Of a stretch of DNA of 64,000 bases, positions 1-64,000 are shown piece by piece; the stretch's first letter is position 1, and each line of letters begins with the position of its first letter. The DNA lies in contig CAVZAQ010000002.1 of the NCBI GenBank assembly GCA_963773405.1, forward strand, positions 7,116 through 71,115, read 5' to 3'. Origin of the DNA: an uncultured Chloroflexia bacterium (GTDB taxonomy: Bacteria; Chloroflexota; Limnocylindria; QHBO01). The position numbers were made by a program, and so were the translations under genes. The notes below the pieces were generated by a model. It saw nothing but the letters and a program-made list of their open reading frames with translations. It made no database searches and was not told where the DNA came from.

Positions 1-583
1 CGGCGCACGCGTCGTCAACGAGGACCACCGCGTAGTCGAGGTCGCACGCGTCGCGGACGGCGCTTTCGACGCAGCCACTGGTCACCACACCACCGACGAC
101 CAGCGTCTCGATGTCCATCTGCCGCAGCGTGCGATCGATGGCCGTCGAGAGGAAGACGCTTGCCGTCGTCTTGTTCAGGATCAGGTCGCCGGGCTGAGGG
201 TCGAGCTCCTCGAGGATCTGCGCATCCCGCGAGTCGGGCGGCACGTTGATGCCGAAGTCGCGGAAGCGGCGCCCGTTGTCCCGCTGATCGGGCGCGAAGG
301 AGACGCAGCGCGTGAAGAGCACCGGCATCCCGGACGCCCTGGCGGCCGTGATGAGCCGCTGGGCACCGGGCACCGCGGTCGTGCGCAGCCGCTCGAAGTA
401 CGGGGCGATATCGGCCCACGTGCCGGTGCGGCGCGCACGCTCTCCTTGGGCGCCAGACTCCGACGCATCCAGATACTGCAGGTCGATGAGCAGGAGCGCA
501 GAGCGCGACGGGTCGATGGGTATCTCGCGCAAGCGGCCGATGAGGTCCCGTACGGACCCGTACTCAGCCTGGTCGCTGGTCAT
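1..583 (-). CDS. Isochorismatase-family cysteine hydrolase; C-terminus lies beyond the left edge of the window
   Basis: My own translation from the ATG at 583-581 gives MTSDQAEYGS...SALLLIDLQYLD...LILNKTTASVFLSTAIDRTLRQMDIETLVVGGVVTSGCVESAVRDA, a typical isochorismatase fold with the catalytic Cys region. It is absent from the ORF track because there is no stop codon in the window. Confidence 0.8.
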   Translation of the reverse strand, partial: MTSDQAEYGSVRDLIGRLREIPIDPSRSALLLIDLQYLDASESGAQGERARRTGTWADIAPYFERLRTTAVPGAQRLITAARASGMPVLFTRCVSFAPDQRDNGRRFRDFGINVPPDSRDAQILEELDPQPGDLILNKTTASVFLSTAIDRTLRQMDIETLVVGGVVTSGCVESAVRDACDLDYAVVLVDDACA

Positions 584-1256
584 GTGACAGGCTCCCGAGC
601 GGGGTGAGACCTTCGGAACGCGGGGGACCGAGGTAGGACGCCATGCGTCCGCGCGGCCTTTCGAAGTGCGTCAGCAGCAGCGCGACCGCGCCATCCGAGT
701 CGTGCTGCTCGACGAGGTCGAGGAGGTGGCCGTGCTCTGCGACTGACTGCCGCCGTTCCTCCTGGTCATAGAGGGCCAGCACGCGGAACCGTCGCGACTG
801 CACCCGAAGCTGGTCGATGAAGCTCTTCAGGCGACGCGGCGCGGCCATCGCGTTCAGCGTGGCATGGAACTGGGTGTTCAGATCCAGGAGCCGCTCGATG
901 TCGTCATCCACCAGCGCGGCGCGGCTCGCCTCGTGAATCCGCCGTAGCTCCCCCATGCCTTCGGGATCAGGATTTCTCGCCGCGTACCGGACCGCGAGTG
1001 GCTCGAGGACCTCCCGGAGGGTGAACACCTCGTCGAGATCCTCCGCCGTGACGTCGGCGACCCGCGCGCCGCCCGATCCGTCGGCTTCGATGAGTCCTTC
1101 GGCGAGCAGGCGGATGAGCGCCTCGCGAACGGGGGTGCGGCTCACGCCGAGCGCTTCGGCCACGCGCTCCTCGCGGAGGGGCTCGTTGGCGCGCAACGAG
1201 CCATTGGAGATGGCCTCCTTCAACGCCTGGTAGACGTCTGCCCTGTGTCGTGGCAT
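564..1256 (-). CDS. GntR/FadR-family transcriptional regulator
   Basis: Part of ORF 564..1292. N-terminal winged HTH (EERVAEALGVSRTPVREALIRLLAEGLI) plus an FCD-like C-terminal domain. I chose the start at the Met-13 codon (1256) because the 5' extension is occupied by a dyad operator. The stop overlaps the downstream hydrolase start. Confidence 0.8.
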   Translation of the reverse strand: MPRHRADVYQALKEAISNGSLRANEPLREERVAEALGVSRTPVREALIRLLAEGLIEADGSGGARVADVTAEDLDEVFTLREVLEPLAVRYAARNPDPEGMGELRRIHEASRAALVDDDIERLLDLNTQFHATLNAMAAPRRLKSFIDQLRVQSRRFRVLALYDQEERRQSVAEHGHLLDLVEQHDSDGAVALLLTHFERPRGRMASYLGPPRSEGLTPLGSLSHDQRPG

Positions 1257-1283
1257 GCAGGACTGTATACAAGTCTGCATGCC
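1252..1283. promoter_or_regulatory. Dyad-symmetric candidate GntR operator
   Basis: GGCATGCAG-gac-TGTATACA-agt-CTGCATGCC: perfect 9-bp inverted arms around a palindromic TGTATACA core (GT-N-AC type). It overlaps the regulator's own start codon. Confidence 0.5.
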
Positions 1284-1310
1284 GTACGTCAAGAGGAAAG
1301 AGGGCGTTGG

Positions 1311-1748
1311 TTAGGGCGTGACCTCTTCCCAGAGCTCGTGCCAGGGGAGCAGCAACGTGGCTGCGTCCTCGTCAGCGAGCAGGTCGCCGACGACCAGGGC
1401 GCCGATGGCGTCGAGCAGCGCCGGGGCGGCGTTGGCCGCCGCCTCCCCGGGGGTCACGTCCCGCCCGTAGCCGGCAAGGCGCGGGTCGTTGGTGAACCAG
1501 TGATCGACCCACTGCGCAACCTCGTGCTGCGCGGCGCGCAGCGGTTTCTGCAGGTTGGCGCGCGCGGCGGCGGCCAGCATTGCGTTCCTCGCCCGGCGGC
1601 GCTCCGGATCGCTGGCGTCGACGCTTCCGAGGAAGAGTGCCCGGCCCTGGTCGACGGTGGGGAGGCGCGCGAGGAGCGCGTCCACCCGGTCCTGGTTCGG
1701 CCCGAACTCGTTCTTCATGTCGTGCAGGGTGGGCCGATCCGGGCGCAT
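1311..1748 (-). CDS. Hypothetical protein
   Basis: 145-aa ORF with coding-like composition. It fits the gap between neighbouring genes, but no recognisable motif was found. Confidence 0.45.
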   Translation of the reverse strand: MRPDRPTLHDMKNEFGPNQDRVDALLARLPTVDQGRALFLGSVDASDPERRRARNAMLAAAARANLQKPLRAAQHEVAQWVDHWFTNDPRLAGYGRDVTPGEAAANAAPALLDAIGALVVGDLLADEDAATLLLPWHELWEEVTP

Positions 1749-1802
1749 CGGTCAACACCTGGCCGGGACGCGACCGCCACGGGCGCCGGGGCCGGCCGCG
1801 CG

Positions 1803-2444
1803 TCAGTCCCCGCGAACCTGGATCCCGAGCTGCTCGGCGAAAAGGGGCGCGAGGTCCGCGAGCTGCCCGAGGCTGACGATGGAGCCGCGCAGGCTCTCGA
1901 CGCCGATCAACGAGCGCAGGCGAGCGCCGGACAGGTCGACCCCCGCCAGGGTGGCACCCGAGACGTTGAGCTCCTCGACCGAGGAGTCGACGAACGAGAC
2001 GGCAGAGGCGCGTGCCAGGCGAAGGTCGAGGGTCCCGATCTCGCATTCGGTGAAGGTCACGTCCTCCAGGCGGGCATCGGCCAGGTTGACGAAGCCCAGC
2101 TTGCAGCGCTCGACGCGGACATCGGTCCAGGTTGCGCCAGTGAGGCTCACGGCGCCCAACCGGGCGTCCTCGAGGGTGGAACCCCGCCAGGTGGAATCGG
2201 CCAGGTCGATGCTTGCGCCGCGCAGCTCGACCAGCCGGGAGTCCAGGAAACGAACCCGCGCCAGACAGGCCCCGTCGAGGTTGCACCGTTCGAACCGGCA
2301 TTCGACGAACCGCGCGTCGCGGGCTTCCTGTCCCGCGAGGTCGCGTTCCGTGAATGCGACGCCGTCGTAATCGGCGCGCTCCTCGAGCGTGTCGGCGTCG
2401 AACGGGGAAAGGCGAGCTTGGCCGGACATATGCGCATCATGCAC
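1803..2444 (-). CDS. Pentapeptide-repeat protein (MfpA/Qnr-like size)
   Basis: Continuous A(D/N)LXX-type pentapeptide periodicity (ARFVECRFERCNLDGACLARVRFLDSRLVELRGASIDLADS...), about 210 aa. The start could be Met-1 (2444) or Met-6 (2429). Confidence 0.8.
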   Translation of the reverse strand: MHDAHMSGQARLSPFDADTLEERADYDGVAFTERDLAGQEARDARFVECRFERCNLDGACLARVRFLDSRLVELRGASIDLADSTWRGSTLEDARLGAVSLTGATWTDVRVERCKLGFVNLADARLEDVTFTECEIGTLDLRLARASAVSFVDSSVEELNVSGATLAGVDLSGARLRSLIGVESLRGSIVSLGQLADLAPLFAEQLGIQVRGD

Positions 2445-2712
2445 CGGACGATGTCAGTCGGCAGGAGCGTGGCCGCCCTGGGCAAGGCTCAGCGCGCCCC
2501 GCCTGGTTCGGCCCTCGTTTTTTGCAGCCCTTTTGCCTGTTGCCGTACAATTGGACCCTTCCAACGGAGGGTTGGAAGGATTTGGGGGTAGGCAACGTCC
2601 GACCGATGCGCCGAAGACCGGAGCGCTGCTGGCAGGCAAACCAGGCGGATTGTCTCAGGAGCGCTATCGCGTGCAGAGTAGCGCTGGGCGACCGGCCGTG
2701 AGTGGCGACCAG

Positions 2713-3471
2713 ATGAACCCACCGGCAGTCGATACGCGGCGTGCCATCGTGCTCCACGATATTCAGGCGGTCGTGGACCTCATCACCCTGACGCTGAACC
2801 ACGGGTTGTTCGTCGTTCGTGCTGCGCACAGGTTGGGCGAGGCGGAGGCAATCCTCGCGGAGTGGCAGCCGCACCTGGTGGTGGTGGACATGGACCACGA
2901 CGACAGCGGTGCGTTGCTGCAGCGTCTGGGCGCCTCGAACACGCTGAAGAGCCCCGTCATACCGGCCCTGGGCCTGACCCGACGCGGTGACCTGAAGACC
3001 AAGCTGCGGGCCTTCGACCTGGGGGTGGACGACATCCTGACCATGCCCTTCTCGCCCGAGGAGCTGCTGGCCCGCTCGATCGTGATCACCCGCCGTGCGA
3101 CCGGGGTCGACCGGCCGATCGTGCCGACGATCACCCTCGGGGAGATGGAGATCGATATCGTCAATCGTCAGGTACGCGCCGGCAACTCGGTGGTGCACCT
3201 GTCCGGGATCGAGCAGAGCCTCCTGTACCTGCTCGCCAGCCGCAACGGCCAGGTGGTGACCCGCGAGGAGGTCCTGGACGCGATCTGGGGCACCGACTTC
3301 GTGGCCGAGAGCAACATCGTGGACCGCCACATCCGCAGCCTGCGCGTCAAGCTCCAGAACGATTACCGCCATCCGCGCTTCATCGCCACCGTCCCCGGCC
3401 AGGGTTATCGCTTCATCCCGACCTTCACCAACCGGGGATGGAGCGGTGACGAGGCAGCTCCCGCCAACTGA
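2713..3471 (+). CDS. OmpR-family response regulator with an atypical receiver domain
   Basis: ATG at 2713 within ORF 2389..3471. Receiver domain (LVVVDMD) plus winged-helix output (LSGIEQSLLYLLASRNGQVVTREEVLDAIWG...VDRHIRSLRVKL...ATVPGQGYRF). The conserved Lys is replaced (DDILTMPF) and the first acidic pair reads HD. Confidence 0.85.
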   Translation: MNPPAVDTRRAIVLHDIQAVVDLITLTLNHGLFVVRAAHRLGEAEAILAEWQPHLVVVDMDHDDSGALLQRLGASNTLKSPVIPALGLTRRGDLKTKLRAFDLGVDDILTMPFSPEELLARSIVITRRATGVDRPIVPTITLGEMEIDIVNRQVRAGNSVVHLSGIEQSLLYLLASRNGQVVTREEVLDAIWGTDFVAESNIVDRHIRSLRVKLQNDYRHPRFIATVPGQGYRFIPTFTNRGWSGDEAAPAN

Positions 3472-3648
3472 GCGCACCCCAGCCTCCCCGCACCCGCGTC
3501 CGCGGATGAAAAACCCGTCATGACAGCCAGCCTCGCCGCAGGCAGGCTTGTGCCGCGAAGTCGCGGCACAGGCCATCGATTCGCATGGCCGCTCCCTCCT
3601 TTGGCGCAGGTGCCCGCCCTCGCCGAAACGAAGAGGGGATCGAGCGTA

Positions 3649-4290
3649 ATGCGTGTCATCGTCGCCGCCTTGGGGTCAGCGACTGTCGCCAGTCTCGCAA
3701 CTCGCCTGGCCGGCCAGCCCGAGGTGGAGTTGGTTGCCAAGGTGCACTCCCTCGGCGCGGCGCTCCAGCTTGCCGCGTTCATGCACCCGGATCGTCTGCT
3801 GCTCGAAGAGCATCTCTACGACGAGCTGGTCGCCCAACCTCGTCCGCCGTATCCGCCAGCGGTTCTGGCCGTGAGCATGCCGAGCGCCGGGTGGGGGCTG
3901 CGCGGCCGCAGGGCTGGGCTGTCCGGGGTGGTGGCTGCCGATGCAACCGGAGCGGAGCTCGTTGCGGCCCTGCGACGGGCGCGCCGCCGGCCCCCGATCA
4001 ACGGCGGCATTGCCCTCGACAACCTGTCTCCCCGGCAGTCCATGGTCCTGCAGCTGGCCTCGGGTGGCCTGACAAACCGGGAAATCGGGGTGTGGCTCGG
4101 AATCAGCGAGCTGACCGTCAAGAACCACATGGCGCAGGCCATGGGTCGCCTGCAGAGCGCGAACCGGGTCGAAGCGGTGCTGAAAGCGGCTGCCCGCGGT
4201 CTCATCCAACCGTTTACGAACCATGTCCCAGCCGTATGGCGGACGGCGAAAATGCCTGCCCTGGACGGGCGCCATGGCGTTGCCAGCTGA
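3649..4290 (+). CDS. LuxR-family HTH protein with a degenerate (pseudo) receiver domain
   Basis: ATG at 3649 preceded by GAGGGGA. C-terminal LuxR HTH (LSPRQSMVLQLASGGLTNREIGVWLGISELTVKNHMAQAMGRLQSANRVEA). The N-terminal REC-like fold lacks the DD pocket and the phospho-acceptor Asp. Confidence 0.75.
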   Translation: MRVIVAALGSATVASLATRLAGQPEVELVAKVHSLGAALQLAAFMHPDRLLLEEHLYDELVAQPRPPYPPAVLAVSMPSAGWGLRGRRAGLSGVVAADATGAELVAALRRARRRPPINGGIALDNLSPRQSMVLQLASGGLTNREIGVWLGISELTVKNHMAQAMGRLQSANRVEAVLKAAARGLIQPFTNHVPAVWRTAKMPALDGRHGVAS

Positions 4291-5281
4291 CAACGGTGCG
4301 CGGCTCACGGAGCGGATGCTGGCCGACGCCGACCAGACGGCCTCCGACGCCGACCAGACGGCCTCCGACGCCGACCAGACGGCCTCCGACGCCGATGCAT
4401 CGGCCGCGGCGAGCGATCAGCTGGCGTCTGATGCCGACCAGGCGCTTGCCGACGAGCTGGCTTCTGCCGGCGAGGATGGCTGGGCACGCGCCGAAGCGAC
4501 CCGAATGCAGCGCGTGACCAATTCGGGCCTTCGTGATAGCACCGGTCGGCAGCGGACCAGCAGCGACAGCGATCGATTCCAGACTGCCGCCGACCGCGAT
4601 ACGACGGCCTGGCAGCGTGACCGTCGCTCGGAGGCGATCGAGCGCGCCATGGACGCGTCCGAGGCGCCCCTCGTGCAGCAACTTGCCGAGCTCCGTTCGC
4701 AGGCTGCGGAGGATCGGGCCCGCGCAGCGGAAGATCGCGCATCGGCGGCCAGAGAACGAGTACGGCTGCAGGCGGCGCTGCAACTGGCGCATCGCGACGA
4801 TCTCACCGGCGTGTTCCGTCGGGAGCCGGGCCGGCTCGCCCTGGAACGAGAGATCGAGCGCGCCCGTCGGGGAGACGGACGATTCATTCTGGCCTTTCTC
4901 GACGTCGACGGCCTCAAGGACATCAACGACCGGGATGGACATGCCGCCGGTGACGCGGTTCTGCGGTGCGTCGCAGAAACGTTGCGCTCGTATCTTCGGC
5001 CATTCGATCCGGTCGTCCGCTACGGGGGCGACGAATTCATCTGCGGTATCGGCGCGACAGGCTTCGAGACCGTCGAGGCCAGGTTCGACCTGATTCGACG
5101 AGCGCTCCGGGACGAGTCTGACATTGGCATCAGCGTTGGGGTGGCGCAGCTGGCGGAAGGCGAGACGCTCGATGGGGTGACGGCGCGAGCGGACGCCGCA
5201 CTCCTGGTCGCCAAGGGCAACGGCGGTGGGGCGGCTGGACGAGCCACGCAGACGCCACAGGGAACGCATCCGCGGCCCTGA
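4274..5281 (+). CDS. GGDEF-domain diguanylate cyclase with a repetitive acidic/coiled N-terminus
   Basis: HRDDLTGVFRR...FLDVDGLKDINDRDGHAAGDAVL...VRYGGDEFICG: intact GGDEF motif. The start is uncertain (4223, 4274 or the MLADAD Met). Confidence 0.8.
   Translation: MALPADNGARLTERMLADADQTASDADQTASDADQTASDADASAAASDQLASDADQALADELASAGEDGWARAEATRMQRVTNSGLRDSTGRQRTSSDSDRFQTAADRDTTAWQRDRRSEAIERAMDASEAPLVQQLAELRSQAAEDRARAAEDRASAARERVRLQAALQLAHRDDLTGVFRREPGRLALEREIERARRGDGRFILAFLDVDGLKDINDRDGHAAGDAVLRCVAETLRSYLRPFDPVVRYGGDEFICGIGATGFETVEARFDLIRRALRDESDIGISVGVAQLAEGETLDGVTARADAALLVAKGNGGGAAGRATQTPQGTHPRP
4328..4390 (+). repeat. Perfect 21-nt tandem repeat x3, encoding (DADQTAS)3
   Basis: GCCGACCAGACGGCCTCCGAC is repeated three times head to tail, flanked by partial copies, in frame within the GGDEF gene. 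Confidence 0.9.
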
Positions 5282-5420
5282 TTCGTCCACCCGATCGGCT
5301 GTCCTTCAGACCTCCGATTCACGGCATGGCACCTTCGTATCGAGGCATCACGACTTGTCGAAGCTCCCCGTAGCCGATATCGGCGCCGCCGGATTGGCGC
5401 GGGGCCAGCCCGCGCGGAGA

Positions 5421-8414
5421 ATGACCGTTGCGGCGCGCGTCGGGCGGCGATGGCTGGTGCTCGGGACGATGCTCGGCGTCCTGCCGCTTGCGGCTCTTGC
5501 GCAGCAACTCGTCAACGACCGTGTCGACTGGCCGCTGCTGATCGTCGCCGAGGTGATCCTTGCTGCACTCCTCGCGGTCAGCATCCTCCAGAGCACGGCA
5601 GTCCTGGCACGCCAGGATCAGTGGTATGCCGCCCTGCTCGACAAGGCCGCAGGTGCGTTCATGGTCGCGGCCGAGGACGGAACCATCCAGTACGTGAGTC
5701 CGGCGTCCGCCCGCATGCTCGGCGGATCTCGGGCGGAGCTCATGGGCCGCTCGGTGTTCGACTTCCTGCCCCAGGTCCATGCGGACGACGCGGCGGGCCC
5801 GGCACGGGCGCTCATCGCGGTCTTCTCCACGCCGGCGGCGGAGGCAACGCACACGCTGCGTACGACGAGTCCAGGTGGAGAGGAGGTGTGGCTGCGCGTG
5901 AGCGCGAGCAACCAGATGGCCGACCCCGACATCCGGGGAATTCTGATCAACTACGAGGACATCACGGCCAGGGTCAATGCCGAAACGGGTCTGCGACAGA
6001 GCCATGATCTTCTGGAGACAGCCGAATCCCTGGCGAACGTCGGAAGCTGGCAGGCCGCCGCGGGCTCGAAGACGCCGCTCTGGTCCGCGCAGACGTGGCG
6101 CATCCTGGGTCTTGATCCGAGCACAACCGGCCCGATAGATGAAACGACATTCGATCGAAGCATTCATCCCGATGACCTCGAGCGCGTCTCCAGGGCAACG
6201 CGCCGAGCGATAGAGACCGGAGAGCCCATCGACATCGAGTTTCGGATCGTGCGACCCGACGGGGAGGTGCGCGACATCCGCGCCATCGGCAGGGTCGAAC
6301 GCGACGAGGCGGGCGAGCCGACGCGCACCGTTGGCGCGAACCTCGACGTAACGGAGGCGCGGCGCGCAACCGATGACCTTCGGTTCCAGGCCGACATCCT
6401 GGCCAGTGTGCGAGAAGCGGTCGTTGTCACCAACCTCGAGGGACGGATCACCTACTGGGGCCGCGGGGCGGCCACCCTCTTTGGGTACCGCGCGGACGAG
6501 ATGGTCGGCGGGACCGTGGAGACGATCTTCCCGGGACACATGGGCAGTCATGGCGCCGAGCTGGACGACATCGTGGGCAGCTCCGACCTGGAAGGCATCG
6601 TGGGTGCCGCCGATCCCCAGGCCGAATGGGAGGGCCGCCGCAAGGACGGCAGCACCGTCTGGGGGCTCATGCGACCCACGGTGATGCGAGAGGCGAATGG
6701 CCACCCGTCCGGCATCATCGCGATCTTCAGCGACGTCACGGAGGCCAGGGTTGACCGGGCCCGCCTTGCGCGGTTGGGCGCGGCGATTGATCAGGCGGCC
6801 GAAGCGGTGATGATCGCCAACGTGCGGGCCGAGATCGAATACGTCAACCCCGCCTTTGAGCGGGTGACCGGGTACACCCGCGACGAGGTCATTGGCCGGA
6901 ACCCGCGCATCCTCAGCAGCGGCGTGCATCCGGCCTCCTTCTACGCCGCGATGTGGGCGACGCTGTTGGACGGCCGCCCCTGGATCTCGGACTTCACCAA
7001 TCGGCGCAAGGACGGCTCGCTCTTCCGGGAGGAGGCGGTCATCTCGCCTATGCGAGACGAGCACGGGGAGGTGAGCGGCTACGTTGCGGTCAAGCGCAAC
7101 GTCACCGAGGAGCGGCGTCTCGAGGCGAGTGCCGGGCGGCAGGCTCGGGAGCGCGCGCTGATTGCGGAGACCATTCGTGCCATCAATGGCCGTGAGACCC
7201 CGGAGGAGATTGCGAACCAGATCTGCCAGCAGGTGGTGAGGCTGGCCGGTGTCGTCAGCGCCGGCCTGTTCGTCTTCGAGCTTGACGAGCGCGCCTCTGC
7301 GTACGGCTTTGCCGCTCCCGGGCAGGCGCAGTCGCAGCTGCCGCGCATACCACGCGGACGCGCTGCGTACCTTCGTAAGCATGCGAGCCGTGGCGCATGG
7401 ATCGAGCGCTGGGAGGATCGCCCGTGGCATCCATACAACGAGTTCTTCCGCACGCTGGGCGTCACGGCCCTCGCCTATGCCCCCGTCCGCGACGGTGACA
7501 GGGTCGTGGGCCTGCTCCATATCAGCAGCGCCAGCCCGCATCCGGATGAGCTTCTCGCCCAGCTCCTCCCGGCACTCGCCGAGTTCGCGAACATCGCGAG
7601 CAGCATGGTTGGCCCCAGGATCTCCGCTCGCGGCGAGGTTGCGGCTGCCAGGATGGCGATTCAGCAGGTCGTCGATGACGGCTCCTTCTCGCCGGTCTTC
7701 CAGCCCATCGTCGACATCATGCGCAACGAGACCGTCGGCCACGAGGCGCTCACACGCTTCGATGACGGCGTGGCTCCCGATGTGCGGTTCGCGGAGGCGG
7801 AAGCGGTCGGGCTGGGAGAGCTGCTGGAGCTGGCCACGCTCAAGGCGGCGCTGGAGGCCGCCCGGGTCCTTCCCCCGGGCGGGTGGCTGGCGCTGAACGT
7901 GTCACCCGGCATGGTTCTCGGCAACCCGGATCTGGTCGACCTCCTCGCATCAGCCACGAGCCCAATCGTGCTCGAGATAACCGAGCATTCCGCGATTGCG
8001 GACTACGCCGTGTTCCGTGATGCGGTGAAGCGGTTCGGCCCGGGCGTGCGCCTGGCCGTCGACGACGCGGGAGCTGGCTTTTCGAGTCTTCGCCACATCC
8101 TCGAGCTGCATCCAGCCTTCGTGAAGCTCGATATCCGGCTGATTGCGGGGCTGGACGCCGATGGGGCGCAGCGAGCGCTTGTGGCGGGGATGCGCTCCTT
8201 TACGCACGAAATCGGGATCCTCCTGATTGCTGAGGGTGTCGAAACCCGCGCCGAGCTCGCGGCCCTCCGCACGCTGGACGTGCACCTGGTGCAGGGCTAC
8301 CTGACGGGCCGACCCGAGCTCGCTGCCATACCCGCCCCCGCGCCCCCGGTCCAGGCAGCTGCCGATCCCGCGCGGGCGGGTCGAACCCCGCCGAAGGGGA
8401 CCTCAAAACCATAG
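5421..8414 (+). CDS. Membrane-anchored multi-PAS / GAF-like / EAL c-di-GMP phosphodiesterase with no GGDEF domain
   Basis: ATG at 5421 in ORF 5226..8414. It has two N-terminal hydrophobic segments and several PAS repeats (IQYVSPASARMLG, ITYWGRGAATLFGY, IEYVNPAFERVTGY). EAL signatures are present: VGHEALTRF, LEITEH, AVDDAGAGFSSLRHI, IAEGVET, VQGY. Confidence 0.85.
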   Translation: MTVAARVGRRWLVLGTMLGVLPLAALAQQLVNDRVDWPLLIVAEVILAALLAVSILQSTAVLARQDQWYAALLDKAAGAFMVAAEDGTIQYVSPASARMLGGSRAELMGRSVFDFLPQVHADDAAGPARALIAVFSTPAAEATHTLRTTSPGGEEVWLRVSASNQMADPDIRGILINYEDITARVNAETGLRQSHDLLETAESLANVGSWQAAAGSKTPLWSAQTWRILGLDPSTTGPIDETTFDRSIHPDDLERVSRATRRAIETGEPIDIEFRIVRPDGEVRDIRAIGRVERDEAGEPTRTVGANLDVTEARRATDDLRFQADILASVREAVVVTNLEGRITYWGRGAATLFGYRADEMVGGTVETIFPGHMGSHGAELDDIVGSSDLEGIVGAADPQAEWEGRRKDGSTVWGLMRPTVMREANGHPSGIIAIFSDVTEARVDRARLARLGAAIDQAAEAVMIANVRAEIEYVNPAFERVTGYTRDEVIGRNPRILSSGVHPASFYAAMWATLLDGRPWISDFTNRRKDGSLFREEAVISPMRDEHGEVSGYVAVKRNVTEERRLEASAGRQARERALIAETIRAINGRETPEEIANQICQQVVRLAGVVSAGLFVFELDERASAYGFAAPGQAQSQLPRIPRGRAAYLRKHASRGAWIERWEDRPWHPYNEFFRTLGVTALAYAPVRDGDRVVGLLHISSASPHPDELLAQLLPALAEFANIASSMVGPRISARGEVAAARMAIQQVVDDGSFSPVFQPIVDIMRNETVGHEALTRFDDGVAPDVRFAEAEAVGLGELLELATLKAALEAARVLPPGGWLALNVSPGMVLGNPDLVDLLASATSPIVLEITEHSAIADYAVFRDAVKRFGPGVRLAVDDAGAGFSSLRHILELHPAFVKLDIRLIAGLDADGAQRALVAGMRSFTHEIGILLIAEGVETRAELAALRTLDVHLVQGYLTGRPELAAIPAPAPPVQAAADPARAGRTPPKGTSKP

Positions 8415-8453
8415 GGGTTCGCCGTCGCCACCCGCAGCCCCGTGCGCAGGGCG

Positions 8454-8830
8454 TCAATCGTGGATCTCCACGCGGGACGGGGCGGGAGGTGGAGAGGCGC
8501 CGCCATCGGTCTGGCGCACGCGCGAACGAATGTCGATGGCACGCTTCAGCACGTGTCTGCGAAGGCCAGGATGACGGCGATCCCCGCCAGGACGTAGACC
8601 ATGGTGAAGATCTTGCCGATGGCGGTATGCGGCGCGAAGTCGCCTTACCCCACGGTCGTGAGGGTCATGACGCTGAAGTAAAGCGAGTCGAGCGGTCGCC
8701 AGCGCTCCACGAGCGAGTAGACCACGGTGCCGGTGACCAGCAGGATCACCACCGACATGAAGAGCGGCCTCGCAGCGGGATCGCGGAACCCTTCGCGAAG
8801 GGCACGGAACCAGTAGCGGAAGAAGCCCAC
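8454..8830 (-). pseudogene. Two-TM mini potassium channel, disrupted by a nonsense codon in the selectivity filter plus a probable frameshift
   Basis: ORF 8645..8830 ends ...SVMTLTTVG then TAA, exactly where TVGYGD needs Tyr. The same frame continues GDFAPHTAIGKIFTMVYVLAGIAVILAFADTC to a TGA at 8546-8548. A one-base shift there would continue VLKRAIDIRSRV... to 8454. Confidence 0.6.
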
Positions 8831-8855
8831 GGATGCCTCCGTTGTGCGTCGACGG

Positions 8856-8863
8856 CTTGCGGT
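8856..8863. repeat. Left copy of the 8-bp target-site duplication (CTTGCGGT)
   Basis: CTTGCGGT lies immediately outside the left inverted repeat. An identical octamer sits at 10253-10260, outside the right inverted repeat. Confidence 0.85.
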
Positions 8864-10252
8864 GGTTGAGTCCCCAGACTTGGTGTAACAGCGGATAGGC
8901 CGAGCAACGAAGCGGCCACCGCGCCATCCTCACGTCGTTGGAGTTGCTGACCGACGACAGGAGGTACACCACGGTGGCCGATGCCAGCATGACCCTGCTC
9001 GAGACCCTGCGCAAGGTGGGCGCCGACGGCGATGTCGACCTGCTGCGCGAGGGCGTCCGCATCCTCGCCGAGGCGATCATGGAGGCCGAGGTCAGTGAGC
9101 TGACCGGCGCGGCCAAGGGCCAGCGCGACCCGCAGCGCCGGCTGACCCACCGCAACGGGTACCGCGAACGGCGCTGGGATACCCGGGTCGGATCGGTGGC
9201 GCTGGCCATCCCCCGCGTCCGCGACGGCTCCTACTTTCCCAGCCTGCTCGAGCCCCGGCGACGTGCCGAGCGAGCGCTGCTGGCGGTGGTCCAGGAGGCC
9301 TACCTGAACGGGGTCTCCACCCGCCGCGTCGACGACCTGGTGCGGGCCCTGGGCATTGACGGCATCAGCAAGAGCGAGGTCAGCCGCATGTGCGCCGCGC
9401 TGGACGCCGAGGTCGAGACCTTCCGTGGCCGCTCGCTGGCCGAGATGGCCTTCCCCTACCTGTGGCTGGACGCCACCTACCTCAAGGTGCGCGAGGCGGG
9501 CCGCGTGGTGTCGATGGCGGTGCTGGTGGCGATCGGGGTGGCGGCCTCGGGCGAGCGCCGGGTGCTGGGCCTGGAGCTGGCCACCGGCAACGACGAGGGA
9601 TCGGCCTGGCCGCGCTTCGTGCGCTCGCTGGTCGAGCGCGGCCTGGGCGGGGTGCGCCTGGTGATCAGCGACGACCACGCCGGGCTGGTCAAGGCCGTGC
9701 GGGAGCAGCTGCTGGGTGCCTCCTGGCAGCGCTGCCGGGTGCACCTCACCCGCAACGCCCAGGACCTGGTGCCGCGCTCGGCGCGGAGCATGGTGGCCTC
9801 GGCCATCCGGATGGTCTTCGAGCAGCCCGACGGGCGCGCCGCCCGCGAGCAGCTGGACCGGGTCATCGACGGCCTGCGGCCACGCTTCGATGCCGTCGCC
9901 GAACTGCTGACCAGCGCCGAGCCGGACCTGCTGGCCCACTTCGCCTTCCCCGAGATCCATCGCCGCCAGATCCGCAGCACCAACCCGCTCGAGCGGCTGA
10001 ACAAGGAGATCAAGCGCCGCACCGGGGTGGTCGGCATCTTCCCCAACCGGGGCTCGGTCATTCGGCTGGTGGGCATGATCCTCGCCGAACAGGACGACGA
10101 GTGGCAGGACGGGCGGCGCTACTTCCGGCCCGAGACGATGGCCCTCATCGACGGCCCCGAACGAGAGGAGGTGGGCCAGGCGCTGCTCATCGCGAGCTGA
10201 GGATACCGACGTGAGGAGGCCGTTCTGTTACACCACGTCCTGGGACTTGACC
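8864..10252 (+). mobile_element. IS256-family insertion sequence, 1389 bp and apparently complete
   Basis: Imperfect ~28-bp terminal inverted repeats: GGTTGAGTCCCCAGACTTGGTGTAACAG at 8864-8891, against the reverse complement of 10225-10252, GGTCAAGTCCCAGGACGTGGTGTAACAG. It has a single mutator-type transposase gene and is flanked by an 8-bp direct repeat. Confidence 0.9.
8974..10200 (+). CDS. IS256-family (mutator-type) transposase
   Basis: RNGYRERRWDTRVGSVALAIPRVRDGSYFPSLLEPRRRAE...GVSTRRVDDLV...YLWLDATYLKVRE...LVISDDHAGL...WQRCRVHLTRN...NPLERLNKEIKRRT. A GTG at 8974 lies 9 nt after AGGAGG. The ORF track opens at a TTG at 8938. Confidence 0.9.
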   Translation: MADASMTLLETLRKVGADGDVDLLREGVRILAEAIMEAEVSELTGAAKGQRDPQRRLTHRNGYRERRWDTRVGSVALAIPRVRDGSYFPSLLEPRRRAERALLAVVQEAYLNGVSTRRVDDLVRALGIDGISKSEVSRMCAALDAEVETFRGRSLAEMAFPYLWLDATYLKVREAGRVVSMAVLVAIGVAASGERRVLGLELATGNDEGSAWPRFVRSLVERGLGGVRLVISDDHAGLVKAVREQLLGASWQRCRVHLTRNAQDLVPRSARSMVASAIRMVFEQPDGRAAREQLDRVIDGLRPRFDAVAELLTSAEPDLLAHFAFPEIHRRQIRSTNPLERLNKEIKRRTGVVGIFPNRGSVIRLVGMILAEQDDEWQDGRRYFRPETMALIDGPEREEVGQALLIAS

Positions 10253-10260
10253 CTTGCGGT
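10253..10260. repeat. Right copy of the 8-bp target-site duplication (CTTGCGGT)
   Basis: See 8856-8863. Confidence 0.85.
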
Positions 10261-10460
10261 TGACGGGCCGATGATGACGCGCTGCAGGGAGCGGAGATCG
10301 GCGTCCAAGACGCTCGCAGGCGGGCGACGGGTCTCCTCGGGAGATTGAACGCTCTGGCCGTCGCGGGACCCCTATCTGGTGAACCGGTGCCGCGGCTGTG
10401 TCCCCTGGGTCACTGGTCCCGGCCGCCGAGCTGTCCACGTGGACAGCGGCCATACGATGG

Positions 10461-12704
10461 ATGAGCGAAATGGCAGAGTCGCTGCGACGCATCACGCGGC
10501 CGCGGGTGGGGCGACTTGCATACCCCCTCCTGCTCGTCATGCTGCTCAGCCTCGGGGGCGCCGTTCGCGTGGCCGATCTTCTGCCCCTGACCTCCTTCGT
10601 CTATCCGGCGCTGCTCGCCGGATTCGCGCTTGGGCTCGCCGTCTCGGCCAGTCGCCTGCGGACCGTCAACGCGATCGGCCTCGGAGCGTTCGTGGGCTCA
10701 GCCGTGGTGATTGGCCTGATCGCGGTCGAGTACGGGCCTGCCGCGGGCCCGACCGGGCGACTGCTGGCCCTGCGGACCGATCTCCTGGGTTGGGCGGCGA
10801 GCCTGCTCAGCGGTGCGTGGCCGTCCGCCGCCTCTCCTGCCGCGCTGGTCCTTGGAAGCGTGCTGTGGGCGACGAGCTTCGTGGCTGCCCATGCCGTGTT
10901 CCGTCGATATCGTCCCGGCGACGCGGTCATGGTGATGGGTGCGTCGATGCTCGCCATCCAGTCGATCAGCCCCGTCGACGAGCTTGCGCTCCTGGTACCG
11001 TTCACCGCCGCAGCCCTTGGTCTCTGGGTCCAGGGAACGGCCCTGCGCCGGGCTTCCCGCTGGCGGAGACGCGGGCACCGAGCGGGGCGCGGGGTTGTGC
11101 CGGCGACCCTCCGGCTCGGGTTCTCCGCCGTTGCGCTGGCGGTGGCGTTGGCGTGGACGATGTCGAACACCCTGGTGGGGGCGCCGCTCGGGGGTGCAAT
11201 GACGGCCCTTGGACAGCTCGGGAGCCGGTTCGACAACCCGTTCTTCCCGGGCGGCCAACCCGCCGGATCTCAGTCGGAAGGCCTGCCGGTCACCTTCGGA
11301 TCGGGTCTGGTGATCCGGACGACGTGGAGCACCGACCAGCTCCCCGTGCTGACCGTGACGGGCAACGGAGGCGACCTGCTGATGGCCGCAGCGTACGACC
11401 AGTACACCGGCCAGGGCTGGCGCCAGACGCAGAGCTCCGCTCGTACCGTTGACGCGGGCGTTGAGATCAGCGCACCTGCTTCCCTGGACCTGGCGCTGGC
11501 GGGCGCGCGCCGGGACGCCACGGTCCGGGTGCACCTCTTGCGCTCGACCGGCCGGAGCCTTCTCACGCCGGGGATTCCCCGGGCGGCGGATATCGACGTC
11601 GTCGCGCTCGAGGCGGGAGAGGCGCCCACCCTGGTCGGGCTCGAAGCCACGCATCAGCTGCACGCCGGCGACGAGTACCGGCTTTCGGTCAGCGTGCCGA
11701 CCGCCTCCGAATACCAGCTGGCGCACGCCGGCACGGCCTATCCACGCGAGATCCTCCAGCGCTACGTGGGCGACCTGGGCACCGTGAGCACGGACACGCG
11801 GAAGCTAGCCGAGTGGATCGCGGCCCGCGCCGCGGCGCCCGATCCCTATCACGTCGCCGAATCTTTGGCCCGCTACCTGCGCGAGAGCGGTCGCTTCATG
11901 TATTCGACCACCACCAGCCTGCCCGCCACGGCCGGCGAGGATGTGGTGGACTGGTTCCTCTTCCATTCGCAGCGCGGGTACTGCGAGTACTTCGCGTCGG
12001 CCATGGTGGTCATGGCCCGCGCCGTCGGTCTGCCGGCACGGCTGGTCCTCGGGTATCACGACGGCACCCAGCAGAACGCCGAGAGCGTTGTCTACACCGA
12101 TGCCGACGCCCACGCCTGGGCGGAGATCTGGTTCCCGGGCTACGGCTGGCAACCGTTCGAGGCAACGAGCGGGTTTGCGGCGGTGCCACGCGTACCGGGT
12201 GGCCCCGAGGGCTCGATGGCCATCTTGCCCTCGTCGCCTCCGGTGCCATCGGCAACTCCGCGCGGCAGTGCGGCGCAGACGGCATTGTCCGGTTCCGCAC
12301 CGGGCCCGGGACCACTGCTCCCTGCCGGCCTCGCCGTCGCGTTGGTCGTCATGGCGCTCGCGTGGGTCGGGTGGATGACGCGACAGCGTCGGCTGCTCGC
12401 GGACCGCGGCAGCGACGCGAGGTTGTGGCGAGCGTTCGTCGTGGCCGCGCGTCGCGCGGGGGTGGGTCCTCGCGCCGCCGAAACGGTCTATGAGTACGCC
12501 GCCTGGCTGGAGGAACAGCTCCCCGCGCAGCGGTCGGAGATCGAGGCACTGGCTCACGGACGGGTGGTGAGAACGTACGCCGGCCGATCCCTGGGGAGCG
12601 ACGAGCTGGCCGGCATGTCATCGGCGTGGGATGGATTGCGCCGTCGGCTCACCTGGCTTACCGTTCGCCGCCGCCTGCGCAGGCTCCTGCGCCGTTCCGA
12701 TTGA
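10461..12704 (+). CDS. Transglutaminase-domain polytopic membrane protein (TgpA-like)
   Basis: Multiple N-terminal TM segments. Transglutaminase core GYCEYFASAMVVMARAVGLPARLVLGY...DAHAWAEIWFPGYGWQPFEAT carries the Cys/His/Asp triad. There is a C-terminal TM segment. The start at 10461 (MSEMAESL) is one of three in-frame candidates. Confidence 0.85.
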   Translation: MSEMAESLRRITRPRVGRLAYPLLLVMLLSLGGAVRVADLLPLTSFVYPALLAGFALGLAVSASRLRTVNAIGLGAFVGSAVVIGLIAVEYGPAAGPTGRLLALRTDLLGWAASLLSGAWPSAASPAALVLGSVLWATSFVAAHAVFRRYRPGDAVMVMGASMLAIQSISPVDELALLVPFTAAALGLWVQGTALRRASRWRRRGHRAGRGVVPATLRLGFSAVALAVALAWTMSNTLVGAPLGGAMTALGQLGSRFDNPFFPGGQPAGSQSEGLPVTFGSGLVIRTTWSTDQLPVLTVTGNGGDLLMAAAYDQYTGQGWRQTQSSARTVDAGVEISAPASLDLALAGARRDATVRVHLLRSTGRSLLTPGIPRAADIDVVALEAGEAPTLVGLEATHQLHAGDEYRLSVSVPTASEYQLAHAGTAYPREILQRYVGDLGTVSTDTRKLAEWIAARAAAPDPYHVAESLARYLRESGRFMYSTTTSLPATAGEDVVDWFLFHSQRGYCEYFASAMVVMARAVGLPARLVLGYHDGTQQNAESVVYTDADAHAWAEIWFPGYGWQPFEATSGFAAVPRVPGGPEGSMAILPSSPPVPSATPRGSAAQTALSGSAPGPGPLLPAGLAVALVVMALAWVGWMTRQRRLLADRGSDARLWRAFVVAARRAGVGPRAAETVYEYAAWLEEQLPAQRSEIEALAHGRVVRTYAGRSLGSDELAGMSSAWDGLRRRLTWLTVRRRLRRLLRRSD

Positions 12705-12779
12705 CCCCAGGGAACGATTCGGGCGTATCGTCCGCCATACCGTCCGGGGGAGCCATCGAGACGAGGAGAGGGGAGGAGC

Positions 12780-13325
12780 GTGCCGCGCGAGCTGGTGGTT
12801 CGGGCGCAGCACGGCGACGGGGACGCCTTCGAGGCGCTCGTCACCGCATCGGCCGATCGCTGGTACGCCACCGCCTCCCTCATCCTCCACGATCGCAGCC
12901 GGGCGGAGGATGCCGTGCAGGAGACCATGATCCGGGCCTGGCGCGACCTGCCCCGCCTCCGCGACCCGGAGCGCTTCGACGCCTGGGCGCGGCGCATCCT
13001 GGTCCATGCCTGCGTGGACCTCGCGCGGTCTGGCCGCCATCGGCGAACTGAGCTTCCGCTGCCGACCGATGTCGCCTCGACCTCGGATCCCGCGCGGGTC
13101 ATCACTGACCGCGATGCCGTCACCACGGCCTTCGCCGAGCTGACCGCAGAGCATCGGGCCATCCTGGTCCTGCGCCACTACCTGGGCCACTCCGTCCCAG
13201 AGGTGGCCGATGCGCTGGGCATCCCGCTCGGCACCGCCAAGTCACGGCTCTCGCGGGCGGAGGCTGCCATGCGAGCCGTCCTCGAGACCGATGGCGAGAC
13301 CGTCACCGAGGGAGGCACGGCATGA
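12780..13325 (+). CDS. ECF-type sigma-70 family sigma factor
   Basis: GTG start after GGGGAGGAG. Region 2 (AEDAVQETMIRAWRDLPRLRDPERFDAWARRILVHACVD) and region 4 (ILVLRHYLGHSVPEVADALGIPLGTAKSRLSRA). Confidence 0.9.
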   Translation: MPRELVVRAQHGDGDAFEALVTASADRWYATASLILHDRSRAEDAVQETMIRAWRDLPRLRDPERFDAWARRILVHACVDLARSGRHRRTELPLPTDVASTSDPARVITDRDAVTTAFAELTAEHRAILVLRHYLGHSVPEVADALGIPLGTAKSRLSRAEAAMRAVLETDGETVTEGGTA

Positions 13326-15430
13326 ACGGCCAGGACCGCTTCGAGACCGACCTGCGAGGATGGCTGCACGACCAGGCGCCGCGCTCCGCACCGGAGGGCC
13401 TGGTGCCCACAGGGATGTCCGCAGTCCGTGGTATTCCGCAGCGCCGGACTTTGGCCTGGTTCTTCGCGACGCCGCCGGTCGTCCGCGTCCTGGCGGCAGG
13501 CGTGGTCGTCGCGGGCGTCTTGGCCGCTGCGCTGCTCCTGGACGTCCTGCCATCGACCGCCCCTGGTGTCTCGCCTAGCCCATTGGCGTCTCCGGCGTAC
13601 ACCTTGACCTGCGGTCTGGCCGACGGCTGCGACGAGCTCATTCCCGTGGTGCAGGGTGCCGTCGCGTACCTCCACGCGCCCGTCGAGTCCATCACCGTCG
13701 ACGACGGTACCTACTGCCTCGTCGATCCCTATGACCCGATCATCTGCTCGATTATCGCGCCCCCGCAGGGAGCCACGTACATCGCTCGGGCTCGGGTCCG
13801 GTTCAGCGGGCTGACGCAGGAGGCGTTCCTGAACCTCTACCGGTTCGCCGACGCGAAGGATCGGCTCACGGGTGCCATCGGCTACCACATCAACGTCCTG
13901 GAGCGGCCCGCGCTCCAGGCGGCTACCGTGACCTGCGGCGCACCGCGGTGCCAGGACATCCTCGACGTGATCACCCCGGCCGTGGCCGACGTCGCGAAGC
14001 CGATCCGCGCGATCGACATCACGACAGGCTCCTTCTGCCTCGGCGACCCGTTCCACGCCATCCCGTGCGCGCCCCCCTTGAAGTCGGACGCGTCTCCGAT
14101 CGGAAGCGCCGAGGTGCGGTTCTGGTTGAGTCCACTCCACGCCTTCTTCAACCTCTACGTGGACGCGCACGGCGCGATCGTGTACGACCGCAATGACCTC
14201 CCCGAACCCGGTTCGACCGAGCCGCCCGCGTCGCCATCGGCCTCTGAGCCCGTAGGGCAGCCGGGCTTCACGACCAATGCGCCGCCAGCGGCCGACGCGA
14301 CATGGACCTCGATCACCTGGACGCGGCTCGCGCAGGACGACGTCCGTACCAAGGTGGCTCGGGTCGTTCGCTGGTCGGGCGGGTACATCGCCCTGGGGCA
14401 GGAGGTCCTGGACTCGGGTCTCAATATGCGCACGCCAGCCTGGATCTCCGCGGACGGCGTGACCTGGGCTCCGCTGCGGCCGAGCGTATTCGGATTCTCG
14501 ACGGTGATTGTCGGCGTCGTGGAGGTGCCGGGCGGCCTGGTTGCAATCACCGCCACGTCCCCGTCTTGTCTCACGAGCCCGTGCCCCTCGATCCGTGGTG
14601 TCCTGGCCTCGTGGACCTCGACCGACGGGCGGAGTTGGACGAGACACCCGGGGCCCGGCCTCATTGCGGACGGCGTCGACGAGCAACCACCGGTTGTGGC
14701 CAGCGGCCCGGGGGGCATCGTCGTCGCGACAGGGCAGATCTTCAGCCGGACCGGCGGCGTCCAGCAGGAGACGGAAGGGGCCATCTCACGAGACGGCATG
14801 ACCTGGACCCCCATCCCCACCTCCGCGTTCCCGGACGGGTTCGTCCTGGGTGGCCTCTGGGGCCGGGCAGATGGCTATGCGGCGGTGGGTGCAATCGGAC
14901 CGGACATCGAGAACACGACCGGGCTCGCGCTCTGGTCTAGCGACGGCGAGACCTGGGCGCCGGCCGAGGGGGCCTTGGTTGCCGTCCGGGGCGGGAACGC
15001 GCTCGTCGTTACCGGGCCCCCCGGGTGGAGCGTGGGGTCGATCGACTCGGGATCGGATGGCGCGATTGCTATCGGCGGCATCGCAGCAGCGCCAGGTATG
15101 ACCCTGTGGTGGCAGTCGAGTGATGGGCGTCACTGGCACAAGCTCGAGAACTACCCGCCCATCGGTGCCTGGCCAGGCCCGGGCGAGGGGATGAACGGCA
15201 TTCCGGACGGCTGGATGACGAGTGATGGGAACCGGCTGGCAGCGCTGCGTTTGAGGGCGGATCCGACGGCGTGGGTGTCGTTCGACGGTGCCAGCTGGAC
15301 GTCGGTGCCCATGAAGGGCGACGTCCCCCGCAACCCGGAAAACACCGGTGTGCTCACCGTGCTCCCGGGCGGCCTGCTGTACACCGACAACGGCGGCAAC
15401 TGGTGGTACGGGGCGGCTTCCGCGCCCTGA
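13322..15430 (+). CDS. Single-pass membrane protein (anti-sigma position) with an extracytoplasmic Asp-box/BNR beta-propeller
   Basis: ATGA overlap with the sigma gene. One TM segment (VRVLAAGVVVAGVLAAALLL). Six SxDGxxW Asp-boxes: SADGVTW, STDGRSW, SRDGMTW, SSDGETW, SSDGRHW, SFDGASW. Confidence 0.75.
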   Translation: MNGQDRFETDLRGWLHDQAPRSAPEGLVPTGMSAVRGIPQRRTLAWFFATPPVVRVLAAGVVVAGVLAAALLLDVLPSTAPGVSPSPLASPAYTLTCGLADGCDELIPVVQGAVAYLHAPVESITVDDGTYCLVDPYDPIICSIIAPPQGATYIARARVRFSGLTQEAFLNLYRFADAKDRLTGAIGYHINVLERPALQAATVTCGAPRCQDILDVITPAVADVAKPIRAIDITTGSFCLGDPFHAIPCAPPLKSDASPIGSAEVRFWLSPLHAFFNLYVDAHGAIVYDRNDLPEPGSTEPPASPSASEPVGQPGFTTNAPPAADATWTSITWTRLAQDDVRTKVARVVRWSGGYIALGQEVLDSGLNMRTPAWISADGVTWAPLRPSVFGFSTVIVGVVEVPGGLVAITATSPSCLTSPCPSIRGVLASWTSTDGRSWTRHPGPGLIADGVDEQPPVVASGPGGIVVATGQIFSRTGGVQQETEGAISRDGMTWTPIPTSAFPDGFVLGGLWGRADGYAAVGAIGPDIENTTGLALWSSDGETWAPAEGALVAVRGGNALVVTGPPGWSVGSIDSGSDGAIAIGGIAAAPGMTLWWQSSDGRHWHKLENYPPIGAWPGPGEGMNGIPDGWMTSDGNRLAALRLRADPTAWVSFDGASWTSVPMKGDVPRNPENTGVLTVLPGGLLYTDNGGNWWYGAASAP

Positions 15431-15441
15431 AGACCTCTCGC

Positions 15442-15744
15442 TCAGGCTTCGCGCCCGCGGAGCAGGGAGACCTTGAAGGGCCGCAGCTCACCGGTTGCGA
15501 AGCCACCGGCGATGGCCGGGTCCTCATCCATGATCCTGCGGGCGGCCCCCTCGTCGGGCGCCTCGAAGATGGCGATTCCCGTGTTGATGCGACCCAGCGT
15601 GGGTCCCACGAGGATCAGCGAGCCCTCCGCGAGCATGCGTTCGAAGCGGGCGAAGTGGACGCCCCATGCATCCTGCTCCTGCGCGGTCATGGTGGCCGCG
15701 AAGTCCTCGCGCGGGGGATGGATGAAGTAGATCCACTCGGGCAT
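15442..15744 (-). CDS. YciI-family protein
   Basis: The last 100 aa of ORF 15442..16290, starting MPEWIYFIHPPREDFAATMT...LILVGPTLG...GIAIFEAPDEGAARRIMDEDPAI, match YciI in size and pattern. Confidence 0.8.
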   Translation of the reverse strand: MPEWIYFIHPPREDFAATMTAQEQDAWGVHFARFERMLAEGSLILVGPTLGRINTGIAIFEAPDEGAARRIMDEDPAIAGGFATGELRPFKVSLLRGREA

Positions 15745-16042
15745 GGGCGGGGACGCTCCCTGGGGTCGGTGCATGTTTGCCACACGACCATACGACCGGC
15801 GGGCGCGCGGCGCGGGTGGCTCTGGCGGGCATCGACGGTCATTTCGCTCGTCACGCGAACCGGGCGGCCGCGGACGCGACCTCCAGGCATGGCGGATCCG
15901 TCGCCGGCGGTCACAGGGTTCGCCAGACGAACACCCCGAGCCAGCCAGCACCTGGGCGGATATCGCCGCGACCGCGGGTCCCGAGCTTCGGGTCCGTTCA
16001 GCCCCTTGCGCTTCGCGCCGCGGACCGCTGGAATGGTGCGTA

Positions 16043-16778
16043 ATGTTCGGTCGCATCCCGTTCCTCCATCCGCCGGCCATGCCGGATCCCTCGCAGCCGC
16101 ACGAGACGCGCGCCACGAGCGTGCTGCGCCCCGTGGTGTTCGGCGGGAACGACGGCCTGGTCTCCAACCTTGCGCTGGTGATGGGCGTCGCCGGCGCGAA
16201 CCCGGCGCCGGGGATCATCGTGCTGGCCGGCATCGCGGGCCTCCTGGCCGGCGCCTTCAGCATGGGCGTGGGGGAGTACATCAGCGTCAAGAGCCAGCAG
16301 GAGCTGCTCGCCTACCAGCTCGCCTTCCAGCGCCACCAGCTGCGCGAGGCATCCGAGCAGGAGCGGCAGATCCTCATCGGCATCTACCGGGACCGCGGCT
16401 TCACGGAGCAGGAGGCGGCCACGTTCGTCGACCGCGTGTTCGCCGATCCCGAGGCCGCCACCCGGCTCCTCATCTTCGAGGAGGTCGGCCTGGACGCCCG
16501 GTCCATCGGGTCGCCGTGGACGGCCGGCATCGGCTCCTTCTTCGCCTTCACGCTGGGTGCCCTGATCCCGCTGGTGCCCTACCTGCTCACCTCGGGCGGG
16601 CTGGCCTTCGGACTGAGCCTGGTCGTCAGCCTGGCGGCGCTGTTCGTGCTGGGCGTGGGGGTCAGCATCATGACCCACCGCAGCCCGCTGCTCACCGGCC
16701 TGCGCCAGCTGGCGCTGGGCGGCGATCGCGGCCGCAGTGACCTTCGGGGTCGGCTCGCTGATCGGGGTCAGCGTCTAG
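16043..16778 (+). pseudogene. VIT1/CCC1-family Fe/Mn transporter with an apparent 1-nt frameshift near the 3' end
   Basis: VVFGGNDGLVSNLALVMGVAG...GAFSMGVGEYISVKSQ...IPLVPYL. After ...LRQLALG (about 16718) the family-typical tail AAIAAAVTFGVGSLIGVSV* is in the next frame and stops at the TAG at 16776-16778. The uncorrected frame runs on to 16975 through arsM. Confidence 0.75.
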
Positions 16779-17582
16779 CAGCAGCCGGAGCCGCCGCAGC
16801 ATCCTCCGGTCGCCATCGGCAGCTCGGTCGGCGTCAGCGAGACCGATGGCGCCGCATCCGCGGGCTTCACCGCCTTCACGATGGCGCTGTGCATCCCCTC
16901 GGCCACGGCGTGGGTCGGGGTGACGGAGACATCGGCCAGGCCAACCGCGCGCAGGCCGGCCGTCGAACTCGCTGAAGCTCAGCGCGCCGGCGATGCAGCC
17001 CGCGTACGAGCCGCGCTCCGCGCGCTGCTCGGGGGTGAGCGAGTCATCCGCGACGATGTCGGTGATCCCGATCCGGCCGCCGGGGCGCAGGACCCGGGCG
17101 ATCTCGCGGAAGACGGACGGCTTGTCCGCAGCGAGGTTCACGACACAGTTGCTGATCACCACGTCCACCGAGTCAGAGGGCAGCGGGATGGCCTCGATGG
17201 TGCCCTTGAGGAACTCGACGTTCGTGGCGCCCGACTCCGCCGCGTTGCGCTGGGCCAGGGCCAGCATCTCATCGGTCATGTCCAGGCCGATGGCGCGCCC
17301 TTGCGGGCCCACCCGCTTCGCGGAGAGGAGGACGTCGATCCCGCCGCCGGAGCCCAGGTCCAGGACCCGCTCCCCCGGGTGCAGGTCCGCGACGGCGAGC
17401 GGGTTGCCGCAGCCGAGTGAGGCCATGACGGCGGCGTCCGGCAGCTCGGCGCGCTCCAGGGCGGAGTACAGATCCGGACCGATGCCCGGCTCGTCGCAGC
17501 AGGCCGCCGCCCCGGTGCTCTGGACGCTGCGCGCTGCCTGCGCGTACCGCTCGCGCACCTGCTCGTGGATCTGGTTGGTCAT
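16775..17582 (-). pseudogene. arsM: Arsenite S-adenosylmethionine methyltransferase, with an apparent 1-nt frameshift near 16960
   Basis: MTNQIHEQVRERYAQAA...ACCD...VLDLGSGGGIDV...VISNCVVNL...GSYAGCIAGALSFSEF. The expected tail GLRAVGLADVSVTPTHAVAEGMHSAIVKAVKP...GGCCGGSGCC* is in another frame and ends at 16775. Confidence 0.85.
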
Positions 17583-17614
17583 GGGTCTGGTGCTCCTTCG
17601 CGCCGTTGTGTTGC

Positions 17615-17908
17615 TCAGCCGAGCTGGACGAGCCCGGACAGGGTCGAGCCGATCCCCGTCCAGCGATGGGCGAAGTCCGGCGAGAGGTCGTAGTAGATGT
17701 AGGTGCCGCGTCGCTCCGTGGTGACCAGGCCGGCCTCGCGCAGGACGCGGAGGTGGTGGCTCACGGTGGGCTGGCTGACCGTGCAGCATTCGGTGAAGTC
17801 ACAGGCACAGACCGCCCCGTCCGCGCCGGCGAGCTGGCGCACGATGCTGAGGCGCACCGGGTCGGCGAGGGCCTGGAGGAGCTGGATGTCGGGGTCTGCT
17901 GACTTCAC
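17615..17908 (-). CDS. arsR: ArsR/SmtB-family metalloregulator
   Basis: LLQALADPVRLSIVRQLAG...VCACDFTECCTVSQPTVSHHLRVLREAGLV. A GTG at 17908 gives about 97 aa. It lies directly upstream of arsM. Confidence 0.85.
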   Translation of the reverse strand: MKSADPDIQLLQALADPVRLSIVRQLAGADGAVCACDFTECCTVSQPTVSHHLRVLREAGLVTTERRGTYIYYDLSPDFAHRWTGIGSTLSGLVQLG

Positions 17909-17917
17909 GCTGGCATT

Positions 17918-17927
17918 ATATCGATAT
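17918..17927. promoter_or_regulatory. Perfect 10-bp palindrome ATATCGATAT in an AT-rich patch upstream of arsR; candidate operator or promoter
   Basis: This is the only AT-rich stretch in the area (CATTATATCGATATGGGTCAATATAGCC), 10 nt upstream of the proposed arsR start. Confidence 0.4.
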
Positions 17928-18196
17928 GGGTCAATATAGCCCTGCGGGTTGGCTGGCCTCCCGACGGTGGCGATTCTGTAACCGATCATCGGCCGCGCGG
18001 CGCTTCGGTGGCTCCCGGCAACGCTGCGTTCCGGCAACGCACCAGAACGGAGCCTGACGAGAGAGATCGGGGCTGCTCCGGGGCGCCCGACGCCTGTCGG
18101 GTGACGGACCCGTCACATGCCGTCGCCGGAAGGGCGTGGCGACGTGGCCGGACGGAGGATTGGTACCCCCGCAACAACGGCGGGTCCGTGACCCGG

Positions 18197-20148
18197 TCAG
18201 GCCCCCGTCGCGAGAGATGACAGGTCGTAGAGCGTGGCGCTGCCGCCGTAGGAGACCCGGGTCCCACCGAGGCGGCCCAGGTGTCGATCGCGGAGACGGA
18301 GCTGGAGCCGCCGCCCGGACGCCGAACCCGCCGCGGCCGCTGACCAGCACGTAGCGGATCCTGCCGGAGCGACGAGCGCCTTGAACTCGTCGAGGGTCGG
18401 GGCCGGATCGCTGCCATAGAAGCCGCCCATGGCCATGACGGGCGCTCCGGCCGCCAGCTCGATCGAGCCGGCCTCCTGGGCGGAGGTGGTGGCCACGATC
18501 CAGGTGGCGCCGTCCTGGTTGGCGAGCAGGTACTGGACCAGCGCGTTGAGTCGGTTGATGCCGCGCCGGGTCCGCCGTCGCCGGCGGATGCCGAAGTTGC
18601 CGGCGCTCGGACCGGCCGCCGGGTCGCCGCCGGAGTGGGCGGTGAGCATGGTGTCGACGGCATACGTCGTTGGCCCCGCGAGCAGGACCGCCAGCCCCAG
18701 CGCAACGGCGGCCATCTGGGTCTGGTGCTGATGCTCGTCGTGGGGCAGGGCGACGATCAGGGCCACGACCGCCGAGACGCCCAGCACGATGAGCCCCAGA
18801 CCCGGCGCGAAGCTGGGGGTGCGTCTCAAGCAGCTGCCAGGCGAGGAGGCCCGGAGCCCAGGATCGTGGCGCCCAGGACCAGGCCGCCGGCGATGGAGCG
18901 ACGACGCCACGACCACAGCTCCACGACGCCAATGCCCACCAGCGCGCCGATGGCCGGGGCGAGGGCGACCGCGTAGTAGCTGTGGATGATGCCCGGACAT
19001 GAGGCTGAAGGTGGCGGCGGTGACCACCAGCCAGAGCCCCACATCAGGGTCGCCGCGCGCCGCGGATCGGTGCGCACCGCCCGCCAGCGCATGGCGAGGC
19101 CGCTGGCCGAGGCCGACCAGCGGAGAACGGGAAGGAGCCATGCGACCTGGCCGCCCGAGCTCGCTGTTGAAGAGGCGGAAGCAGGCCGGGCGTGCCGGAG
19201 AAGCCGCCGCCGCCGCCGGGACGCCCGGGCCGGACCGCGGAAGCCGCCCGGTCCGCCGGGACCGCCGCCGAAGGTGTTGCCGAAGATGCGGGCCAGACCG
19301 TTGTAGCCAAAGATCAGGTCCAGCGCGGAGTTGTTCGTGGATCCACCGATGAACGGATGCGCCGATGCCGGCAGCAGCGCCGTGACGAGCACCCACCAGC
19401 TGCTGCTGACGAGGACGGTGACGAGGGCGATGCCCAGGACACCAAGGCGTCGCAGGACTCTGCCCGGCGCGGCGATCAGGTAGGTGATCGCGAATGCGGG
19501 CAGGACCAGGTAGGCCTGGAGCAGCTTGGTGTTGAAGGCCAGGCCCAACCAGCACCGCGGCGAGAACGACCCAGCGGATACGGCCGTGCTCGAGGGAGCG
19601 CAGGAAGGCGCCGGCCGCGCCCACGAGCAGGAGGGTCAGCAGGGCATCAGGGTTGTTGTAGCGGAAGATGAGGACCGCCGCCGGGGTGAGGGCCATGACC
19701 AGCGAGGCGATGAGCGGCGGCCGCCGGCCCATGGGAGCGCTTCACGATGACGAAGAGGAGCGCGACGCTCGGCACCCCGGCCAGCGCTTCGGGCAGCAGC
19801 ACGCTCCAGGACGAGAGCCCGAAGATCCGCACGGAAAGGCCCATCAGCATCGTCGCCAGCGGCGGCTTGTCGACGGTGATGAAGTTCGCGGCGTCGAAGC
19901 TGCCGAAGAACCATGCGGACCAGCTCTGGCTGGCGGCCAGCGCGGCCGCGGAGTAGTAGGTGTTCGCGAACCCCGAGACGGTCAGGTTGACGACGTACAG
20001 GATCGCCGCGAGGACCGTGACCCCAAGGAACGCGGGCCGGACCCAGACGTCATCCTCGGCGCGACCGCGGACCAGCGCGGCGAGGCTGGGCAGGCCAGGC
20101 GTTCGCGGCAGGCGCGACGTCGGTCGACGGGCGGGTGATCGAGGTCAT
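18197..20148 (-). pseudogene. GT-C glycosyltransferase, family 39 / ArnT-PMT-like, needing many frame corrections
   Basis: The readable protein hops between all three minus frames. The pieces in order are FLGVTVLAAILYVVNLTVSGFANTYYSAAAL...FITVDKPPLATMLMGLSVRIFG (via ORF 19647..19850), then LIASLVMALTPAAVLIFRYNNPDALLTLLL (ORF 18197..19732), then AFNTKLLQAYLVLPAFAITYL...FIGGSTNNSALDLIFGYNGLARIFG (ORF 18826..19548), and so on. At least 6 shifts by eye. Confidence 0.7.
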
Positions 20149-20344
20149 GGCGGGGCCTTTTTCAGTTCCAGGCGGTCTCGGACGGCTGTCGGCCCCGGTC
20201 GATCCATGCCCGAAGCATGACGTGCCGGAGCGATGGTGGCAGGTCCGTGTTGGACCAATGCGCCGCATTCTCGCGCCGAGGCGCCTTTCGGTCCGTCACG
20301 CGCCCTGGCGGAGACGGTTACGATGCGGATCCGCGGGGTCAGTG

Positions 20345-21573
20345 TCAGGAGGCGAGACGCCCGCTGGGCCAGCTGACCGACATCCGCGCGCCGCCCTGCG
20401 GGCGCGGCGTCCAGGCGCCAGCGGCCGCCGCTGGCGCGGACGACCTCGTCGGCGATGGCCAGGCCCAGCCCGGCGCCTGAACTCGCTCTCGGTCGCCCGG
20501 TGGAATCGGTCGAAGATGCGCCCACGCTCCTCCTCGGGGATACCCGGGCCGGCGTCATCGACGGTAAGCGTCGACCCGGCCGCCATCGGTCTGGACGGCT
20601 GACGGCCACACTGCGCACCTTCGGGCGAGTACTTGCAGGCGTTGTCGAGGAGAACGCCCAGGAGCCTGTCCAGCCAGTCCGGCGGGGCGGTGATGATCTG
20701 GCCCTCCGGCGCGTCCAGCGTCAGTGTCAGGTGGCGTGCCTCGGCGATGGCGTGGAAGCGGTCGACGGCCTGCGCGGCGAGGATGCCCAGGTCGACCGGT
20801 TCCGCATCGGGCTGGCCGTGCCGCGCGTCGAAGCGGGAGAGCCAGAGCAGGTCGTCGAGCAGGCGTCGCATCCGCGCGGATTCGCCGCTCACGCGCTCGA
20901 AGGTGGCGCGGTACCAGTCCGGCGCTGCGTGGCTCGGAGAGGGCCAGGCTGGTGTTCGCCTCGATCACCGAGAGGGGCGTGCGCAGCTCGTGGGAGGCAT
21001 CGGCGGAGAAGTCGAGCTGGCGACGCCGCGCAACCTCGATGGGCGTCGCCACCCGCCGCCCGACGAAGACGGCACCGCCGAAGACGACGATGAGCAGGAT
21101 TGGGCCGATGAGCAGCTCGGCGAGCACGAGGTTGGACTGGGTCCGGCCGATGTCCGTGATGTCCTGGCCCACCACCAGGTGGCCGCCCGCGACGTCGCGT
21201 CCCGGCGATGCGAACCTGCGTGCCGTTGATCGTCGTGGTCGTGGGACCGCGCGACCTCCAACTCCCCGGCTGGCAGCGAGGCATTGACGGTGGTGAGGAC
21301 GGTGCCGTCCGTCCGGACCAGCCAGGCCAGGACCGGCGGGCCGAGCGGACGATCGTGCGGACCCTCCGGTGGCTCGTCGCCCGACGCCGCCCGTGGGTGG
21401 CTGCGACTGGGTGAGCGCCGAGGTCAGGCGATCGTCGACCTGGCGGGTGAGGTTGGTGGAGACGATCACGAAGAACGCGATCGCCACGACGACGTAGACC
21501 GCAGCCACCGCGGCGGTGGTCCCAGCGCAACCCGGATCGAGGCGCGGCGGACGTCGTGGTTGGCGCCCGCCAT
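20345..21573 (-). pseudogene. Sensor histidine kinase, needing about 5 or more frame corrections
   Basis: The TM/HAMP region and H-box FSADASHELRTPLSVIE are in ORF 20555..21508. The N/G1 boxes LLDNACKYSP...TVDDAGPGIPEEERGRIFDRF are in ORF 20296..20892. The G2 box SGAGLGLAIADEVVRASGGRW is in ORF 20145..20618. The tail GGARMSVSWPSGRLAS* ends at 20345. The first shift is in a G-run right after MAGANHDVRRASIRVALG. Confidence 0.7.
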
Positions 21574-21575
21574 GC

Positions 21576-22246
21576 TCACGCCTCCTCCAGGCGGTAGCCG
21601 GCGCCCCGCACGGTGACGATGCGGACCGCCGCGTTGGGCAGCTTGGCGCGCAGGCGGCTCATCTGGACGTCGATGGCATTCGAGCCGAGGGGATCGGTCT
21701 CATCGGCCCACGCATGCTCCGCAATGGCCTTGCGGTCCACGACCGCGGGTGATCGGCGCATGAGGAGCTCCAGGATCAGGTACTCGGTGCCGGTGAGGCC
21801 CAGCGAGCGGGTCTCCGGCCATGACCGCGCGCTTTGCCGGGTCCAGGGAGATCCTGCCCTTCTCGAAGCACCGGTCCCTCGACGCCGCGCGGACGCCGCT
21901 GCAGCGCGCGGACGCGCGCGAGCAGCTCCCCGAAGTCGAAGGGCTTGACGAGGTAGTCATCCGCGCCGGTGTCGAGGCCGCGAATGCGATCCGCCGGGGC
22001 GTCCCGCGCGGTGAGCATGAGGAGCGCCGTGGGTCGCGCGTTGCGGCGCGCCCAGGCCACCACGTCGATTCCTTCGGCGCCCGGCATGCGCCAGTCGATG
22101 ATCGCGACGTCGTACTCGTACCATTGCATCTGGTCGATGGCGTCGTCGCCGCGGTCGACGGTGTCGACGTGGTATCCCGCGTCCCGCAGGCCCAGGGCGA
22201 TGATCTGCTGGAGGCCGGGATCGTCCTCGGCCACGAGGATGCGCAT
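21576..22246 (-). pseudogene. OmpR-family response regulator with two frameshifts in the winged-helix region
   Basis: The receiver is intact (MRILVAEDDPG...VAIIDWRMPG...LMLTARD...DDYLVKPF). FEKGRISLDPAKRAVMA is in a second frame, and MRRSPAVVDRKAIAEHAW...VQMSRLRAKL...VRGAGYRLEEA* is in a third (ORF 21576..21761). Confidence 0.8.
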
Positions 22247-22250
22247 GGGC

Positions 22251-22506
22251 TCATCTTCCTCCGACGAGCGTTCCCTCCGCCCGGCGCTCGCGCACGGCGT
22301 CGCGCAGCACAGGGTCCAGTCGCAGCGCCAGCACGGGGCAGATGTCCACGGCGCGCAGGGCAAGGTCGAGCAGATGGCCGGGAATCGGGCGCGTCGCGCA
22401 GGATCGGATAGCCCCAGTCGTCGAGCGCGATCATCTCGGGAAGGATCTCCGCGCACATGCCGTAGCCGTCGCACTTGATCCGATCGAGGGCAAGCCGGTG
22501 CCGCAT
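22251..22506 (-). pseudogene. Small single-cluster ferredoxin with one apparent frameshift
   Basis: MRHRLALDRIKCDGYGMCAEILPEMIALDDWGYPILRDAP, then in the next frame IPGHLLDLALRAVDICPVLALRL...GGR*. The start overlaps the upstream stop as TGATG, and the stop lies just before the response-regulator ATG. Confidence 0.6.
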
Positions 22507-23761
22507 CACGCCATCTCCCTTGCGTGGCGGGGCGGACGGGAGCAGCGGCCAGCCGCGTGCAGGGCGAACTCGTCGGCGAAGACCGCCAGGCCGCTGCGCA
22601 GCAGCGCGGCGGCACCATCGGGATGGTGGCAGGCGCCCCGTCCGATGAGCTCGGCCGACCATCGGTCCAGGTTGACCAGGTCGTCGCGGGCGGGTCCACC
22701 GGCTGCCAACCGTCGCAGGCTGGTGGCCATCGCGCCCAGGCCGAAGATGCATGGTCCGCACTGGCGTGCGCTCTCGCCGGCCATGTAGGCCACGATCTGC
22801 TCCGTTGCCCAGACCCCGCAGGACTCATTGCGGGAGCAGGCTCACCAGGCCGCACCCGAAGCCCAGGCCGATGGCGGACAGCGCGGCGGGGTCGAGCGGG
22901 GTGTCGAGCAGGTCGACACTGGCGGCCCCAGCCCCCGAAGTAGCCGCCCAGGAGCACCGCGCCGATCTCGTCCGGCGTGCCCCCGGCAAGCGCGATGAGC
23001 TCGCGCAGGGTCGTTCCGTACTCGATCTCGCGCACCCCCGGCTCGCGCACCGGCCCGGTGACCGTCACCAGCGCCGTTCCGCGGACCTCGCCGCGACCGG
23101 CTTCTCGGTACCACTCCGCGCCGTGCCGGGCAATGAGCGCCGCGTAGGCGAGGCTCTCGACGTTCTGGACCAGGGTCGGCCGGCCCCCGACGCCACGCTC
23201 GAAGGGCCGCGGCGGGGCGATGGTCGGGCGGGCGTCGCGCTCGTTGAGGTAGCGCACCACCGCGCTCGACTCCCCGGAGACGTAGCCCGTTGGCGCCTCC
23301 ACCAGCTCAAGGCTGATTCCGCGCACCCGGGGCCGCTGGGCGAGTGCGCGCTCGGCGGCAGCGTGCACCGCGTCGCGATGCTCGGTCCCGACATAGATGC
23401 GCACCATCCCGGCGCCAACGCTGAACGCGGCAAGGATTGCTCCATCGATGACCAGGTGCGGGCGCAGGGTCAACAGGGCGCGGTCCTTGGCGGAGCGCGG
23501 CTCGCCTTCGGCGCCGTTGGCGATGACGACGGTTCCTCGCCGGCCGCGGTCCGCAACGGCGCGCCATTTGCGACCCACCGGGAATCCCGCGCCGCCGCGG
23601 CCCAGGAGACCGCTGCGCTCGAGGCTCTCGATCAGACGCGGCCCCGCGAAGCCGTACGGCGGCTCGCCGAGGCGCGCGACGTGGTCAGCATAGCACTCGG
23701 CACCGTCGTCGAAGCGCGGGCCGGCCAGCAGCCGGTAGGGGGAGGTGGCGACGGCAGTCAT
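22506..23761 (-). pseudogene. NuoF-like (NADH dehydrogenase 51-kDa-type, SLBB plus 4Fe-4S) protein with two frameshifts
   Basis: LLGRGGAGFPVGRKW...VIANGAEGEPRSAKDRALL...LVQNVESLAYAALIARHGAEWY. It then shifts to ASVDLLDTPLDPAALSAIGLGFGCGLVSLLP, then to NESCGVWATEQIVAYMAGESARQCGPCIFG...GRGACHHPDG...EMA* (ORF 22506..22793). Confidence 0.7.
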
Positions 23762-24342
23762 CGTGGCATCCGCTGCGAGGTGGGAGGCGGGAGTGCCGAC
23801 TCCCGGGTGACGAGCGCCGCGTCGGCAGCGGTCGCCCGCCAGGCAACCGCGCCGAGGACGGTGAGCAGGCAGGCCGCGTCCAGCGACCCACATCCACACC
23901 GCGCGGGTGTCCGACCCGGTGCCGATCCCGTGGATCAGCGCCATCGGCCAGGCGGCATAGGTGAGCCAGTGGATGACACGCCAGGTGCGGCGCCCGAAGT
24001 GCGGCCGCAGCAGGCTGGTGACGATGATGGCGGCGATCAGGTACATCGACACGCCGCCCAGTCCAAGCCAGATCTGCCGATACGGGGACGAGAAGGGCAG
24101 CAGCGCGGCACCCACGCCCAACGAGGTGTACGGGTCGAGAACGGCAATCAGGATGTGGATCCCCAGGAAGACGATCGTCAGCAGCGAGACGGCCGGTGGA
24201 ACTCCGCGCTCAGGAAGCGCGGCCAGCCAGGTCGCTGCCAGCGGACGGCGGTCAGGACCCCCAGGGCGACGACGCCGGTCAGCATGATCAGCGAGGCGAT
24301 CCCGGCGCCCCGGGTGGCGTACCACAGGAAGCTCTCGATCAT
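23758..24342 (-). pseudogene. Ferric-reductase-like transmembrane (haem b type) component, frameshifted
   Basis: MIESFLWYATRGAGIASLIMLTGVVALGVL (ORF 24178..24375), then LLTIVFLGIHILIAVLDPY...RVIHWLTYAAWPMALIHGIGTGSD, then the tail AACLLTVLGAVAWRAT...QRMPR*. The TGA overlaps the next gene's start as ATGA. Confidence 0.6.
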
Positions 24343-25273
24343 GCCGGCACCGCCAGGGTCTCCGGCGCGGGCCACCCGGCCACGCGCTCAATGCGTTCCG
24401 TCCTTGGCGACGAGCCGCGCGGGGAGGCTGCGCTCGGTGAGCCAGTCCCGCGCGTGCTCGCCAAGGAGGATCGCGGCGGTGGCGGCGATGTTCGCGTCGA
24501 CGCAGGTCGCCGCGGCGACGCTCGCGGTGCGCCATGGCCCGTCGGCCGGGCGCCCGGTGCGGGGGTCGACGAGGTGATGGAGGCCGAATGCCGTCGCGGG
24601 TCCAGCGCCGAACGGTGACGCTCGAGGTTGCGACGGCTCCCCGGTGATGGTGATCATCTCGCCGCTCGCCGTCCAACGGGATCGCGTGGTCCTCTGCGGC
24701 CAGCACGCGCCAGCCACCGGCAGGGGCCGCTCCGGCGACGGCGATGTCGCCGCCCAGGCTGACCAGGACACCGCCGTCACCCATGGCGAGGTTGGCGGCC
24801 GCCGCGGCCAGGTCGGCGGCCAGCGCCTTCCCGGTGGAGCCCAGGTCCAGCTCGACGCCGGGCTCAAGGCGGACTGTCCGTGCGCGCTCGTCGAGGTGCA
24901 CGGACTGCCAGCCGGGCACCGGCTCGAAGCGGAGCGCGGGACCGCTGGTCAGGGCCGCGATGGTCTCGAAGTGATCGTCGTAGCCAATGAGCCGCATGGC
25001 GCGCCCCACGGTGGGATCCACGAGGCCGTCACTGAGGCGCGCGCCGCGCAGGGCGGTCGCCACGGCGTGAGTGAGGAGGCCGCTGACCGGCACGATCTGT
25101 CCCGCCCGCGCGTTGAGGTGGGAGAGCTCGCTGTCGGGGCGGAAGCGGCTGTACGTCGCGTCGACGAGCTCCAGCAGCTCCTCGACGGCCCGGCGCGCCG
25201 GTTCGGGGTGGCCGCCGTTCGTCACGAGGCGCACGCCGGTGCCGAGGGCGCGCCAGGTGGCGGTCCTGATCAT
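24339..25273 (-). pseudogene. apbE: ApbE-family FAD:protein FMN transferase with several frameshifts in the C-terminal third
   Basis: MIRTATWRALGTGVRLV...ATYSRFRPDSELSHLN...LDLGSTGKALAADL...VLVSLGGDIAV are in one frame. GAVATSSVTVRRW, LHHLVDPRTGRP...ASVAAATCVDANIAATAAIL and the tail RVAGWPAPETLAVPA* are in others. Confidence 0.75.
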
Positions 25274-25275
25274 GG

Positions 25276-25586
25276 CTAGGATCCGCCGCTCGCGGCGTGT
25301 GCGGTCCCCCGGTCGTGCTGCCGATGCTGATCGTGCCCAGCGCTGAGCCCGTCGACAAGGAGCTCGTGCCGGAGATGGTGGACGAAGAGGTGCCTGAAGC
25401 GGCGGTGGAGCTGTTGGTCGTGGAGACGGCGGCCGATGCCTGCGTACCGGGGTTGCTCATGGCAGCAACCCAGCTGAAGCCTACGGTTGCGGAAACGCCA
25501 ACGAAGGTTGCGCCCGCCGTCAGCACCCGGAGCCGCTCGATTGCGCGGTTTCGCTGTGCTGGGGTGAGTCGTTGCGCTGTCTTCAT
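25276..25586 (-). CDS. Small Ser/Thr-rich exported protein (hypothetical)
   Basis: MKTAQRLTPAQRNRAIERLRVLTAGATFVGVSATVGFSWVAA, then a low-complexity S/T/G tract. The uncorrected ORF (25029..25586) runs into apbE, so the true end is probably near 25276. That end is uncertain. Confidence 0.35.
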
Positions 25587-25663
25587 GCCGCCAGTCTCGA
25601 GGACCGAACCTTTCGGCTCGGTTACGCGAGCCCGGTACTCGCGCCCTGCGGCCGGGACGGGTT

Positions 25664-27228
25664 TCAGCGGCTCGGGTCGGGGGACGGTCCGGGATCCCGG
25701 TCGGCTGCCAGGGTGCCCAGGAGACCGATGGGCGAATCACCAGCGCGACCCAGGCCGCGAGGAGTGCCGACGAGCGCGGCCGTCTGCCCAATCGCCACGA
25801 CGGTGATCACGGTCTCGCTGCGGGCGAGGTCGGCGAACGGCAGCGAGATCCGGGTGACGAGATTGCCGAAGCCGCCCCCGGATCCGCGGAAATCCGCCCG
25901 AAATCGCCTCCCCCGAATCCGCCGCTCCCGCGACCGAAGGAGACAGCCAGCGGCGCCGCGAGAACAGCATGGATGTTCACCGCGTTGAGCAACCCAACCG
26001 CGCCGTAGGCTGCGGCACGCAGCGAGACCGCCCGCCGCCAGCAGGGCGGCCGGGGCGAAGAAGGCGAAGAGGTAGCGCTCGTGCACGCGCGTGGGAAGGA
26101 GGTAGAAGGCCAGGGCGAGGACGGAGAAGCCCAGGAGGATCGGCAGCCGGCCGTCGCGGCAGCAGCAGCCCCACGACAACGACGATCGCCGCGGCTCCGA
26201 GCAGCGTGGCGGAGACGAGCCAGGCCGGGATGCCCTGCCACCACCGCCAGCGAATCCGGCGTCCAGGAGCCACCAGTGCCGGCCATCAGCCCGGCCAGGG
26301 GTGCCGGGCCCACCAGGGCCCACGCGTTGTAGGCGTTGGCGGTCAGGACGCTGAACTGGCCGCCCAGCGAGAGGAAGAGGTTGACCAGGCCCGCGACGTG
26401 GCCGATGACCGGCACGTCGGAGAGGCTGGCGGGTGCCAGGCGGATGATGTCGAAGGGAGCAGCGGCAGGATGACGGCCAGGGCGGCGGCCACCGCCGAGG
26501 TGCCGAGCCGTACCGGTCCCTGCTCACGCAGGAGCCCGCCCAGCGCCCGGTCCAGCGCCGCGAGGCGAGCGCCGAGCGCCGGCATCGGTCCGCTGCCCGG
26601 TCGCAGGAGGTGGCGACGGACGAGAACCGGGGCAATGACCACCAGGACGATGGCGTCCTGCGGCTTGACCAGCAGACTGAGGGCGCCCATGGCCGCCGCC
26701 GCCTCGCTCCAACCCTCCACGAGGAGGACCAGCGCGCCCAGCATGACCAGCGTCCCGACCGCGTCCACCTGGCCCCAGAGCGCGGAGTCGTACCAGGTGA
26801 CCGGGATGAACAGGTAGAGGGCTGCGGCGATGCTGCCTGCCCCACGCCCGAACCACCGGGAGCCGGCGCGATAGAGCACGAGTGCGATCAGGAGGTCCGC
26901 AACGATGGCCGGAAGCTTCAGGAGGTCAACGATGGCCTGGTCCAGGCTGGCGCCGGTGACCGCGGCGAGCGGGTGGGCCAGGAGGCCCACCAGCCACAGG
27001 ATGGCCGGGTAGACCGGGGGATAGTTGGCGCTCGCGGCGCTGGCGTAGAAGGAGCCCGGCCCGACCTCGGTCAGGGTGCGGGTCCAGCTCTCGAAGAAGC
27101 CCAGGTCGGCGGCGAGCCCCTTGCCGGGAAACACCAGGTAGGCGAGCACCAGGCGCAAACCCAGCCCGGCAGCCGCCACGGCCAGGAACCCGCGTGCCTG
27201 CGCGCGAAGCTCACGCACTCCCTCCGAC
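25664..27228 (-). pseudogene. Second GT-C-fold membrane glycosyltransferase (PMT_2 / mannosyltransferase-like), multiply frameshifted
   Basis: FLAVAAAGLGLRLVLAYLVFPGKG...ANYPPVYPAILWL...LLKLPAIVADLLIALVLY...YDSALWGQVDAVGTLVMLGALVLL (ORF 26343..28091). Next comes VIGHVAGLVNLFLSLGGQFSVLTANAYNAWALVGP (ORF 25807..26415). Then LPILLGFSVLALAFYLLPTRVHERYLF (ORF 25664..26845). Confidence 0.6.
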
Positions 27229-27277
27229 GAGGGTCCGGATCCGATGCAGGGCGGGCGCTGAACGCCAGCCCTGCGGG

Positions 27278-27860
27278 TCATTGTCCGCTCAGTGCCCCGC
27301 GATCTGTCACATCCGTGGCGGTGAGGCCGGACACCGAGACGATCACCTGCGACCCGGTGCTGAGCTCGCCGGCCGCTGCGCTCACCTGCGCGTGATAGGT
27401 CGTCGACGAGCCCAGGGTGATCTGCACCATCTGGCCGTCGGCCAGCTGCAGGGTCAGCGTATCCCCGGAGACCGATGTCACGGTCCCGGTGAGGCTGCGC
27501 GACCCGCCGATGCGGTTCGCATCGTCGCCGCCAGTCCGCCCCGTCGTCGCGGCCGCCCGGAACACCGAGGTTCGGCACCGTCGCGCCGTTGCCGAGACCG
27601 GCGCCGGCGCCGACGCCGGCGGGCAGGGAGGTGGACGTGACGCCCGCGGTCGTCCGACCGACGGCGAACGCGACGCCCGCAATGGCGACCACGCCGGCCA
27701 GGGCGAGGAGGAGCGAAACCGCCGAGATGCCGCCCAGGCGCCGGCGGGTATTGGCGGGGTTCCTGTACGGAGACTGGAAGACGACCTCGCTGCCAGCGGG
27801 CGCGAAGACGCGGGACTCTCGCTCCTCCGGCTGTTCGGGCGTCGGGCTCGAGACTGTCAT
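27278..27860 (-). pseudogene. Membrane-anchored secreted protein with a C-terminal beta-rich domain (hypothetical), one frameshift
   Basis: MTVSSPTPEQPEE...GGISAVSLLLALAGVVAIAGVAFAV (TM segment), then after about 27540 the frame of ORF 27278..27682 follows (LTGTVTSVSGDTLTLQLADGQMVQITLGSSTTYH...). Confidence 0.45.
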
Positions 27861-28042
27861 CGGGTTCTCCAGCTGTGCAGATGCGTGGATCCGGCGCGCG
27901 TGGTTCCCACGTGCCAGGGGAGGATGGTCCGCTCTGCCTTTCGATTGCGTTACGGAATGCGCTTCGAGCTCGTAACCCGCTCGAAAGGAAGCGAGGCTGA
28001 TCGTGCGGCAAACAGCGCATTTCAGCCGAGGAGCTGACTCCC

Positions 28043-29027
28043 ATGGACCCGACGAACAATCCGACCGGCACGCCGCCGGCGGCAGAACCACTTACTCCAC
28101 ACCCCGTCGACGGACCTCGCCCCCGTCTACGCGCCACCTGTCCCTGCCTCGGCGACAGGCAGCGTTCCGCGGCCAGAACGGCGCATCGCCTGGCTGCGGA
28201 CGACGGTCGCGGCGCTGACCATTGGCATCGTCGCCGGCGGAGGCGCCGGCGCAGGGGCCGCCGTCCTGGTGGCCGGTCACACGGCCAAGCCGTCCGCCTC
28301 GACGGGGACCGCCGCCCAGGCCGCCTCCGTGGTGACCACCACGACCACCGACCAGAGCACCGCCGTGGTGGATGCCGCCCGGTCGGTTGGCCCGGCCGTG
28401 GTCGTCATCGAGACGCAGAGCGCGGGATTCGGCGGTGCGGCAACGGGCATTGGCTCAGGCTTCATCTACGACGCGAACGGCTACATCCTCACCAACAACC
28501 ACGTGATTGCCGGGGCCGGAAGCATCACCGTGACCCTCGCCGACGGTCGCCAATTCGCCGGGACCGTGGTCCAGGCTGACGCCGCCAACGACCTGGCCGT
28601 GGTCAAGATCGCGGCGACGGGGCTGCCAACCGCCACCATCGGCTCGAGCGCGGACCTCAAGGTCGGCCAACTGGTGGTTGCCATCGGTGACCCGCTCGGG
28701 CAGTTCGCCAACACGGTGACGACCGGCATCGTCAGCGGGCTCGGCCGCGAGATCACCGCCGGCAGCGGACCGCGCGGCGGGGAGCAGCTCAACGGGTTGA
28801 TCCAGACCGATGCCGCCATCAACTCGGGCAACAGCGGCGGCCCGCTGGTGAACGCGGCCGGGCAGGTGATTGGCGATCAACACGGCCACGGCCTCCAACG
28901 CCCAGGGCCTTGGCTTCGCGATCCCCATCGACGCGGCGCGCGCCATCATGTCGGCCGCGCATGCAGACGGTCGCCTGAGCCGATCCGCACCACCGGTGCG
29001 CGACCGCGCCGGGGCACGAAGGGTTAG
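28043..29027 (+). pseudogene. HtrA/DegP-type trypsin-like serine protease, frameshifted at both ends
   Basis: The core is in ORF 28269..29027: GSGFIYDANGYILTNNHVI...NDLAVVKI...TTGIVSGLGR...IQTDAAINSGNSGGPLVNAAGQVIG. The continuation INTATASNAQGLGFAIPIDAARAIM is in ORF 28870..29316. The N-terminal anchor spans two frames. The 3' end is uncertain. Confidence 0.65.
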
Positions 29028-29052
29028 CTGCCCGTTTCCGAGGCGCCGGTCG

Positions 29053-29623
29053 TCACCGGCCGATGGTTGCTCCCACCGGCACGCGACCGGCGTCGACGCC
29101 CGCCGCAAACACGCCCAGGTCGGCCTCCAGGATCTGCGGCCGCTTGGCGCCCACCATCTCGCGCAGGGTGGCCTCCACCGACCGGACGGTGACCCAGCCC
29201 AACCGCGACACGAGCGCCCCCAGCGCCGCAACGCTCACGAGCTTGTCGTCTCCGCCCTCCGCCGCAACGGCGGTGCAGTCGAGCCGAAGCTCGTCGATCT
29301 CCGGCCGCTCGGCTGACCCCTCGACCAGGGAGCTGTTGACGATCAGCAGGCCGCCGTCAGCGACTCGCGGACGCGAACTTGGCGAGCGACGGCGGGTTCA
29401 TGACCACCGCCGCGTCGTAGCGGTCGACGACCGGCGAGCCGATGGCGGCATCCCCGACGATCACGGTGCATGACGCTGTGCCGCCGCGCATCTCCGGGCC
29501 ATAGGAGGGGATCCAGAAGACTTCGAGCCCGTCCTTGATGCCGGCCCGCGCGAGCACCTGCCCGGCGAAGAGGAGCCCCTGCCCCCCGAATCCGGCGAAG
29601 ACGACAGATCGCTCCACGGTCAT
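29053..29623 (-). pseudogene. korC: 2-oxoacid:ferredoxin oxidoreductase gamma subunit with one frameshift near 29350
   Basis: [56 protein letters not shown] (ORF 29357..29623). The protein then continues in the frame of ORF 29053..29238 (VADGGLLIVNSSLVEG...LGALVSRLGWV...). Confidence 0.75.
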
Positions 29624-30392
29624 CCCTCCTTCGCGCGATCGACGAGGACACCCAGTGGATAGACCTCGCTCACTTCGCGGAGATGTGCCATGGACTCGGG
29701 TGCCGTCATGTTCCAGCCCACCGGGCAGTTCGACAGGATCTCGACAAGCGCGAACCCCTCGCCGTTGAGCTGGGCGGTGAACGCCCGCTTGATCATGGCC
29801 TTGGTTTTGCCGATGTGCGACGGATCCGCCACGGAGCCGCGCGCGGCATAGGCGACACCGGGGAGCAGGGCGAGCATCTCGGTGATCTGGATCGGGAACC
29901 CGGCCAGCTGCGCGTCGCGCCCCATCGGGGACGAGGTCGTCTTCTGGCCCAGCAGGGTCGTCGGCGCCATCTGCCCGCCCGTCATCCCGTAGATTCCGTT
30001 GTTGACGAAGATCCCGCTGATCAGCTCGCCACGGGCGGCGGCATGCACGATCTCCGCGGTGCCGATGGCGGCAAGGTCACCGTCGCCCTGGTAGGTGAGC
30101 ACGAAGGCATCGGGACGGACGCGGCGGATGCCGGTCGCCACCGCGGGTGCCCGGCCGTGGGGGGCCTCGACCCAGTCGACGGCCAGGTACTCGTAGACGA
30201 ACACGGAGCAGCCGACGGGGGCGATGGCAATCGTTCGTGGTGCGAGGTCCAGCTCTTCGAGGAGCTCCGCAATGAGCCGATGGATGATGCCGTGGCCGCA
30301 GCCAGGGCAGTAGTGGCTTGACGTATCTACCAGCAGCTCCGGGCGGCGGAAGATCACCCGCTCCCCGGGGGACGGGTCTCGACGACGGTCAT
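29620..30392 (-). CDS. korB: 2-oxoacid:ferredoxin oxidoreductase beta subunit (TPP-binding)
   Basis: [16 protein letters not shown]...[21 protein letters not shown]...[16 protein letters not shown]. An ATG at 30392 forms an ATGA overlap with the korA stop, but it is out of frame by one base in a C5G4 run (about 30365). Alternatively an in-frame GTG at about 30354 is the start. Confidence 0.8.
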
Positions 30393-31513
30393 CGGGCGCC
30401 TCCGTTCGCGGCCAGCGCGTGGAGCGCCGCCACCACTTCATCGGGTGTGGGGACCATGCCGCCGGTGCGCCCGTGGAAGGCCACGGGCGATCGCCCCTCC
30501 ACGGCCAGCCGCACGTCCTCCACCATCTGGCCGGCAGAGAGCTCGACGACCAGGATGCCGCGCACCCGGGCGCTGAGGTCGCGTAGCTCGTCGCTCGGGA
30601 ACGGCCACAGCGAGATGGGCCGGAAGAGTCCGACGGAGAGACCCTCGTCGCGCGCCTGGGCCACCGCCGTGCGCGCCACGCGGGCCGCGGTGCCGTAGGC
30701 CACGATGGCCAGATCGGCGTCATCGAGCCGCTCCCCGGCCCAGCGCACCTCGCGGGCGGCGATCTCCGCGAACTTGGCCTGCAGGGCCTGGTTGTGGCGC
30801 TCGAGATCCTCGGGCGCCAGGTGCAGCGAGCGAACCACTCGCGGTGGCCGGCCCGCGGCACCGGTGAGCGCCCAGTCGAAGGCCTCGCGGTCCGGTGTCC
30901 GGAAGCTGAGGTCCACCGGCTCCATGGCCTGTCCCATGGTGCCGTCCGCCAGGATGATCACCGGCGTGCGGTAGTGCTCCGCCAGCTCGAAGCTTGTCGC
31001 GACCAGCTCAACCGCCTCGGAGATCGACGCGGGAGCGAGCACGGGCACCTTGTAGTCGCCGTGGCCGTGGCCCTTCACCGCCTGGAAGTAGTCGCTCTGG
31101 GACGGGCCAATGCTCCCCAGCCCGGGACCGCCGCGCATGACGTTGACGAGCACCATGGGCGTCTCGGAGCCGGCCATGTAGCTCATCGCCTCGGCCATCA
31201 GGCTCATCCCCGGGCTCGAGCTGGAGACCATCACCCGCGCCCCGGTGGCGGCGGCGCCGAGCGCCATGTTGATCGCACCCAGCTCGGATTCGGCCTGGAC
31301 GAAGACGCGACCCAGCTCGGGCATTCGCCGAGCCATCCACTCCAGCAGCTCCGCCTGCGGCGTGATGGGGTAGCCGAAGTACGCGTCGCAGCCGGCCTGG
31401 ATTGCCGCCTCGGCGATCGCCTCGTTGCCCTTCATGAGGACCCGCGCTCGCGGATCGCGGCCGGCGGCGTGTGGGCTGTTGCCGTTGCGGGATGGACGGA
31501 CCGTGGCGGTCAT
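30389..31513 (-). CDS. korA: 2-oxoacid:ferredoxin oxidoreductase alpha subunit
   Basis: [34 protein letters not shown]...[26 protein letters not shown]...[15 protein letters not shown]. Intact. The ATG is at 31513. Confidence 0.9.
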
Positions 31514-31788
31514 CTGCGTGCCTCCTTGCGCGGCGCGGCGTAGACGGTGAAGACCGCGTCGGGGCAGATCCGGGCGCAGAACGCGCAGCTCGTGCAGGCG
31601 CCGGCATCGGTCAGCCGGATGGGGTGGTAGCCCAGGACGTTGACCATCGACTCGTCCAGCGAGAGGCAGTCCTTGGGGCAGGCACCGATGCAGAGCTCGC
31701 AGCCCTTGCATCGGTCGGTAGCGATATCGAGCGGCGACCAGCTGGTTCGCCGCACATCGGTGGGAGCGCTCGGGAGGTTCACCGTCAT
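31510..31788 (-). CDS. korD: 4Fe-4S ferredoxin-type delta subunit of the oxidoreductase
   Basis: [12 protein letters not shown]...[12 protein letters not shown]: two CxxCxxCxxxCP motifs. The ATG is at 31788, and there is an ATGA-type overlap with korA. Confidence 0.85.
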
Positions 31789-31921
31789 GCGTGGCTCTCC
31801 AGTGACGATCGCAGCCCCGATCCGGGGGCCGGACCGGACCAAACCAGCGTCGGATCCGTTGCCAGCTCAGACAAGGGCCGAACGGCCTGCCGAAGGTGAT
31901 CCGATGCGCGCCGCGCTCGAC

Positions 31922-32566
31922 CTATGTCGGAGGGAGGCGAAGCTGCCGTCGAGCTTCCATGACCGAGAGCGCCGCGGTGGCGGCCATCCAGGCCAGGAGC
32001 AGCGCGAGCAGGATTCGGCCCACCACGAGCGATGTTCCGTTAAGGCCGCTGCCGGAGCCACCGGTGCTGATCCGGCCGGCAAGCTTGGCCAGCGACGTCA
32101 CCTCGGCGCTCATGGCGTCGAGATCGGCCCGCGAGGTCGTGAGGTTGGCGGCCGTCGTGCGCAGCGCATCCGCCACCGATGTTGCCCGTTTCGCAAGCTC
32201 GCTGAAGCGTGGAACGAGGCTGGCGAAGGGCCGGACCCCGAGGAACTCGACCCCCGAGGCCGTGGCCAGGTCGGCCATCGACTGGCTCAGCGCATCGGTC
32301 ATATCCGCCGTGCTCGTCGCCGTGTGTTGTGCGTCGTCGAGCGTTCCTCCGGCGGAAGCCAGGGTTGCCTGGGCGCGCTCGAGCGCCCGCTCCGCCTCGT
32401 CCACCGTGCGCGACAGGGCCCGCGTCTGCGAGCCGATGGGATCGAGCGGCGCACCGGTCCCGATGCTCAGTACGACGGCGATGGCGGGAACCGTGAGCAG
32501 GAGGCCCATCACTCCCAGGGCGGCCCGCGCCCGCAGAAGGCCGCGGCTCGCCGGGTGGAATGTCAT
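31922..32566 (-). CDS. Hypothetical membrane protein: N- and C-terminal TM segments with a coiled-coil-like middle
   Basis: MTFHPASRGLLRARAALGVMGLLLTVPAIAVVL...LVVGRILLALLLAWMAATAAL. No family recognised. Confidence 0.5.
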   Translation of the reverse strand: MTFHPASRGLLRARAALGVMGLLLTVPAIAVVLSIGTGAPLDPIGSQTRALSRTVDEAERALERAQATLASAGGTLDDAQHTATSTADMTDALSQSMADLATASGVEFLGVRPFASLVPRFSELAKRATSVADALRTTAANLTTSRADLDAMSAEVTSLAKLAGRISTGGSGSGLNGTSLVVGRILLALLLAWMAATAALSVMEARRQLRLPPT

Positions 32567-32822
32567 CGGTGGAGTATGGGGTCCCGGCGCAGCAGGATCC
32601 AAGCCGTGGCGCTTGTAAACGCCGTTCATGACGGCCCCGGGCGAATCGTGGGCAGCAACGGAGGGTCACATCGATCCGGCGAAGGTCCCGGTCGCGACTG
32701 GGACTCACCGGCTCATTGGTCCCCTCACCGCACGGGACCACAGCGCTACAGACCTCATCGGGGATCAGCCGTACGGTGCGTATGTCACCCCAAGGCAGGG
32801 AACTGAACCACCGGAGCGTCCC

Positions 32823-33771
32823 ATGTCCGAACCGCTGCTGCATCCAACCAGATCCCGCCGGCCCATTGCGCGAGCCGCTTCGCTCGCGGGCATCACGCTG
32901 CTCACCGCGGCGCTCCTGGCCTGGACGCCGGGCCTGGTGGCCGGGTGGAACCAGAGCGGAGCCGAGGCGACCCTCTGGCAGCTGATGAACGGCGACCGCG
33001 TGAACAACGGGGTCAAGCCCATCCAGCAGAACGCCACGCTGGTGAGCATTGCCCGATGGCGCAGCAAGGACATGATCGTCAACGACTATTTCAGCCACAA
33101 CATCCCCGCCTGCGGTGGGTGCCTGGTCTTCCACTATTACGACACCAACGGGCTCTCCTATTCGTGGGCGGGCGAGAACATCGGCTGGAACAACGGCTAC
33201 TCGGATGCCGACTCGCCGGTGCATATCAACACCGACTTCATGAACTCGCCCGACCATCGGGCCAACATCCTCAACCCGGTCTGGACGCACGGCGGCATTG
33301 GCGCCTATGGCGCTGACAACATCACCTGGGGCGGGAAGCTCCGAAACCCGCGCATGTACACCGAGCTGTTCATGCAGGCCAAGACATCGACCGCGCCCGA
33401 AGCCGACCCCCAAGCCGACGCCCAAGCCGACCCCCAAGCCGACGCCGAAGCCGACCCCCGTCCCGAGCGCCCCATCGTCGAACGGTCCCACAGCCACGCC
33501 CGCTGCGTCCGGGGCGGCCAGCACGCCACCGTCGACGCCAAGCGCCACGCCCACCTCCAGCCCGGTCGTTCCCCTTGGCGCCGCGGCAGTGCTGCGCATC
33601 GGTGACCCATGGCAGGTTCCGGCCACCTTCGTCGCCCGCGACCCGTCGACACCGTACCCGCTGGGGGCCACCGAGGTGGCATCGCAGTACCGCATCGACG
33701 CCGCACCCCCCACCAACCGGGGCTTCTTCGACGCCGTGATCGGCAACCTGCTGGGGATCTTCCTGGGCTGA
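32823..33771 (+). pseudogene. CAP/SCP (PR-1-like) domain secreted protein with a (KPTP)n linker and C-terminal anchor; one frameshift near 33390
   Basis: The CAP core is IARWRSKDMIVNDYFSH...YSWAGENIGWNNGY...FMNSPDHRANILNPVWTHGGIG. After ...ELFMQAKTSTAP the sensible reading is in the frame of ORF 33298..33771: KPTPKPTPKPTPKPTPKPTPVPS...[15 protein letters not shown]. There is an extra C in a CCC run. Confidence 0.75.
33400..33459 (+). repeat. 12-nt tandem repeat x5 (AAGCCGACSCCS), encoding (KPTP)5
   Basis: AAGCCGACCCCC / AAGCCGACGCCC alternate head to tail five times. Confidence 0.85.
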
Positions 33772-33823
33772 CCGATCTTCCGGCCACGGCCAACGCGGCG
33801 TGGCTCGGCTATCCTGTCCCGAA

Positions 33824-34571
33824 ATGCCCCTGATCCTCGAGGCCCATGACCTCGTCAAGCGCTACCCGCTGGGGGAGCGCGAGGTCGAGGCCCTGCGCGG
33901 CGTGTCGCTCTCCGTGGCGAGCGGCGAGTTCGTGGCGATCATGGGCTCCTCGGGCTCGGGGAAGTCCACCATGCTGCACCTGCTCGGCGGCCTGGACCTT
34001 CCCACCAGCGGCGAGGTCGTGATCGACGGCGTCAGCCTCAGCGGGCTCGAACGAGGAGCAGCGGACCCTGACCCGTCGCGCCAAGACCGGATTCGTGTTC
34101 CAGTACTTCAACCTGATCCCGCTCCTGACGGTGAGCGAGAACGTCGCCCTCCCCTTCCTGATCGCCGGAGAGCCAATGGCGGCGCACCAGGCGCGGGTGG
34201 CCCAGGTGCTCGAGCTGGTTGGCCTGGCCGGCAAGGCGCACAACAGCCCCGACCAGCTCTCGGCAGGCGAGCAGCAGCGGGTGGCCCTGGCGCGTGCGCT
34301 GGCCACGGCGCCGGCCCTGCTCCTGGCCGATGAGCCGACCGGCAACCTGGACTACACGACGGGAGCCGAGATCCTGGGCCTGCTGTGGGACTCCTGCGAG
34401 CGGCTGGGCCAGACCATCATGCTCGTGACGCACGACGCCCGCGCGGCCGCGTACGCGGACCGGGTGCTCGTGGTGCAGGACGGCCTCATCCTCGAGGAGA
34501 TCGCGCTCGGCCGGCGGGCCGACCATGCGGCCGCGCCGCTCATCCGCAGGCTTGCCGAGCTCGGCCTGTGA
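33824..34571 (+). pseudogene. ABC transporter ATP-binding protein (MacB/LolD-type) with one frameshift near 34050
   Basis: The Walker A motif GSSGSGKST is in ORF 33800..34333. After ...VSLSGL the protein continues in ORF 34095..34571: [24 protein letters not shown]...[15 protein letters not shown]...[12 protein letters not shown]...MLVTHD. Confidence 0.85.
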
Positions 34572-34584
34572 TCGCCGTGAGCCG

Positions 34585-37148
34585 ATGCGCCTGAGCGACC
34601 TCGCATGGCGGGGCATGGCGGCGCGGCCCCTGCGCACGGCGCTCACCATCCTGGGCATCGCGCTGGGCGTCGCGATCATCTCCGCGACGCTGGTTGCGAA
34701 TCAGGCCGCAACCGACGCCGTGCAACGGGCGGCCACGGAGCTCTTCGGCCGGGCCGACCTGCGGGTGCGTGCCTTCTCCGATGTCGGGCTCACCGCGCGT
34801 GCGGTCACGACCCTGCGAGGGCTTCCCGGCGTCACGGCTGCCGCCGCATTGACCGAGCGCCGCCTCCAGCTCTCCACGCTCCCGGGACCTAACGAGCAGG
34901 TCTTCAGCGGAATGCTCGTGGTCGGCATCGACCCCGCGGACGACCTGGCCGTGCGCGATCCGCATCTCGCCGGCGGCACGTACCTGTCCCCTGCGGGCGG
35001 CGACCAGGTCCTGGTCAACGCGCTATGGGCGTCGGACCACCACCTCGAGCTGGGTGACCAGCTGCTCCTCTCGGGCGCGAAGCCGGGAGCCGCCGCGCTC
35101 ACCATCGTGGGCCTCCTCGACGACGTCGGATTCGGCGCCCTCGGGTCGGGGGCGGTCGTGGTCATGCCCCGCGCGACGATTGAGGATCAGCTCGCCGGTG
35201 ACAACACCACGATCGTCGTCGCGCCGGTGACCTCCGTGGACCTCGTCATCGCCCCCGGCCAGATGGCCACCGTCCAGAACGCTCTCGACCGCTCGCTCGA
35301 CGAGCCGTTCGTGGTTGAGACGGTTGCCACGGCGACGGCCCAGCTGCAGCGTGCCCAGGACGGCTTTGCGGGGATCGCGTTCCTCTTCGGGCTGGTGGCC
35401 CTGGCGGTGGGCGGGTTCCTGGTCGCGAACACCATGAGCATGACCCTGAGCGAGCGAAGCCGCGAGATTGGCCTCTTGCGCGCGGCCGGGACAACCAGCC
35501 GCCAGATCCTGGGCATCTTCGGGCGGCAGGCCCTGGCGCTGGGCGTCATCGGCTCCGTGCTGGGGATCCTCCTCGGCATCGCGGTGGCGGCCGCGATGAT
35601 CGGCTTTCTGCGCAGCACGCGCGCCGTCCTCATCGACGGGCTTCCGCTCAACCCGCTCTCGCTTCTGCTCTCCCTGGCCGTCGGGTCGGGGTGACGACGG
35701 CGGCTGCCGGTGTCCCGGCCCTGCTTGCCGCACGGGTGGGTCCCCTCGATGCGCTGCGCCCGTCGAGGCAGCCGGTGCGCAGCCTGCGCGACCGCCTGCG
35801 ATGGCTCCTGGCTCTCGAGCTGGTGCTGCTCCTCGTGGGCCTCGCCACGTATCCGCTGTCGCGCGGCAGCGCGTCCCTGCCGGCTGTGCTGCTGGCGGTC
35901 GCGATCCTCGTCGCCGGTGCGGGAGTCACCGCGCTCGCCGTTGCGCCCCTCGGCTGGGTCGTCGGGCGGCCCTTCGAGTGGTTCTTTGGTGCGGAGGGGC
36001 TGCTTGGGCGCGTAAACCTGGGTCGCGATCGGGCGCGGAGCGGTCTCACCGTGGGTGCGTTGCTGATCGGGTTGGCGGCGGTGATGGCGCTGGGCACCGT
36101 CGCGGAGACGGCGCGCGGCACGGCGCAGCGCTGGGTCGACTCCGTCCTGCCGGGCGGGTACGGGATCCGAACCGGGATCCCCGTGGGCCAGGCGGACATT
36201 GGCGACACGCTGAATGCCACGGACGGCCTCCAGGTCGCGACGCCCATCGTCGAGTTCGCGGCGGTCCAGGTCCGCGACGGGCAGCGGACAGAGGTGCCGG
36301 CCGCGGGGATCGATCCGCAGGTCTACGCTCAGACCGGCTCGCTCATCTTCACCAGCGGAGAGCGCGACGCCGCGTTCGACGGCACTTGCAGCGCGGGAGG
36401 CGCGGTGCTCGTGCCCGCGTCCGCCGCCGCCCGGGATGGCCTTGCCGTCGGGAGCCAGGTGATGGTGGGTCTTCCCGGGGAGAGACCGACCGTGGCCTTC
36501 GAGGTTGCGGGGATCGTCGCCTATTCGATTCCGTCCCAGAGCGGGGACGGGGACCTCCTGTTCAGCCTCGCTGATGCACAGGAGACGTTCCACGCCTCGG
36601 ATGCGTCGCTCTGGGCGCTGGCGCCCAAGCCGGGCGTGGATCCGGCTGCCTTCCGCGAGGCGGTCGTTGCGACGGCCTCGGCCCTGGCCGCGCAGCCCAT
36701 CACCGCCGCCGACCTCGCCGAGAACCTGTCGCGTTCACTGGATCGGCTGGTGGGTCTCTTTGACGCGCTCGCCTTCATCTCCGTGTTCATCGCGGGCCTG
36801 GGCATCGTGAACACGCTCTCCGTGGGCGTCATCGAACGCGTGCGCGAGATCGCCATCCTGCGCTCCCACGGGATGACCGTCCGCCAGGTGCAGTCCATGG
36901 TGGTCGCGGAGGGCAGCCATCATGGGGACCATCGGGGGCCTCGCTGCCGCGGGCGTCTCGGGCTGCTGGTCGCGTGGACACTGGTCTCGGTGGGGACCGT
37001 GTCGGATTTCGGCGGGATCGCCGTCCCCTGGGTGCTGCTGGTGATCATTGTGCTGCTGGGAACGGGCGTGGCGGCGCTTGCCGGGATCTATCCGGCCCGA
37101 CTGGCCGCCAGGCTCCCTATCGTCGGCAGCCTGCGGCACTTCGAATGA
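34585..37148 (+). pseudogene. Double-FtsX-domain ABC permease (about 850 aa), split by a frameshift near 35683 and carrying a compensated shift pair near 36905-36965
   Basis: ORF 34525..35694 ends ...LSLAVGSG*. The next frame continues VTTAAAGVPALLAARVGPLDALR, the typical FtsX C-terminal motif, so this is one gene. Later MVVAEG[SHHGDHRGPRCRGRLG]LLVAWTL reads AAIMGTIGGLAAAGVSG in the alternative frame. Confidence 0.8.
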
Positions 37149-37181
37149 GGTACAAATGAGGAGACGAGGAGGCACACACGG

Positions 37182-37610
37182 ATGAGCACGGGTCTGCGAC
37201 GCGCCACCATCGGAAGGACCTTCGTCGGGCGGCTGCCCACGGACAGCGACCTGGTGCAGGAGGTCGAGCGGTTTTGCGCCGAGCAAGGGATCGAAGCCGC
37301 CTGGGTGAACGCGGTGGGGGCGGTGCAGCATCTCGAGTACGCCTTCTACAACCAGCGACCGCTCCGGTACGAGGAGCTGCGCTCGGACAGCTCACCACGA
37401 GATGGCGGGCTTCGTGGGTAACGTCTCGCTCCGTGACGGCAGGCCGATGCTCCACGCACACGCGAGCTTTGGCGATGACCAGGGGCGGCGGCGACGGGCC
37501 ATATCCGCGCCGGGACGGTGGTCTGGATGGTCGAGGTCGAGATCCGCGAGCTGACCGACATCTCGCTGGCCCGGGAACACGACGAGCGCACAGGCCTGGC
37601 GCTCTGGTAA
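37182..37610 (+). pseudogene. PPC/DUF296-domain protein with 2 or more frameshifts
   Basis: MSTGLRRATIGRTFVGRLPTDSDLVQEVERFCAEQGIEAAWVNAVGAV, then HEMAGFVGNVSLRDGRPMLHAHASFGDD, then GHIRAGTVVWMVEVEIRELT...LALW* (TAA at 37608-37610), in three frames. Confidence 0.6.
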
Positions 37611-37643
37611 CGCCGCGCGCTCCTCGCAGGATCGCGAGCCTAC

Positions 37644-39760
37644 GAGTCTCCGATGGCGATGGCAGTCGGCCAGGATCCAGGGACCCGTGGCCATCCTGCG
37701 GTCGTCCGAGCAGGTAGCCCTGGCCGTAGTCGACGCCGAGCGAACGCAGCATCTTGAGCTCGGCAATGGTCTCTATGCCCTCAGCGATGAGGCGCATCTC
37801 CGCGCTTTGCGGCGAAGTGCGCCATCCCCGCCACGAGCGCCTGGCGGGCGGGGTCGGTCTCGATGCCGCGGATGAGGCCCAGGTCGAGCTTCACGAACGA
37901 CGGCGCCAGCTCGAGGATGTGGCGCAGGCTCGCGTAGCCCGCTCCGGCGTCATCGACCGCGAGGCCGATATCGGGGCCAAGCGACGCGATATCAGCACGA
38001 AGGACTGCGTAGTCCTCCACGATCGCATGCTCGGTGATCTCGAGGACGACCGATCGCTGCATGCCGGCCAGGACGATGGCCAGGGCCCCTGTGCTGACGA
38101 GGGCAGGCGATGCGTTGAGGCTCAGGTATGCGCCCGGCGGCAGCGCCCCCGCCGCGGCCGAGATGGCTGCGCGAAGCGTGGCCATCTCGAGCTCGATGCC
38201 GAGCCCGGATCGGACCGCCGCGGCGAACTGGGCGTCCGGCGGCACGCCATTGGTGAAGCGGCTGAGCGCCTCGTAGCCGACGACCGACCCGGTGGCGACC
38301 TCGACGATCGGCTGGAAGAAGGGTGCGAAGGCCCCGGTATCTACGATCGTCTGGATGCGGGCGCGCTGATCGTCCTGCGATGCCGGTGTTCCATGCCAGG
38401 CGTAACGAGCGCCCCGATGATCGACCCAAAGGTCACCAGTGACGGAAGCCGCTCGATGAGCTCCACGGCCGTTCGCTGGATCGTGAGTGCCCATGCCGAT
38501 GACGCCCACGACACCGTGGATGCCGAGGAGCGGGGCGTAGACCGCGAGCGCGAGACCCGTATCGTCGATTGTCGTGTCGCGCGCCTTTGATTTGGGATGG
38601 AGCGCCGTTCTGTCCGCCCATGGGCCTGCCGACGCGCGTTCGAGCAGGTAGCGGGCGCGCTCCTTTGGAAGTGGCTGACCAGAATGGGAGATCCCCTCGA
38701 CACGCCCCATGACGGCCAGGACCCGCCCATGGTCCTCTCCGAGGTCCAATGCCCAGGCTGTGTCGACCGCGCTGAGCCGCACCAACTCCGCACAGACCGC
38801 CGCCGCGATTGCCTCGGGCGAGCCTCCCGGGTCAATCTTGGCCAGGGTCGTCGCTATCGAATCACGCTCATGGGCATATTGTTCGAGGGCACGTTCGATC
38901 TGGCGCTCGTGGGTGATGTCGCGATCGGTCTGGAGATAGCCCGCGAACTGGCCTTCGCGGTCACGGATGGCCGAGATGACCGATGCGACTTCGATCTCGC
39001 TGGCGTCCTTGCGCCGATTGACGATCCTGCCGCTCCAGGTTTTTCCAGCAGCAGCGTTGGCCCAGATGGCGGCAAAGAACGCTTCATCCTGGTGGCCGCT
39101 GTCGACGATCGTCCCGGGTTTGCCGACGATTTCGTGCGGCGCGTAGCCGTAGGCGTGCGTGAAGGCGGCGTTGACGTAGGTGACCACGCCGTTGGCGTCC
39201 TGCATCCAGATCGCATCGGCCGTTTGCTCGACCGCCGAGATCAGGCGCGTGCGCTCTGCCTCGGACGCGCGCCGCACGCTGATGTCCCGGATCGCGGCCG
39301 TGATCAAAGTCCCGTTGGGACTCTCGAGCGGGCTGAGCATGATCTCGATCGGGAACTCGGTGCCATCCCTGCGTCGTCCGGACAGCTCGATGCCCGTACC
39401 GATCTGCTGCTCCAGAGCCTCAGCCGGAGATCGTGAGCCGTCGGCGGTCAGCCGTTCCGCGAAGCCAGCCGGGATGAGGTTGGCGATTGGCTGCCCGACC
39501 AGCTCGTCCCGCCGGTAGCCGAACTGGCTCTCTGCCCGAGCGTTCAGGAGGACGATCTCCCCGCTCTCGCTCACCACCACCATGCCGTCGGGCGCGGCCT
39601 CCAGGAGGCCACGGTAGCGGGCTTCGCTGCGCCGCAGGTTGGCCGCCTCACGCTCGGATGGGACGGCTCCGTCGGCGCCTGGGCTGGACGACACGGATAA
39701 CCCCCGCTCCCCGGGCACGCTATGGCTCTGATCATCAAATGCCCGAGGGTTAGGAAGCAT
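37644..39760 (-). pseudogene. Second PAS / GAF-like / EAL phosphodiesterase, a paralogue of 5421..8414, with 3 or more frame corrections
   Basis: ORF 37781..39760 carries the PAS repeats and FFQPIVEV...GYEALSRF...LEITEH...AVDDAGAGYASLRHI. The final EAL motifs (LIAEGIETIAELKMLRSLGVDYGQGYLLGRP) are in ORF 37117..37797. The stretch ANGRGAHRAASVTG...TPASQ reads ELIERLPSLVTFGSIIGALV in another frame, parallel to the paralogue. The 3' end is uncertain. Confidence 0.75.
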
Positions 39761-39969
39761 AGTCCTATTGGATTCAGCGTGGATTCCTCGTCTCCTGGGA
39801 ACTGGGGGTGATGAGCGAGCTCACAGAGCGCACTCACGGCGCGCATTCACGGCGTGGATTCGCATGCTGCCATTCTTCGTTGACCTCCGGGCGTACGCTC
39901 TGAAAACCGAAGCGACGTGGAGAGAGGCGATGCCGCAGCGATTGATCAAGGGTCTGGGCGGCGGTACAC

Positions 39970-41355
39970 GTGAGGTTGCGAGCCGCGACCCTCGACGCCC
40001 TCGCGGCGAGCCTGGACGGCTCGCTGCTGTACCCCGGGGACGAGGGATTTGCCGAGGCGACCAGCCTCTGGAACGGGATGATCAAGAAGCAGCCGGCCAT
40101 CGTGGTTCGGGCCGGGTCAACGCAGGACGTGGTGCGAACCGTCGACTTCGTCCGTGACAGCCAGCTCGAGCTGTCGATCAAGGGAGGTGGGCACAACATC
40201 GCGGGCCTGGCGCTGACCGATGGTGGCGTGACGCTCGACATGTCGGGGCTCACCGATGTTCACGTGGACGTGGATGCCAGCGTGGCGAGGGTCGGCCCGG
40301 GCTGCACGCTCGGCGACGTGGACCGAGCCACCCAGGAACATGGGCTGGCTGCGACCTTCGGCTTCGTCTCGGCGACCGGCGTGGCCGGGCTGACCCTTGG
40401 CGGAGGGTTCGGCTACCTGAGCCGTCGCTTCGGTTGGACGATCGACGACCTGCAGGAGGTCGAACTCGTGACCGCGGATGGGGTGGTGCGTCGCAGCTCG
40501 CGCCTCGAGAACCCCGACCTCTTCTGGGCCCTCCAGGGCGGCGGTGGCAACTTCGGCGTCGTGACGGAATTCGTCTTCAATCTGCATCCGGTCGGCCCAA
40601 ACGTGATGGCCGGCCTCATCGCCTGGCCGGCCAGCGAGGCCGAGGGTGTGCTTGCGCTCTTCAAGCGGATCACTGCATCGGCGCCCCGCGAGTTGACGCT
40701 CGCCGTTCTGATGCGCAATGCGCCTCCGGCGCCGTGGCTACCCGAGGAGGCGCACGGCACGCCGATCATTGCTGTGGTCGTGTGCCATTCAGGCAGTCTC
40801 GAGCAGGCGCAGGCGGACCTGGCGCCAATCAAGTCCCACGCACGCCCGCTGGCCGATCTGGTACAGGTGAAGCCGTATCTCGCCCAGCAGTCCATGCTCG
40901 ACGCAACGCAGCCCAAGGGGATGCACTACTACTGGAAATCGGAGTTCCTGCCGAGCCTGAGCGACGAGGTCCTGGAAACGTACAAGGCGCAATTCATCGA
41001 CAACAAGGCACCCGCCAACCAGATCGTCCTGTTTCACGTTGCGGGGGCGCCGAACGATCATCCGGAGGACGACGGAGCGATGGGGAACCGCGATGCCGCC
41101 TTCGCCTGCGTCATCCAGGCGATGTGGGCCAAGGGAGACCCCGCTGGCGATGCGCATCGGGCGTGGGTGCGCACGGCATGGGAGGCGCTGAAGCCGTACT
41201 CCACCGGCGGCAACTACGTGAACTTCCAGACAGAGGACGAGCCGGACGCTCGGACGGCCGAGTCCTACCGATCGAACCTGCAACGCCTCGCAGCGGCGAA
41301 GGCGACGTACGACCCGTCGAATCTATTCCGCGTCAACCGGAACATTCGGCCCTAG
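39970..41355 (+). CDS. FAD-linked oxidase of the BBE/PCMH family
   Basis: GTG start. IVVRAGSTQDVVRTVDFVRDSQLELSIKGGGHNIAG...GGGFGYLSRRFG...WALQGGGGNFGVVTEF...C-terminal YDPSNLFRVNRNI (BBE motif). Intact. It is the last gene before the tRNA-associated insertions. Confidence 0.9.
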   Translation: MRLRAATLDALAASLDGSLLYPGDEGFAEATSLWNGMIKKQPAIVVRAGSTQDVVRTVDFVRDSQLELSIKGGGHNIAGLALTDGGVTLDMSGLTDVHVDVDASVARVGPGCTLGDVDRATQEHGLAATFGFVSATGVAGLTLGGGFGYLSRRFGWTIDDLQEVELVTADGVVRRSSRLENPDLFWALQGGGGNFGVVTEFVFNLHPVGPNVMAGLIAWPASEAEGVLALFKRITASAPRELTLAVLMRNAPPAPWLPEEAHGTPIIAVVVCHSGSLEQAQADLAPIKSHARPLADLVQVKPYLAQQSMLDATQPKGMHYYWKSEFLPSLSDEVLETYKAQFIDNKAPANQIVLFHVAGAPNDHPEDDGAMGNRDAAFACVIQAMWAKGDPAGDAHRAWVRTAWEALKPYSTGGNYVNFQTEDEPDARTAESYRSNLQRLAAAKATYDPSNLFRVNRNIRP

Positions 41356-41390
41356 CTCAACCGCCGCGAGTAGGTAGATCTCGACTTCGC

Positions 41391-41554
41391 GGCGCTGTGC
41401 GTACAATGCCTTGTCCAGTGTTCCGCTCTCTTTGAGCGTGAAGCGCGCGCCCGTAGCTCAGCGGACAGAGCGGATGGCTTCGGACCAAATCGGCTGATGC
41501 GCTGTGGTTCGAGCGTGACCTTCCGAACGAAACGGGTCGAGTTATCCGCTGTGT
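41391..41554 (+). repeat. Repeat unit 1: promoter-like box plus leader, truncated tRNA-Arg(UCG) 5' half (41447-41487) and a divergent tail
   Basis: GGCGCTGTGCGTACAATG...TTTGAGCGTGAAGC then GCGCCCGTAGCTCAGCGGACAGAGCGGATGGCTTCGGACCA, which is 41 nt identical to 46500-46540. Homology to the tRNA stops after GGACCA. The tail ends CGAGTTATCCGCTGTGT. Confidence 0.85.
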
Positions 41555-41616
41555 CGTAGCGCCGATGGGATGCATACCGCCGTGATGTCCAGCACCTGCC
41601 GCTGGCCTGCGACGGC

Positions 41617-42627
41617 CTATGTGCTGCGCCGCCCGCGACGCCGGCTTCGCTTGTAGGCCGTGACATCGCGCTTCGTTGAGTACCAGAGCCCGTCCTGGTG
41701 AGTCGCCCGCAGTCGACCGGCTTGTGCGGCCCTCCGAAGCGCCAGCAGGCTAAGGTCGCGATCCGCGAGCGCCGACAACGGCAGCAGCCGATGTGGGCCT
41801 GCGAGGGCCGGCAAGAGGAAGCGGTCCAGTCCGTCCTTGACCGCTCGCGCAAGAAGTTCAGCGAGAGACCCTGCGTTCCCTGCATCGGCCCGGCGGAGCG
41901 CTGCCAAGTACCGGGGCCGGTCCCGTTTGTAGATGACGGCGGGCGCATATCCTCGCCGGACGAGCAGCAGGTTCAGGGCCAGGCGACCCGCACGGCCGTT
42001 TCCATCACGGAACGGGTGGATCTGCTCGAATCGAGCATGGAGTCCAGCGAGGTGCTCCATGAGGTGCTGCCCGCCGCGCGGCGCCGCATTGGAGTCCCGG
42101 ATCCAGTCGGTGATGAGCGCGGGGACGTCGGTGAACGGGGGAGGCTGCATGCCACTGGGGAACGCGGCGATGTCGTGCAGGCGGAAGGACCCCGGACCTT
42201 CGCCGGGGGCCAGTTGCTCCGGTGGCTGCACCTTCCACACCCCCTCGATCAGGGTCCGGTGGATCTGTCGCAATTCAGTGATCGTGATGTGGTTGCTCGG
42301 CGCCCAGGCCACTGCCTTCGTTGCCTGCTCATACACCCATTCAGCGGCTTCCGCGTACCCTTGGACCTCGAGGTACTGGGCGAGTTCTTCGTTGCCCACG
42401 GCACGTCCCTCATCGAGCAGGAGCCGCACCTGCTTCAGCACCAGCGTGTTTCCCTCGATCGCGGTCGAGTTATGCGCCTCCTCGTACCAGATGCCCTTCC
42501 AGATGTCGCGTGCCTCGAACGGCGCTGGCAGGCCGCCGATACGGCGGAGCTCGTCGATCTCCCGATCGACTGCTTCGAAGATCGCTGTGCGCGTCGGTCG
42601 GCCACGGTGTGGCATTTCGATCGCCAT
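41617..42627 (-). CDS. Fic-domain protein (class II: N-terminal inhibitory motif plus C-terminal winged-helix-like tail)
   Basis: HPFRDGNGRAGRLALNLLLV is a canonical HxFx(D/E)GNGRxxR motif. STAIEGN matches the (S/T)xxxE(G/N) inhibitory motif. The C-terminus is basic, ...YKRSRRRGRRST. Confidence 0.9.
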   Translation of the reverse strand: MAIEMPHRGRPTRTAIFEAVDREIDELRRIGGLPAPFEARDIWKGIWYEEAHNSTAIEGNTLVLKQVRLLLDEGRAVGNEELAQYLEVQGYAEAAEWVYEQATKAVAWAPSNHITITELRQIHRTLIEGVWKVQPPEQLAPGEGPGSFRLHDIAAFPSGMQPPPFTDVPALITDWIRDSNAAPRGGQHLMEHLAGLHARFEQIHPFRDGNGRAGRLALNLLLVRRGYAPAVIYKRDRPRYLAALRRADAGNAGSLAELLARAVKDGLDRFLLPALAGPHRLLPLSALADRDLSLLALRRAAQAGRLRATHQDGLWYSTKRDVTAYKRSRRRGRRST

Positions 42628-42632
42628 TGGAA

Positions 42633-42722
42633 TTCAGTACGCCTAGCGGGAAATATTGGGATCGTACTGAAGTCTAGTACCAGTTCGGTACGAGCGCGTC
42701 AAGAGAAATCGACCGTACCGAA
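42633..42722. promoter_or_regulatory. Two 39-bp dyads, TTC(A/G)GTAC-N23-GTAC(T/C)GAA, immediately upstream of the Fic start
   Basis: TTCAGTAC (42633-42640) pairs with GTACTGAA (42664-42671). TTCGGTAC (42684-42691) pairs with GTACCGAA (42715-42722). The geometry matches that upstream of the paralogue at 46295-46385. Confidence 0.6.
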
Positions 42723-42804
42723 TTCCCCTCGACTGGTCGATTGGCTGGGCAGCGGTCGAGCGTGACATGTCAGCGGAAGGCGTATACCGACAATACCGCT
42801 CGTC

Positions 42805-42969
42805 GAGCGCTGTGCGACAATGCGGCGTCTGGTTTTCCGCTCTGTTTGAGCGTGAAACGCGCGCCCGTAGCTCAGCGGATAGAGCGGATGGCTTCGGACC
42901 AGAAACCCGATTGCGGTGTGCCTCTCCTCGTGGGATGCCGAGCATTTCGGGCCGAGTTATCCGCTGTGT
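42805..42969 (+). repeat. Repeat unit 2: promoter-like box plus leader, truncated tRNA-Arg 5' half (42861-42901, one D-loop substitution) and a conserved ~68-nt tail
   Basis: GAGCGCTGTGCGACAATG...TTTGAGCGTGAAAC, then GCGCCCGTAGCTCAGCGGATAGAGCGGATGGCTTCGGACCA, then GAAACCCGATTGCGGTGTGCCTCTCCTCGTGGGATGCCGAGCATTTCGGGCCGAGTTATCCGCTGTGT. Confidence 0.85.
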
Positions 42970-43016
42970 TTGCCCTCGATCTCACCCCTCCGTCCCCAGG
43001 CAGCCCCAGGGCGGGG

Positions 43017-44114
43017 TCACTGGAGGGAGGAAACGATCTCGCCTGCAGCCGAGGTCTCGAGGAGACGCGAGCCAAGCAGATAGACTCGGGCCCGCCGGTC
43101 TCCAGACCCGATGAGCCAGCCGCCCGCCACGGCACGGGCCAAGTCTCTGGTCGTGCTCTGCGGGCTGCGACCAGTAAGCGCGATGTAGTCCGATGCGCGC
43201 AGGTGGCGATTGACCCAGGCGAACGCCAGGCCATCGATCATCGACGCCGGGAGGGCGCCCTCGGAGATGGCTCGCCGGATGGCGATCATGATTTCGCCGA
43301 GCCCGCGGATCCGCGCTAGGACGAAATCGGCCGAGTTCAGAAGCGAAGTCAGGAAGTACGAGACGAACGGGGTAGCGTCATACCCAGGCTCGTACGAACG
43401 ACCAACTGCCGTGCGAATCGCGGCAAAGTATGCGGTCCGGTCGAGATCCAGCTGGGCATCAAGGGAGACCAAACCGTCGAGGCCAAAGTCATGGCGGATG
43501 AGGATGAACCGCGACACGGCGCGTGCCGTCCGGCCATTGCCGTCGTTGAATGGGTGGATTGCGAGCAGCTCGAGATGGGCGAGAGCCGCCGCCACCAACG
43601 GACCGTGTCGCGTCGGAGCCGATGTCAGCCATTGGGAGTATTCGCGCATCAGAGACGGGACATCCCCCGACGGTGGCGTGCTGAAGATGGTCCGCCCAGC
43701 GTCGTCGATAACGCGGTTTTCGCCACGTCGGTATTCGCCGGGTGTCAGGAGGGGACTCTGACCCCATAGCACGCGCCGATGAATCTCCCGAATGAAGCCT
43801 TCATCGGGTCCAATCGCTGGCTTGGCTGCGAGTTCATCGACGAGGGCAAGGGCCTCCCGGGTCCCGATAACCTCGCGGGCCTCTCGATCGTTCAGCCGGC
43901 GTCGTTCACCGCCGGCGAGCAGAGCTTCAACTTCCACGTCGGAGAGGGTGTTGCCCTCGATTCGCGTCGTTCCGTGGATGGTCCGTACCCAGGCTCGGTT
44001 GCGAAGCCAGCTGGCGTGAGTAGGGTCGATCGGCAGGTTGCGGAACAGCCAGCGGCGCTGATCCAGGTCCTCAAGGATCCGCCTGAGGCCACGTGAACGG
44101 AGCCGATACCGCAT
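43017..44114 (-). CDS. Fic-domain protein, second type (class II motif, long C-terminal winged-helix region)
   Basis: HPFNDGNGRTARAVSRFILI is the Fic motif, and TTRIEGN is the inhibitory motif. The start is placed at the ATG at 44114 (MRYRLRSRGL), 5 nt after GGGAGGAG. ORF 43017..44222 extends 36 codons further upstream. Confidence 0.85.
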   Translation of the reverse strand: MRYRLRSRGLRRILEDLDQRRWLFRNLPIDPTHASWLRNRAWVRTIHGTTRIEGNTLSDVEVEALLAGGERRRLNDREAREVIGTREALALVDELAAKPAIGPDEGFIREIHRRVLWGQSPLLTPGEYRRGENRVIDDAGRTIFSTPPSGDVPSLMREYSQWLTSAPTRHGPLVAAALAHLELLAIHPFNDGNGRTARAVSRFILIRHDFGLDGLVSLDAQLDLDRTAYFAAIRTAVGRSYEPGYDATPFVSYFLTSLLNSADFVLARIRGLGEIMIAIRRAISEGALPASMIDGLAFAWVNRHLRASDYIALTGRSPQSTTRDLARAVAGGWLIGSGDRRARVYLLGSRLLETSAAGEIVSSLQ

Positions 44115-44125
44115 GCGCTCCTCCC

Positions 44126-44147
44126 GGTAATTGCGGATATTATTACC
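44126..44147. promoter_or_regulatory. Dyad GGTAAT-N10-ATTACC upstream of the second Fic gene
   Basis: GGTAATTGCGGATATTATTACC sits in the only AT-rich patch of this cassette. Confidence 0.4.
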
Positions 44148-44208
44148 GCCCACGGTAGTATTCGCAACCTTTACAGCGTTACGTTCAGACGAGACCATCC
44201 CGCTCCTC

Positions 44209-44373
44209 GAGCGCTGTGGCACAATGCGTCGTCTGGTTTTCCGCTCTGTTTGAGCGTGAAACGCGCGCCCGTAGCTCAGCGGACAGAGCGGGTGGCTTCG
44301 GACCAGAAACCCGGCCGCGGTGTGCCCACCCTCCTGCAGCGCCGACCATTTCGCGCCGAGTTATCCGCTGTGT
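44209..44373 (+). repeat. Repeat unit 3: promoter-like box plus leader, truncated tRNA-Arg 5' half (44265-44305, one A-to-G substitution) and a conserved tail variant
   Basis: GAGCGCTGTGGCACAATG..., then GCGCCCGTAGCTCAGCGGACAGAGCGGGTGGCTTCGGACCA, then GAAACCCGGCCGCGGTGTGCCCACCCTCCTGCAGCGCCGACCATTTCGCGCCGAGTTATCCGCTGTGT. Confidence 0.85.
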
Positions 44374-44377
44374 CCCG

Positions 44378-44794
44378 TCAGTCCGGGAGGAGGAGCAGGG
44401 CGTCGACATGGCGCGGTCGGAGGACACCGAAATGGCGATGGTCGAGCGTCGCCAGCTTCGGCTCATTCAGGCGCTCGACGACTGTCAGCACAGCCGCGTC
44501 GACATAGCCAATGTCGGCATCGGCGTACCGGTCGCACAGCTCGGCGATCCGACGATGATCGTCCGCGCTTAGGTTCACGAGCCCGTACGCTCCGCTCTCG
44601 ATGTCCGCGAGCAACGCGACGAGCACGCCTGGGTGAAGGCTGCGATGGATGAGGTAGTCCACTTCGACGAGCACGGGAGCCGGGATCAGGAGCGGCTCCT
44701 CGCTGCTCTCGATCAGGTGCCGACAGCGAGAATGATCGTCATCACTGCGGTCGAGGGAGGCGTACAGGGGACCGGTATCGAGGATCAGCGCCAC
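44378..44794 (-). CDS. vapC: PIN-domain toxin (VapC family)
   Basis: MALILDTGPLYASLDRSD...LLIPAPVLVEVDYL...GYVDAAVLTVVERL...LATLDHRHF shows the PIN acidic residues. There is a 10-nt overlap with the upstream antitoxin gene. Confidence 0.85.
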   Translation of the reverse strand: MALILDTGPLYASLDRSDDDHSRCRHLIESSEEPLLIPAPVLVEVDYLIHRSLHPGVLVALLADIESGAYGLVNLSADDHRRIAELCDRYADADIGYVDAAVLTVVERLNEPKLATLDHRHFGVLRPRHVDALLLLPD

Positions 44795-45009
44795 GTGCGC
44801 GGCTCAGCCAGCTCGTCGGCCGAGCGGCGAGCGATATCGGCCTTCCCCGACGCACCCGAGCCGATGCTGCGCGGACGCGGCCGGGCAGTCGCCAGCTTCT
44901 CGTCGATGGCCTCGCGCACGATGGTGGCCATCGAGACGCCGCGTTCGGCGGCGAGCCGTCTCAGCCTTCCCCGGAGTTCGGGTGGAATGGTAAGGGTGGT
45001 GCGCTCCAT
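44785..45009 (-). CDS. vapB: Ribbon-helix-helix antitoxin (VapB/CopG-like)
   Basis: MERTTLTIPPELRGRLRRLAAERGVSMATIVREAIDEKL matches the RHH pattern. It lies upstream of and overlaps vapC. Confidence 0.8.
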   Translation of the reverse strand: MERTTLTIPPELRGRLRRLAAERGVSMATIVREAIDEKLATARPRPRSIGSGASGKADIARRSADELAEPRTWR

Positions 45010-45032
45010 GGTGCAATGATAGCAGACGATGC

Positions 45033-45049
45033 ATCACCGCACTGGTGAT
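45033..45049. promoter_or_regulatory. Palindrome ATCACC-gcact-GGTGAT upstream of vapB; candidate operator
   Basis: Perfect 6-bp arms, 24 nt upstream of the vapB ATG. Confidence 0.45.
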
Positions 45050-45071
45050 CTGGCAGACCATATCGCGGTGC

Positions 45072-45236
45072 GAGCGCTGTGCAACAATGCCTCGTCTGGT
45101 TTTCCGCTCGGTTTGAGCGTGAAACGCGCGCCCGTAGCTCAGCGGACAGAGCGGATGGCTTCGGACCAGAAACCCGATTGCGGTGTGCCTCTCCTCGTGG
45201 GACGCGGAGCATTTCGGGCCGAGTTATCCGCTGTGT
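45072..45236 (+). repeat. Repeat unit 4: promoter-like box plus leader, truncated tRNA-Arg 5' half (45128-45168, identical to the intact gene) and a conserved tail
   Basis: GAGCGCTGTGCAACAATG..., then the 41-nt 5' half, then GAAACCCGATTGCGGTGTGCCTCTCCTCGTGGGACGCGGAGCATTTCGGGCCGAGTTATCCGCTGTGT. This tail is nearly identical to that of unit 2. Confidence 0.85.
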
Positions 45237-45280
45237 CTGCCACCTGTAGGAGCCTCCCGCGCGCGGGCCCGCCAAGCGCT

Positions 45281-46291
45281 CTAGATGGCGCGCCGGCCGC
45301 GACGGCGGCTTCGCCGGTAGGCGAGGACATCGCGCTTCGTCGAGTACCAGCGACCGTTCTGGTGAGTCGCGCGGAGTCGGCCCGACTGCGCGGCTCTGCG
45401 CAGGGCCAGCGGGCTGAGGTCCCGCTCAGCCAGGGCTGACAACGGCAGCAGCCGATGCGGGCCGGCGAGGGCCGGCAACAGGAAGCGGTCCAGCCCGTCC
45501 TTGACTGCGCGCGCCACGAGCTCCGCGAGGGACCCGCTGTTACCGCGATCGGCCCGGCGGAGTGCGGCCAGGTACTTCGCGCGGTCCCGCTTGTAGATCA
45601 GGGCGGGCGCGTAGCCTCGCCGCACGAGGAGCAGGTTGAGGGCGAGGCGACCTGCACGCCCATTCCCATCGCGGAACGGATGGATCTGCTCGAAGCGAGC
45701 ATGGAGCGTAGCCAGGTGCTCCATGAGGTGCTGTCCGCTGCGGGGTGCCGCATTCGCGTCCCGGATCCAGTCGCTCATGAGCGCGTGGACGTCGGTGAAT
45801 GGTGGTGGCTTCATCCCGCCGGCAAAGGCGCCGATGTCGTGCAGGCGGAATGACCCTGGCCCTTCCCCGGCGATGAGCTGTTCAGGAGGCTTCACTTTCC
45901 ATACCGCCTCGACCAGGGTTCGGTGGATCTGTCGCAGCTCGGTCAGCGTGATGTGGTCGCTGGGTACCCAGGCCACCGCCTTAGTTGCCTGCTCGTATAC
46001 CCATTCAGCGGCTTCTGCATAGCCTTGGACCTCGAGATACTGCGCGAGCTCTTCATCCCCGACTGCACGTCCTTCTTCGAGCAAGACCCGGACTTGTTTG
46101 AGCAGCAGGGTGTTGCCCTCGATCGCGGTAGAGTTGTGCGCCTCCTCGTACCAGATGCCCGTCCAGATATCGCGTGCCTCAAACGGTGCGGGCAGCCCGC
46201 CGATGCGGCGCATCTCCTCGATCTCGCGATCGACGGCGTCGAAGATGGCGGTGCGCGAGGGGCGGCCGCGCTGCGGCATCTCAATCGGCAC
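45281..46291 (-). CDS. Fic-domain protein, close paralogue of 41617..42627
   Basis: It is colinear with the first Fic and most positions are identical by eye (HPFRDGNGRAGRLALNLLLV, STAIEGN, tail YRRSRRRGRRAI). The start is placed at the GTG at 46291 (VPIEMPQRGRP), by analogy with MAIEMPHRGRP and because the dyads begin 4 nt upstream. Confidence 0.85.
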   Translation of the reverse strand: MPIEMPQRGRPSRTAIFDAVDREIEEMRRIGGLPAPFEARDIWTGIWYEEAHNSTAIEGNTLLLKQVRVLLEEGRAVGDEELAQYLEVQGYAEAAEWVYEQATKAVAWVPSDHITLTELRQIHRTLVEAVWKVKPPEQLIAGEGPGSFRLHDIGAFAGGMKPPPFTDVHALMSDWIRDANAAPRSGQHLMEHLATLHARFEQIHPFRDGNGRAGRLALNLLLVRRGYAPALIYKRDRAKYLAALRRADRGNSGSLAELVARAVKDGLDRFLLPALAGPHRLLPLSALAERDLSPLALRRAAQSGRLRATHQNGRWYSTKRDVLAYRRSRRRGRRAI

Positions 46292-46294
46292 GAG

Positions 46295-46385
46295 TTCGGT
46301 ACATACCTCGCCGGATAATTGGACCGTACCGAATTCTAGCACGTGCTTCGGTACGATGACCTCACAAGAAACCCACCGTACCGAA
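46295..46385. promoter_or_regulatory. Two 39-bp dyads, TTCGGTAC-N23-GTACCGAA, upstream of the Fic paralogue
   Basis: 46295-46302 pairs with 46326-46333, and 46347-46354 pairs with 46378-46385. Confidence 0.6.
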
Positions 46386-46443
46386 TTCCTTCCCGCTGGC
46401 CGAACTGTGAGCTAGATCTGACCCCCAGACCATCCCGCTGTCC

Positions 46444-46499
46444 GAGCGCTGTGGCAGAATGGCTCGGCTGGTCTTCCGCTCGCTTTGAGCGTGAAGCGC
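46444..46499 (+). promoter_or_regulatory. Promoter-like box and leader of the intact tRNA-Arg gene (fifth copy of the repeat)
   Basis: GAGCGCTGTGGCAGAATGGCTCGGCTGGTCTTCCGCTCGCTTTGAGCGTGAAGC is colinear with the four upstream units. The (T/C/G/A)A(C/G)AAT hexamer is a plausible -10 element. Confidence 0.5.
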
Positions 46500-46575
46500 G
46501 CGCCCGTAGCTCAGCGGACAGAGCGGATGGCTTCGGACCATCAGGTCGCGGGTTCGATTCCTGCCGGGCGCGCCA
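46500..46575 (+). tRNA. tRNA-Arg, anticodon UCG, with encoded CCA
   Basis: Manual cloverleaf: acceptor stem GCGCCCG/CGGGCGC, D arm GCTC-AGCGGACA-GAGC, and anticodon arm GATGG-CTTCGGA-CCATC (TCG at 46533-46535). Variable loop AGGTC, T arm GCGGG-TTCGATT-CCTGC, discriminator G, then CCA. Confidence 0.9.
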
Positions 46576-48019
46576 AGAACATAACTTCGGGAAGAGCCAA
46601 CGCCAGTCCGTGGCGGTAAGCCTCGGGCGTGAGCTCGACCTCTCGGACGCCGTCGACGTCAACGACGACCCGGGCGTAGACCGCGCGCAGGAGCCTTGAG
46701 CGAGCCTCCTCGCCGGCGAGGCGCCAGGCGGAACGGAGGTCGCGCAGGGCAGCCACGGCCGAGTCGGGGTCGATTGCCGGGCGAGAGTGGCGTGCTTCCG
46801 AGAGCGCGTCGAGCTCGGCGCTGATGCGTCGATGTTCGGCCAGATAGGCCTCCGTGGTTAGTTGCCGGCGGGCATGTCGGTGGGCGCGCTCCCGGAGTTC
46901 ATGCTCGAGCTGGCGACGGCGGATGGCGGTGCTGGGAACGGGCGCCGCCTCGAGGTTGGCCAGCGCCCGAACGCGAGCCAGGGTCGCGCGGTCGAGCCGC
47001 AGGCCCGTGAGCTGCGCGACCAGCGGGGTCTCGTAGCGCTCGGCGCGGCGGCTCGCTGCCGACCACGCAGGGCACGGCCGGATGTGACGGATCCGGCGGT
47101 AGACGTAACCCTTGGGGGTGGCGATGTCGCAGCGCAGTCGAGCGCCACACGCGGCGCAGAAGGCGCGGCCGGAGAGCGGGTGGATCCGCCCGGAGCGTGG
47201 ACCGCCGCCGCGCGACCTCACACCCCGGACCTCGGCCACCTGCGCCCACAGCTCGTCAGAGACGGGCGGATGCGACCGCCACGGCGCGGGTGCGCGCTGC
47301 TCGTGCCGTGAGCGCCGGTGGCGCACCGCCCAGCCGTTGTACAGGGGGTTGCGCAGGATGGCGCGGATCGCGTCGGCGCGCATGCCGGTCTCGGCCTCAA
47401 GGGCAGTTAGGCTCCAGTCTCCGGTGGCATAGAGCTCGAAAAGCGCAACCGCTCGTGGCATGCTCCCTGGGTCGATCACCAGCCGTGCATCCGGGGCAGG
47501 CGTGCGGCGGAAGCCGAGCCCGGGCGACCCACCCTGATCGCCGAGCCGGAACTTGGCGGCGTAGCCCTCGGCGATGCGCCGCGCTAGGCGTCGGCTGTAG
47601 GCCTCGGCCTCGACCGCCTCGCGGGCCCAGCGCTCCCAATGATCCTCGTCGGAACTGAGCAGTTCCTCGTCGCAGAAGAGGAGAGCGGCGCCGGCGGCGT
47701 GCAGATCGTCCCGGACGTTGACCGCCGTCTTCAGATTGCGCGCGAAGCGGCTGACGTAACCGACCAGCAGGACGTCATATCCCTCGCCGGCGGTGGCCAG
47801 CATCTCCGCGAACGCGGCGGTGTTCGCCACGGTGCGACCCGAGTGGGCGACCTCCCAAGCCAGTCCCGTGTCCACCAAGCCCCAGCGTTCCAGGGCACGG
47901 TCCTGCTGGGCTCGTTGGGCGGCCGGTCCATAGCGGTCGGCCTGGCCGTGCGTGCTCTCGCGTATCCAGCGCGCGGCACGTAGACCATGGAGTTCGTCGA
48001 GCGATCCCGGGAGGTTCAT
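46541..48019 (-). CDS. Large serine recombinase (resolvase domain, recombinase domain, zinc ribbon, coiled coil)
   Basis: RAARWIRESTHGQ (catalytic Ser), VLLVGYVSRFARN, NPLYNGW, CAACGARLRC. The ATG is at 48019, after GAGGAAGGG. The last 11 codons (ARPAGIEPAT*) are encoded antisense to the tRNA 3' half. The stop codon is at 46541-46543. Confidence 0.85.
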   Translation of the reverse strand: MNLPGSLDELHGLRAARWIRESTHGQADRYGPAAQRAQQDRALERWGLVDTGLAWEVAHSGRTVANTAAFAEMLATAGEGYDVLLVGYVSRFARNLKTAVNVRDDLHAAGAALLFCDEELLSSDEDHWERWAREAVEAEAYSRRLARRIAEGYAAKFRLGDQGGSPGLGFRRTPAPDARLVIDPGSMPRAVALFELYATGDWSLTALEAETGMRADAIRAILRNPLYNGWAVRHRRSRHEQRAPAPWRSHPPVSDELWAQVAEVRGVRSRGGGPRSGRIHPLSGRAFCAACGARLRCDIATPKGYVYRRIRHIRPCPAWSAASRRAERYETPLVAQLTGLRLDRATLARVRALANLEAAPVPSTAIRRRQLEHELRERAHRHARRQLTTEAYLAEHRRISAELDALSEARHSRPAIDPDSAVAALRDLRSAWRLAGEEARSRLLRAVYARVVVDVDGVREVELTPEAYRHGLALALPEVMFLARPAGIEPAT

Positions 48020-48382
48020 GTCTGGCCCTTCCTCACCGCCCTCAGCGTACCGCGCCGGCAACGCGCCTCGTGTTCTCTCCGCGTTACGTCAACGCCAAGC
48101 TCCAGGAGGGCGCGGCAGAGTCGACAGCCACAGATCCGAATTGCAACAGGGCCCGCTGTCCTAGCCGCTGCCCGGCCGACGACGACGCCGCCATTCGACG
48201 GCGGCAACCGCACCAGGGCGTGATGCAGCGCACGCGGCGAGCGCGTCGCCGGAGCAGCGCGGCGCGGTCGTACGCGAGGGTGCGTCCGCTTCAGCCGCCG
48301 AGCCGGACTGCCCCGAGGCATGCTGCACCGATGTGCTTCACGGGGACCACACTCGTCAAGGCTGCACCGGCGGCGAGCGGCT

Positions 48383-49522
48383 TCACGGTGACTGCATCTC
48401 CAGGTACCGCCGGAACAGTGGGTCCGCCACTTCGTAGCGGCCGCGGCGACCGTTCGCCAGTCGACGGATGTGCCCAGCGGCGGCCAGCCTTCGGAGCGCT
48501 TGGCGTGTGGCGGGCGGAGCAACACCGGCTCGGCGAGCGAGCCCCTCGACGTCACGGGATCGCAGCGGCTCGTTGCCGTCGGCGAGGAGGCGGACTACGG
48601 CCTGCTCCGACGGAGCCATGGCGTTCCATCGGCCGACGAAGATCTCCTGGCTGACGGTCGCGAAGGCGCGTTCGAACCCTATCCCATACTCGGCCTCGCC
48701 GACATGGCCGTCCACGGCAGCATCGAAGGCGTGATAGGCCAGCTTCTGGAGGTAGTACGGGCGGCCGGCCGATGCCCGCGCCATGTCAGCCAGTACCTTT
48801 GGTTCGAACGTGACGCCGGTCCCTTGGAGGGGTATCGCGATAGCACGTTCCGTGTCGTGCTCGTCGAGCGGGCCAAGGGTCAGGGGCTCGTAGTAACGGA
48901 TGAGGGACTCATGCGCCGAACCGACGCCCGCGAACAGGGACGGCGTGGCGGCGACGACGAGTGCGATCGGCAGGTCGTTGGCGTAGAGCTCCAGGCAGAT
49001 GGCCCGGAGTCGCAGTAGCACATCCCTCCCGCCCGCCAGTAGGTCAATGTCGTCAACGAGGATGGACGCTAGGGCGTTGCGGTCGTGCTGGCGTTTGGCC
49101 AAGCGCTCGATGGCGGCTCGGAGGACTTGCGGGGCCGGTTCGCCGAAGGACTGGCGCACTTTCGCGGTTGCGAGGCCCAGACTGACTCCGACCTCCACGT
49201 CTCGGGTTTGGTCCGCTCCCGCAGTCGGATCAGCCTCGATGGCTAGGCGCAGTCCGTCCAGGAAGTCGCCGACCGGCTGCGGGTAGGCGAGCGTTAGCAC
49301 AACGGCATCGCCGAGGTCCCGCAGGAGCCGGCGCCAGTGCATGAGCAGTGTCGTCTTGCCGATCGCCCATTCGCCGAGCAGCGCGGTGTGGTGCGGATGG
49401 CCCTCGCGTGTCCGCGCGATCCGCGCCATCGCGATCTCCGTCTCTCGCTCTCGACCGGCGAGGAGCGGCGGGAAGATGCCGCTGCCGGGCCGGAACGGAT
49501 TCTCAGGCTGAATTTGTGACAA
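48383..49522 (-). CDS. P-loop ATPase (Arch_ATPase/ORC-like) with a C-terminal winged helix
   Basis: NPFRPGSGIFPPLLAGRERE, Walker A GEWAIGKTTL, Walker B SILVDDID, and C-terminal ...RQALRRLAAAGHIRRL. The start is probably the TTG at 49522, 9 nt after AGGAG; the ORF track opens at the TTG at 49531. The first codons lie in a TGTGACAAC x2 direct repeat. Confidence 0.7.
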   Translation of the reverse strand: MSQIQPENPFRPGSGIFPPLLAGRERETEIAMARIARTREGHPHHTALLGEWAIGKTTLLMHWRRLLRDLGDAVVLTLAYPQPVGDFLDGLRLAIEADPTAGADQTRDVEVGVSLGLATAKVRQSFGEPAPQVLRAAIERLAKRQHDRNALASILVDDIDLLAGGRDVLLRLRAICLELYANDLPIALVVAATPSLFAGVGSAHESLIRYYEPLTLGPLDEHDTERAIAIPLQGTGVTFEPKVLADMARASAGRPYYLQKLAYHAFDAAVDGHVGEAEYGIGFERAFATVSQEIFVGRWNAMAPSEQAVVRLLADGNEPLRSRDVEGLARRAGVAPPATRQALRRLAAAGHIRRLANGRRGRYEVADPLFRRYLEMQSP

Positions 49523-49619
49523 CTGTGACAACTCCTGTCACGAACGACTCTGGTTGGATGGGCCGGGGAGCGCCGTGGGCGCCTCCCCGGCCCGATTCAT
49601 CACCTCATCGGTAACCGCC

Positions 49620-50318
49620 CTACGCCGCCGGTCTGCCCTGCCGCAGCCACGAGCGCGAGCGCATCGCGTTGGCGACCACGTCGAGGTAGACCTCGGAGTA
49701 GGACACGCTGCCGCGCTCGAGCACCGCCCAGGCGCAGTTGAGCATCGCGCTGGCGACCATCAGGTTGGTGACCACCAGCTGCGGTCGCTCCTCGGCCTGT
49801 CGCTCGCAGCCGTTGCGGGCCGCGAACTCGGACTCGCTCGCCCGGCCGATCTCCGCGTGGATCTCGGCCAGGCTGCCGTCGAGGGACGCACCGCCCCGGC
49901 GGCGGACGAGCTGGACGTTGCCGTCCGTCTCGTCGTTGCCGCCGGAGATCAGGGTCACCTCGTCGAGGGTGGCCAGGTGCCGATCGACCACGAAGCGGGT
50001 CCAGTGGTTGTCGACCGCCAGCAGGACCAGGTCGCCGGAGCGGATGACCGCCCCGACGTTCTCGTCCGTCAGGTAGTCGGCCACCGCCTGGACCGTCAGC
50101 CCTCCGCGGTACGCCTCGGCCAAGGCCTCGGCCTTGTTCGAGCCGATGGCGGACTCGGGGAAGAGCTGCCGCGTCCGGTTGCCGGGCTCGTAGGCGTCGC
50201 CGTCGACGAGCACCAGCACCGGTCGCGGTTCGGGTTTGGCGGCCAGGTAGCGGACCAGGCTGGGCACCAGCTGTGAGCCGATGCCGCCCAGCCCCACGAG
50301 GACGATGCGGTCAAGCAT
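49620..50318 (-). CDS. ThiF/E1-like adenylyltransferase, short (232 aa), PRTRC-ThiF-like
   Basis: IVLVGLGGIGSQL is the Rossmann GxGGxG motif, followed by VLVDGDAYEPGNRTRQLF. The ATG follows GAAGGGAGGAAC and overlaps the upstream stop. Confidence 0.8.
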   Translation of the reverse strand: MLDRIVLVGLGGIGSQLVPSLVRYLAAKPEPRPVLVLVDGDAYEPGNRTRQLFPESAIGSNKAEALAEAYRGGLTVQAVADYLTDENVGAVIRSGDLVLLAVDNHWTRFVVDRHLATLDEVTLISGGNDETDGNVQLVRRRGGASLDGSLAEIHAEIGRASESEFAARNGCERQAEERPQLVVTNLMVASAMLNCAWAVLERGSVSYSEVYLDVVANAMRSRSWLRQGRPAA

Positions 50319-51157
50319 CGCTGGTTCCTCCCTTCGTGGCTGATGTCGCGATCGGCGTCAGCTGGTAGACCAGGCTCTCGCCCAGCTCGCTGGCCAGCTC
50401 GGTCGCCTCGGTGAGGAGGCGGTCGAGCGTCGTTCGGTCGCGCCAGGTCCAGCTCGGGATCGTCCAGCTGGACGATCCATTCGGTCTTGGCGCTCCCGTT
50501 CGACCTGCCCTTCTTCTTCGGTGGCGCGGTCGCCAGCGGCTTCACCCGCTCCAGCCAGTCGGCCGGAGGGTCGGAGAAGCGCCGCGGCCGCTCGAAGGCG
50601 AGCGACGTCCGGCAGCCGAAGCGCCGGCCGTCGACCACGATCGACGCCGAGTAGCTGACCCGCCGTTGGTCGACGTCGCCGACCACGACGTGGATGCCGT
50701 CGAAGTCGGCCTCGTCGGCCTCATCGGTCAGGCTGGCCCCGGCGCTCAGCGCGCCGTGGCTGTGGATCGAGCCGACCAGGCGTGCCGTCGAGGGCACGTC
50801 GGCGGGCGCGAGCCGATGCTTGACCGATGCGACCCCGGCGCGCTGCTCGGGGACGATGAGGCCAAAGGCTTCGCCGTCCCAGGTGAACAGCGCCAGGGCC
50901 TCGGTCTTCCTCGCGCGCCAGATGGCGCGGAAGAAGCCGACCGCCTGACCCATCAGCGCGGCGGGCACCTTGGGTAGCGCGTACTCGAGGTACTCGCGCG
51001 CCGGGGGCAGGTGGGCCACGGTCTCGACCTGCACCTGCGATAGCCCCAGGAGGCTGCGCTTGCGCAGGTAGAGCCCGTCGCGGGCCACCAGGAAGGCGGG
51101 GAGGGCGAGCTCCCCGGCGGCCGACTCGTCGACCGCCACGATCGGGAACAGGCTCAT
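50311..51157 (-). pseudogene. JAB/MPN (JAMM) metalloprotease with one apparent frameshift near 50440
   Basis: RKTEALALF...GSIHSHGALSAGASLTDEADE is the complete E...HxHx7Sx2D motif. After ...LDDPELDL the coherent reading (RDRTTLDRLLTEATELASELGESLVYQLTPIATSATKGGTSDA*) is in the next frame and ends at 50311. Confidence 0.75.
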
Positions 51158-51429
51158 CGCCCCGCCTCCTCGCCGCCGGAGCGTTCCGGCAGCCAGTACA
51201 CGATCCGCTCGAGGTGAGCGAACTTGTGACTGGCGGCCAGTCGCTCGTCGCGGAGGGGGAAGCCTCCGTCGCGCAGCAGCTTGGCGGCGACGGCGAAGGC
51301 CGCCGACGCCAGCTCGCCGGGAAGCGAGCCGTCGGTGGCGTACACCGCGCGCCGCGGCGTCAGCAGGCTCGAGGCCCGCGTCAGCTCGACGTGCGGCAGA
51401 CGCCCCACCGTCTCAAGCAGCCGCCGCAT
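51154..51429 (-). CDS. Small conserved-looking protein of the Ubl operon (hypothetical, 91 aa)
   Basis: The ATG is 8 nt after AAGGAGG. There is an ATGA overlap with the JAB gene. No motif was recognised. Confidence 0.55.
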   Translation of the reverse strand: MRRLLETVGRLPHVELTRASSLLTPRRAVYATDGSLPGELASAAFAVAAKLLRDGGFPLRDERLAASHKFAHLERIVYWLPERSGGEEAGR

Positions 51430-52192
51430 CGGCGCCACCTCCTTGCGGAGCTGGCGCCTGGTCCGGCGCCGGTGTCTCCACCGTCGCCTGCGGCTGTCCG
51501 CTGCGCGGCGCGCCCGGCAGGTCCTCGGGACTCATGCCGGCCGCCGCGGCCACCACCTGGCGCAGGCTGCGCCAGTAGCGGTCGTATTGGGCCGACAGCC
51601 CCGCCAGCGGGTCACGCCGTGAACGAGACGCCCAGGCCCTGAACCCTCCGGAGAACGGCAGCGGATGGCGCCGGATGTCGGCGTTGAAGCGGCTGCTCCA
51701 GAAGGCACCGATCAGCCCCTCGATGCGCTCGACCAGGCTGTCACCGCCCACGTGCACCGTGCCGAGACAGACGATCCCGTCGTCGGAGGTGTTGGGCAGG
51801 CAGCTGTGCTCGAGCGCGTCGTCGAGGCTGGCCAGCGGGCTGGTGCGGAAGAAGTTCGACAGGCCCTCGACGCGGCCCGCCTGAACCGAGACCACGAACA
51901 CCACGTACGGCAGCGAGACCCGGTGGCTGACCGGCTCGGAGCCATAGCGGTTGGATGCGTGGTACTCGACCTGGCGGCGCATCGGGAGCTGTTCGATGAC
52001 GAACACCTCCCGCCCCTCGGGAGAGCGAACCCAGAAGCGGCAGCCGGCGGGCAGGATTCCCGTGCACGCCGACCGCTGCTCGGCCAGCCGGTTCAGCAGG
52101 TCGTCGAGCGCGACTTCGCGCTCGGTCACCTCGCTCACCAGCGTGGCCAGGTCGCCCTCGATGCGCAGGTACTTGCGCGAATGCATGGACAT
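51413..52192 (-). CDS. E2/UBC-like protein (PRTRC protein B-like)
   Basis: CLPNTSDDGIVCLG resembles the E2 HPN...G.(I/V)CL active-site signature, with the Cys about 10 residues after PN. The ATG follows GAGAGGAG. The tail is Pro/Ala-rich. Confidence 0.55.
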   Translation of the reverse strand: MSMHSRKYLRIEGDLATLVSEVTEREVALDDLLNRLAEQRSACTGILPAGCRFWVRSPEGREVFVIEQLPMRRQVEYHASNRYGSEPVSHRVSLPYVVFVVSVQAGRVEGLSNFFRTSPLASLDDALEHSCLPNTSDDGIVCLGTVHVGGDSLVERIEGLIGAFWSSRFNADIRRHPLPFSGGFRAWASRSRRDPLAGLSAQYDRYWRSLRQVVAAAAGMSPEDLPGAPRSGQPQATVETPAPDQAPAPQGGGADAAAA

Positions 52193-52282
52193 CGCGAGCT
52201 CCTCTCTTCGAGAACCGATGGCGGCCGTCGGCGCACCCGTCGGGTGTACCCCCGGCCGCCGTCGGCTCTGCCGTCGGTGTCG

Positions 52283-52525
52283 TCAGGCCGCGAGGCCCTT
52301 GACGCCGGCCGGCTTGAGGAACTCGATCTCGTCACCGGGACGCACGATGTGGTCGTCGGCCACGACCTGGCCGTTGACCCGCACCGTCGTCTCGCGCGGC
52401 AGGTTGAGCACCTGCTCGAGCATCTTCCAGATGCCGCGGATGCTCTTGCCGCCGAGGTCGAGGCCCAGCTCGTTGACGCCGTACACGACCTTGACGGCCG
52501 TGTCCGTGTCCTCGTAGGTCTGCAC
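52283..52525 (-). CDS. Ubiquitin-like beta-grasp protein (ThiS/MoaD/PRTRC protein C-like, 80 aa)
   Basis: The GTG at 52525 lies 7 nt after AAGGAG. The sequence is VQTYEDTDTAVKVVYGVNELGLDLGGKSIRGIWKMLEQVLNLPRETTVRVNGQVVADDHIVRPGDEIEFLKPAGVKGLAA. Its size, the VNG...V...GDEIEF pattern and its position ahead of E2/JAB/E1 fit a Ubl. The C-terminus is KG-LAA rather than a free GG. Confidence 0.6.
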   Translation of the reverse strand: MQTYEDTDTAVKVVYGVNELGLDLGGKSIRGIWKMLEQVLNLPRETTVRVNGQVVADDHIVRPGDEIEFLKPAGVKGLAA

Positions 52526-52980
52526 GATGGATCTCCTTGTGCTTTGCGAGAGTCGCGAACACGAAAAAGGACCGGGCAGCATCCACGAGGTGCGTTCGCC
52601 GACCACCTCGTTCGCCGATACCGCACGCGGCGGCCGAATCCCGGTCCGGTGAGCGCTCGAAGACGAACGATCACCGGCGGGCGCTCGCCGCCGGTGTCGA
52701 CCGATAGTGGTGAGGCAACCCTCCTTTCTGCGGCGCGGAGTCGTCCGCCACCGACATCGGAGTGAGGCCCGACCCTCGCCGGTCGCACCTGCGGAGGTGC
52801 ACCTGGAGCCGAGATGCGGCCCGACGCGCCCGCTCCTGCGTTGAGAGCGAGCCGCGACCGAGCCGATCCGAGCATCCGAGGAGCGTTCCTCACAGATGAC
52901 CGATCAGCTGGCCGGGCCCACTCCGGGTGGGGGCGGAAGCGCCGTGCTGCTGCATGCGGTTCGCGCGGGTTGAGGTGCGC
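52526..52980 (-). promoter_or_regulatory. Leader copy R1: ~455-nt candidate structured 5' leader RNA upstream of the Ubl gene, ending in a terminator-like helix plus U-tract
   Basis: It fills the whole HTH-Ubl intergenic region and is colinear with 53424-53880. Indels between the two copies break every reading frame. Conserved hairpins include GCGGA-N4-TCCGC, CGAGGTG-N-CACCTCG and CCGC-N5-GCGG. A GGACCGGG...CCCGGTCC helix is followed by TTTTTC (plus-strand 52564-52647). Confidence 0.5.
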
Positions 52981-53004
52981 GACCCGGGCGACGAGCGCGA
53001 GCGG

Positions 53005-53346
53005 TTAGCGAAGGCCGAGAAGGCGGTCGATGTCGGCCGCTTCGAGCTCTTCGTCGAGCTCACGCAGGTCGCGCCGGATCGCGGCCGCGAGCTCCAATGC
53101 CTGGCGTCGCAGCCGCCAGAGCTGCTCCCGATTGCAGCGGAGCCGCTCGTTGGGCTCCGGCGTGCCGAGGTACTCCCCGACCGCGGGGAGGCGTGTCCGG
53201 ATCTGACTGATCCGGGCGGCGCTGACGCCGAGGCGTCCAGCGATCTGACGATTGCTGTAGCCGGCATCGAGCAGCTCGGCGACCGTGCGCGCCTGGTCGA
53301 TGAAGCGCGGGCTGAGCGGCAGGCCGCGACCGTTGTGCGCGGTCAT
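53005..53346 (-). CDS. Small HTH DNA-binding protein (sigma-r4/Hin-like HTH plus coiled coil)
   Basis: MTAHNGRGLPLSPRFIDQARTVAELLDAGYSNRQIAGRLGVSAARISQIRTRL, then a charged helical tail. The long upstream extension in ORF 53005..54372 is leader copy R2, not coding sequence. Confidence 0.65.
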   Translation of the reverse strand: MTAHNGRGLPLSPRFIDQARTVAELLDAGYSNRQIAGRLGVSAARISQIRTRLPAVGEYLGTPEPNERLRCNREQLWRLRRQALELAAAIRRDLRELDEELEAADIDRLLGLR

Positions 53347-53423
53347 GGCCGTACCGCCCGAGGCTCGCGCCCCACCGTCGGCAGTGGAGGTCGACGGCGT
53401 CGAACTCCCTCGTGACGGTGCAC

Positions 53424-53880
53424 GCTCGATCTCCTTGTGCTGGCGAGGTGTCGCGAACACGAGAAAAGGACCGGGTGAGCGCCACGAGGTGCGTTCGCGT
53501 AGGTACCACCTCGTTTCGCGGATGCCGCACGTTGCGGCCGAGTCCCGGTCCGATGAGCGCTCGAATGAGAACGACCACCGGCGGGCGCTCGCCGCCGGCG
53601 CAGACCGTTGGCGGGGAGGCATCCCTCCTTTCTCGACGCGGAGACTTCCGCCACCGAGGTCGAAGCGAGGCCTGCCGCCGCCGGTCGCACCTGCGATGAA
53701 GCACCTGATGTCCGAGATCAGCCCGACGCCCCCGCCCTCATTCGAAGAGCGAGCCGCGACCGAGCCGATGCGGACATCGAAAGGAGCTGTCCTCGCCGAT
53801 GGACCGATCGAGCGGCCTGGCCCGTCCCGAGTCGGGGCGAACGCGCCGTGAAGCTGCAGGCGGATCGCGCGAATCGAGGT
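53424..53880 (-). promoter_or_regulatory. Leader copy R2: second copy of the ~455-nt candidate leader RNA, upstream of the HTH gene
   Basis: It has the same block order as R1 and ends ...CCCGGTCCTTTTCTCGTGTTCGCGAC...AGCACAAGGAGATCGAGCGTG. One stem shows G-C and A-U pairs in R1 replaced by G-U pairs in R2 (CCGGTGA/TCACCGG against CCGGTGG/TCATCGG). Confidence 0.5.
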
Positions 53881-54230
53881 CTGAAAAGCGCGAATGGCAG
53901 CGTGTATGCGGTTGGTAAGGTGCGCTGTCGCCGTTGGAGCGCTGTTGGCTCCGGCGCCGCCACTGGTTGGATCGCGACCCGATGAGGGTCGTGGGAGTCC
54001 ATGGCGGGGGACTCCGCCAGGCCTCGATGTGAGGCGATGGCGGCGGCCGGTCGTCTGAAAGGTCCACAACCGGGACGGCGCGGCCGCCGACTCATACGCT
54101 AGTCCGGCGCGGGACAGAAAGCAATAGAAAGTGTGTACATTTCGGTGTACGTTCGAGCACAAAGGAGCTTGGGAGGTGTCGTCAAGGCACTGAGGGGGAA
54201 CCCGACGCGCCGGTTGACCAGCGGTGGCAG

Positions 54231-54250
54231 AATAGAACGCCCGTTCTATT
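54231..54250. promoter_or_regulatory. Perfect palindrome AATAGAAC-gccc-GTTCTATT
   Basis: 8-bp arms, 11 nt upstream of the small plus-strand ORF. It sits in the divergent control region, next to the only AT-rich patch of the element (54115-54160). Confidence 0.45.
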
Positions 54251-54261
54251 GAGGTTCGCCG

Positions 54262-54432
54262 ATGAACGCGATGCGCTGCTGGTACCGAGGCTGCCTGGAG
54301 CAAGGTGATCCGCGCCCGTTGTTCGCGCAGGCTCATGGCTTGCCGGCTGCCATTCGACTCTGCGACCGCCACATGGCCGAGCTGGCACGAGACCGTGACC
54401 CGGCTTGGGCGATCGAGCGACCACGGATGTGA
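54262..54432 (+). CDS. Small Cys/His-containing protein (56 aa, hypothetical); the only plus-strand gene in the element
   Basis: MNAMRCWYRGCLEQGDPRPLFAQAHGLPAAIRLCDRHMAELARDRDPAWAIERPRM. GAGG lies 7 nt upstream. It is below the 60-aa cutoff of the ORF track. The CxxxC...CxxH pattern could bind zinc. Confidence 0.4.
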   Translation: MNAMRCWYRGCLEQGDPRPLFAQAHGLPAAIRLCDRHMAELARDRDPAWAIERPRM

Positions 54433-54435
54433 TGA

Positions 54436-55032
54436 CTACTCGCGGGGTGTCTTACCCTCAGCCTCTGAGGGTTCCTCGCTTGGCCCGTCGTGAGGATCGA
54501 GCCATTCGGCACCGGCGTCGCGTCGGCCGGCGCGAATATCCGCCGCGAACGATCGCAATCGTTCGACGTGGCTTTCCCTGAGCCCCGACCGGGGGTAGAC
54601 ATCCACCAGCAAGGTTGGGATGCCCAGCTCGGTACGTCGCCAGTGCGACCAATACCGCGCGTCCGACGAGAGATCGTCGTCGATCCAGGCTGCAGGACGG
54701 TCGCGGACGAAGGCGATGACGTCCGGCAGCTTGAGCGTGTAGCCCTCGAACGTCGGGTCGGGCGGCGTGAACGTGATGAACGGCAACTCCGGCAACCCGA
54801 TCAGCGGACCGATGAGGAGGTTTGCATCGGCCTCCCAGGTGGTGGCCCACACCAGCTCGAACTCCTTGCCGAGCTCTCGCAGCCACTCGCCATGCGTCGG
54901 CGAGAGCAGCACCCGCATCCCCGCGAGACGGTGCTCGTCGAATCCGTCTGGCACCGAGTCCGCCGTGAACGGGTTCAGCACACCGTCGATATCGACCAGC
55001 AGGAGCGGCTTCTGCGCCGCCGCCTGGGTCAT
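54436..55032 (-). CDS. HAD-superfamily hydrolase
   Basis: LLLVDIDGVLNPF is the DxDG(V/T) motif I, followed by ...WATTWE...AAWIDDD. Confidence 0.7.
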   Translation of the reverse strand: MTQAAAQKPLLLVDIDGVLNPFTADSVPDGFDEHRLAGMRVLLSPTHGEWLRELGKEFELVWATTWEADANLLIGPLIGLPELPFITFTPPDPTFEGYTLKLPDVIAFVRDRPAAWIDDDLSSDARYWSHWRRTELGIPTLLVDVYPRSGLRESHVERLRSFAADIRAGRRDAGAEWLDPHDGPSEEPSEAEGKTPRE

Positions 55033-55304
55033 GGATCGGCCGCCAGCCGCGTGAAGCCGAGATCGGGTAATCGCGTTGGTTGCGTAACTCCCTTGCAGCC
55101 TTCGATGTTCACTGCGAGATCGTACCTACCCGCGAGACGCGGCGATCTCGCCCGGCGTGAGGAGAGCGCGCCCACGCGGCTCGGCGCCGATACCTCGTCT
55201 TCCAACATCGCGTTGTTGCAGCGGAGAGCCGATGCTCGACGCGCAGGTGCCGGTAGGCAGCGGTGGCTGATTCCCGCGGAGTAGGGGGATCAGAGCGCAA
55301 CCCT

Positions 55305-55802
55305 TCAGCGTGTGCTAGAACCGCCCAGGAGTGCGGGCACCTCGACCGTCACGTCGAGATCTGGCCAGCTGATGTGCTGTCCGTCGGCGCTGACCTTCCA
55401 GCGCTGGAGGGCGCTCATCGGCGCATCGCGCAATGCCGGGAACCAGGTCAGCGGTGCACCCAGCTCAGCCTGATCGCGGAACACGATGTAGAGGCGGCTG
55501 TCGGTGAAGCGCACAGCTGCCGCCTGCAGCGTTCCCAACGAGCGCTGCCGACGCGGCAGTCCGCCCAAGAACTCGGCCGGCTCACGGCCCAGGCGCTCGG
55601 CTAGGTAGAAGAGCGAGGCCACCGAGGGTTTGGCGTGTCCACACTCCAAGGCACTGATGTAGGCCGGGGTGTAGCGCGGGCCGGCGAGTTGTCGCTGGGT
55701 CAGCCCGGACTCGATCCGCGCGGAGCGGATGCGAGCGCCCACCGCGTGCGCGATGGCGGTTTGATCGACAAGCACGACCTGGCGGCGCTTCCGGTCTGGC
55801 AT
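55305..55802 (-). CDS. XRE-family HTH protein fused to a DUF2442-like C-terminal domain
   Basis: The ATG is at 55802. GARIRSARIESGLTQRQLAGPRYTPAYISALECGHAKPSVASLFYLAERLG is the HTH_3 region. The C-terminal part reads ...VSADGQHISWPDLDVTVEVPALL. Confidence 0.7.
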   Translation of the reverse strand: MPDRKRRQVVLVDQTAIAHAVGARIRSARIESGLTQRQLAGPRYTPAYISALECGHAKPSVASLFYLAERLGREPAEFLGGLPRRQRSLGTLQAAAVRFTDSRLYIVFRDQAELGAPLTWFPALRDAPMSALQRWKVSADGQHISWPDLDVTVEVPALLGGSSTR

Positions 55803-55851
55803 GAAGTGATGGTAGCGTCGCCGTCGAGTAGGAGACGATCTCGCCGCCGGG

Positions 55852-56727
55852 CTACAGCAGCGCGTCGAGGTCCTCAACGCCGCCTTCACCGAGGAGCCGC
55901 AGCCACTGATCGCTGCCCACCGGCGTCGGCGAGGGACGCGGCCCCTCTGTCAGCAGGTCCCTCGCGGCCGCGCGCCGGCCATCGATGGCCAGGTGCCTGA
56001 TCGGCGCGTCGAGGTGGCGCTCGCGCAGCAGGGCCAGGCTGGTGACCCAGGCCTGGGCCGCCACGCGTTCATCGACCGAGCCCGCCACGCCTGCCAGCCA
56101 GCGGGCACGGTTGGCGGTGGGGACGACGAACAGGATCTGCCAGTCCGGGTACACCTCCACCAGGTGGCGGTAGCCGGCCAGCTTGGCCCGGATCGCGGCC
56201 AGGCGCTGGGTGGCCTCGTCGATCTCGAGGCAGACGATGCCCGAGCGCTCGGCCTCGGTGAGCACCACCACGCTGTCGGGGTAGGGTGGTCCGCCGAGAT
56301 AGGTCGCGGCAGTGGCTTCGGTCAGCCACAGGGCGACCGGCGAGCCGGAGCGCGCATCGCCGTGGGCGGTGGCCAGCGCGCAGACGGTGTCGACGATGTC
56401 GAGGGTGTGGCCGAGCTTGTTCGTCCCGCGTGCTCGTCGGGCGTGATCGCCGAGCCGCAGCCGGACCCGTCGGCTGAGGCGGTAGGCGAGCTCGGTCCCA
56501 CCGCGATGGGGAGGCGGCACGCTTGCCCGTTCGAGCAGGCCGGCGTACCACAGTGCGGCCAGGCGCTCTTGGGCGGTGCGCAGGTTGCCGTAGGCGAGGA
56601 TCGCCAGTTGGCGAGCAAGCGCGGATTCGGCGCGATCGAGGATGCGCAGGACCGCACGGTCGACGTAGCGCAGCAGCCGGATGTCGAGCGCATCCACTTG
56701 GGTCGCGGTGCGGAAGACGGTGGCCAT
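55852..56727 (-). CDS. Replication-relaxation (Replic_Relax) family protein
   Basis: LDIRLLRYVDRAVLRILDRAESALARQLAILAYGNLRTAQERLAALWYAGLLER...KLGHTLDIVDTVCAL...CLEIDEATQRL. It is typical of actinobacterial conjugative elements. The ATG is at 56727 within ORF 55852..56829. Confidence 0.65.
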   Translation of the reverse strand: MATVFRTATQVDALDIRLLRYVDRAVLRILDRAESALARQLAILAYGNLRTAQERLAALWYAGLLERASVPPPHRGGTELAYRLSRRVRLRLGDHARRARGTNKLGHTLDIVDTVCALATAHGDARSGSPVALWLTEATAATYLGGPPYPDSVVVLTEAERSGIVCLEIDEATQRLAAIRAKLAGYRHLVEVYPDWQILFVVPTANRARWLAGVAGSVDERVAAQAWVTSLALLRERHLDAPIRHLAIDGRRAAARDLLTEGPRPSPTPVGSDQWLRLLGEGGVEDLDALL

Positions 56728-56868
56728 ACCAGCCGTCCCGTCACGAAGCTGGGGGTTTCTCGTTCGGATCGACTCGTTCGATCCGCGCTGGAACGAGTGA
56801 TCCAACGAGTAACCGAGCGTGTGATCCAACGAGGAACCGAACGCGGACCATCCGCGGCGCGACCTTGC

Positions 56869-59229
56869 TCATCGACCGTTGGGCAACTGACGGCCGAGGG
56901 GCGGGTGGTCCTTGGGCGTCGCGGGCTTGGCGGGCGACCGCTTGGTCAGCCGCTCGAGCACCTCCGCCTCGACGACCGACCGCGGTCGCGCGTCGCGCTC
57001 GTCGCTGGCGGCCGCTATGGCGGTGGCGACCTCGGCGCTCGCCTCGCCTGGAGGCAGGACGATCCCACCGTAGACGACGCTTCGGCCGTCGGGACCGGCC
57101 ATCTTGGCGGCCATCTCGTGTTGGCGCATGGCCAGCAGGTCGGCGGGGGTCAGCGGCGCGAAGAGCGGTGCCAGGGTCCTGACGTCGTCGAGCCCGGGTG
57201 ACAGCAGGGCCAGGGTGCCGGCGTTGGCGACCGTGGTGGCGCCCAGCGCCGGGCCGATGGCGGCCAGGGTCTGGGTGGCGAGCGCGCTGGCCAGCGCGAA
57301 CTTGCGCCCCTCGGTGAGGATGCCACCCAACGCCCGGGTGGAGAAGCGCGGTGTCTCGTCGACGACCAGCAGATGCGGTCGACGGTGAGCCGGATCGGTG
57401 CCCTGGCGGCCGAGCGCCTCGATCCGGAAGCGGGCGATGAGCATCCCGCCGAAGATGCCGGCGTTGTCGCCGCCGACCCCCGAGAGGTCGACCAGCAGCA
57501 GGTCGCCGGCGTCCATGATCTCCCGCGGGCGGAGGGTCGAGGCCCCCTGGCCCACGATCTGGCGGATCGAGTCGTAGGCGATGAAGGCGCCGAGCTTGTT
57601 GGTGACCGCCCCGACCGAGGGATCATCGTTGCCACGCGACGGCCATCGGCTCTGCCAGTAGTTGGCCAGCTCGGGATCGGTGACCGCTTCGACGTACGGC
57701 CTGCGGAAGCTCCCGTCGCTCAGCAGCCGGTCGAGCTCGAGGATGGTCTGCGGTCCCTCGGACGAGAGCAGGGTCAGGAGGCCATGTCGCAGGATGTCGC
57801 GCATCCGGGGCCCGGTGTAGCGCGGCCAGAGATCCTCGAAGAGGGCCACGAACTCGCTGGTCACCAGCTGCGCCTCCTCCCGGCTGCGGCGCTCGAAGAA
57901 GTTGAAGCCACGCGGGTGGGCCCGATCGGCCAGCCGCAGGAGGTGGACCCGGCCGGCATGGCGGGCCGGGATGCGCGCCAGGATGTCGGTCACCAGGTCG
58001 CCGTGGGGATCGATGACGGTCGCGCCCCACGGTGTGTCGAGCAGTCCCGTCACCAGGTTGAGCAGGAGGGTGCTCTTGCCCGAGCCGGTGGCGCCGATCA
58101 CGGCCAGGTGCCGGCCCAGCGTGGCCAGAGGGATGGCCAGCGGCCGGTCGCCGTTGTCGGCGACCACAATGCCCGCGGTGGCGGACGACGCGGGCAGGGC
58201 GCCGGCCAGCGGCCGCGGGCGCGGCAGGTCGGCGGCGTCGAACGTCTCGTCGGGCAGGTACCACAGCTGGGCCACCTCCCAGTCGGCGAGCAGCGAGCGC
58301 GGCGGCCGCTCCACCGCTCCGGCCACCACCCGCCAGCGGATCTCCTGCCCGGCGTCGGCCAGCGAGTCGGTGGCACCGGTCAGCTTCCAGAGCAGGGCCT
58401 TCGCCTGCTCGAAGCTGGTGCCGGCTACCTCGACGAGGATGCTGGTCTCGAAGCCGACGGCGCCCCGGCGCTTGCGGGCGCGCGCCTCGCGTTCGAGCGG
58501 ACTGGGTGCGACGGCCGGCGAGCCGCCCGATCCGGACTCGCGGAAGAGGAGGCCGTCGACGATCGCCTCGCCGATCAGCGATCCGACCGATGGCCCGCCG
58601 GGTGCCTCGGGATCGATCGCCCGCCGCCAGGCGTCGGGCGCAACCGGCCGCAGCCCGATCCGCAGGCGGACCTCGACTCCGGGCGGCGCGGCTCGGGTCA
58701 GGGCCGCCGCCAGGCGGTGGAGAACCCGATCGCCGGGCACCTCGGCGACACGAAGCGGCCACGACGCCGATTGGGCCAGGCGGCCGACCGCGGTGGCCGC
58801 CACCGGCGCCTCGGCGCGCGACACCGGCCGCGCGTCGAGGACCAGGTGCAGGCTGCGGTGGCTGACGGCGAACTCGTCGAGGACCTGGCGATGGCCCTCC
58901 ACCTGCCAGGCCAGCGCGCCATCGCGCCACACCACCCGCAGCTCGCTCGCCGGCCAGCCGACGCGCCAGGCGTCGAGGCCACGCCGCTGACGGGGATGGA
59001 GGCCGCGGACCATGGCGACCGCGCTGGCCTCGTCGATCTCGCCGACGCGGGCGGGGTTGAGCTCGAGGCGCAGCAGCTCGCCGCCCGCCGCGCGGTCGTA
59101 CGCCCGCTGGCGGAAGGTGCCGACGAGGCGTGGGCCGAAGGCGATGGCGCCAACGATGACGAGGAGGACCAGGCCGATGACGGCCAGGCCGATGAGCAGA
59201 TCGAAGATGGGAGCAAACAGGGTGTCCAC
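56869..59229 (-). CDS. Type IV secretion coupling protein / TraD-VirD4-like DNA-translocating ATPase
   Basis: It has an N-terminal TM segment, Walker A VIGATGSGKSTLL, ...VIDPHGDL..., and Walker B-like HLLVVDETPRF...GRKFALASALATQ. It reads cleanly in one frame over 786 aa. Confidence 0.8.
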   Translation of the reverse strand: MDTLFAPIFDLLIGLAVIGLVLLVIVGAIAFGPRLVGTFRQRAYDRAAGGELLRLELNPARVGEIDEASAVAMVRGLHPRQRRGLDAWRVGWPASELRVVWRDGALAWQVEGHRQVLDEFAVSHRSLHLVLDARPVSRAEAPVAATAVGRLAQSASWPLRVAEVPGDRVLHRLAAALTRAAPPGVEVRLRIGLRPVAPDAWRRAIDPEAPGGPSVGSLIGEAIVDGLLFRESGSGGSPAVAPSPLEREARARKRRGAVGFETSILVEVAGTSFEQAKALLWKLTGATDSLADAGQEIRWRVVAGAVERPPRSLLADWEVAQLWYLPDETFDAADLPRPRPLAGALPASSATAGIVVADNGDRPLAIPLATLGRHLAVIGATGSGKSTLLLNLVTGLLDTPWGATVIDPHGDLVTDILARIPARHAGRVHLLRLADRAHPRGFNFFERRSREEAQLVTSEFVALFEDLWPRYTGPRMRDILRHGLLTLLSSEGPQTILELDRLLSDGSFRRPYVEAVTDPELANYWQSRWPSRGNDDPSVGAVTNKLGAFIAYDSIRQIVGQGASTLRPREIMDAGDLLLVDLSGVGGDNAGIFGGMLIARFRIEALGRQGTDPAHRRPHLLVVDETPRFSTRALGGILTEGRKFALASALATQTLAAIGPALGATTVANAGTLALLSPGLDDVRTLAPLFAPLTPADLLAMRQHEMAAKMAGPDGRSVVYGGIVLPPGEASAEVATAIAAASDERDARPRSVVEAEVLERLTKRSPAKPATPKDHPPLGRQLPNGR

Positions 59230-59315
59230 GGTGAGGCTTCCTTTCGGTGGTTCTGGGCTGGGAGTGGTGGGGGTGACCTGGGCGGTGTCGATGGGACATG
59301 GGCAGACCTCCGTGT

Positions 59316-60246
59316 TCAGGGCTTGGGTGGCAGCACGAGGAGCGGATCGATCGGGATTCCCGAGGCGTCGATCTCGAAGTGGAGATGGGGCCCGGTGGTG
59401 ACCCCGGTCAGGCCGACCGCCCCGACGAGCTGGCCGGCCACCACCGACTCGCCGACCTGGACCGCGAGCTCGGGCTGCAGGTGGCCGTACAGGCTGAAGA
59501 CGTCGGGCTTGTGCTCGATCTCGACCACGACCGCCCCATCCGCCAGGCGTCCGGCGACGGTCACCTGCCCGGAGGCGATGGCCCGCACCGGCGTGCCCAG
59601 CGGCGCGGCGATGTCGATGCCGGTGTGGAAGTGGGGGTAGCAGTGGCCCTCGTAGCAGCGCGGCGGCTCGAGGGCGAGATCGGTCGGCCCGAAGCCCTGG
59701 GTGATCGGCCCATCGAGCGGCCAGACCAGGAGCGCGCCGTATCCGTAGCGCTGGGCCCAGCGCGAGGACCAGCGGCGGGTACCAGTCGACCGGGTTGTAG
59801 CGGTACAGGGCGCGCTGCCAGTCGTCGGGCGCGCCGTTGGAGCTTCAGGTACGCGGCGGCGGCCGGGATCGCGTCGGCCGGGTCGCAGATGTCGGGATCG
59901 GTCGATCCCGGCGAGCTTGGCGGCGTGGGCGAAGGTCGCCGGCAGGAACTGCATCGGCCCGCGGGCGCCGGCGCTGTTGGGGGCGCAGCCCGACGCGTTG
60001 CGGCCGTGGTTGGTCTCGACCTTGCCGACCGCGGCGAGGACCGGCCAGTCGAGCCCAAAGCGGGCGCCGGCCTGCTCGTAGAGGACGAGGTAGTCGGCCG
60101 GGATGTCGGCCACCGCCGGCGGCGCGTCGGCGATCGCCGGGTGCGGCGAGCGCGGCCCAGTTGCCGACGAGGACCGCGACCGATCCGGTGAGGATGAGGA
60201 GGACGAGCAGGGCCACGGCGCAGCCGCACCCGCAGCCGCGCCTCAC
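59316..60246 (-). pseudogene. Cell-wall hydrolase: TM anchor, SLT lytic transglycosylase and M23 peptidase; frameshifted in the linker
   Basis: The GTG at 60246 overlaps the VirB4 stop as GTGA. AVALLVLLILTGSVAVLV is the TM segment. The SLT domain reads AAVGKVETNHGRN...GPMQFLPATF. DPDICDPADAIPAAAAYLKLQ is in another frame (ORF 59561..60229). The M23 domain reads HTGIDIAAPLGTPV...LYGHL...TGPHLHFEI. Confidence 0.75.
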
Positions 60247-62458
60247 CCGGTGTCGGGGGGTGCAGACCTCATCGGATGGGATGGATCGGCCAGGTCGGCC
60301 GGACGGGTGGTGAGCGCGGCGTACTCGCGCTCGGCGACGACCGCCTCGAAGGCGGTGTGGCTGCGACCGACGAACAGCAGGCCCTCGCCGGGGCGGGCGT
60401 GGAGCAGCAGGCGGCGCTCGGCCGCGGTCAGATCGAAGTAGCGGGCCAGGGCGTCGGCGCCCTCGGGCGCCTGGCCGAACAGGATCCGGATGTCGCACTG
60501 CTTGACGATCGGCTCGCCGAAGTCGGACTGCGCAGGAACTCGACGATGTCCTGGGTCGCGAGCTGCAGCCCGGCGTGGTAGTGGCGGGCCGAGCGGGCGA
60601 GCTCCTCGACGAACTCGGCGCCCGACGGCTGGCGCATGACCTTCCAGGCCTCGTCGACGACGACCAGCTTGCGCTCGAGGTCGCGGCGCACGGCGTCCCA
60701 CAGCACGCCGAGCGCGGCGAGCTGGGCGACCGAGCGGACCTCGGGATCGGAGATCGCGGCGAGGCCGATGACGAGCATCCGCCGATCGAGCGGCGGCGCG
60801 CCGTCGGCGGCGAACAGCTGCGGCGAGCGAGCCCGACGCCCAGCGCTCGAGCCGTCCGGCCAGGGCCCGCCCGCCCGGTTGGGCGTCGATCTGCTCCGCA
60901 AGGTCGGCGAGGGTCGGGGGTCGGCGGTCGTGGGTCGCTGGATCCGGGCCGATGCCGGCCGCCTGATAGACCGCGCGCAGGGCGCGATCGAGGACCGGGC
61001 GCTCGTCGCGCGAGAGTCCGCCGACCATGGCCGCCACCAGGCGGGTGAGCGCCGCGAGCTTGGCCGCCAGCCCGACGTCGCCGACGGCGCCGGTCAGGGC
61101 GAACGGGTTGAGGCCGGCGCCGGCGCCGAGCTCGAGGTACGTCCCGCCGAGCTCTGCGGTCAGGCGGCGGTAGTCGCCGAGCGGATCGACCGCGAGGATC
61201 CGGATGCCGCGCAGGAAGCAGCGGCCCATCTCGGCGCCGGTGAACATCGTCTTGCCCGTTCCGGTCTGGCCCAGCACGATCGCGTTGTGGCTGGTGTGGC
61301 CGAAGCGATCGAGGACGATCGGCGCCTCGGTCCGCCGGGCGATCCCGTACAGGTGGCCCGACGGCTCGTACAGGTCCGAGGCGGCGTGGAGCAGCGAGGC
61401 CGCCAGCGAGCGCCGAGTCGAGGTTGCGCTCGGCGATCGGGCGCGGCGCGGGACCGGGCAGGACCGCCGACCAGGCGTCGGCGAGCCGGAAGGTGGCGGG
61501 CTCGAGATCGATGTCGGCGCCCCTGCGCCTCGAGGCGCAGCAGCTCGAGCCGCTCGCGCAGGCTGGCCCGATCGGGCGCCTCGACGAGGAAGACGGTGTC
61601 GACGAGATACACGCGGCCCTCGCCGGCATGGACCCGCCGCCGTCCTGCCACAGCGGTGGCGCCCAGCCGCTCGCGCTCGACGTCGGCGAGCTCGCCCCGC
61701 TCGGTCGCCAGGCGTTCGGCGGCACGGACCTGGCGCAGCCGGGTGGTCAGGAAGGCCATCGCCTCGGGCCGCGAGAGCGGTCGCACCCGCATCGCCGCGG
61801 CGGCGACGCCCGGGACCGCGAGCAGCGGCGCGAGCCAGCCCGGCGCGATCTCGGCCGGCCAGCGCCGCCCGAGGGCCGCGGCGGCGAGGACGTCCTCGCC
61901 CATGGCCATCCCGGCGCTCAGCCGGTAGGTGGCGCCGCGCCGGGCGACGTCGGTCCACAGAGCGGCGAGATCGTCGACGGCCACCTGGCGGGCGGGCAGG
62001 CCCTGCTCCTCGGCCATCCGCCCGACGACGCCGAGCGCTCGCTCGAGCTCGGGTCCTGACGGCTGCGTCGAGGAGCAGGTACGCCCGTCGCAGCGGGCGG
62101 CGCGGCGCGGCCGCCAGCTCGCGGTACAGGGCGGCATAGGGGCGGTACCAGTCGTGAGCCCGACGCGCTCGCGAGGTGCTCCTCGATCGCGCCGAGGTGC
62201 TCATGGGGCGGCCGATCGGCGGGTACCGAGAGGAGGGTGAACGGGCGCGGCACCGCGTCATACAGGGCGGCGAGCGACTCGAGCGCCGCCTCGCGCTCGC
62301 CGTCGGCCATCAGCTCGAGGTTGACCGGCGCGAGCTCGAAGCCGCCGACCAGGCGTCCGTCGATGCGCAGCGCGCCGTCGACCGCGCTCGGCGGCGGGCC
62401 AGGCTGCCGGCGCAGCGGCCGGCGGCGTGGGACGGCGGAGCGCGGACGCCAACCTCAC
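60243..62458 (-). pseudogene. VirB4/TraE-like conjugation ATPase, spread over three frames
   Basis: LRIDGRLVGGFELAPVNLELMADGEREAALESLAALYD is in ORF 61918..62310. ...RLATERGELADVERERL... is in ORF 61160..62137. Walker A IVLGQTGTGKTMF is in ORF 60243..62261. LVVVDEAWKVM...ARHYHAGLQLATQ is in ORF 60428..60901. The tail is ...ILFGQAPEG.... The GTG at 62458 overlaps the CpaB stop as GTGA. Confidence 0.75.
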
Positions 62459-63152
62459 TGGCTCGTCCCCGGCTGCGACGAGGGCGAGGTAGAAGGTCGA
62501 GCTCAGGGCGGCGGTCGCGAACTCCGCCTCGCGCTCGGCGGGGATGGCGATGACCACGCTGCCGAGCTTGGGCGCGACGAGCGGGACGGTGCCGCTGCCA
62601 CTCGTGCTCGCGCCGGTCGTGAGGGTCTGGCCGTCGGGCGTCCGCAGGGCGAGGATGACGTAGCCCTGGCCGAGGACGGTGGCCGCCGGCGGGCTGGCGC
62701 CGGCGCCGGCCGAGACGCCGGTCTTGAGCGCATTCGGCACGGCGATGACGTCGACCCGGGCGCCGGGCGCCAGGGCGGCCCCGACCGCCTGGGAGGGATC
62801 GACCGGCAGGGCGAAGGCGACCTGCCCGGCGGCCAGCGGTGCCCCGAAGCCCAGAGCCCGCTCGCCGGGCGTCTGCTCCAACGAGCGACGGTCGACCGTC
62901 TGGCCGGCCAGGATCGGCAGCGCGGCGTACTGACCGACGACCTCGTCGACCGAGTGCGCGGCGTTCGGCCGGGGCGTCGGCCGGGCTGACCCGGATCGTC
63001 TCGACCATGTCGGACGGTGATCTGGGTCAGCTCGGGCACGTCGACCCGGCCCGCACGATGTCGGTCCGCGGCTGGGCGAAGACGAAGACGCCCGCGGCGA
63101 CGAGCCCGGCGAGGAGGAAGATGACGATGTAGGGGGTGCGACGGATGCGCAT
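62455..63152 (-). pseudogene. CpaB/RcpC-like (SAF domain) pilus or secretion assembly protein, frameshifted
   Basis: The ATG at 63152 follows AGGAGG. MRIRRTPYIVIFLLAGLVAAGVFVFA is the TM segment. SAF-like VDEVVGQYAALPILAGQTV and VAFALPVDPSQAVGAALAPGARVDVIAV (ORF 62258..62881) are in different frames. Confidence 0.6.
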
Positions 63153-63165
63153 CGGTCGGTGCCTC

Positions 63166-63997
63166 CTAGTGGCTCACGGCCGCGTAGATGACGGTCACGT
63201 CGACATCGCCCGCGACCTCGATGTCGCGGACCGTGCCGTCGTCATAGGTGGTCTCGAGATCGAGCACGAGATGGACCGGGTAGGCGCGCTGGCCGGAGAG
63301 CGGCGTGTTCCACTGGATCGCGATCGGGTCTCGCGGCCGGATAGGTCCCGGCGCCGGTGGCGTCGGCCGCGTCGTTGACGCCCGGCTCGTAGCGGTAGCC
63401 GAGCAAGCGGGTCGTGGCGCCGCCGATGACGAGCCCGCCCGAGCGCATGAAGCCCTCGGTCACGATGATCGGCCGGACGTAGAGCTGGCAGTGCAGCCCG
63501 CGCGGCCACCACAGGGCGGCGTGGCCGGCGGCATCGGGCGCCACCAGCGTGCCGTCGGGCAGCGTTCCCGACGGGCTGGCGCCGACGGTGACGACCGGCG
63601 GCACGTACTCGATCGGGAGGGCCGAGACCCCGGTCGCGCTGTTGGTGATGTCGAGGGCGAACGGCACGACCTGCTCGTACGGGTCGCCCGCGGGGGTGAA
63701 GAAGGCTCCGTAGGCCTGGCCCGAGACGTGCGCGGTGACGACCACGTCGAATGTCCCCGCGTCATAGGCGTGGGTCGTCGCGAGGCGGTCGGTACCGTTG
63801 CCCGGGAAGGTTCGTCCGGCACCGTCCCCGAAGTCGACCGTCCAGCGATCGACATGGACTGAGCTCGGGATGACATACGCCGAGATCGCCTTGCCCAGGT
63901 AGGCGAGCCAGCCGGTCGTCAGTTCCGCGGTCACCGTCCGATCCGTGCGGGCGGGGGCCGTGACCGGCTCGACCGCGACCGACAGATACAGGCTCAT
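63166..63997 (-). pseudogene. PKD-like-domain secreted protein with one frameshift near 63335; the N-terminus may extend beyond the window
   Basis: WTVDFGDGAGRTFPGNGTDRLATTHAYDAGTFDVVVTAHV is a PKD signature. After ...GAGTYPAAR the coherent tail DPIAIQWNTPLSGQRAYPVHLVLDLETTYDDGTVRDIEVAGDVDVTVIYAAVSH* is in the next frame and stops at 63166. Confidence 0.55.
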
Positions 63998-64000
63998 GTC

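Follow-up and report, generated by a model that had tools for sequence, protein, structure and literature searches.

The intact tRNA-Arg(UCG) gene in the stretch of DNA analysed here (64 kb in all, referred to below as the window) is preceded by four partial copies of itself, each with its own upstream block and each followed by a gene module, and the question is how such an array was built and by which recombinase. The array was probably formed by tandem accretion of small integrase-less derivatives of mobile elements at the anticodon loop of this gene, the parent family being one with a Xer-like integrase and the adjacent large serine recombinase (LSR) being unrelated to the process. The features are listed in Table 1.

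Table 1. Features of the array and of the adjacent element, with positions in the window.
Feature	Position	Strand	Description
Repeat unit 1	41391..41553	+	attL/attP-like junction; element-type upstream block and leader 41391-41446; tRNA-Arg 1-38 at 41447-41484 (0 mismatches); tail 41485-41553
Cargo 1 (Fic1)	41617..42627	-	Fic-domain protein, SoFic-like
Repeat unit 2	42789..42968	+	upstream block and leader; tRNA 5' part 42861-42898 (1 mismatch); tail 42899-42968
Cargo 2 (Fic2)	43017..44222	-	Fic-domain protein; best SoFic match (5.8e-40); start codon uncertain
Repeat unit 3	44193..44372	+	upstream block and leader; tRNA 5' part 44265-44302 (1 mismatch); tail 44303-44372
Cargo 3 (vapBC-type)	44378..45009	-	PIN toxin 44378-44794; RHH antitoxin 44785-45009
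Repeat unit 4	45056..45235	+	upstream block and leader; tRNA 5' part 45128-45165 (0 mismatches); tail 45166-45235
Cargo 4 (Fic3)	45281..46342	-	Fic-domain protein, paralogue of cargo 1
Live target site	46428..46575	+	element-type upstream block/leader 46428-46499; intact tRNA-Arg(UCG) 46500-46575, its 38-nt 5' part at 46500-46537 (0 mismatches)
LSR gene	46541..48019	-	last 12 codons antisense to chromosomal tRNA; outside the cassette system
Body of the LSR-bearing conjugative-type element	48383..59229	-	right end beyond the window

Positions 1-38 of tRNA-Arg(UCG) occur in five direct copies on the plus strand, none being expected in shuffled sequences, and successive 5' parts are spaced by 1414, 1404, 863 and 1372 bp. 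These repeats, their common orientation and their spacing had all been reported in the first-pass annotation of this DNA, together with the identity of copies 1, 4 and 5 in the tRNA part, the single substitution in each of copies 2 and 3, and a foldable tRNA in copy 5 alone, and every one of these observations was reproduced. The fifth copy is the only one recognised as a tRNA (ARAGORN; Rfam 66.9 bits), and copies 1-4 run into a tail followed by one antisense cargo module. Displaced 5' parts in the same orientation and a final full tRNA are the boundaries of an island in a tRNA gene. The units, 0.86-1.4 kb in size, keep both attachment arms (a complete tail, and an upstream block with the 5' half) and a single cargo module each, without a recombinase, which is the state of a CIME, with att sites kept and genes for integration and transfer lost. 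Since the upstream block is of the element type in all five copies, the native left junction is absent from the window.

Identity with the tRNA stops at position 38, the last base of the anticodon loop, and the break lies between positions 38 and 39 in all 47 distinct junctions, which cover three tRNA-Arg(UCG) alleles and the CCG and UCU isoacceptors. This places the crossover in the anticodon loop. A common endpoint had been noted before, and the fixed breakpoint stands, but it lies at position 38 and not after 41 nt, as the 'CCA' that follows already belongs to the tail, whose consensus begins with CYA, and its match to the tRNA stem is coincidental. The tail is ~69 nt long, element-specific and unrelated to the tRNA 3' half; its end, CGAGTTATCCGCTGTGT, was found four times (chance expectation 0) and is invariant across the 47 junctions. 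Copy 1 had been described as retaining only the end of the tail, which was mistaken: the tail is complete there and has the best family profile score of the four (59 bits, compared with 38-52 for copies 2-4). Conservation in the tail is highest 53-68 nt away from the crossover, and the first 14 nt vary, an arrangement unexpected for a simple Xer-like core site. The upstream block is conserved and contains a hairpin in the leader and a -10-like box of the ACAAT type. It is probably a promoter, as had been asserted outright, although a sigma-70 consensus scan of the block gave no match.

As described earlier, a single cargo module lies between the repeats, three Fic genes and one vapBC pair, all on the minus strand and antisense to the repeats. 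The Fic genes are of the defence type. The claim that every module has its own dyad operator was too general. Clear dyad repeats, TTCGGTACG/CGTACCGAA, lie upstream of Fic1 (42630-42742) and of Fic3, but none were found upstream of Fic2 or vapBC at the settings used. A fragment of Fic2 is present in soil metatranscriptome contigs, and fragments of vapC are present in metatranscriptome contigs.

The locus varies between relatives. A comparison of the same locus in related genomes had been suggested, and it revealed 0, 1, 2 or 4 cassettes, with differences in number, order and cargo: the syntenic site is empty in L001, L005, L008 and L066, holds two cassettes in L069 and L070, and holds four in the window. 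The tail is carried by other genomes too: the junction of 5' half and tail is present on ~38 metagenome contigs from soil or sediment, where the cargo is very diverse, and other arrays do not carry toxin-like cargo. Of 13 arrays, 12 have the element-type leader in front of the regenerated tRNA, and in eight arrays the region upstream of the leftmost junction is of another, native type. Indels and substitutions that break stems have accumulated in older 5' halves, with decay of both the acceptor and the D stem. The block at 45215-46575, which includes Fic3, is ~97% identical to L069, with flanks of 78% identity, and it begins in the distal tail (~45215), away from the breakpoint. Because the shared block starts inside the tail, tails and cargo must have been reshuffled, by homologous recombination or by another event. 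In four soil runs the depth of cassettes 2-4 was 3-5x that of the flank, and the points from which many alternative continuations depart in the soil runs are precisely the end of the tail and the beginning of the upstream block. An 'empty' joint of tail to upstream block was found, and identical tail and cargo occur behind at least three different upstream blocks.

This architecture is linked to a family of tyrosine integrases. In the parent family a Xer-like integrase of ~315 aa adjoins the attachment site, and in attP the upstream block and tRNA positions 1-38 are followed by a tail of ~69 nt; in carrying the upstream block and the 5' part of the tRNA it differs from most elements that target tRNA genes. 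Integrase-bearing autonomous relatives are L007, L131, L132, L134, L136 and L138. In L007, L131, L132 and L138 the integrase-proximal end is a full tRNA with an element-type leader, and the far end is a displaced 5' half. The integrase of L131 and L132 is divergent from tRNA-Arg(UCG), with the displaced 5' half 9.8 and 7.5 kb off, respectively, and L138 has the same layout at tRNA-Val. In L007 a tyrosine integrase (Phage_integrase 6.9e-24), AAA_25 and AbiTii are flanked by a native junction of 5' half and tail on one side and by an element-type leader and tRNA on the other. The unintegrated attP form is seen in L140, in which the 5' half of tRNA-Gly next to the integrase continues into sequence that is not tRNA, and in L098 an N-terminal piece of an integrase remains beside a canonical tail and cargo. 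The tail family of the window has at most a weak relationship to the tails of L131 and L007. No arm-binding domain was recognisable in the Xer-like integrase. The 88 ORFs of 38 junction contigs include no integrase, and tblastn detected no tyrosine integrase in the cassettes or in the rest of the window. Judging from these sequence relationships, it would be the Xer-like family that catalyses recombination of the cassettes.

In the accretion proposed here, recombination within the 7-nt anticodon loop would insert an element so that it separates the 5' half of the resident tRNA gene from the 3' half. The tail would then follow directly on the resident promoter and 5' half, and the element's own promoter and 5' half would drive the regenerated tRNA. 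Repeated insertion at the live tRNA would stack the units, with the newest nearest the tRNA, and since the window units are without an integrase they would have arisen by deletion. An insertion model of this kind was one of two offered in the first-pass annotation. Its integrase-less units with their own upstream block and 5' part, stacked with regeneration of the tRNA, are retained, but not its serine recombinase, which has a different crossover and is missing from some arrays.

It is about evenly balanced whether integrases of autonomous relatives mobilise the units in trans or the units are fixed relics exchanged by homologous recombination only. Indirect signs of mobilisation are the Fic3 cassette shared with L069 and the excess depth of the cassettes. 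We tentatively suggest that the units of ~1 kb may be non-autonomous cassettes that are still live, consisting of one gene and a minimal attP of tail, upstream block and 5' half, and captured and released at the anticodon loop by Xer-like integrases that satellite-like relatives supply in trans. A complete attP is formed anew at every internal junction of the array, and any cassette or run of cassettes, if live, could therefore excise and re-insert. No circular or excised mini-cassettes were seen among short-read contigs, the only kind examined. It is rather unlikely that the four units are dead relics of full integrase-bearing elements which decayed in place, and which are shared through vertical descent and homologous recombination across the ~180-nt repeats. 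Such decay would fit the integrase remnant adjoining a canonical cassette in L098, the indels in some older 5' halves, and the block shared with L069, whose start inside the tail is the expectation for homologous exchange; the CIME route is, moreover, already documented (PMC5704250). However, it requires four separate decays to one clean form (complete arms, one gene and no integrase fragments), and the same tail and cargo behind different upstream blocks, the excess depth of cassettes in the community and the 'empty' joint also speak against it.

The other model offered earlier, that upstream block, 5' half and tail form functional RNA genes, for instance anticodon-nuclease decoys or antisense regulators of the convergent cargo, is improbable. 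Each unit does keep the conserved upstream block, the invariant tail end would suit such a function, and in L132 and the main alleles this end shows complementarity to positions 23-37 of the tRNA, but the complementarity is not above the cross-family background in allele c, L007 and the CCG and UCU types. RNAalifold on the 47 junctions gave -5.5 kcal/mol and no compensatory pairs, and the older copies, with their indels and decayed stems, do not behave as split-tRNA or tRNA-half genes. No transcript of a half tRNA plus tail was found in two RNA runs, in which small RNAs would be missed, and a role in regulating toxins does not fit the cargo of other arrays.

Capture of the cassettes by the adjacent LSR, in the manner of an integron integrase at a tRNA, is more improbable still, although the LSR gene borders directly on the live site and has its stop codon at the breakpoint, and although extra 5' halves occur at seven LSR-linked loci. 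The LSR belongs to an unrelated conjugative-type element integrating at the 3' end of the same tRNA, with genes for an AAA_16 ATPase, an E1/E2/ThiS-like ubiquitin-like module, HTH proteins, Replic_Relax and an FtsK/HerA-type ATPase, and it uses a different site. Unintegrated sites of the LSR family share just the last ~16-23 nt of the tRNA, and LSR relatives without a full tRNA after them keep only ...(T)CCTGTCGGGCGCGCCA beside the LSR. Since the unintegrated sites hold these nucleotides alone, the LSR crossover lies in the T-loop or acceptor region, ~20 nt 3' of the cassette breakpoint, and does not coincide with it as capture by the LSR would demand. The position of the stop codon is an accident of the reading frame, which runs on into the chromosomal tRNA. 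In addition, L085, L090, L093 and L114 have an array and a full tRNA with no LSR within 0.6-2.3 kb, the same cassette lies in L069 beside an LSR of just 45% identity, and autonomous elements of exactly this architecture carry the tyrosine integrase. An assembly artefact or a simple tandem duplication is hardly credible. Short-read contigs do break inside the repeat and so do not confirm the cassette order, but the cargo is unique in each unit, many independent assemblies show the same architecture and the tails bear no relation to the tRNA 3' half.

The preferred reading, accretion of integrase-less units, explains the assembly of a hypervariable islet that holds defence and accessory genes in Candidatus Limnocylindria, a lineage abundant in soil but uncultured. 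Also documented is an entire clade of integrases by which the promoter-proximal half of the target tRNA is replaced, a minority mode that is rarely discussed and that hands control of an essential tRNA to a mobile element. Two unrelated recombinase families use one tRNA gene, one from each side, and the LSR family is aimed at tRNA genes, a target class formerly thought exclusive to tyrosine integrases. Should the mini-cassettes be mobile, soil Chloroflexota would have in them a natural cassette system that is compact and has defined sites of ~250 bp. Anchored at a tRNA gene and resembling an integron, it would allow defence and other accessory genes to be shuffled, and every insertion would also re-promote the tRNA.

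The statement that no described system has this architecture was too strong. Among the islands collected in Islander, 159 of 3919 have 5' tDNA fragments, and a class with an anticodon-centred attP is included (PMC4383910); tandem arrays and integrase-less CIME-type elements are also known (PMC5704250). With the anticodon-loop islands of Islander/Williams the array shares the tRNA target, the crossover in the anticodon loop, the restored gene, the displaced direct fragment and the occurrence of tandem arrays, and in the autonomous members the integrase likewise adjoins the regenerated tRNA. It differs in that the 5' part and the promoter-like block are replaced, as in a minority class only (PMC4383910), and in that the window units are ~1 kb and do not carry the integrase on the element.

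Integrons share the ordered single-gene cassettes, the conserved recombination-site repeat between them and the newest cassette beside the live site. In contrast to integrons, the array is without IntI and an attI/Pc platform, its adjacent recombinase is an LSR with no tyrosine recombinase in the window, its repeats have no attC-like fold or covariation (RNAalifold, 47 junctions), each cassette has its own regulatory region and the cargo is antisense to the repeat. The LSR ORF crosses its attachment site as do the integrase genes of Mx8 and SSV (cited in PMC4383910), and integration alters its C-terminal codons, but the LSR is a serine and not a tyrosine recombinase.

The tycheposons of Prochlorococcus (bioRxiv 10.1101/2020.12.28.424599) are likewise elements at tRNA genes that bear cargo or resemble satellites, with recombinases of the tyrosine type and only rarely of the large serine type; successive integrations push older elements into the island, in which partial tRNAs and degraded remnants lie scattered. 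The likeness is one of architecture only: the phylum is another one, the 5' half and promoter-like block are repeated here, and the units are much smaller. CIMEs and the accretion described for ICESt1/ICESt3 of Streptococcus thermophilus (PMC5704250) share the loss of integration genes, the retention of att sites and the tandem arrangement at one target, and a CIME-like origin by deletion is suggested by the integrase remnant in L098. Here, unlike in CIMEs, four units stand in a row, each with att arms and one gene, and target the 5' side of the tRNA; their mobilisation is putative. The array is a variant of the known tRNA-gene islands and CIME-type arrays and not a new kind of system.

Examination of the window confirmed the five-fold repeat of the tRNA-Arg(UCG) 5' part (positions 1-38) on the forward strand, which occurred 0 times in shuffled sequences, and the distances between copies (1414, 1404, 863 and 1372) were those first noted. 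As the first-pass annotation had also stated, the last copy alone is a tRNA (ARAGORN; Rfam 66.9 bits). Each of the five copies is preceded by a conserved block of ~70-110 nt containing a GAGCGCTGTG box, an ACAAT-type -10-like box and a leader hairpin, CCGCTC-N4-5-GAGCGTG. The earlier description of this block as promoter-like holds for the conserved ACAAT-type box but not for a sigma-70 consensus, of which the scan gave no match, and the block is a putative promoter. After each of copies 1-4 comes a 69-nt tail terminating in CGAGTTATCCGCTGTGT, a sequence found four times against 0 expected, with CCGAGTTATCCGCTGT as the invariant tail end. Copy 1 had been thought to keep only the end of the tail; it carries the full tail, which matches the family profile better than the other three do. 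Between every tail and the next upstream block lies a single antisense cargo module.

Positions of repeat copies, cargo modules, recombinases and associated elements (window coordinates unless another locus is named)
Feature	Position	Strand	Remarks
5' part (38 nt), copy 1	start 41447	+	0 mismatches
5' part (38 nt), copy 2	start 42861	+	1 mismatch
5' part (38 nt), copy 3	start 44265	+	1 mismatch
5' part (38 nt), copy 4	start 45128	+	0 mismatches
5' part (38 nt), copy 5	start 46500	+	0 mismatches
Unit 1 cargo	41617-42627	antisense to repeats	Fic
Unit 2 cargo	43017-44222	antisense to repeats	Fic (Fic2)
Unit 3 cargo	44378-45009	antisense to repeats	PIN plus RHH (vapBC)
Unit 4 cargo	45281-46342	antisense to repeats	Fic (Fic3)
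Large serine recombinase (LSR)	46541-48019	-	492 aa; Resolvase domain
PAS-EAL gene	37781-39760
FAD/BBE oxidase gene	39970-41355
Ubiquitin-like conjugation module	49620-52606		on the LSR element
Truncated second LSR, L069	824-1777		residues 2-334
Tyrosine-integrase element, L131	10001-19712
Tyrosine-integrase element, L132	10001-17437

The tail is not peculiar to the window. A scan of metagenomes with the pattern CTTCGGA-N45-70-CGAGTTWTCCGCTGT returned 43 contigs, ~38 of them with a true junction between 5' part and tail. The 47 distinct junctions represent three tRNA-Arg(UCG) alleles, and every time identity to the tRNA stops at position 38 and the tail begins immediately afterwards with CYA (consensus CYA-N~11-GCGCTGTGGC-NN-GAGCGTG-N~20-CCGAGTT(A/T)TCCGCTGT). 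Its most conserved segment is found 53-68 nt from the crossover. The motifs GCGCTGTG, GAGCGTG and (A/T)TCCGCT(C/G)T showed strong enrichment and a common orientation in both arms; they are no more than candidate arm-type integrase sites, because the integrase described below has no recognisable arm-binding domain. The break falls at the bond between positions 38 and 39, which is reported to be also the one cleaved in tRNA-Arg by colicin D; the agreement with the usual anticodon-loop integration site is probably coincidental.

The window Fic proteins match SoFic, a single-gene defence model (best 5.8e-40), and cargo at the metagenome junctions is varied, including Kelch proteins, binding-protein-cyclases, ECF sigma factors, PD40, beta-lactamase and LCAT-like proteins. 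Near-identical fragments of Fic2 (43816-43966) and vapC (44379-44664) were present in soil metatranscriptome contigs (runs X8 and X9), and these two genes are therefore expressed in the field. No recombinase was found among 88 ORFs of the junction contigs, and the only integrase in their cargo was the remnant in L098 considered below.

A tyrosine integrase that fits the architecture was found in locus L007, where a 9-kb insert separates a native-type junction of 5' half and tail from an element-type leader and tRNA. The integrase gene (Phage_integrase 6.9e-24, SAM-like N-terminal domain) lies 110 nt from the tRNA and diverges from it, and the insert also encodes an AAA_25 protein and an AbiTii protein. 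This integrase family has >1900 members of ~315 aa. An integrase likewise diverges from tRNA-Arg(UCG) in L131 and L132, with the displaced 5' half 9.8 kb and 7.5 kb away, respectively, and int-HTH-AAA_25-HNH-TerL in between in L132; L134 and L136 start in the same way, their far ends being out of range. Other tRNA genes are involved in L128 (tRNA-Lys) and in three IMG/VR sequences, L138 (tRNA-Val with a displaced 5' half), L139 (tRNA-Arg(CCG), with an LSR on the opposite side) and L140, an unintegrated form in which, next to the integrase, the 5' half of a tRNA-Gly runs into non-tRNA sequence. The autonomous elements of L131 and L132, 7.5-9.8 kb in length, look like phage satellites: besides the integrase they encode an HTH protein, a replication-type ATPase (AAA_25), HNH and a large terminase, and they have small unknown ORFs. 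The window tail family is tied to the L007-family integrase by L098, in which a canonical tail and cyclase cargo are followed by integrase residues 26-72, a remnant that also shows loss of the integrase by deletion.

Of 13 arrays, 12 have a leader of element type at the tRNA after the junctions; upstream of the leftmost junction, eight arrays show another, native-type region. All five upstream blocks of the window are element-type, so its native junction has been lost, perhaps together with the PAS-EAL and BBE genes at 37781-41355. In the interval 37610-41390 these genes separate the first repeat from the syntenic PCC gene, and to their left no recognisable 5' half or tail was found; in relatives the tRNA region begins 0.01-1.5 kb after PCC. 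A possible reading of the segment is an older insertion that has lost its junction.

The anatomy of the array, its fixed breakpoint, its variation between relatives and the link of the architecture to an integrase family are all observed. As to the mechanism, the integrase would exchange strands within the 7-nt anticodon loop, and the incoming circle would bring tail, cargo, upstream block and 5' half. Insertion would leave the resident 5' half joined to the tail, and the element block with its 5' half joined to the resident 3' half. Internal junctions of the array would thereby re-create a complete attP-like sequence. Since later insertions would hit the live tRNA, the newest unit should lie closest to it, which agrees with the Fic3 unit being shared almost unchanged with L069, ~97% identical over 45215-46575 (distal tail, Fic3, upstream block and tRNA). 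The proximal tail of L069 is closer to window tail 3.

In six relatives the promoter-side flank (PCC and a MacB-type ABC transporter) keeps synteny, with 66-78% identity; L001, L005, L008 and L066 have no cassette, and L069 and L070 have two. Cassette number thus varies (0, 2 and, in the window, 4) and empty sites exist, both of which the first-pass annotation had proposed to look for. Between L001 and the window the LSR-to-tRNA segment is 100% identical and the upstream block just 83%; the LSR of L069 is only 45% identical to that of the window. In four soil metagenomes, judged from Logan short-read contigs, which break within the repeat, sequencing depth over cassettes 2-4 was 3-5x that of the flank, of cassette 1 and of the LSR, and the points where alternative sequences set in were precisely the tail end and the upstream-block start. 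A contig of run X4 fuses the tail end (42967) directly to the upstream-block start (44208) without cargo; this 'empty' unit of ~190 bp consists of att arms only. The window units carry no integrase, and they could be either units mobile in trans or fixed relics exchanging by homologous recombination, with about even odds between the two.

The adjacent serine recombinase had been proposed to drive the cassettes. It belongs to a large ~500-aa family in Candidatus Limnocylindria and other Chloroflexota MAGs, and in ~60 of the 84 loci followed, an antisense tRNA-Arg (anticodon CCG, UCG, UCU, CCU or GCG; tRNA-Lys or Val rarely) overlaps the 3' end of the gene. Mobile-element genes lie upstream: 38 loci have PrimPol/helicase, and the window has an E1/E2/ThiS-like module together with Replic_Relax and an FtsK/HerA ATPase. 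Ten loci have no full tRNA after the LSR: the gene is bordered by no more than the 3'-terminal ~16-23 nt of the tRNA (…TCCTGTCGGGCGCGCCA), and what precedes them is other DNA of the element, conserved between loci. These are unintegrated (attP) forms, and as they share the tRNA 3' end only, the LSR was rejected as the cassette enzyme. These forms place the LSR crossover in the T-loop or acceptor part of the tRNA, ~20 nt further 3' than the point where the cassettes break. The LSR ORF spans its attP site, so that integration alters its C-terminus. The position of its stop codon at the breakpoint is an accident of frame, since the window ORF reads on through the chromosomal tRNA to a TGA in the anticodon stem. 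Four metagenome contigs extend 0.6-2.3 kb beyond the full tRNA and have no LSR there. A displaced tRNA 3' half was looked for as a marker of the LSR element's far end; none was found in the window or within 10 kb in any locus. By eye, a TTCGGG anchor and the likeness of GAAACCCGATTG to the attP of L048 had hinted that the tail was a decayed tRNA 3' half plus LSR 3' end, or the left arm of an LSR attP; this idea was dropped because a profile of 43 tails (nhmmer) matched no LSR end or attP. A literature search returned nothing specific on serine integrases at tRNA genes.

The conjugation module on the LSR element comprises a ThiF-type E1 (PADLOC E1-E2 matches), Prok-E2_D, a ThiS-like protein and a 353-aa protein with a faint JAB match, beside an AAA_16/PaaX-like ATPase, and looks like Bil/CBASS-type defence cargo. 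L013, L014, L058 and L075 have the same set of genes upstream of their LSR. The truncated LSR of L069, ~9 kb upstream of the intact one, hints at LSR elements that stacked up or decayed on the tRNA 3' side. In L139 and L136, as in the window, one tRNA-Arg is flanked by a tyrosine-integrase element and an LSR element; two-sided occupation of this tRNA-Arg therefore recurs in other genomes.

The suggestion that the half-tRNA plus tail is a functional RNA, and the units an RNA gene family, was not supported: RNAalifold found no compensatory pair, and some 5' halves (L085, L090, L093 and L113, for example) carry indels or stem-breaking changes. The tail end is strongly complementary to tRNA positions 23-37 in the main alleles and L132 and not elsewhere (cross-family RNAduplex, not above background outside the main alleles).

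The array is neither an integron nor an LSR cassette system. It works like tRNA-gene islands of the anticodon-loop class, 5' fragments being recorded by Islander for 159 of 3919 islands (PMC4383910), and likewise like a CIME-type accretion (PMC5704250) or a tycheposon island (bioRxiv 10.1101/2020.12.28.424599).

Follow-up and report, generated by a model that had tools for sequence, protein, structure and literature searches.

A previously undescribed RNA leader of about 600 nt, lying outside every Rfam family, was found upstream of a ubiquitin-like (Ubl) operon in a 64,000-nucleotide stretch of DNA from an uncultured Chloroflexia bacterium (hereafter, the window), where it is present in two copies. 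The element is non-coding and folds on the mRNA-sense strand, and each of the 66 non-redundant Chloroflexota loci with enough upstream sequence has a homologue 5' of its Ubl gene, the clades involved spanning E2 proteins just 55-60% identical. We give an even chance to the reading that these sequences represent a new family of mRNA leaders, large and acting in cis, that control the expression of PRTRC-like Ubl operons. The leader is tied to a poorly understood Ubl operon on conjugative elements of Chloroflexota that are abundant in soil and uncultured, and provides a concrete handle on how PRTRC-like Ubl systems get switched on.

A preliminary description of this locus reported two colinear copies of a leader of about 455 nt in front of two consecutive genes, and both copies were recovered as collinear repeats, 82-86% identical, by MAFFT and by a repeat search of the window (D5, D12). 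In the MAFFT alignment of positions 52480-53010(-) with 53380-53920(-), mean column identity was 86%, and eight small indels (1, 4 or 7 nt) broke the reading frame. Both copies are real, yet the proposed extent was too short for copy B, where the conserved element reaches approximately 135 nt farther 5', to about position 54015, and includes three more hairpins and one universally conserved motif (Table 1). Because the element continues 5' in copy B, copy A is regarded as a 5'-truncated version starting at the HTH stop codon. The shared ribosome binding site (RBS) and start context was also confirmed, both copies ending in AGCACAAGGAGAUC-N4-GUG, except that the GUG following copy B opens a 26-codon uORF and is not the start of the HTH gene, as had been supposed; the UGA of this uORF overlaps the HTH AUG (AUGA, 53343-53346).

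The uORF is a leftover of the 5' end of the Ubl gene. Five other loci (L010, L059, L069, L071 and L073) show the same two-copy layout with an HTH gene between the copies, and an assembly duplication, a possibility raised in the preliminary description, was rejected on these grounds. Coupling of the uORF to the HTH gene was likewise observed in L059, L071 and L073, the (A/G)UGA overlap being kept in 4 loci and the fifth (L010) being fused in frame. These arrangements suggest that the leader and the first ~20 Ubl codons were duplicated upon insertion of the HTH gene, in the window and the five relatives, and that the HTH gene would be read through the translationally coupled uORF, which would therefore place the regulator and the Ubl operon under the same control. 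The cassette travels together with its RBS and start codon, and may represent a portable cis-acting expression-control unit for any gene placed after them; its copying to capture a regulator gene constitutes a natural experiment.

Table 1. Features of the two leader copies and of the adjoining operon, listed in the direction of transcription (positions in the window).
Feature	Position (copy B where two copies exist)	Position in copy A	Strand	Evidence or remarks
Leader copy B, full-length (~590 nt), 5' of uORF and HTH gene	53424-54015		-	nhmmer and CM matches; 5' extension set from A13
Leader copy A, 5'-truncated (~465 nt), HTH stop codon to Ubl start		52526-52990	-	MAFFT, nhmmer and CM matches
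U1 hairpin, GGAGUCC-loop-GGACUCC	53994-54015		-	Copy B only; 94.4% of cells paired, 55 sequences; 5/7 pairs change both sides
U2 hairpin, CGACCC-UCAU-CGGGUCG	53975-53991		-	Copy B only; 88.5% paired; 5/7 pairs change both sides
U3 hairpin, outer GCCG/CGGC, inner GGAGC/GCUCC	53930-53955		-	Copy B only; inner 91.5% paired, 4/5 covarying; outer 84% paired
Universal 5' motif, GGCGACAG..CACCUUACCAACCGCAUACACGCUGCC	53896-53932		-	Near-invariant in all clades; degenerate in copy A
H1 hairpin, UCGCGC-loop-GCGCGA	53865-53893	52961-52982	-	Present in all sequences
Long irregular hairpin, ~160-190 nt, roughly 70 bp	53667-53823	52764-52919	-	MFE fold, in every tested sequence
Pa3 hairpin, GGCGGA-AGUC-UCCGC (copy B)	53638-53652	52735-52749	-	99.7% paired, 69 sequences; 4/6 pairs change both sides
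Internal Shine-Dalgarno-like motif	53620-53633, AGAAAGGAGGGAUG	52716-52729, AGAAAGGAGGGUUG	-	Conserved in 66/66 sequences
Pb hairpin, CCGGCGG-loop-CCGCCGG	53576-53600	52672-52696	-	99% paired, nearly invariant
Pc variable hairpin	53550-53581	52646-52677	-	Inner 4 bp 97.4% paired
Three-way junction, closing helix GGACCGGG/CCCGGUCC	53468-53551	52569-52647	-	
Junction hairpin 4a	53524-53539	52620-52635	-	
Junction hairpin 4b	53485-53513	52586-52610	-	
Pseudoknot 5' strand, in hairpin 4b loop	53493-53499, CGCGAAC	52594-52600, GGCGAAC	-	100% paired, 21 copies
Pseudoknot 3' strand, GUUCGCG, right after closing helix and U-rich stretch	53452-53458	52554-52560	-	
RBS and 26-codon uORF downstream of copy B (whole part)	53343-53436		-	RBS AAGGAGA 53430-53436; GUG 53421-53423
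HTH gene (113 aa, HTH_23), inserted between leader copies	53005-53346		-	Pfam match; homologous genes in other double-copy loci
RBS and ThiS-like Ubl gene, first of the operon (whole part)		52283-52538	-	RBS AAGGAGA 52532-52538; GUG 52523-52525; Pfam ThiS, 4e-6
Operon remainder	48383-52192		-	Pfam and NCBIfam matches
Prok-E2_D/PRTRC_B-like gene, followed by a 94-aa ORF	51413-52192 (E2-like gene)		-	
JAB/PRTRC_A-like gene	50096-51157		-	
ThiF E1 gene	49620-50318		-	
AAA_16 and wHTH gene	48383-49531		-	

The inference that frame-destroying indels make protein coding unlikely was borne out by the relatives, in which segment lengths between conserved anchors differ by non-multiples of 3, conserved nucleotides fall in all three frames and stops occur anywhere. 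A protein-coding ORF starting at the internal SD-like motif and AUG was rejected, since no conserved frame or stop followed them among the 66 sequences compared. A degenerate or unrecognised coding sequence on either strand is hardly credible: in L007 and L009 gene callers annotate the opposite strand with a 215-aa ORF, and the open frame of copy B runs into the HTH gene, but at 70% G+C chance alone should yield long ORFs, and both the anchor spacing and the scatter of conserved nucleotides over the three frames argue against it.

As in the preliminary description, the leader could not be matched to any known RNA family. A search of the window with Rfam 15 at the gathering threshold returned tRNA-Arg as the sole match, and at E values up to 10 the region 52200-54200 gave only three chance-level matches (17-19 bits). 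By blastn, no match was found in 72,556 plasmid records or in phage collections, nor did an exact-pattern scan of viral contigs yield any. With more than 60 distinct representatives and their covariation, pseudoknot included, the dataset supplies an alignment on which an Rfam family could readily be built.

Both copies are predicted to fold more stably than dinucleotide shuffles (z = -4.68 for copy A and -5.07 for copy B; 0/100 shuffles as stable). Because whole-element RNAalifold on MAFFT alignments produced inconsistent long-range pairs and an unbiased scan for covariation between all pairs of columns suffered from too much noise at 70% G+C, covariance models were built domain by domain, with the helices of the mid-region defined by hand, as the automatic MEA structure gave implausible pairs. 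Paired cells amounted to 90.4% in the 3' junction with its pseudoknot (83.9% in shuffles, 0/500; 35-43% in slid controls; 14 pairs with double changes) and to 90.6% in the mid-domain, both window copies included (83.4% in shuffles, 0/500; 11 double-change pairs), a conserved fold with covariation, as expected of a riboswitch, being thus found in both. Hairpins U1-U3 together showed 17 double-change pairs, while the long hairpin was paired in 77.8% of cells, vs. 37-48% in slid controls, and its arm-swap chimeras were less stable. The stems named in the preliminary description were present in both copies, and covariation among homologues supported U1-U3, Pa3, Pc, the long hairpin and the junction with its pseudoknot. 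The change towards G-U pairs that had been noticed in one stem was located in Pc (CCGGUGA/UCACCGG vs. CCGGUGG/UCAUCGG in the two copies), whose inner helix exchanges AU/GC, UA/AU/UG/CG and CG/UA/AU among relatives. H1, which reads UCGCAC/GUGCGA in L090, was paired in just 76% of cells in the MAFFT alignment. The long hairpin possibly has side branches such as GAGGA-loop-CUCC, and both strands of a candidate 5' anti-SD-like pairing (CACCUU with GAGGUG) are invariant within clades.

Folding on the transcribed minus strand, as originally proposed, was supported by helix cells in which G.U far exceeded A.C (414:180 for the long hairpin; 178:24 for the 3' domain), and by the long hairpin, whose sense strand was 13 kcal/mol more stable than the antisense in 58/65 sequences. 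Such strand-specific G.U pairing disfavours an oriT- or iteron-type DNA site, the alternative that had been put forward. It also weighs against the reading of the element as a duplicated double-stranded DNA regulatory region (promoter, operators and inverted repeats bound by HTH/wHTH proteins), its stems being by-products of palindromic sites, to which we assign a very slight probability. The universal unpaired motif GGCGACAG..CACCUU..CAACC..CGCUGCC and the palindrome CCGGCGCCGG could be protein-binding DNA, and HTH proteins are encoded alongside; yet with palindromes G.U and A.C mismatches should be equally frequent, while ratios of 2.3:1 and 7.4:1 were observed, compensatory changes keep the pairing in sequences that differ completely between clades, and a pseudoknot is meaningless in duplex DNA. 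One metatranscriptome contig (X57) covers the universal 5' motif, which may serve as a promoter/operator or else be a stretch of single-stranded RNA. Over positions 52200-54500, the search for promoter-like sites returned 0, with no -35/-10 hexamers.

At the 3' end of the leader, hairpins 4a (GCCGC-loop-GCGG) and 4b (CGAGGUG-loop-CACCUCG) of the three-way junction are found in both copies, and the architecture of copy B matches the covarying junction of the larger clade. The strand CGCGAAC is complementary to the downstream GUUCGCG, 10-25 nt upstream of the true RBS, and covariation is seen in the homologous pseudoknot of the larger clade. Junction helices are 97-100% paired yet invariant inside the window's clade; the 3' covariation consequently comes from sister clades. 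The group-B model built from the larger clade (R1) gave no significant match to the 3' domain of the window (13-18 bits), and homology of this domain is suggested by collinearity, common architecture and the significant match of the mid-domain. The sequences of the junction hairpins and pseudoknot are wholly different between clades with the architecture unchanged, the pseudoknot pairing CGCGAAC with GUUCGCG in the window's clade, and GUGCCGCG with CGCGGCAC or ACGCCGC with GCGGCGU in others.

The terminator-like end formerly attributed to the leader did not withstand comparison with relatives. In the window copies the closing helix is followed by UUUUUC or UUUUCUC; this U-rich stretch was found only in the window's clade, where it is often UUCUU, while the larger clade has CCGCC or similar. 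No terminator was found in a scan of the consensus, nor was there the conserved U-tract after a GC-rich stem that would mark an attenuator with an intrinsic terminator. It is the 3' strand of the conserved pseudoknot that lies just past the closing helix.

Based on these features, the leader would make up the 5' untranslated region of the Ubl-E2-JAB-E1 operon mRNA, with transcription on the minus strand, and would fold, in order, into U1-U3, H1 and H2, the ~170-nt long hairpin, Pa3, an exposed SD-like sequence with AUG, Pb and Pc, ending in the junction whose second hairpin loop would form the pseudoknot. The internal motif is AAAGGAGG, or GGAGGUGAU then AUG after 1-2 nt, in all 66 sequences, a full-strength ribosome-binding sequence located approximately 190 nt 5' of the true start codon, and is predicted to be both exposed and of maximal strength. 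Control would probably come into play once transcription has begun, by way of RNA stability, the access of ribosomes or the docking of 30S subunits at the SD-like site; its trigger would probably be a putative bound factor. When the junction and pseudoknot were enforced, no consistent change in predicted SD/AUG accessibility was detected (SD 0.33 free vs. 0.39 enforced, p = 0.16).

Riboswitch-type and protein-binding mRNA leaders include junction-plus-pseudoknot folds adjoining the RBS. The present leader resembles them in being a sense-strand 5' leader with covarying helices, tied to one operon type, and in having a multi-helix junction that a pseudoknot closes, with the 3' strand of the latter placed just 5' of the SD; however, it exceeds known aptamers in size by a factor of 4-6, has no Rfam match, and shows neither a conserved terminator nor a clear SD-sequestering alternative. 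To our knowledge, a length of ~600 nt is far above that of any known riboswitch, leaving room for a non-regulatory RNA function. In hok/sok-type plasmid mRNAs, which are highly folded, long-range pairing hides an SD. Likeness to these lies in a mobile-element mRNA of several hundred nucleotides with an SD-like element and a possible 5'-end pairing (CACCUU with GAGGUG), whereas here the internal SD-AUG is not followed by a conserved small toxic ORF, and no antisense RNA gene is evident.

Contigs from 8 soil and rhizosphere metatranscriptomes covered positions 5095-5996 of L004, running unbroken from the leader into the Ubl gene, as expected of a transcribed leader, although these Logan contigs have no strand information and can include DNA; positions 4900-5095 of L004 were not covered by them. 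For the window itself, RNA runs gave short related contigs only, mostly on the Ubl gene. In one run (X61) contig depth was greater in the leader (13.5-27.6) than in the Ubl coding sequence (4.1), as might be expected if the leader were a stable functional ncRNA of ~600 nt, perhaps released by processing from the 5' portion of the operon mRNA and acting alongside Ubl/E1/E2/JAB or AAA_16-wHTH as a scaffold, a guide, a cofactor or a target, much like other large ornate RNAs of mobile elements. This possibility, which we judge unlikely, would agree with a size and helix number exceeding those of any known cis-regulator, with the strict linkage to one operon type across clades and with the lack of an evident expression-platform switch. 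Contig depth is, however, a poor measure of abundance, the transcript contigs run on into coding sequence, and the leader always adjoins an RBS and start codon, its co-duplication with them and coupling to the inserted HTH gene being what a cis-acting element predicts.

Large ornate bacterial ncRNAs include OLE, GOLLD, ROOL, HEARO and raiA, all of them Rfam families. The leader shares with these a length of several hundred nucleotides, many covarying helices, a distribution mostly in uncultured bacteria, a frequent location on mobile elements and a function not obvious from context, but it matches none of them in sequence or structure and is in every case fused to the RBS of one specific operon and was duplicated along with it, a pattern that argues for action in cis. 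Large, elaborately folded bacterial RNAs are rare, and each has so far led to new biology. It seems rather unlikely that the ~600-nt RNA is more than a switch, namely a working partner of the Ubl machinery of conjugative elements (scaffold, specificity factor or substrate of the Ubl/E1/E2/JAB proteins) or a 30S-docking RNA acting through its perfect anti-16S sequence; if true, this would add a new class, linked to prokaryotic ubiquitin-like conjugation, to the large functional RNAs.

The intercistronic hairpins of phage T7 early RNA act as RNase III-type sites, and the ~70-bp hairpin of the leader could similarly be a processing, stability or insulator element that sets mRNA half-life and keeps conjugation transcripts from upstream apart from the Ubl operon. 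A long, near-continuous duplex is indeed present in every sequence, copy A is intercistronic in the window, and in the window, as in L001 and L002, the leader has conjugation genes on one side and the Ubl operon on the other; in L003 and L004, however, no co-oriented conjugation genes precede it, and the conserved, covarying U1-U3, the pseudoknotted junction and the SD-like motif are left unexplained, making this reading quite improbable.

We also regard as very improbable a single-stranded DNA element, either a single-strand origin (sso/ssi) at which the complementary strand would be synthesised or an Frpo-type promoter acting on the transferred strand in the recipient. Its attraction lies in the strand-specific folding, the conjugative setting (Replic_Relax, VirB4-like and DUF87 genes) and the long hairpin repeated before consecutive genes, as in Frpo elements of plasmid leading regions, which are hairpin-forming non-coding repeats of roughly 300 nt before successive genes of conjugative elements (PMC11541004). 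Frpo activity, though, needs a template-strand fold, while here the coding strand folds, -35/-10 elements are absent, there is no sequence similarity, a pseudoknotted junction is present and the leader appears in RNA assemblies. Moreover, nothing similar was found in plasmid and phage collections, the leader also occurs at loci without a nearby relaxase gene, and neither the fixed juxtaposition to RBS and start codon nor the co-duplication is expected of an sso. Origins of the ssoA type carry conserved RSB and CS-6 (TAGCGT) motifs; TAGCGC was seen in the 5' motif of one sub-clade only.

The order of the operon genes is the same in relatives. The E2-like, JAB-like and ThiF proteins match PRTRC_B, PRTRC_A and PRTRC_ThiF of the PRTRC (ParB-related, ThiF-related cassette) systems of proteobacterial plasmids and ICEs, but the scores for PRTRC_A, PRTRC_B and PRTRC_ThiF (34, 23 and 48 bits) are far below the curated cut-offs (102, 131 and 145, respectively), no ParB-family gene was seen in the window and the host belongs to the Chloroflexota; the operon is a distant relative of PRTRC, not a member. 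In the literature searches made, titles and abstracts mention no RNA leader tied to PRTRC. As in PRTRC systems, the operon is carried on a conjugative element, in this case an integrative conjugative element of Limnocylindria-type Chloroflexota.

The non-coding stretch upstream of the ThiS-like ubiquitin-like (Ubl) gene represents a genuine new family of structured RNA leaders, very large in size, attached to a PRTRC-like (ParB-related, ThiF-related cassette) Ubl operon of Chloroflexota conjugative elements and duplicated in the window in truncated form. Its two copies, A (before the Ubl gene) and B (before the HTH gene), were collinear on the minus strand, with a mean column identity of 86% over ~530 columns and indels of 1, 4 and 7 nt (MAFFT). 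The same pair was recovered independently by a repeat finder, in agreement with the duplicate regions 52526-52980 and 53424-53880 of the preliminary description, and all the stems listed there were found in both copies. Folding was far more stable than that of dinucleotide shuffles (z = -4.68 for copy A and -5.07 for copy B). Copy A is a 5'-truncated leader, lacking three 5' hairpins (U1-U3). The same layout, with the HTH gene between two copies, was present in five other loci (L010, L059, L069, L071 and L073), and an assembly error was therefore ruled out as the source of the duplication. The two genes had been thought to share the same GUG start context; this did not hold, as the terminal GUG of copy B did not share the HTH reading frame and started a 26-codon uORF, whose UGA overlapped the HTH AUG (AUGA).

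Coordinates of the leader copies, adjacent genes and pseudoknot-forming word in the window
Feature	Position	Strand	Remarks
Copy A	52526-52990	minus	occupies the gap between the HTH stop codon and the Ubl GUG
Copy B	53424-54015	minus	upstream of the HTH gene; full span including 5' extension
HTH gene	53005-53346	minus	between the two leader copies
ThiS-like Ubl gene	52283-52525	minus	GUG start, directly downstream of copy A
GCGAAC occurrences	copy A 52610-52616, 52594-52600; copy B 53493-53499, ~53514-53521		pseudoknot-forming word

Related loci (144) were retrieved through the E2-like protein, whose relatives came from Chloroflexota MAGs (mostly labeled Limnocylindria or Chloroflexia) and soil metagenomes, and were scanned with a leader profile. 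The leader lay directly upstream of the Ubl gene at every locus with sufficient upstream sequence (66 non-redundant upstream regions), and three clades were distinguished: that of the window (77-90% identical), a larger one (E2 protein only ~60% identical) and a third, more distant one. No similar sequence was detected in Rfam, consistent with the earlier failure to place the leader in a known RNA family, nor in 72,556 plasmids, 50,697 phages or IMG/VR. A complete leader and operon also occurred at L063 (3233-3680), on a contig assigned to an Acidimicrobiia (Actinomycetota) bin, reflecting either cross-phylum transfer or a binning error. On a short metagenome contig (L139, 161-495), the E2 gene and a truncated Ubl gene lay on one strand and the leader on the other, through either an inversion or an assembly chimera.

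The structure was modelled separately for each domain. In the 3' domain, two hairpins and a closing helix (in the window, GGACCGGG/CCCGGUCC) made up a three-way junction; the second hairpin's loop was complementary to the stretch immediately 3' of the closing helix (pseudoknot). This pairing was CGCGAAC x GUUCGCG in the window's clade, and GUGCCGCG x CGCGGCAC, ACGCCGC x GCGGCGU or AGCCGC x GCGGCU in the larger clade. Junction and pseudoknot were 90.4% paired vs. 83.9% in shuffles (0/500) and 35-43% in slid controls, and in 14 pairs both bases had changed (covariance-model alignment, 61 distinct sequences). In the window's clade, the word GCGAAC was found twice per copy, in the loop of hairpin 4b and just 5' of it, so the tail GUUCGCG has two possible partners there; no second partner of this type was seen in the larger clade.

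The mid-domain (hairpin Pa3, a small hairpin, Pb and Pc) was 90.6% paired over 69 sequences (shuffles, 83.4%; 0/500) and had 11 double-change pairs, and its larger-clade model detected the two window copies (44.7 and 44.0 bits, E ~3e-6) and every other copy of the window's clade. A ~170-190-nt stretch formed a single long irregular hairpin in all sequences examined (76 pairs, 77.8% paired vs. 37-48% for slid controls on a plain MAFFT alignment; covariation significant though modest), and swapping its arms between relatives cost 1 to 16 kcal/mol, rising with divergence; local alternatives, such as a GAGGA-loop-CUCC hairpin, compete with it, and its fine structure is provisional. Further 5', outside the region first described, were a universally conserved motif (GGCGACAG..CACCUU..CAACC..CGCUGCC) and U1-U3, which covaried strongly, so that the full leader measures ~600 nt. 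The conserved stems proposed initially were supported by covariation in relatives.

The CACCUU of the 5' motif (53896-53932) resembles the 16S anti-SD and could pair with an internal SD-like GAGGUG or AAGG (53620-53633), a helix enclosing the entire 5' half in the MFE folds of several relatives; covariation is uninformative on it because both strands are invariant within clades. Weak matches to R2, a covariance model of the mid-domain (26-29 bits, E 0.003-0.015), were located inside the E2-like gene at L012 (4051-4149) and at the same position in six loci of the window's clade (L002, L011, L013, L136, L071 and L072), probably by chance in GC-rich coding DNA, recurring by homology. An AT-richer stretch (54100-54436) lies in the gap separating copy B from the HAD_SAK_2 gene upstream of it, with inverted repeats (GTGTACA..GGTGTAC; AGAATAGAAC-GCCC-GTTCTATT) and a plus-strand ORF of 56 aa (54262-54432) that has a Cys/His pattern. 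This stretch may serve as a divergent promoter/operator region in which transcription of the leader actually begins.

The folded molecule is the mRNA-sense strand, because G.U exceeded A.C cells in the helices (long hairpin, 414:180; 3' domain, 178:24) and the sense strand of the long hairpin was on average 13 kcal/mol more stable than its complement (58/65 sequences, Wilcoxon p = 4e-10); the stems had been correctly assigned to the transcribed minus strand. This argues against palindromic protein-binding DNA and against a Frpo-type ssDNA promoter, which, unlike the leader, folds on the template strand and carries -35/-10 hexamers (PMC11541004); none were found in a promoter scan of the leader region, and both ssDNA and dsDNA explanations are unlikely. 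So is a coding one, as already suspected: distances between anchors varied among relatives by non-multiples of three, and in the ORF from a conserved internal AUG the same conserved nucleotides fell in all three frames, depending on the relative, with 6 to >70 codons before a stop.

Contigs from eight soil and rhizosphere metatranscriptomes matched a relative of the L004 type (88-99% identity), tiling L004 5095-5996 through the leader and unbroken into the Ubl gene (start 5647), with none on the 200 nt upstream of 5095. In variants resembling the window, related contigs spanned the junctions of the leader with the Ubl and HTH genes; no run examined contained the window itself. These assemblies, strandless and possibly including DNA, are supporting, not decisive, evidence for transcription of the leader.

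Regarding function, the riboswitch or attenuator initially envisaged was upheld as to a structured, covarying (relatives) and transcribed (metatranscriptome contigs) leader, but not as to its terminator-like end: the consensus scan found no terminator, and the U-rich stretch after the closing helix was restricted to the window's clade (often UUCUU; CCGCC or similar in the larger clade), the bases following it forming the pseudoknot. Under a simple translational-switch model, SD/AUG accessibility did not change consistently (0.33 free vs. 0.39 with junction and pseudoknot enforced, p = 0.16). Since neither a terminator nor a consistent accessibility change emerged, the mechanism is one that we infer: the leader would control what happens at the start codon it carries, with the inserted HTH regulator wired to it via translational coupling. 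Retention of the RBS and start codon and coupling of the uORF to the HTH gene are expected if the leader acts there. AAGGAGA-N-GUG was kept in the HTH-side copy of the window, L059, L071 and L073; in the latter three, a 27-codon uORF still encoded VQ(T/P)(Y/N)ED..., left over from the Ubl N-terminus, and its end overlapped the HTH start as (A/G)UGA, and in L010 the remnant was fused in frame to the HTH gene. Judging from these sequences, the leader cassette moves as a unit with its own RBS and start codon. Cis-acting control of expression is the most likely reading, with about an even chance of being right; its main rival, a stable functional RNA acting with the Ubl system, is considerably less probable, and an RNA processing or stability element ranks after it as rather improbable.

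About 190 nt before the true start codon, the leader had a conserved, exposed internal SD-like sequence that was maximally complementary to the 16S rRNA 3' end (AAAGGAGG in the window's clade and the third, GGAGGUGAU in the larger one); its GGAGG core was extended in a direction that differed between clades, and AUG always followed within 1-2 nt (UUG in copy A). It looks to have been selected to bind 30S subunits, e.g. as a docking or decoy site, not to encode a peptide.

All genes around the copies were on the minus strand. Ubl was followed by genes for a Prok-E2_D protein, a 94-aa ORF, a JAB-like protein, a ThiF-type E1, an AAA_16 plus winged-helix protein and a large recombinase adjoining tRNA-Arg; Replic_Relax and DUF87/VirB4-type conjugation genes lay on the upstream side. 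Given these neighbors and weak NCBIfam matches of the E2-like, JAB-like and E1 proteins to PRTRC_B, PRTRC_A and PRTRC_ThiF (scores far under cut-offs), the operon is a distant PRTRC-like Ubl module carried by an integrative conjugative element. The JAB-like ORF (50096-51157) has 353 aa vs. 270-280 aa in relatives, with a low-complexity surplus tail and a 222-nt overlap with the E1 gene (49620-50318); the stop codon expected near 50318 seems absent, through mutation, frameshift or sequence error. The 506-aa recombinase ORF at the element end (46541-48061), with only a weak XisF-recombinase match, overlaps the tRNA-Arg 3' end; L001, L002 and L004 have tyrosine integrases (Phage_integrase) in its place, and an exchange of the integration module seems to have taken place. 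Finally, 41403-46613 contains five direct repeats (~104-186 nt each, spacing 0.86-1.4 kb), the last overlapping tRNA-Arg (46500-46575) and an earlier one giving a weak tRNA match (44265-44319, 21 bits). Integrase-sized minus-strand ORFs between them (41617-42627, 43017-44222 and 45281-46342), two of which have a common 300-nt end (80% identical), complete an apparent tandem series of integration remnants at the tRNA-Arg hotspot.
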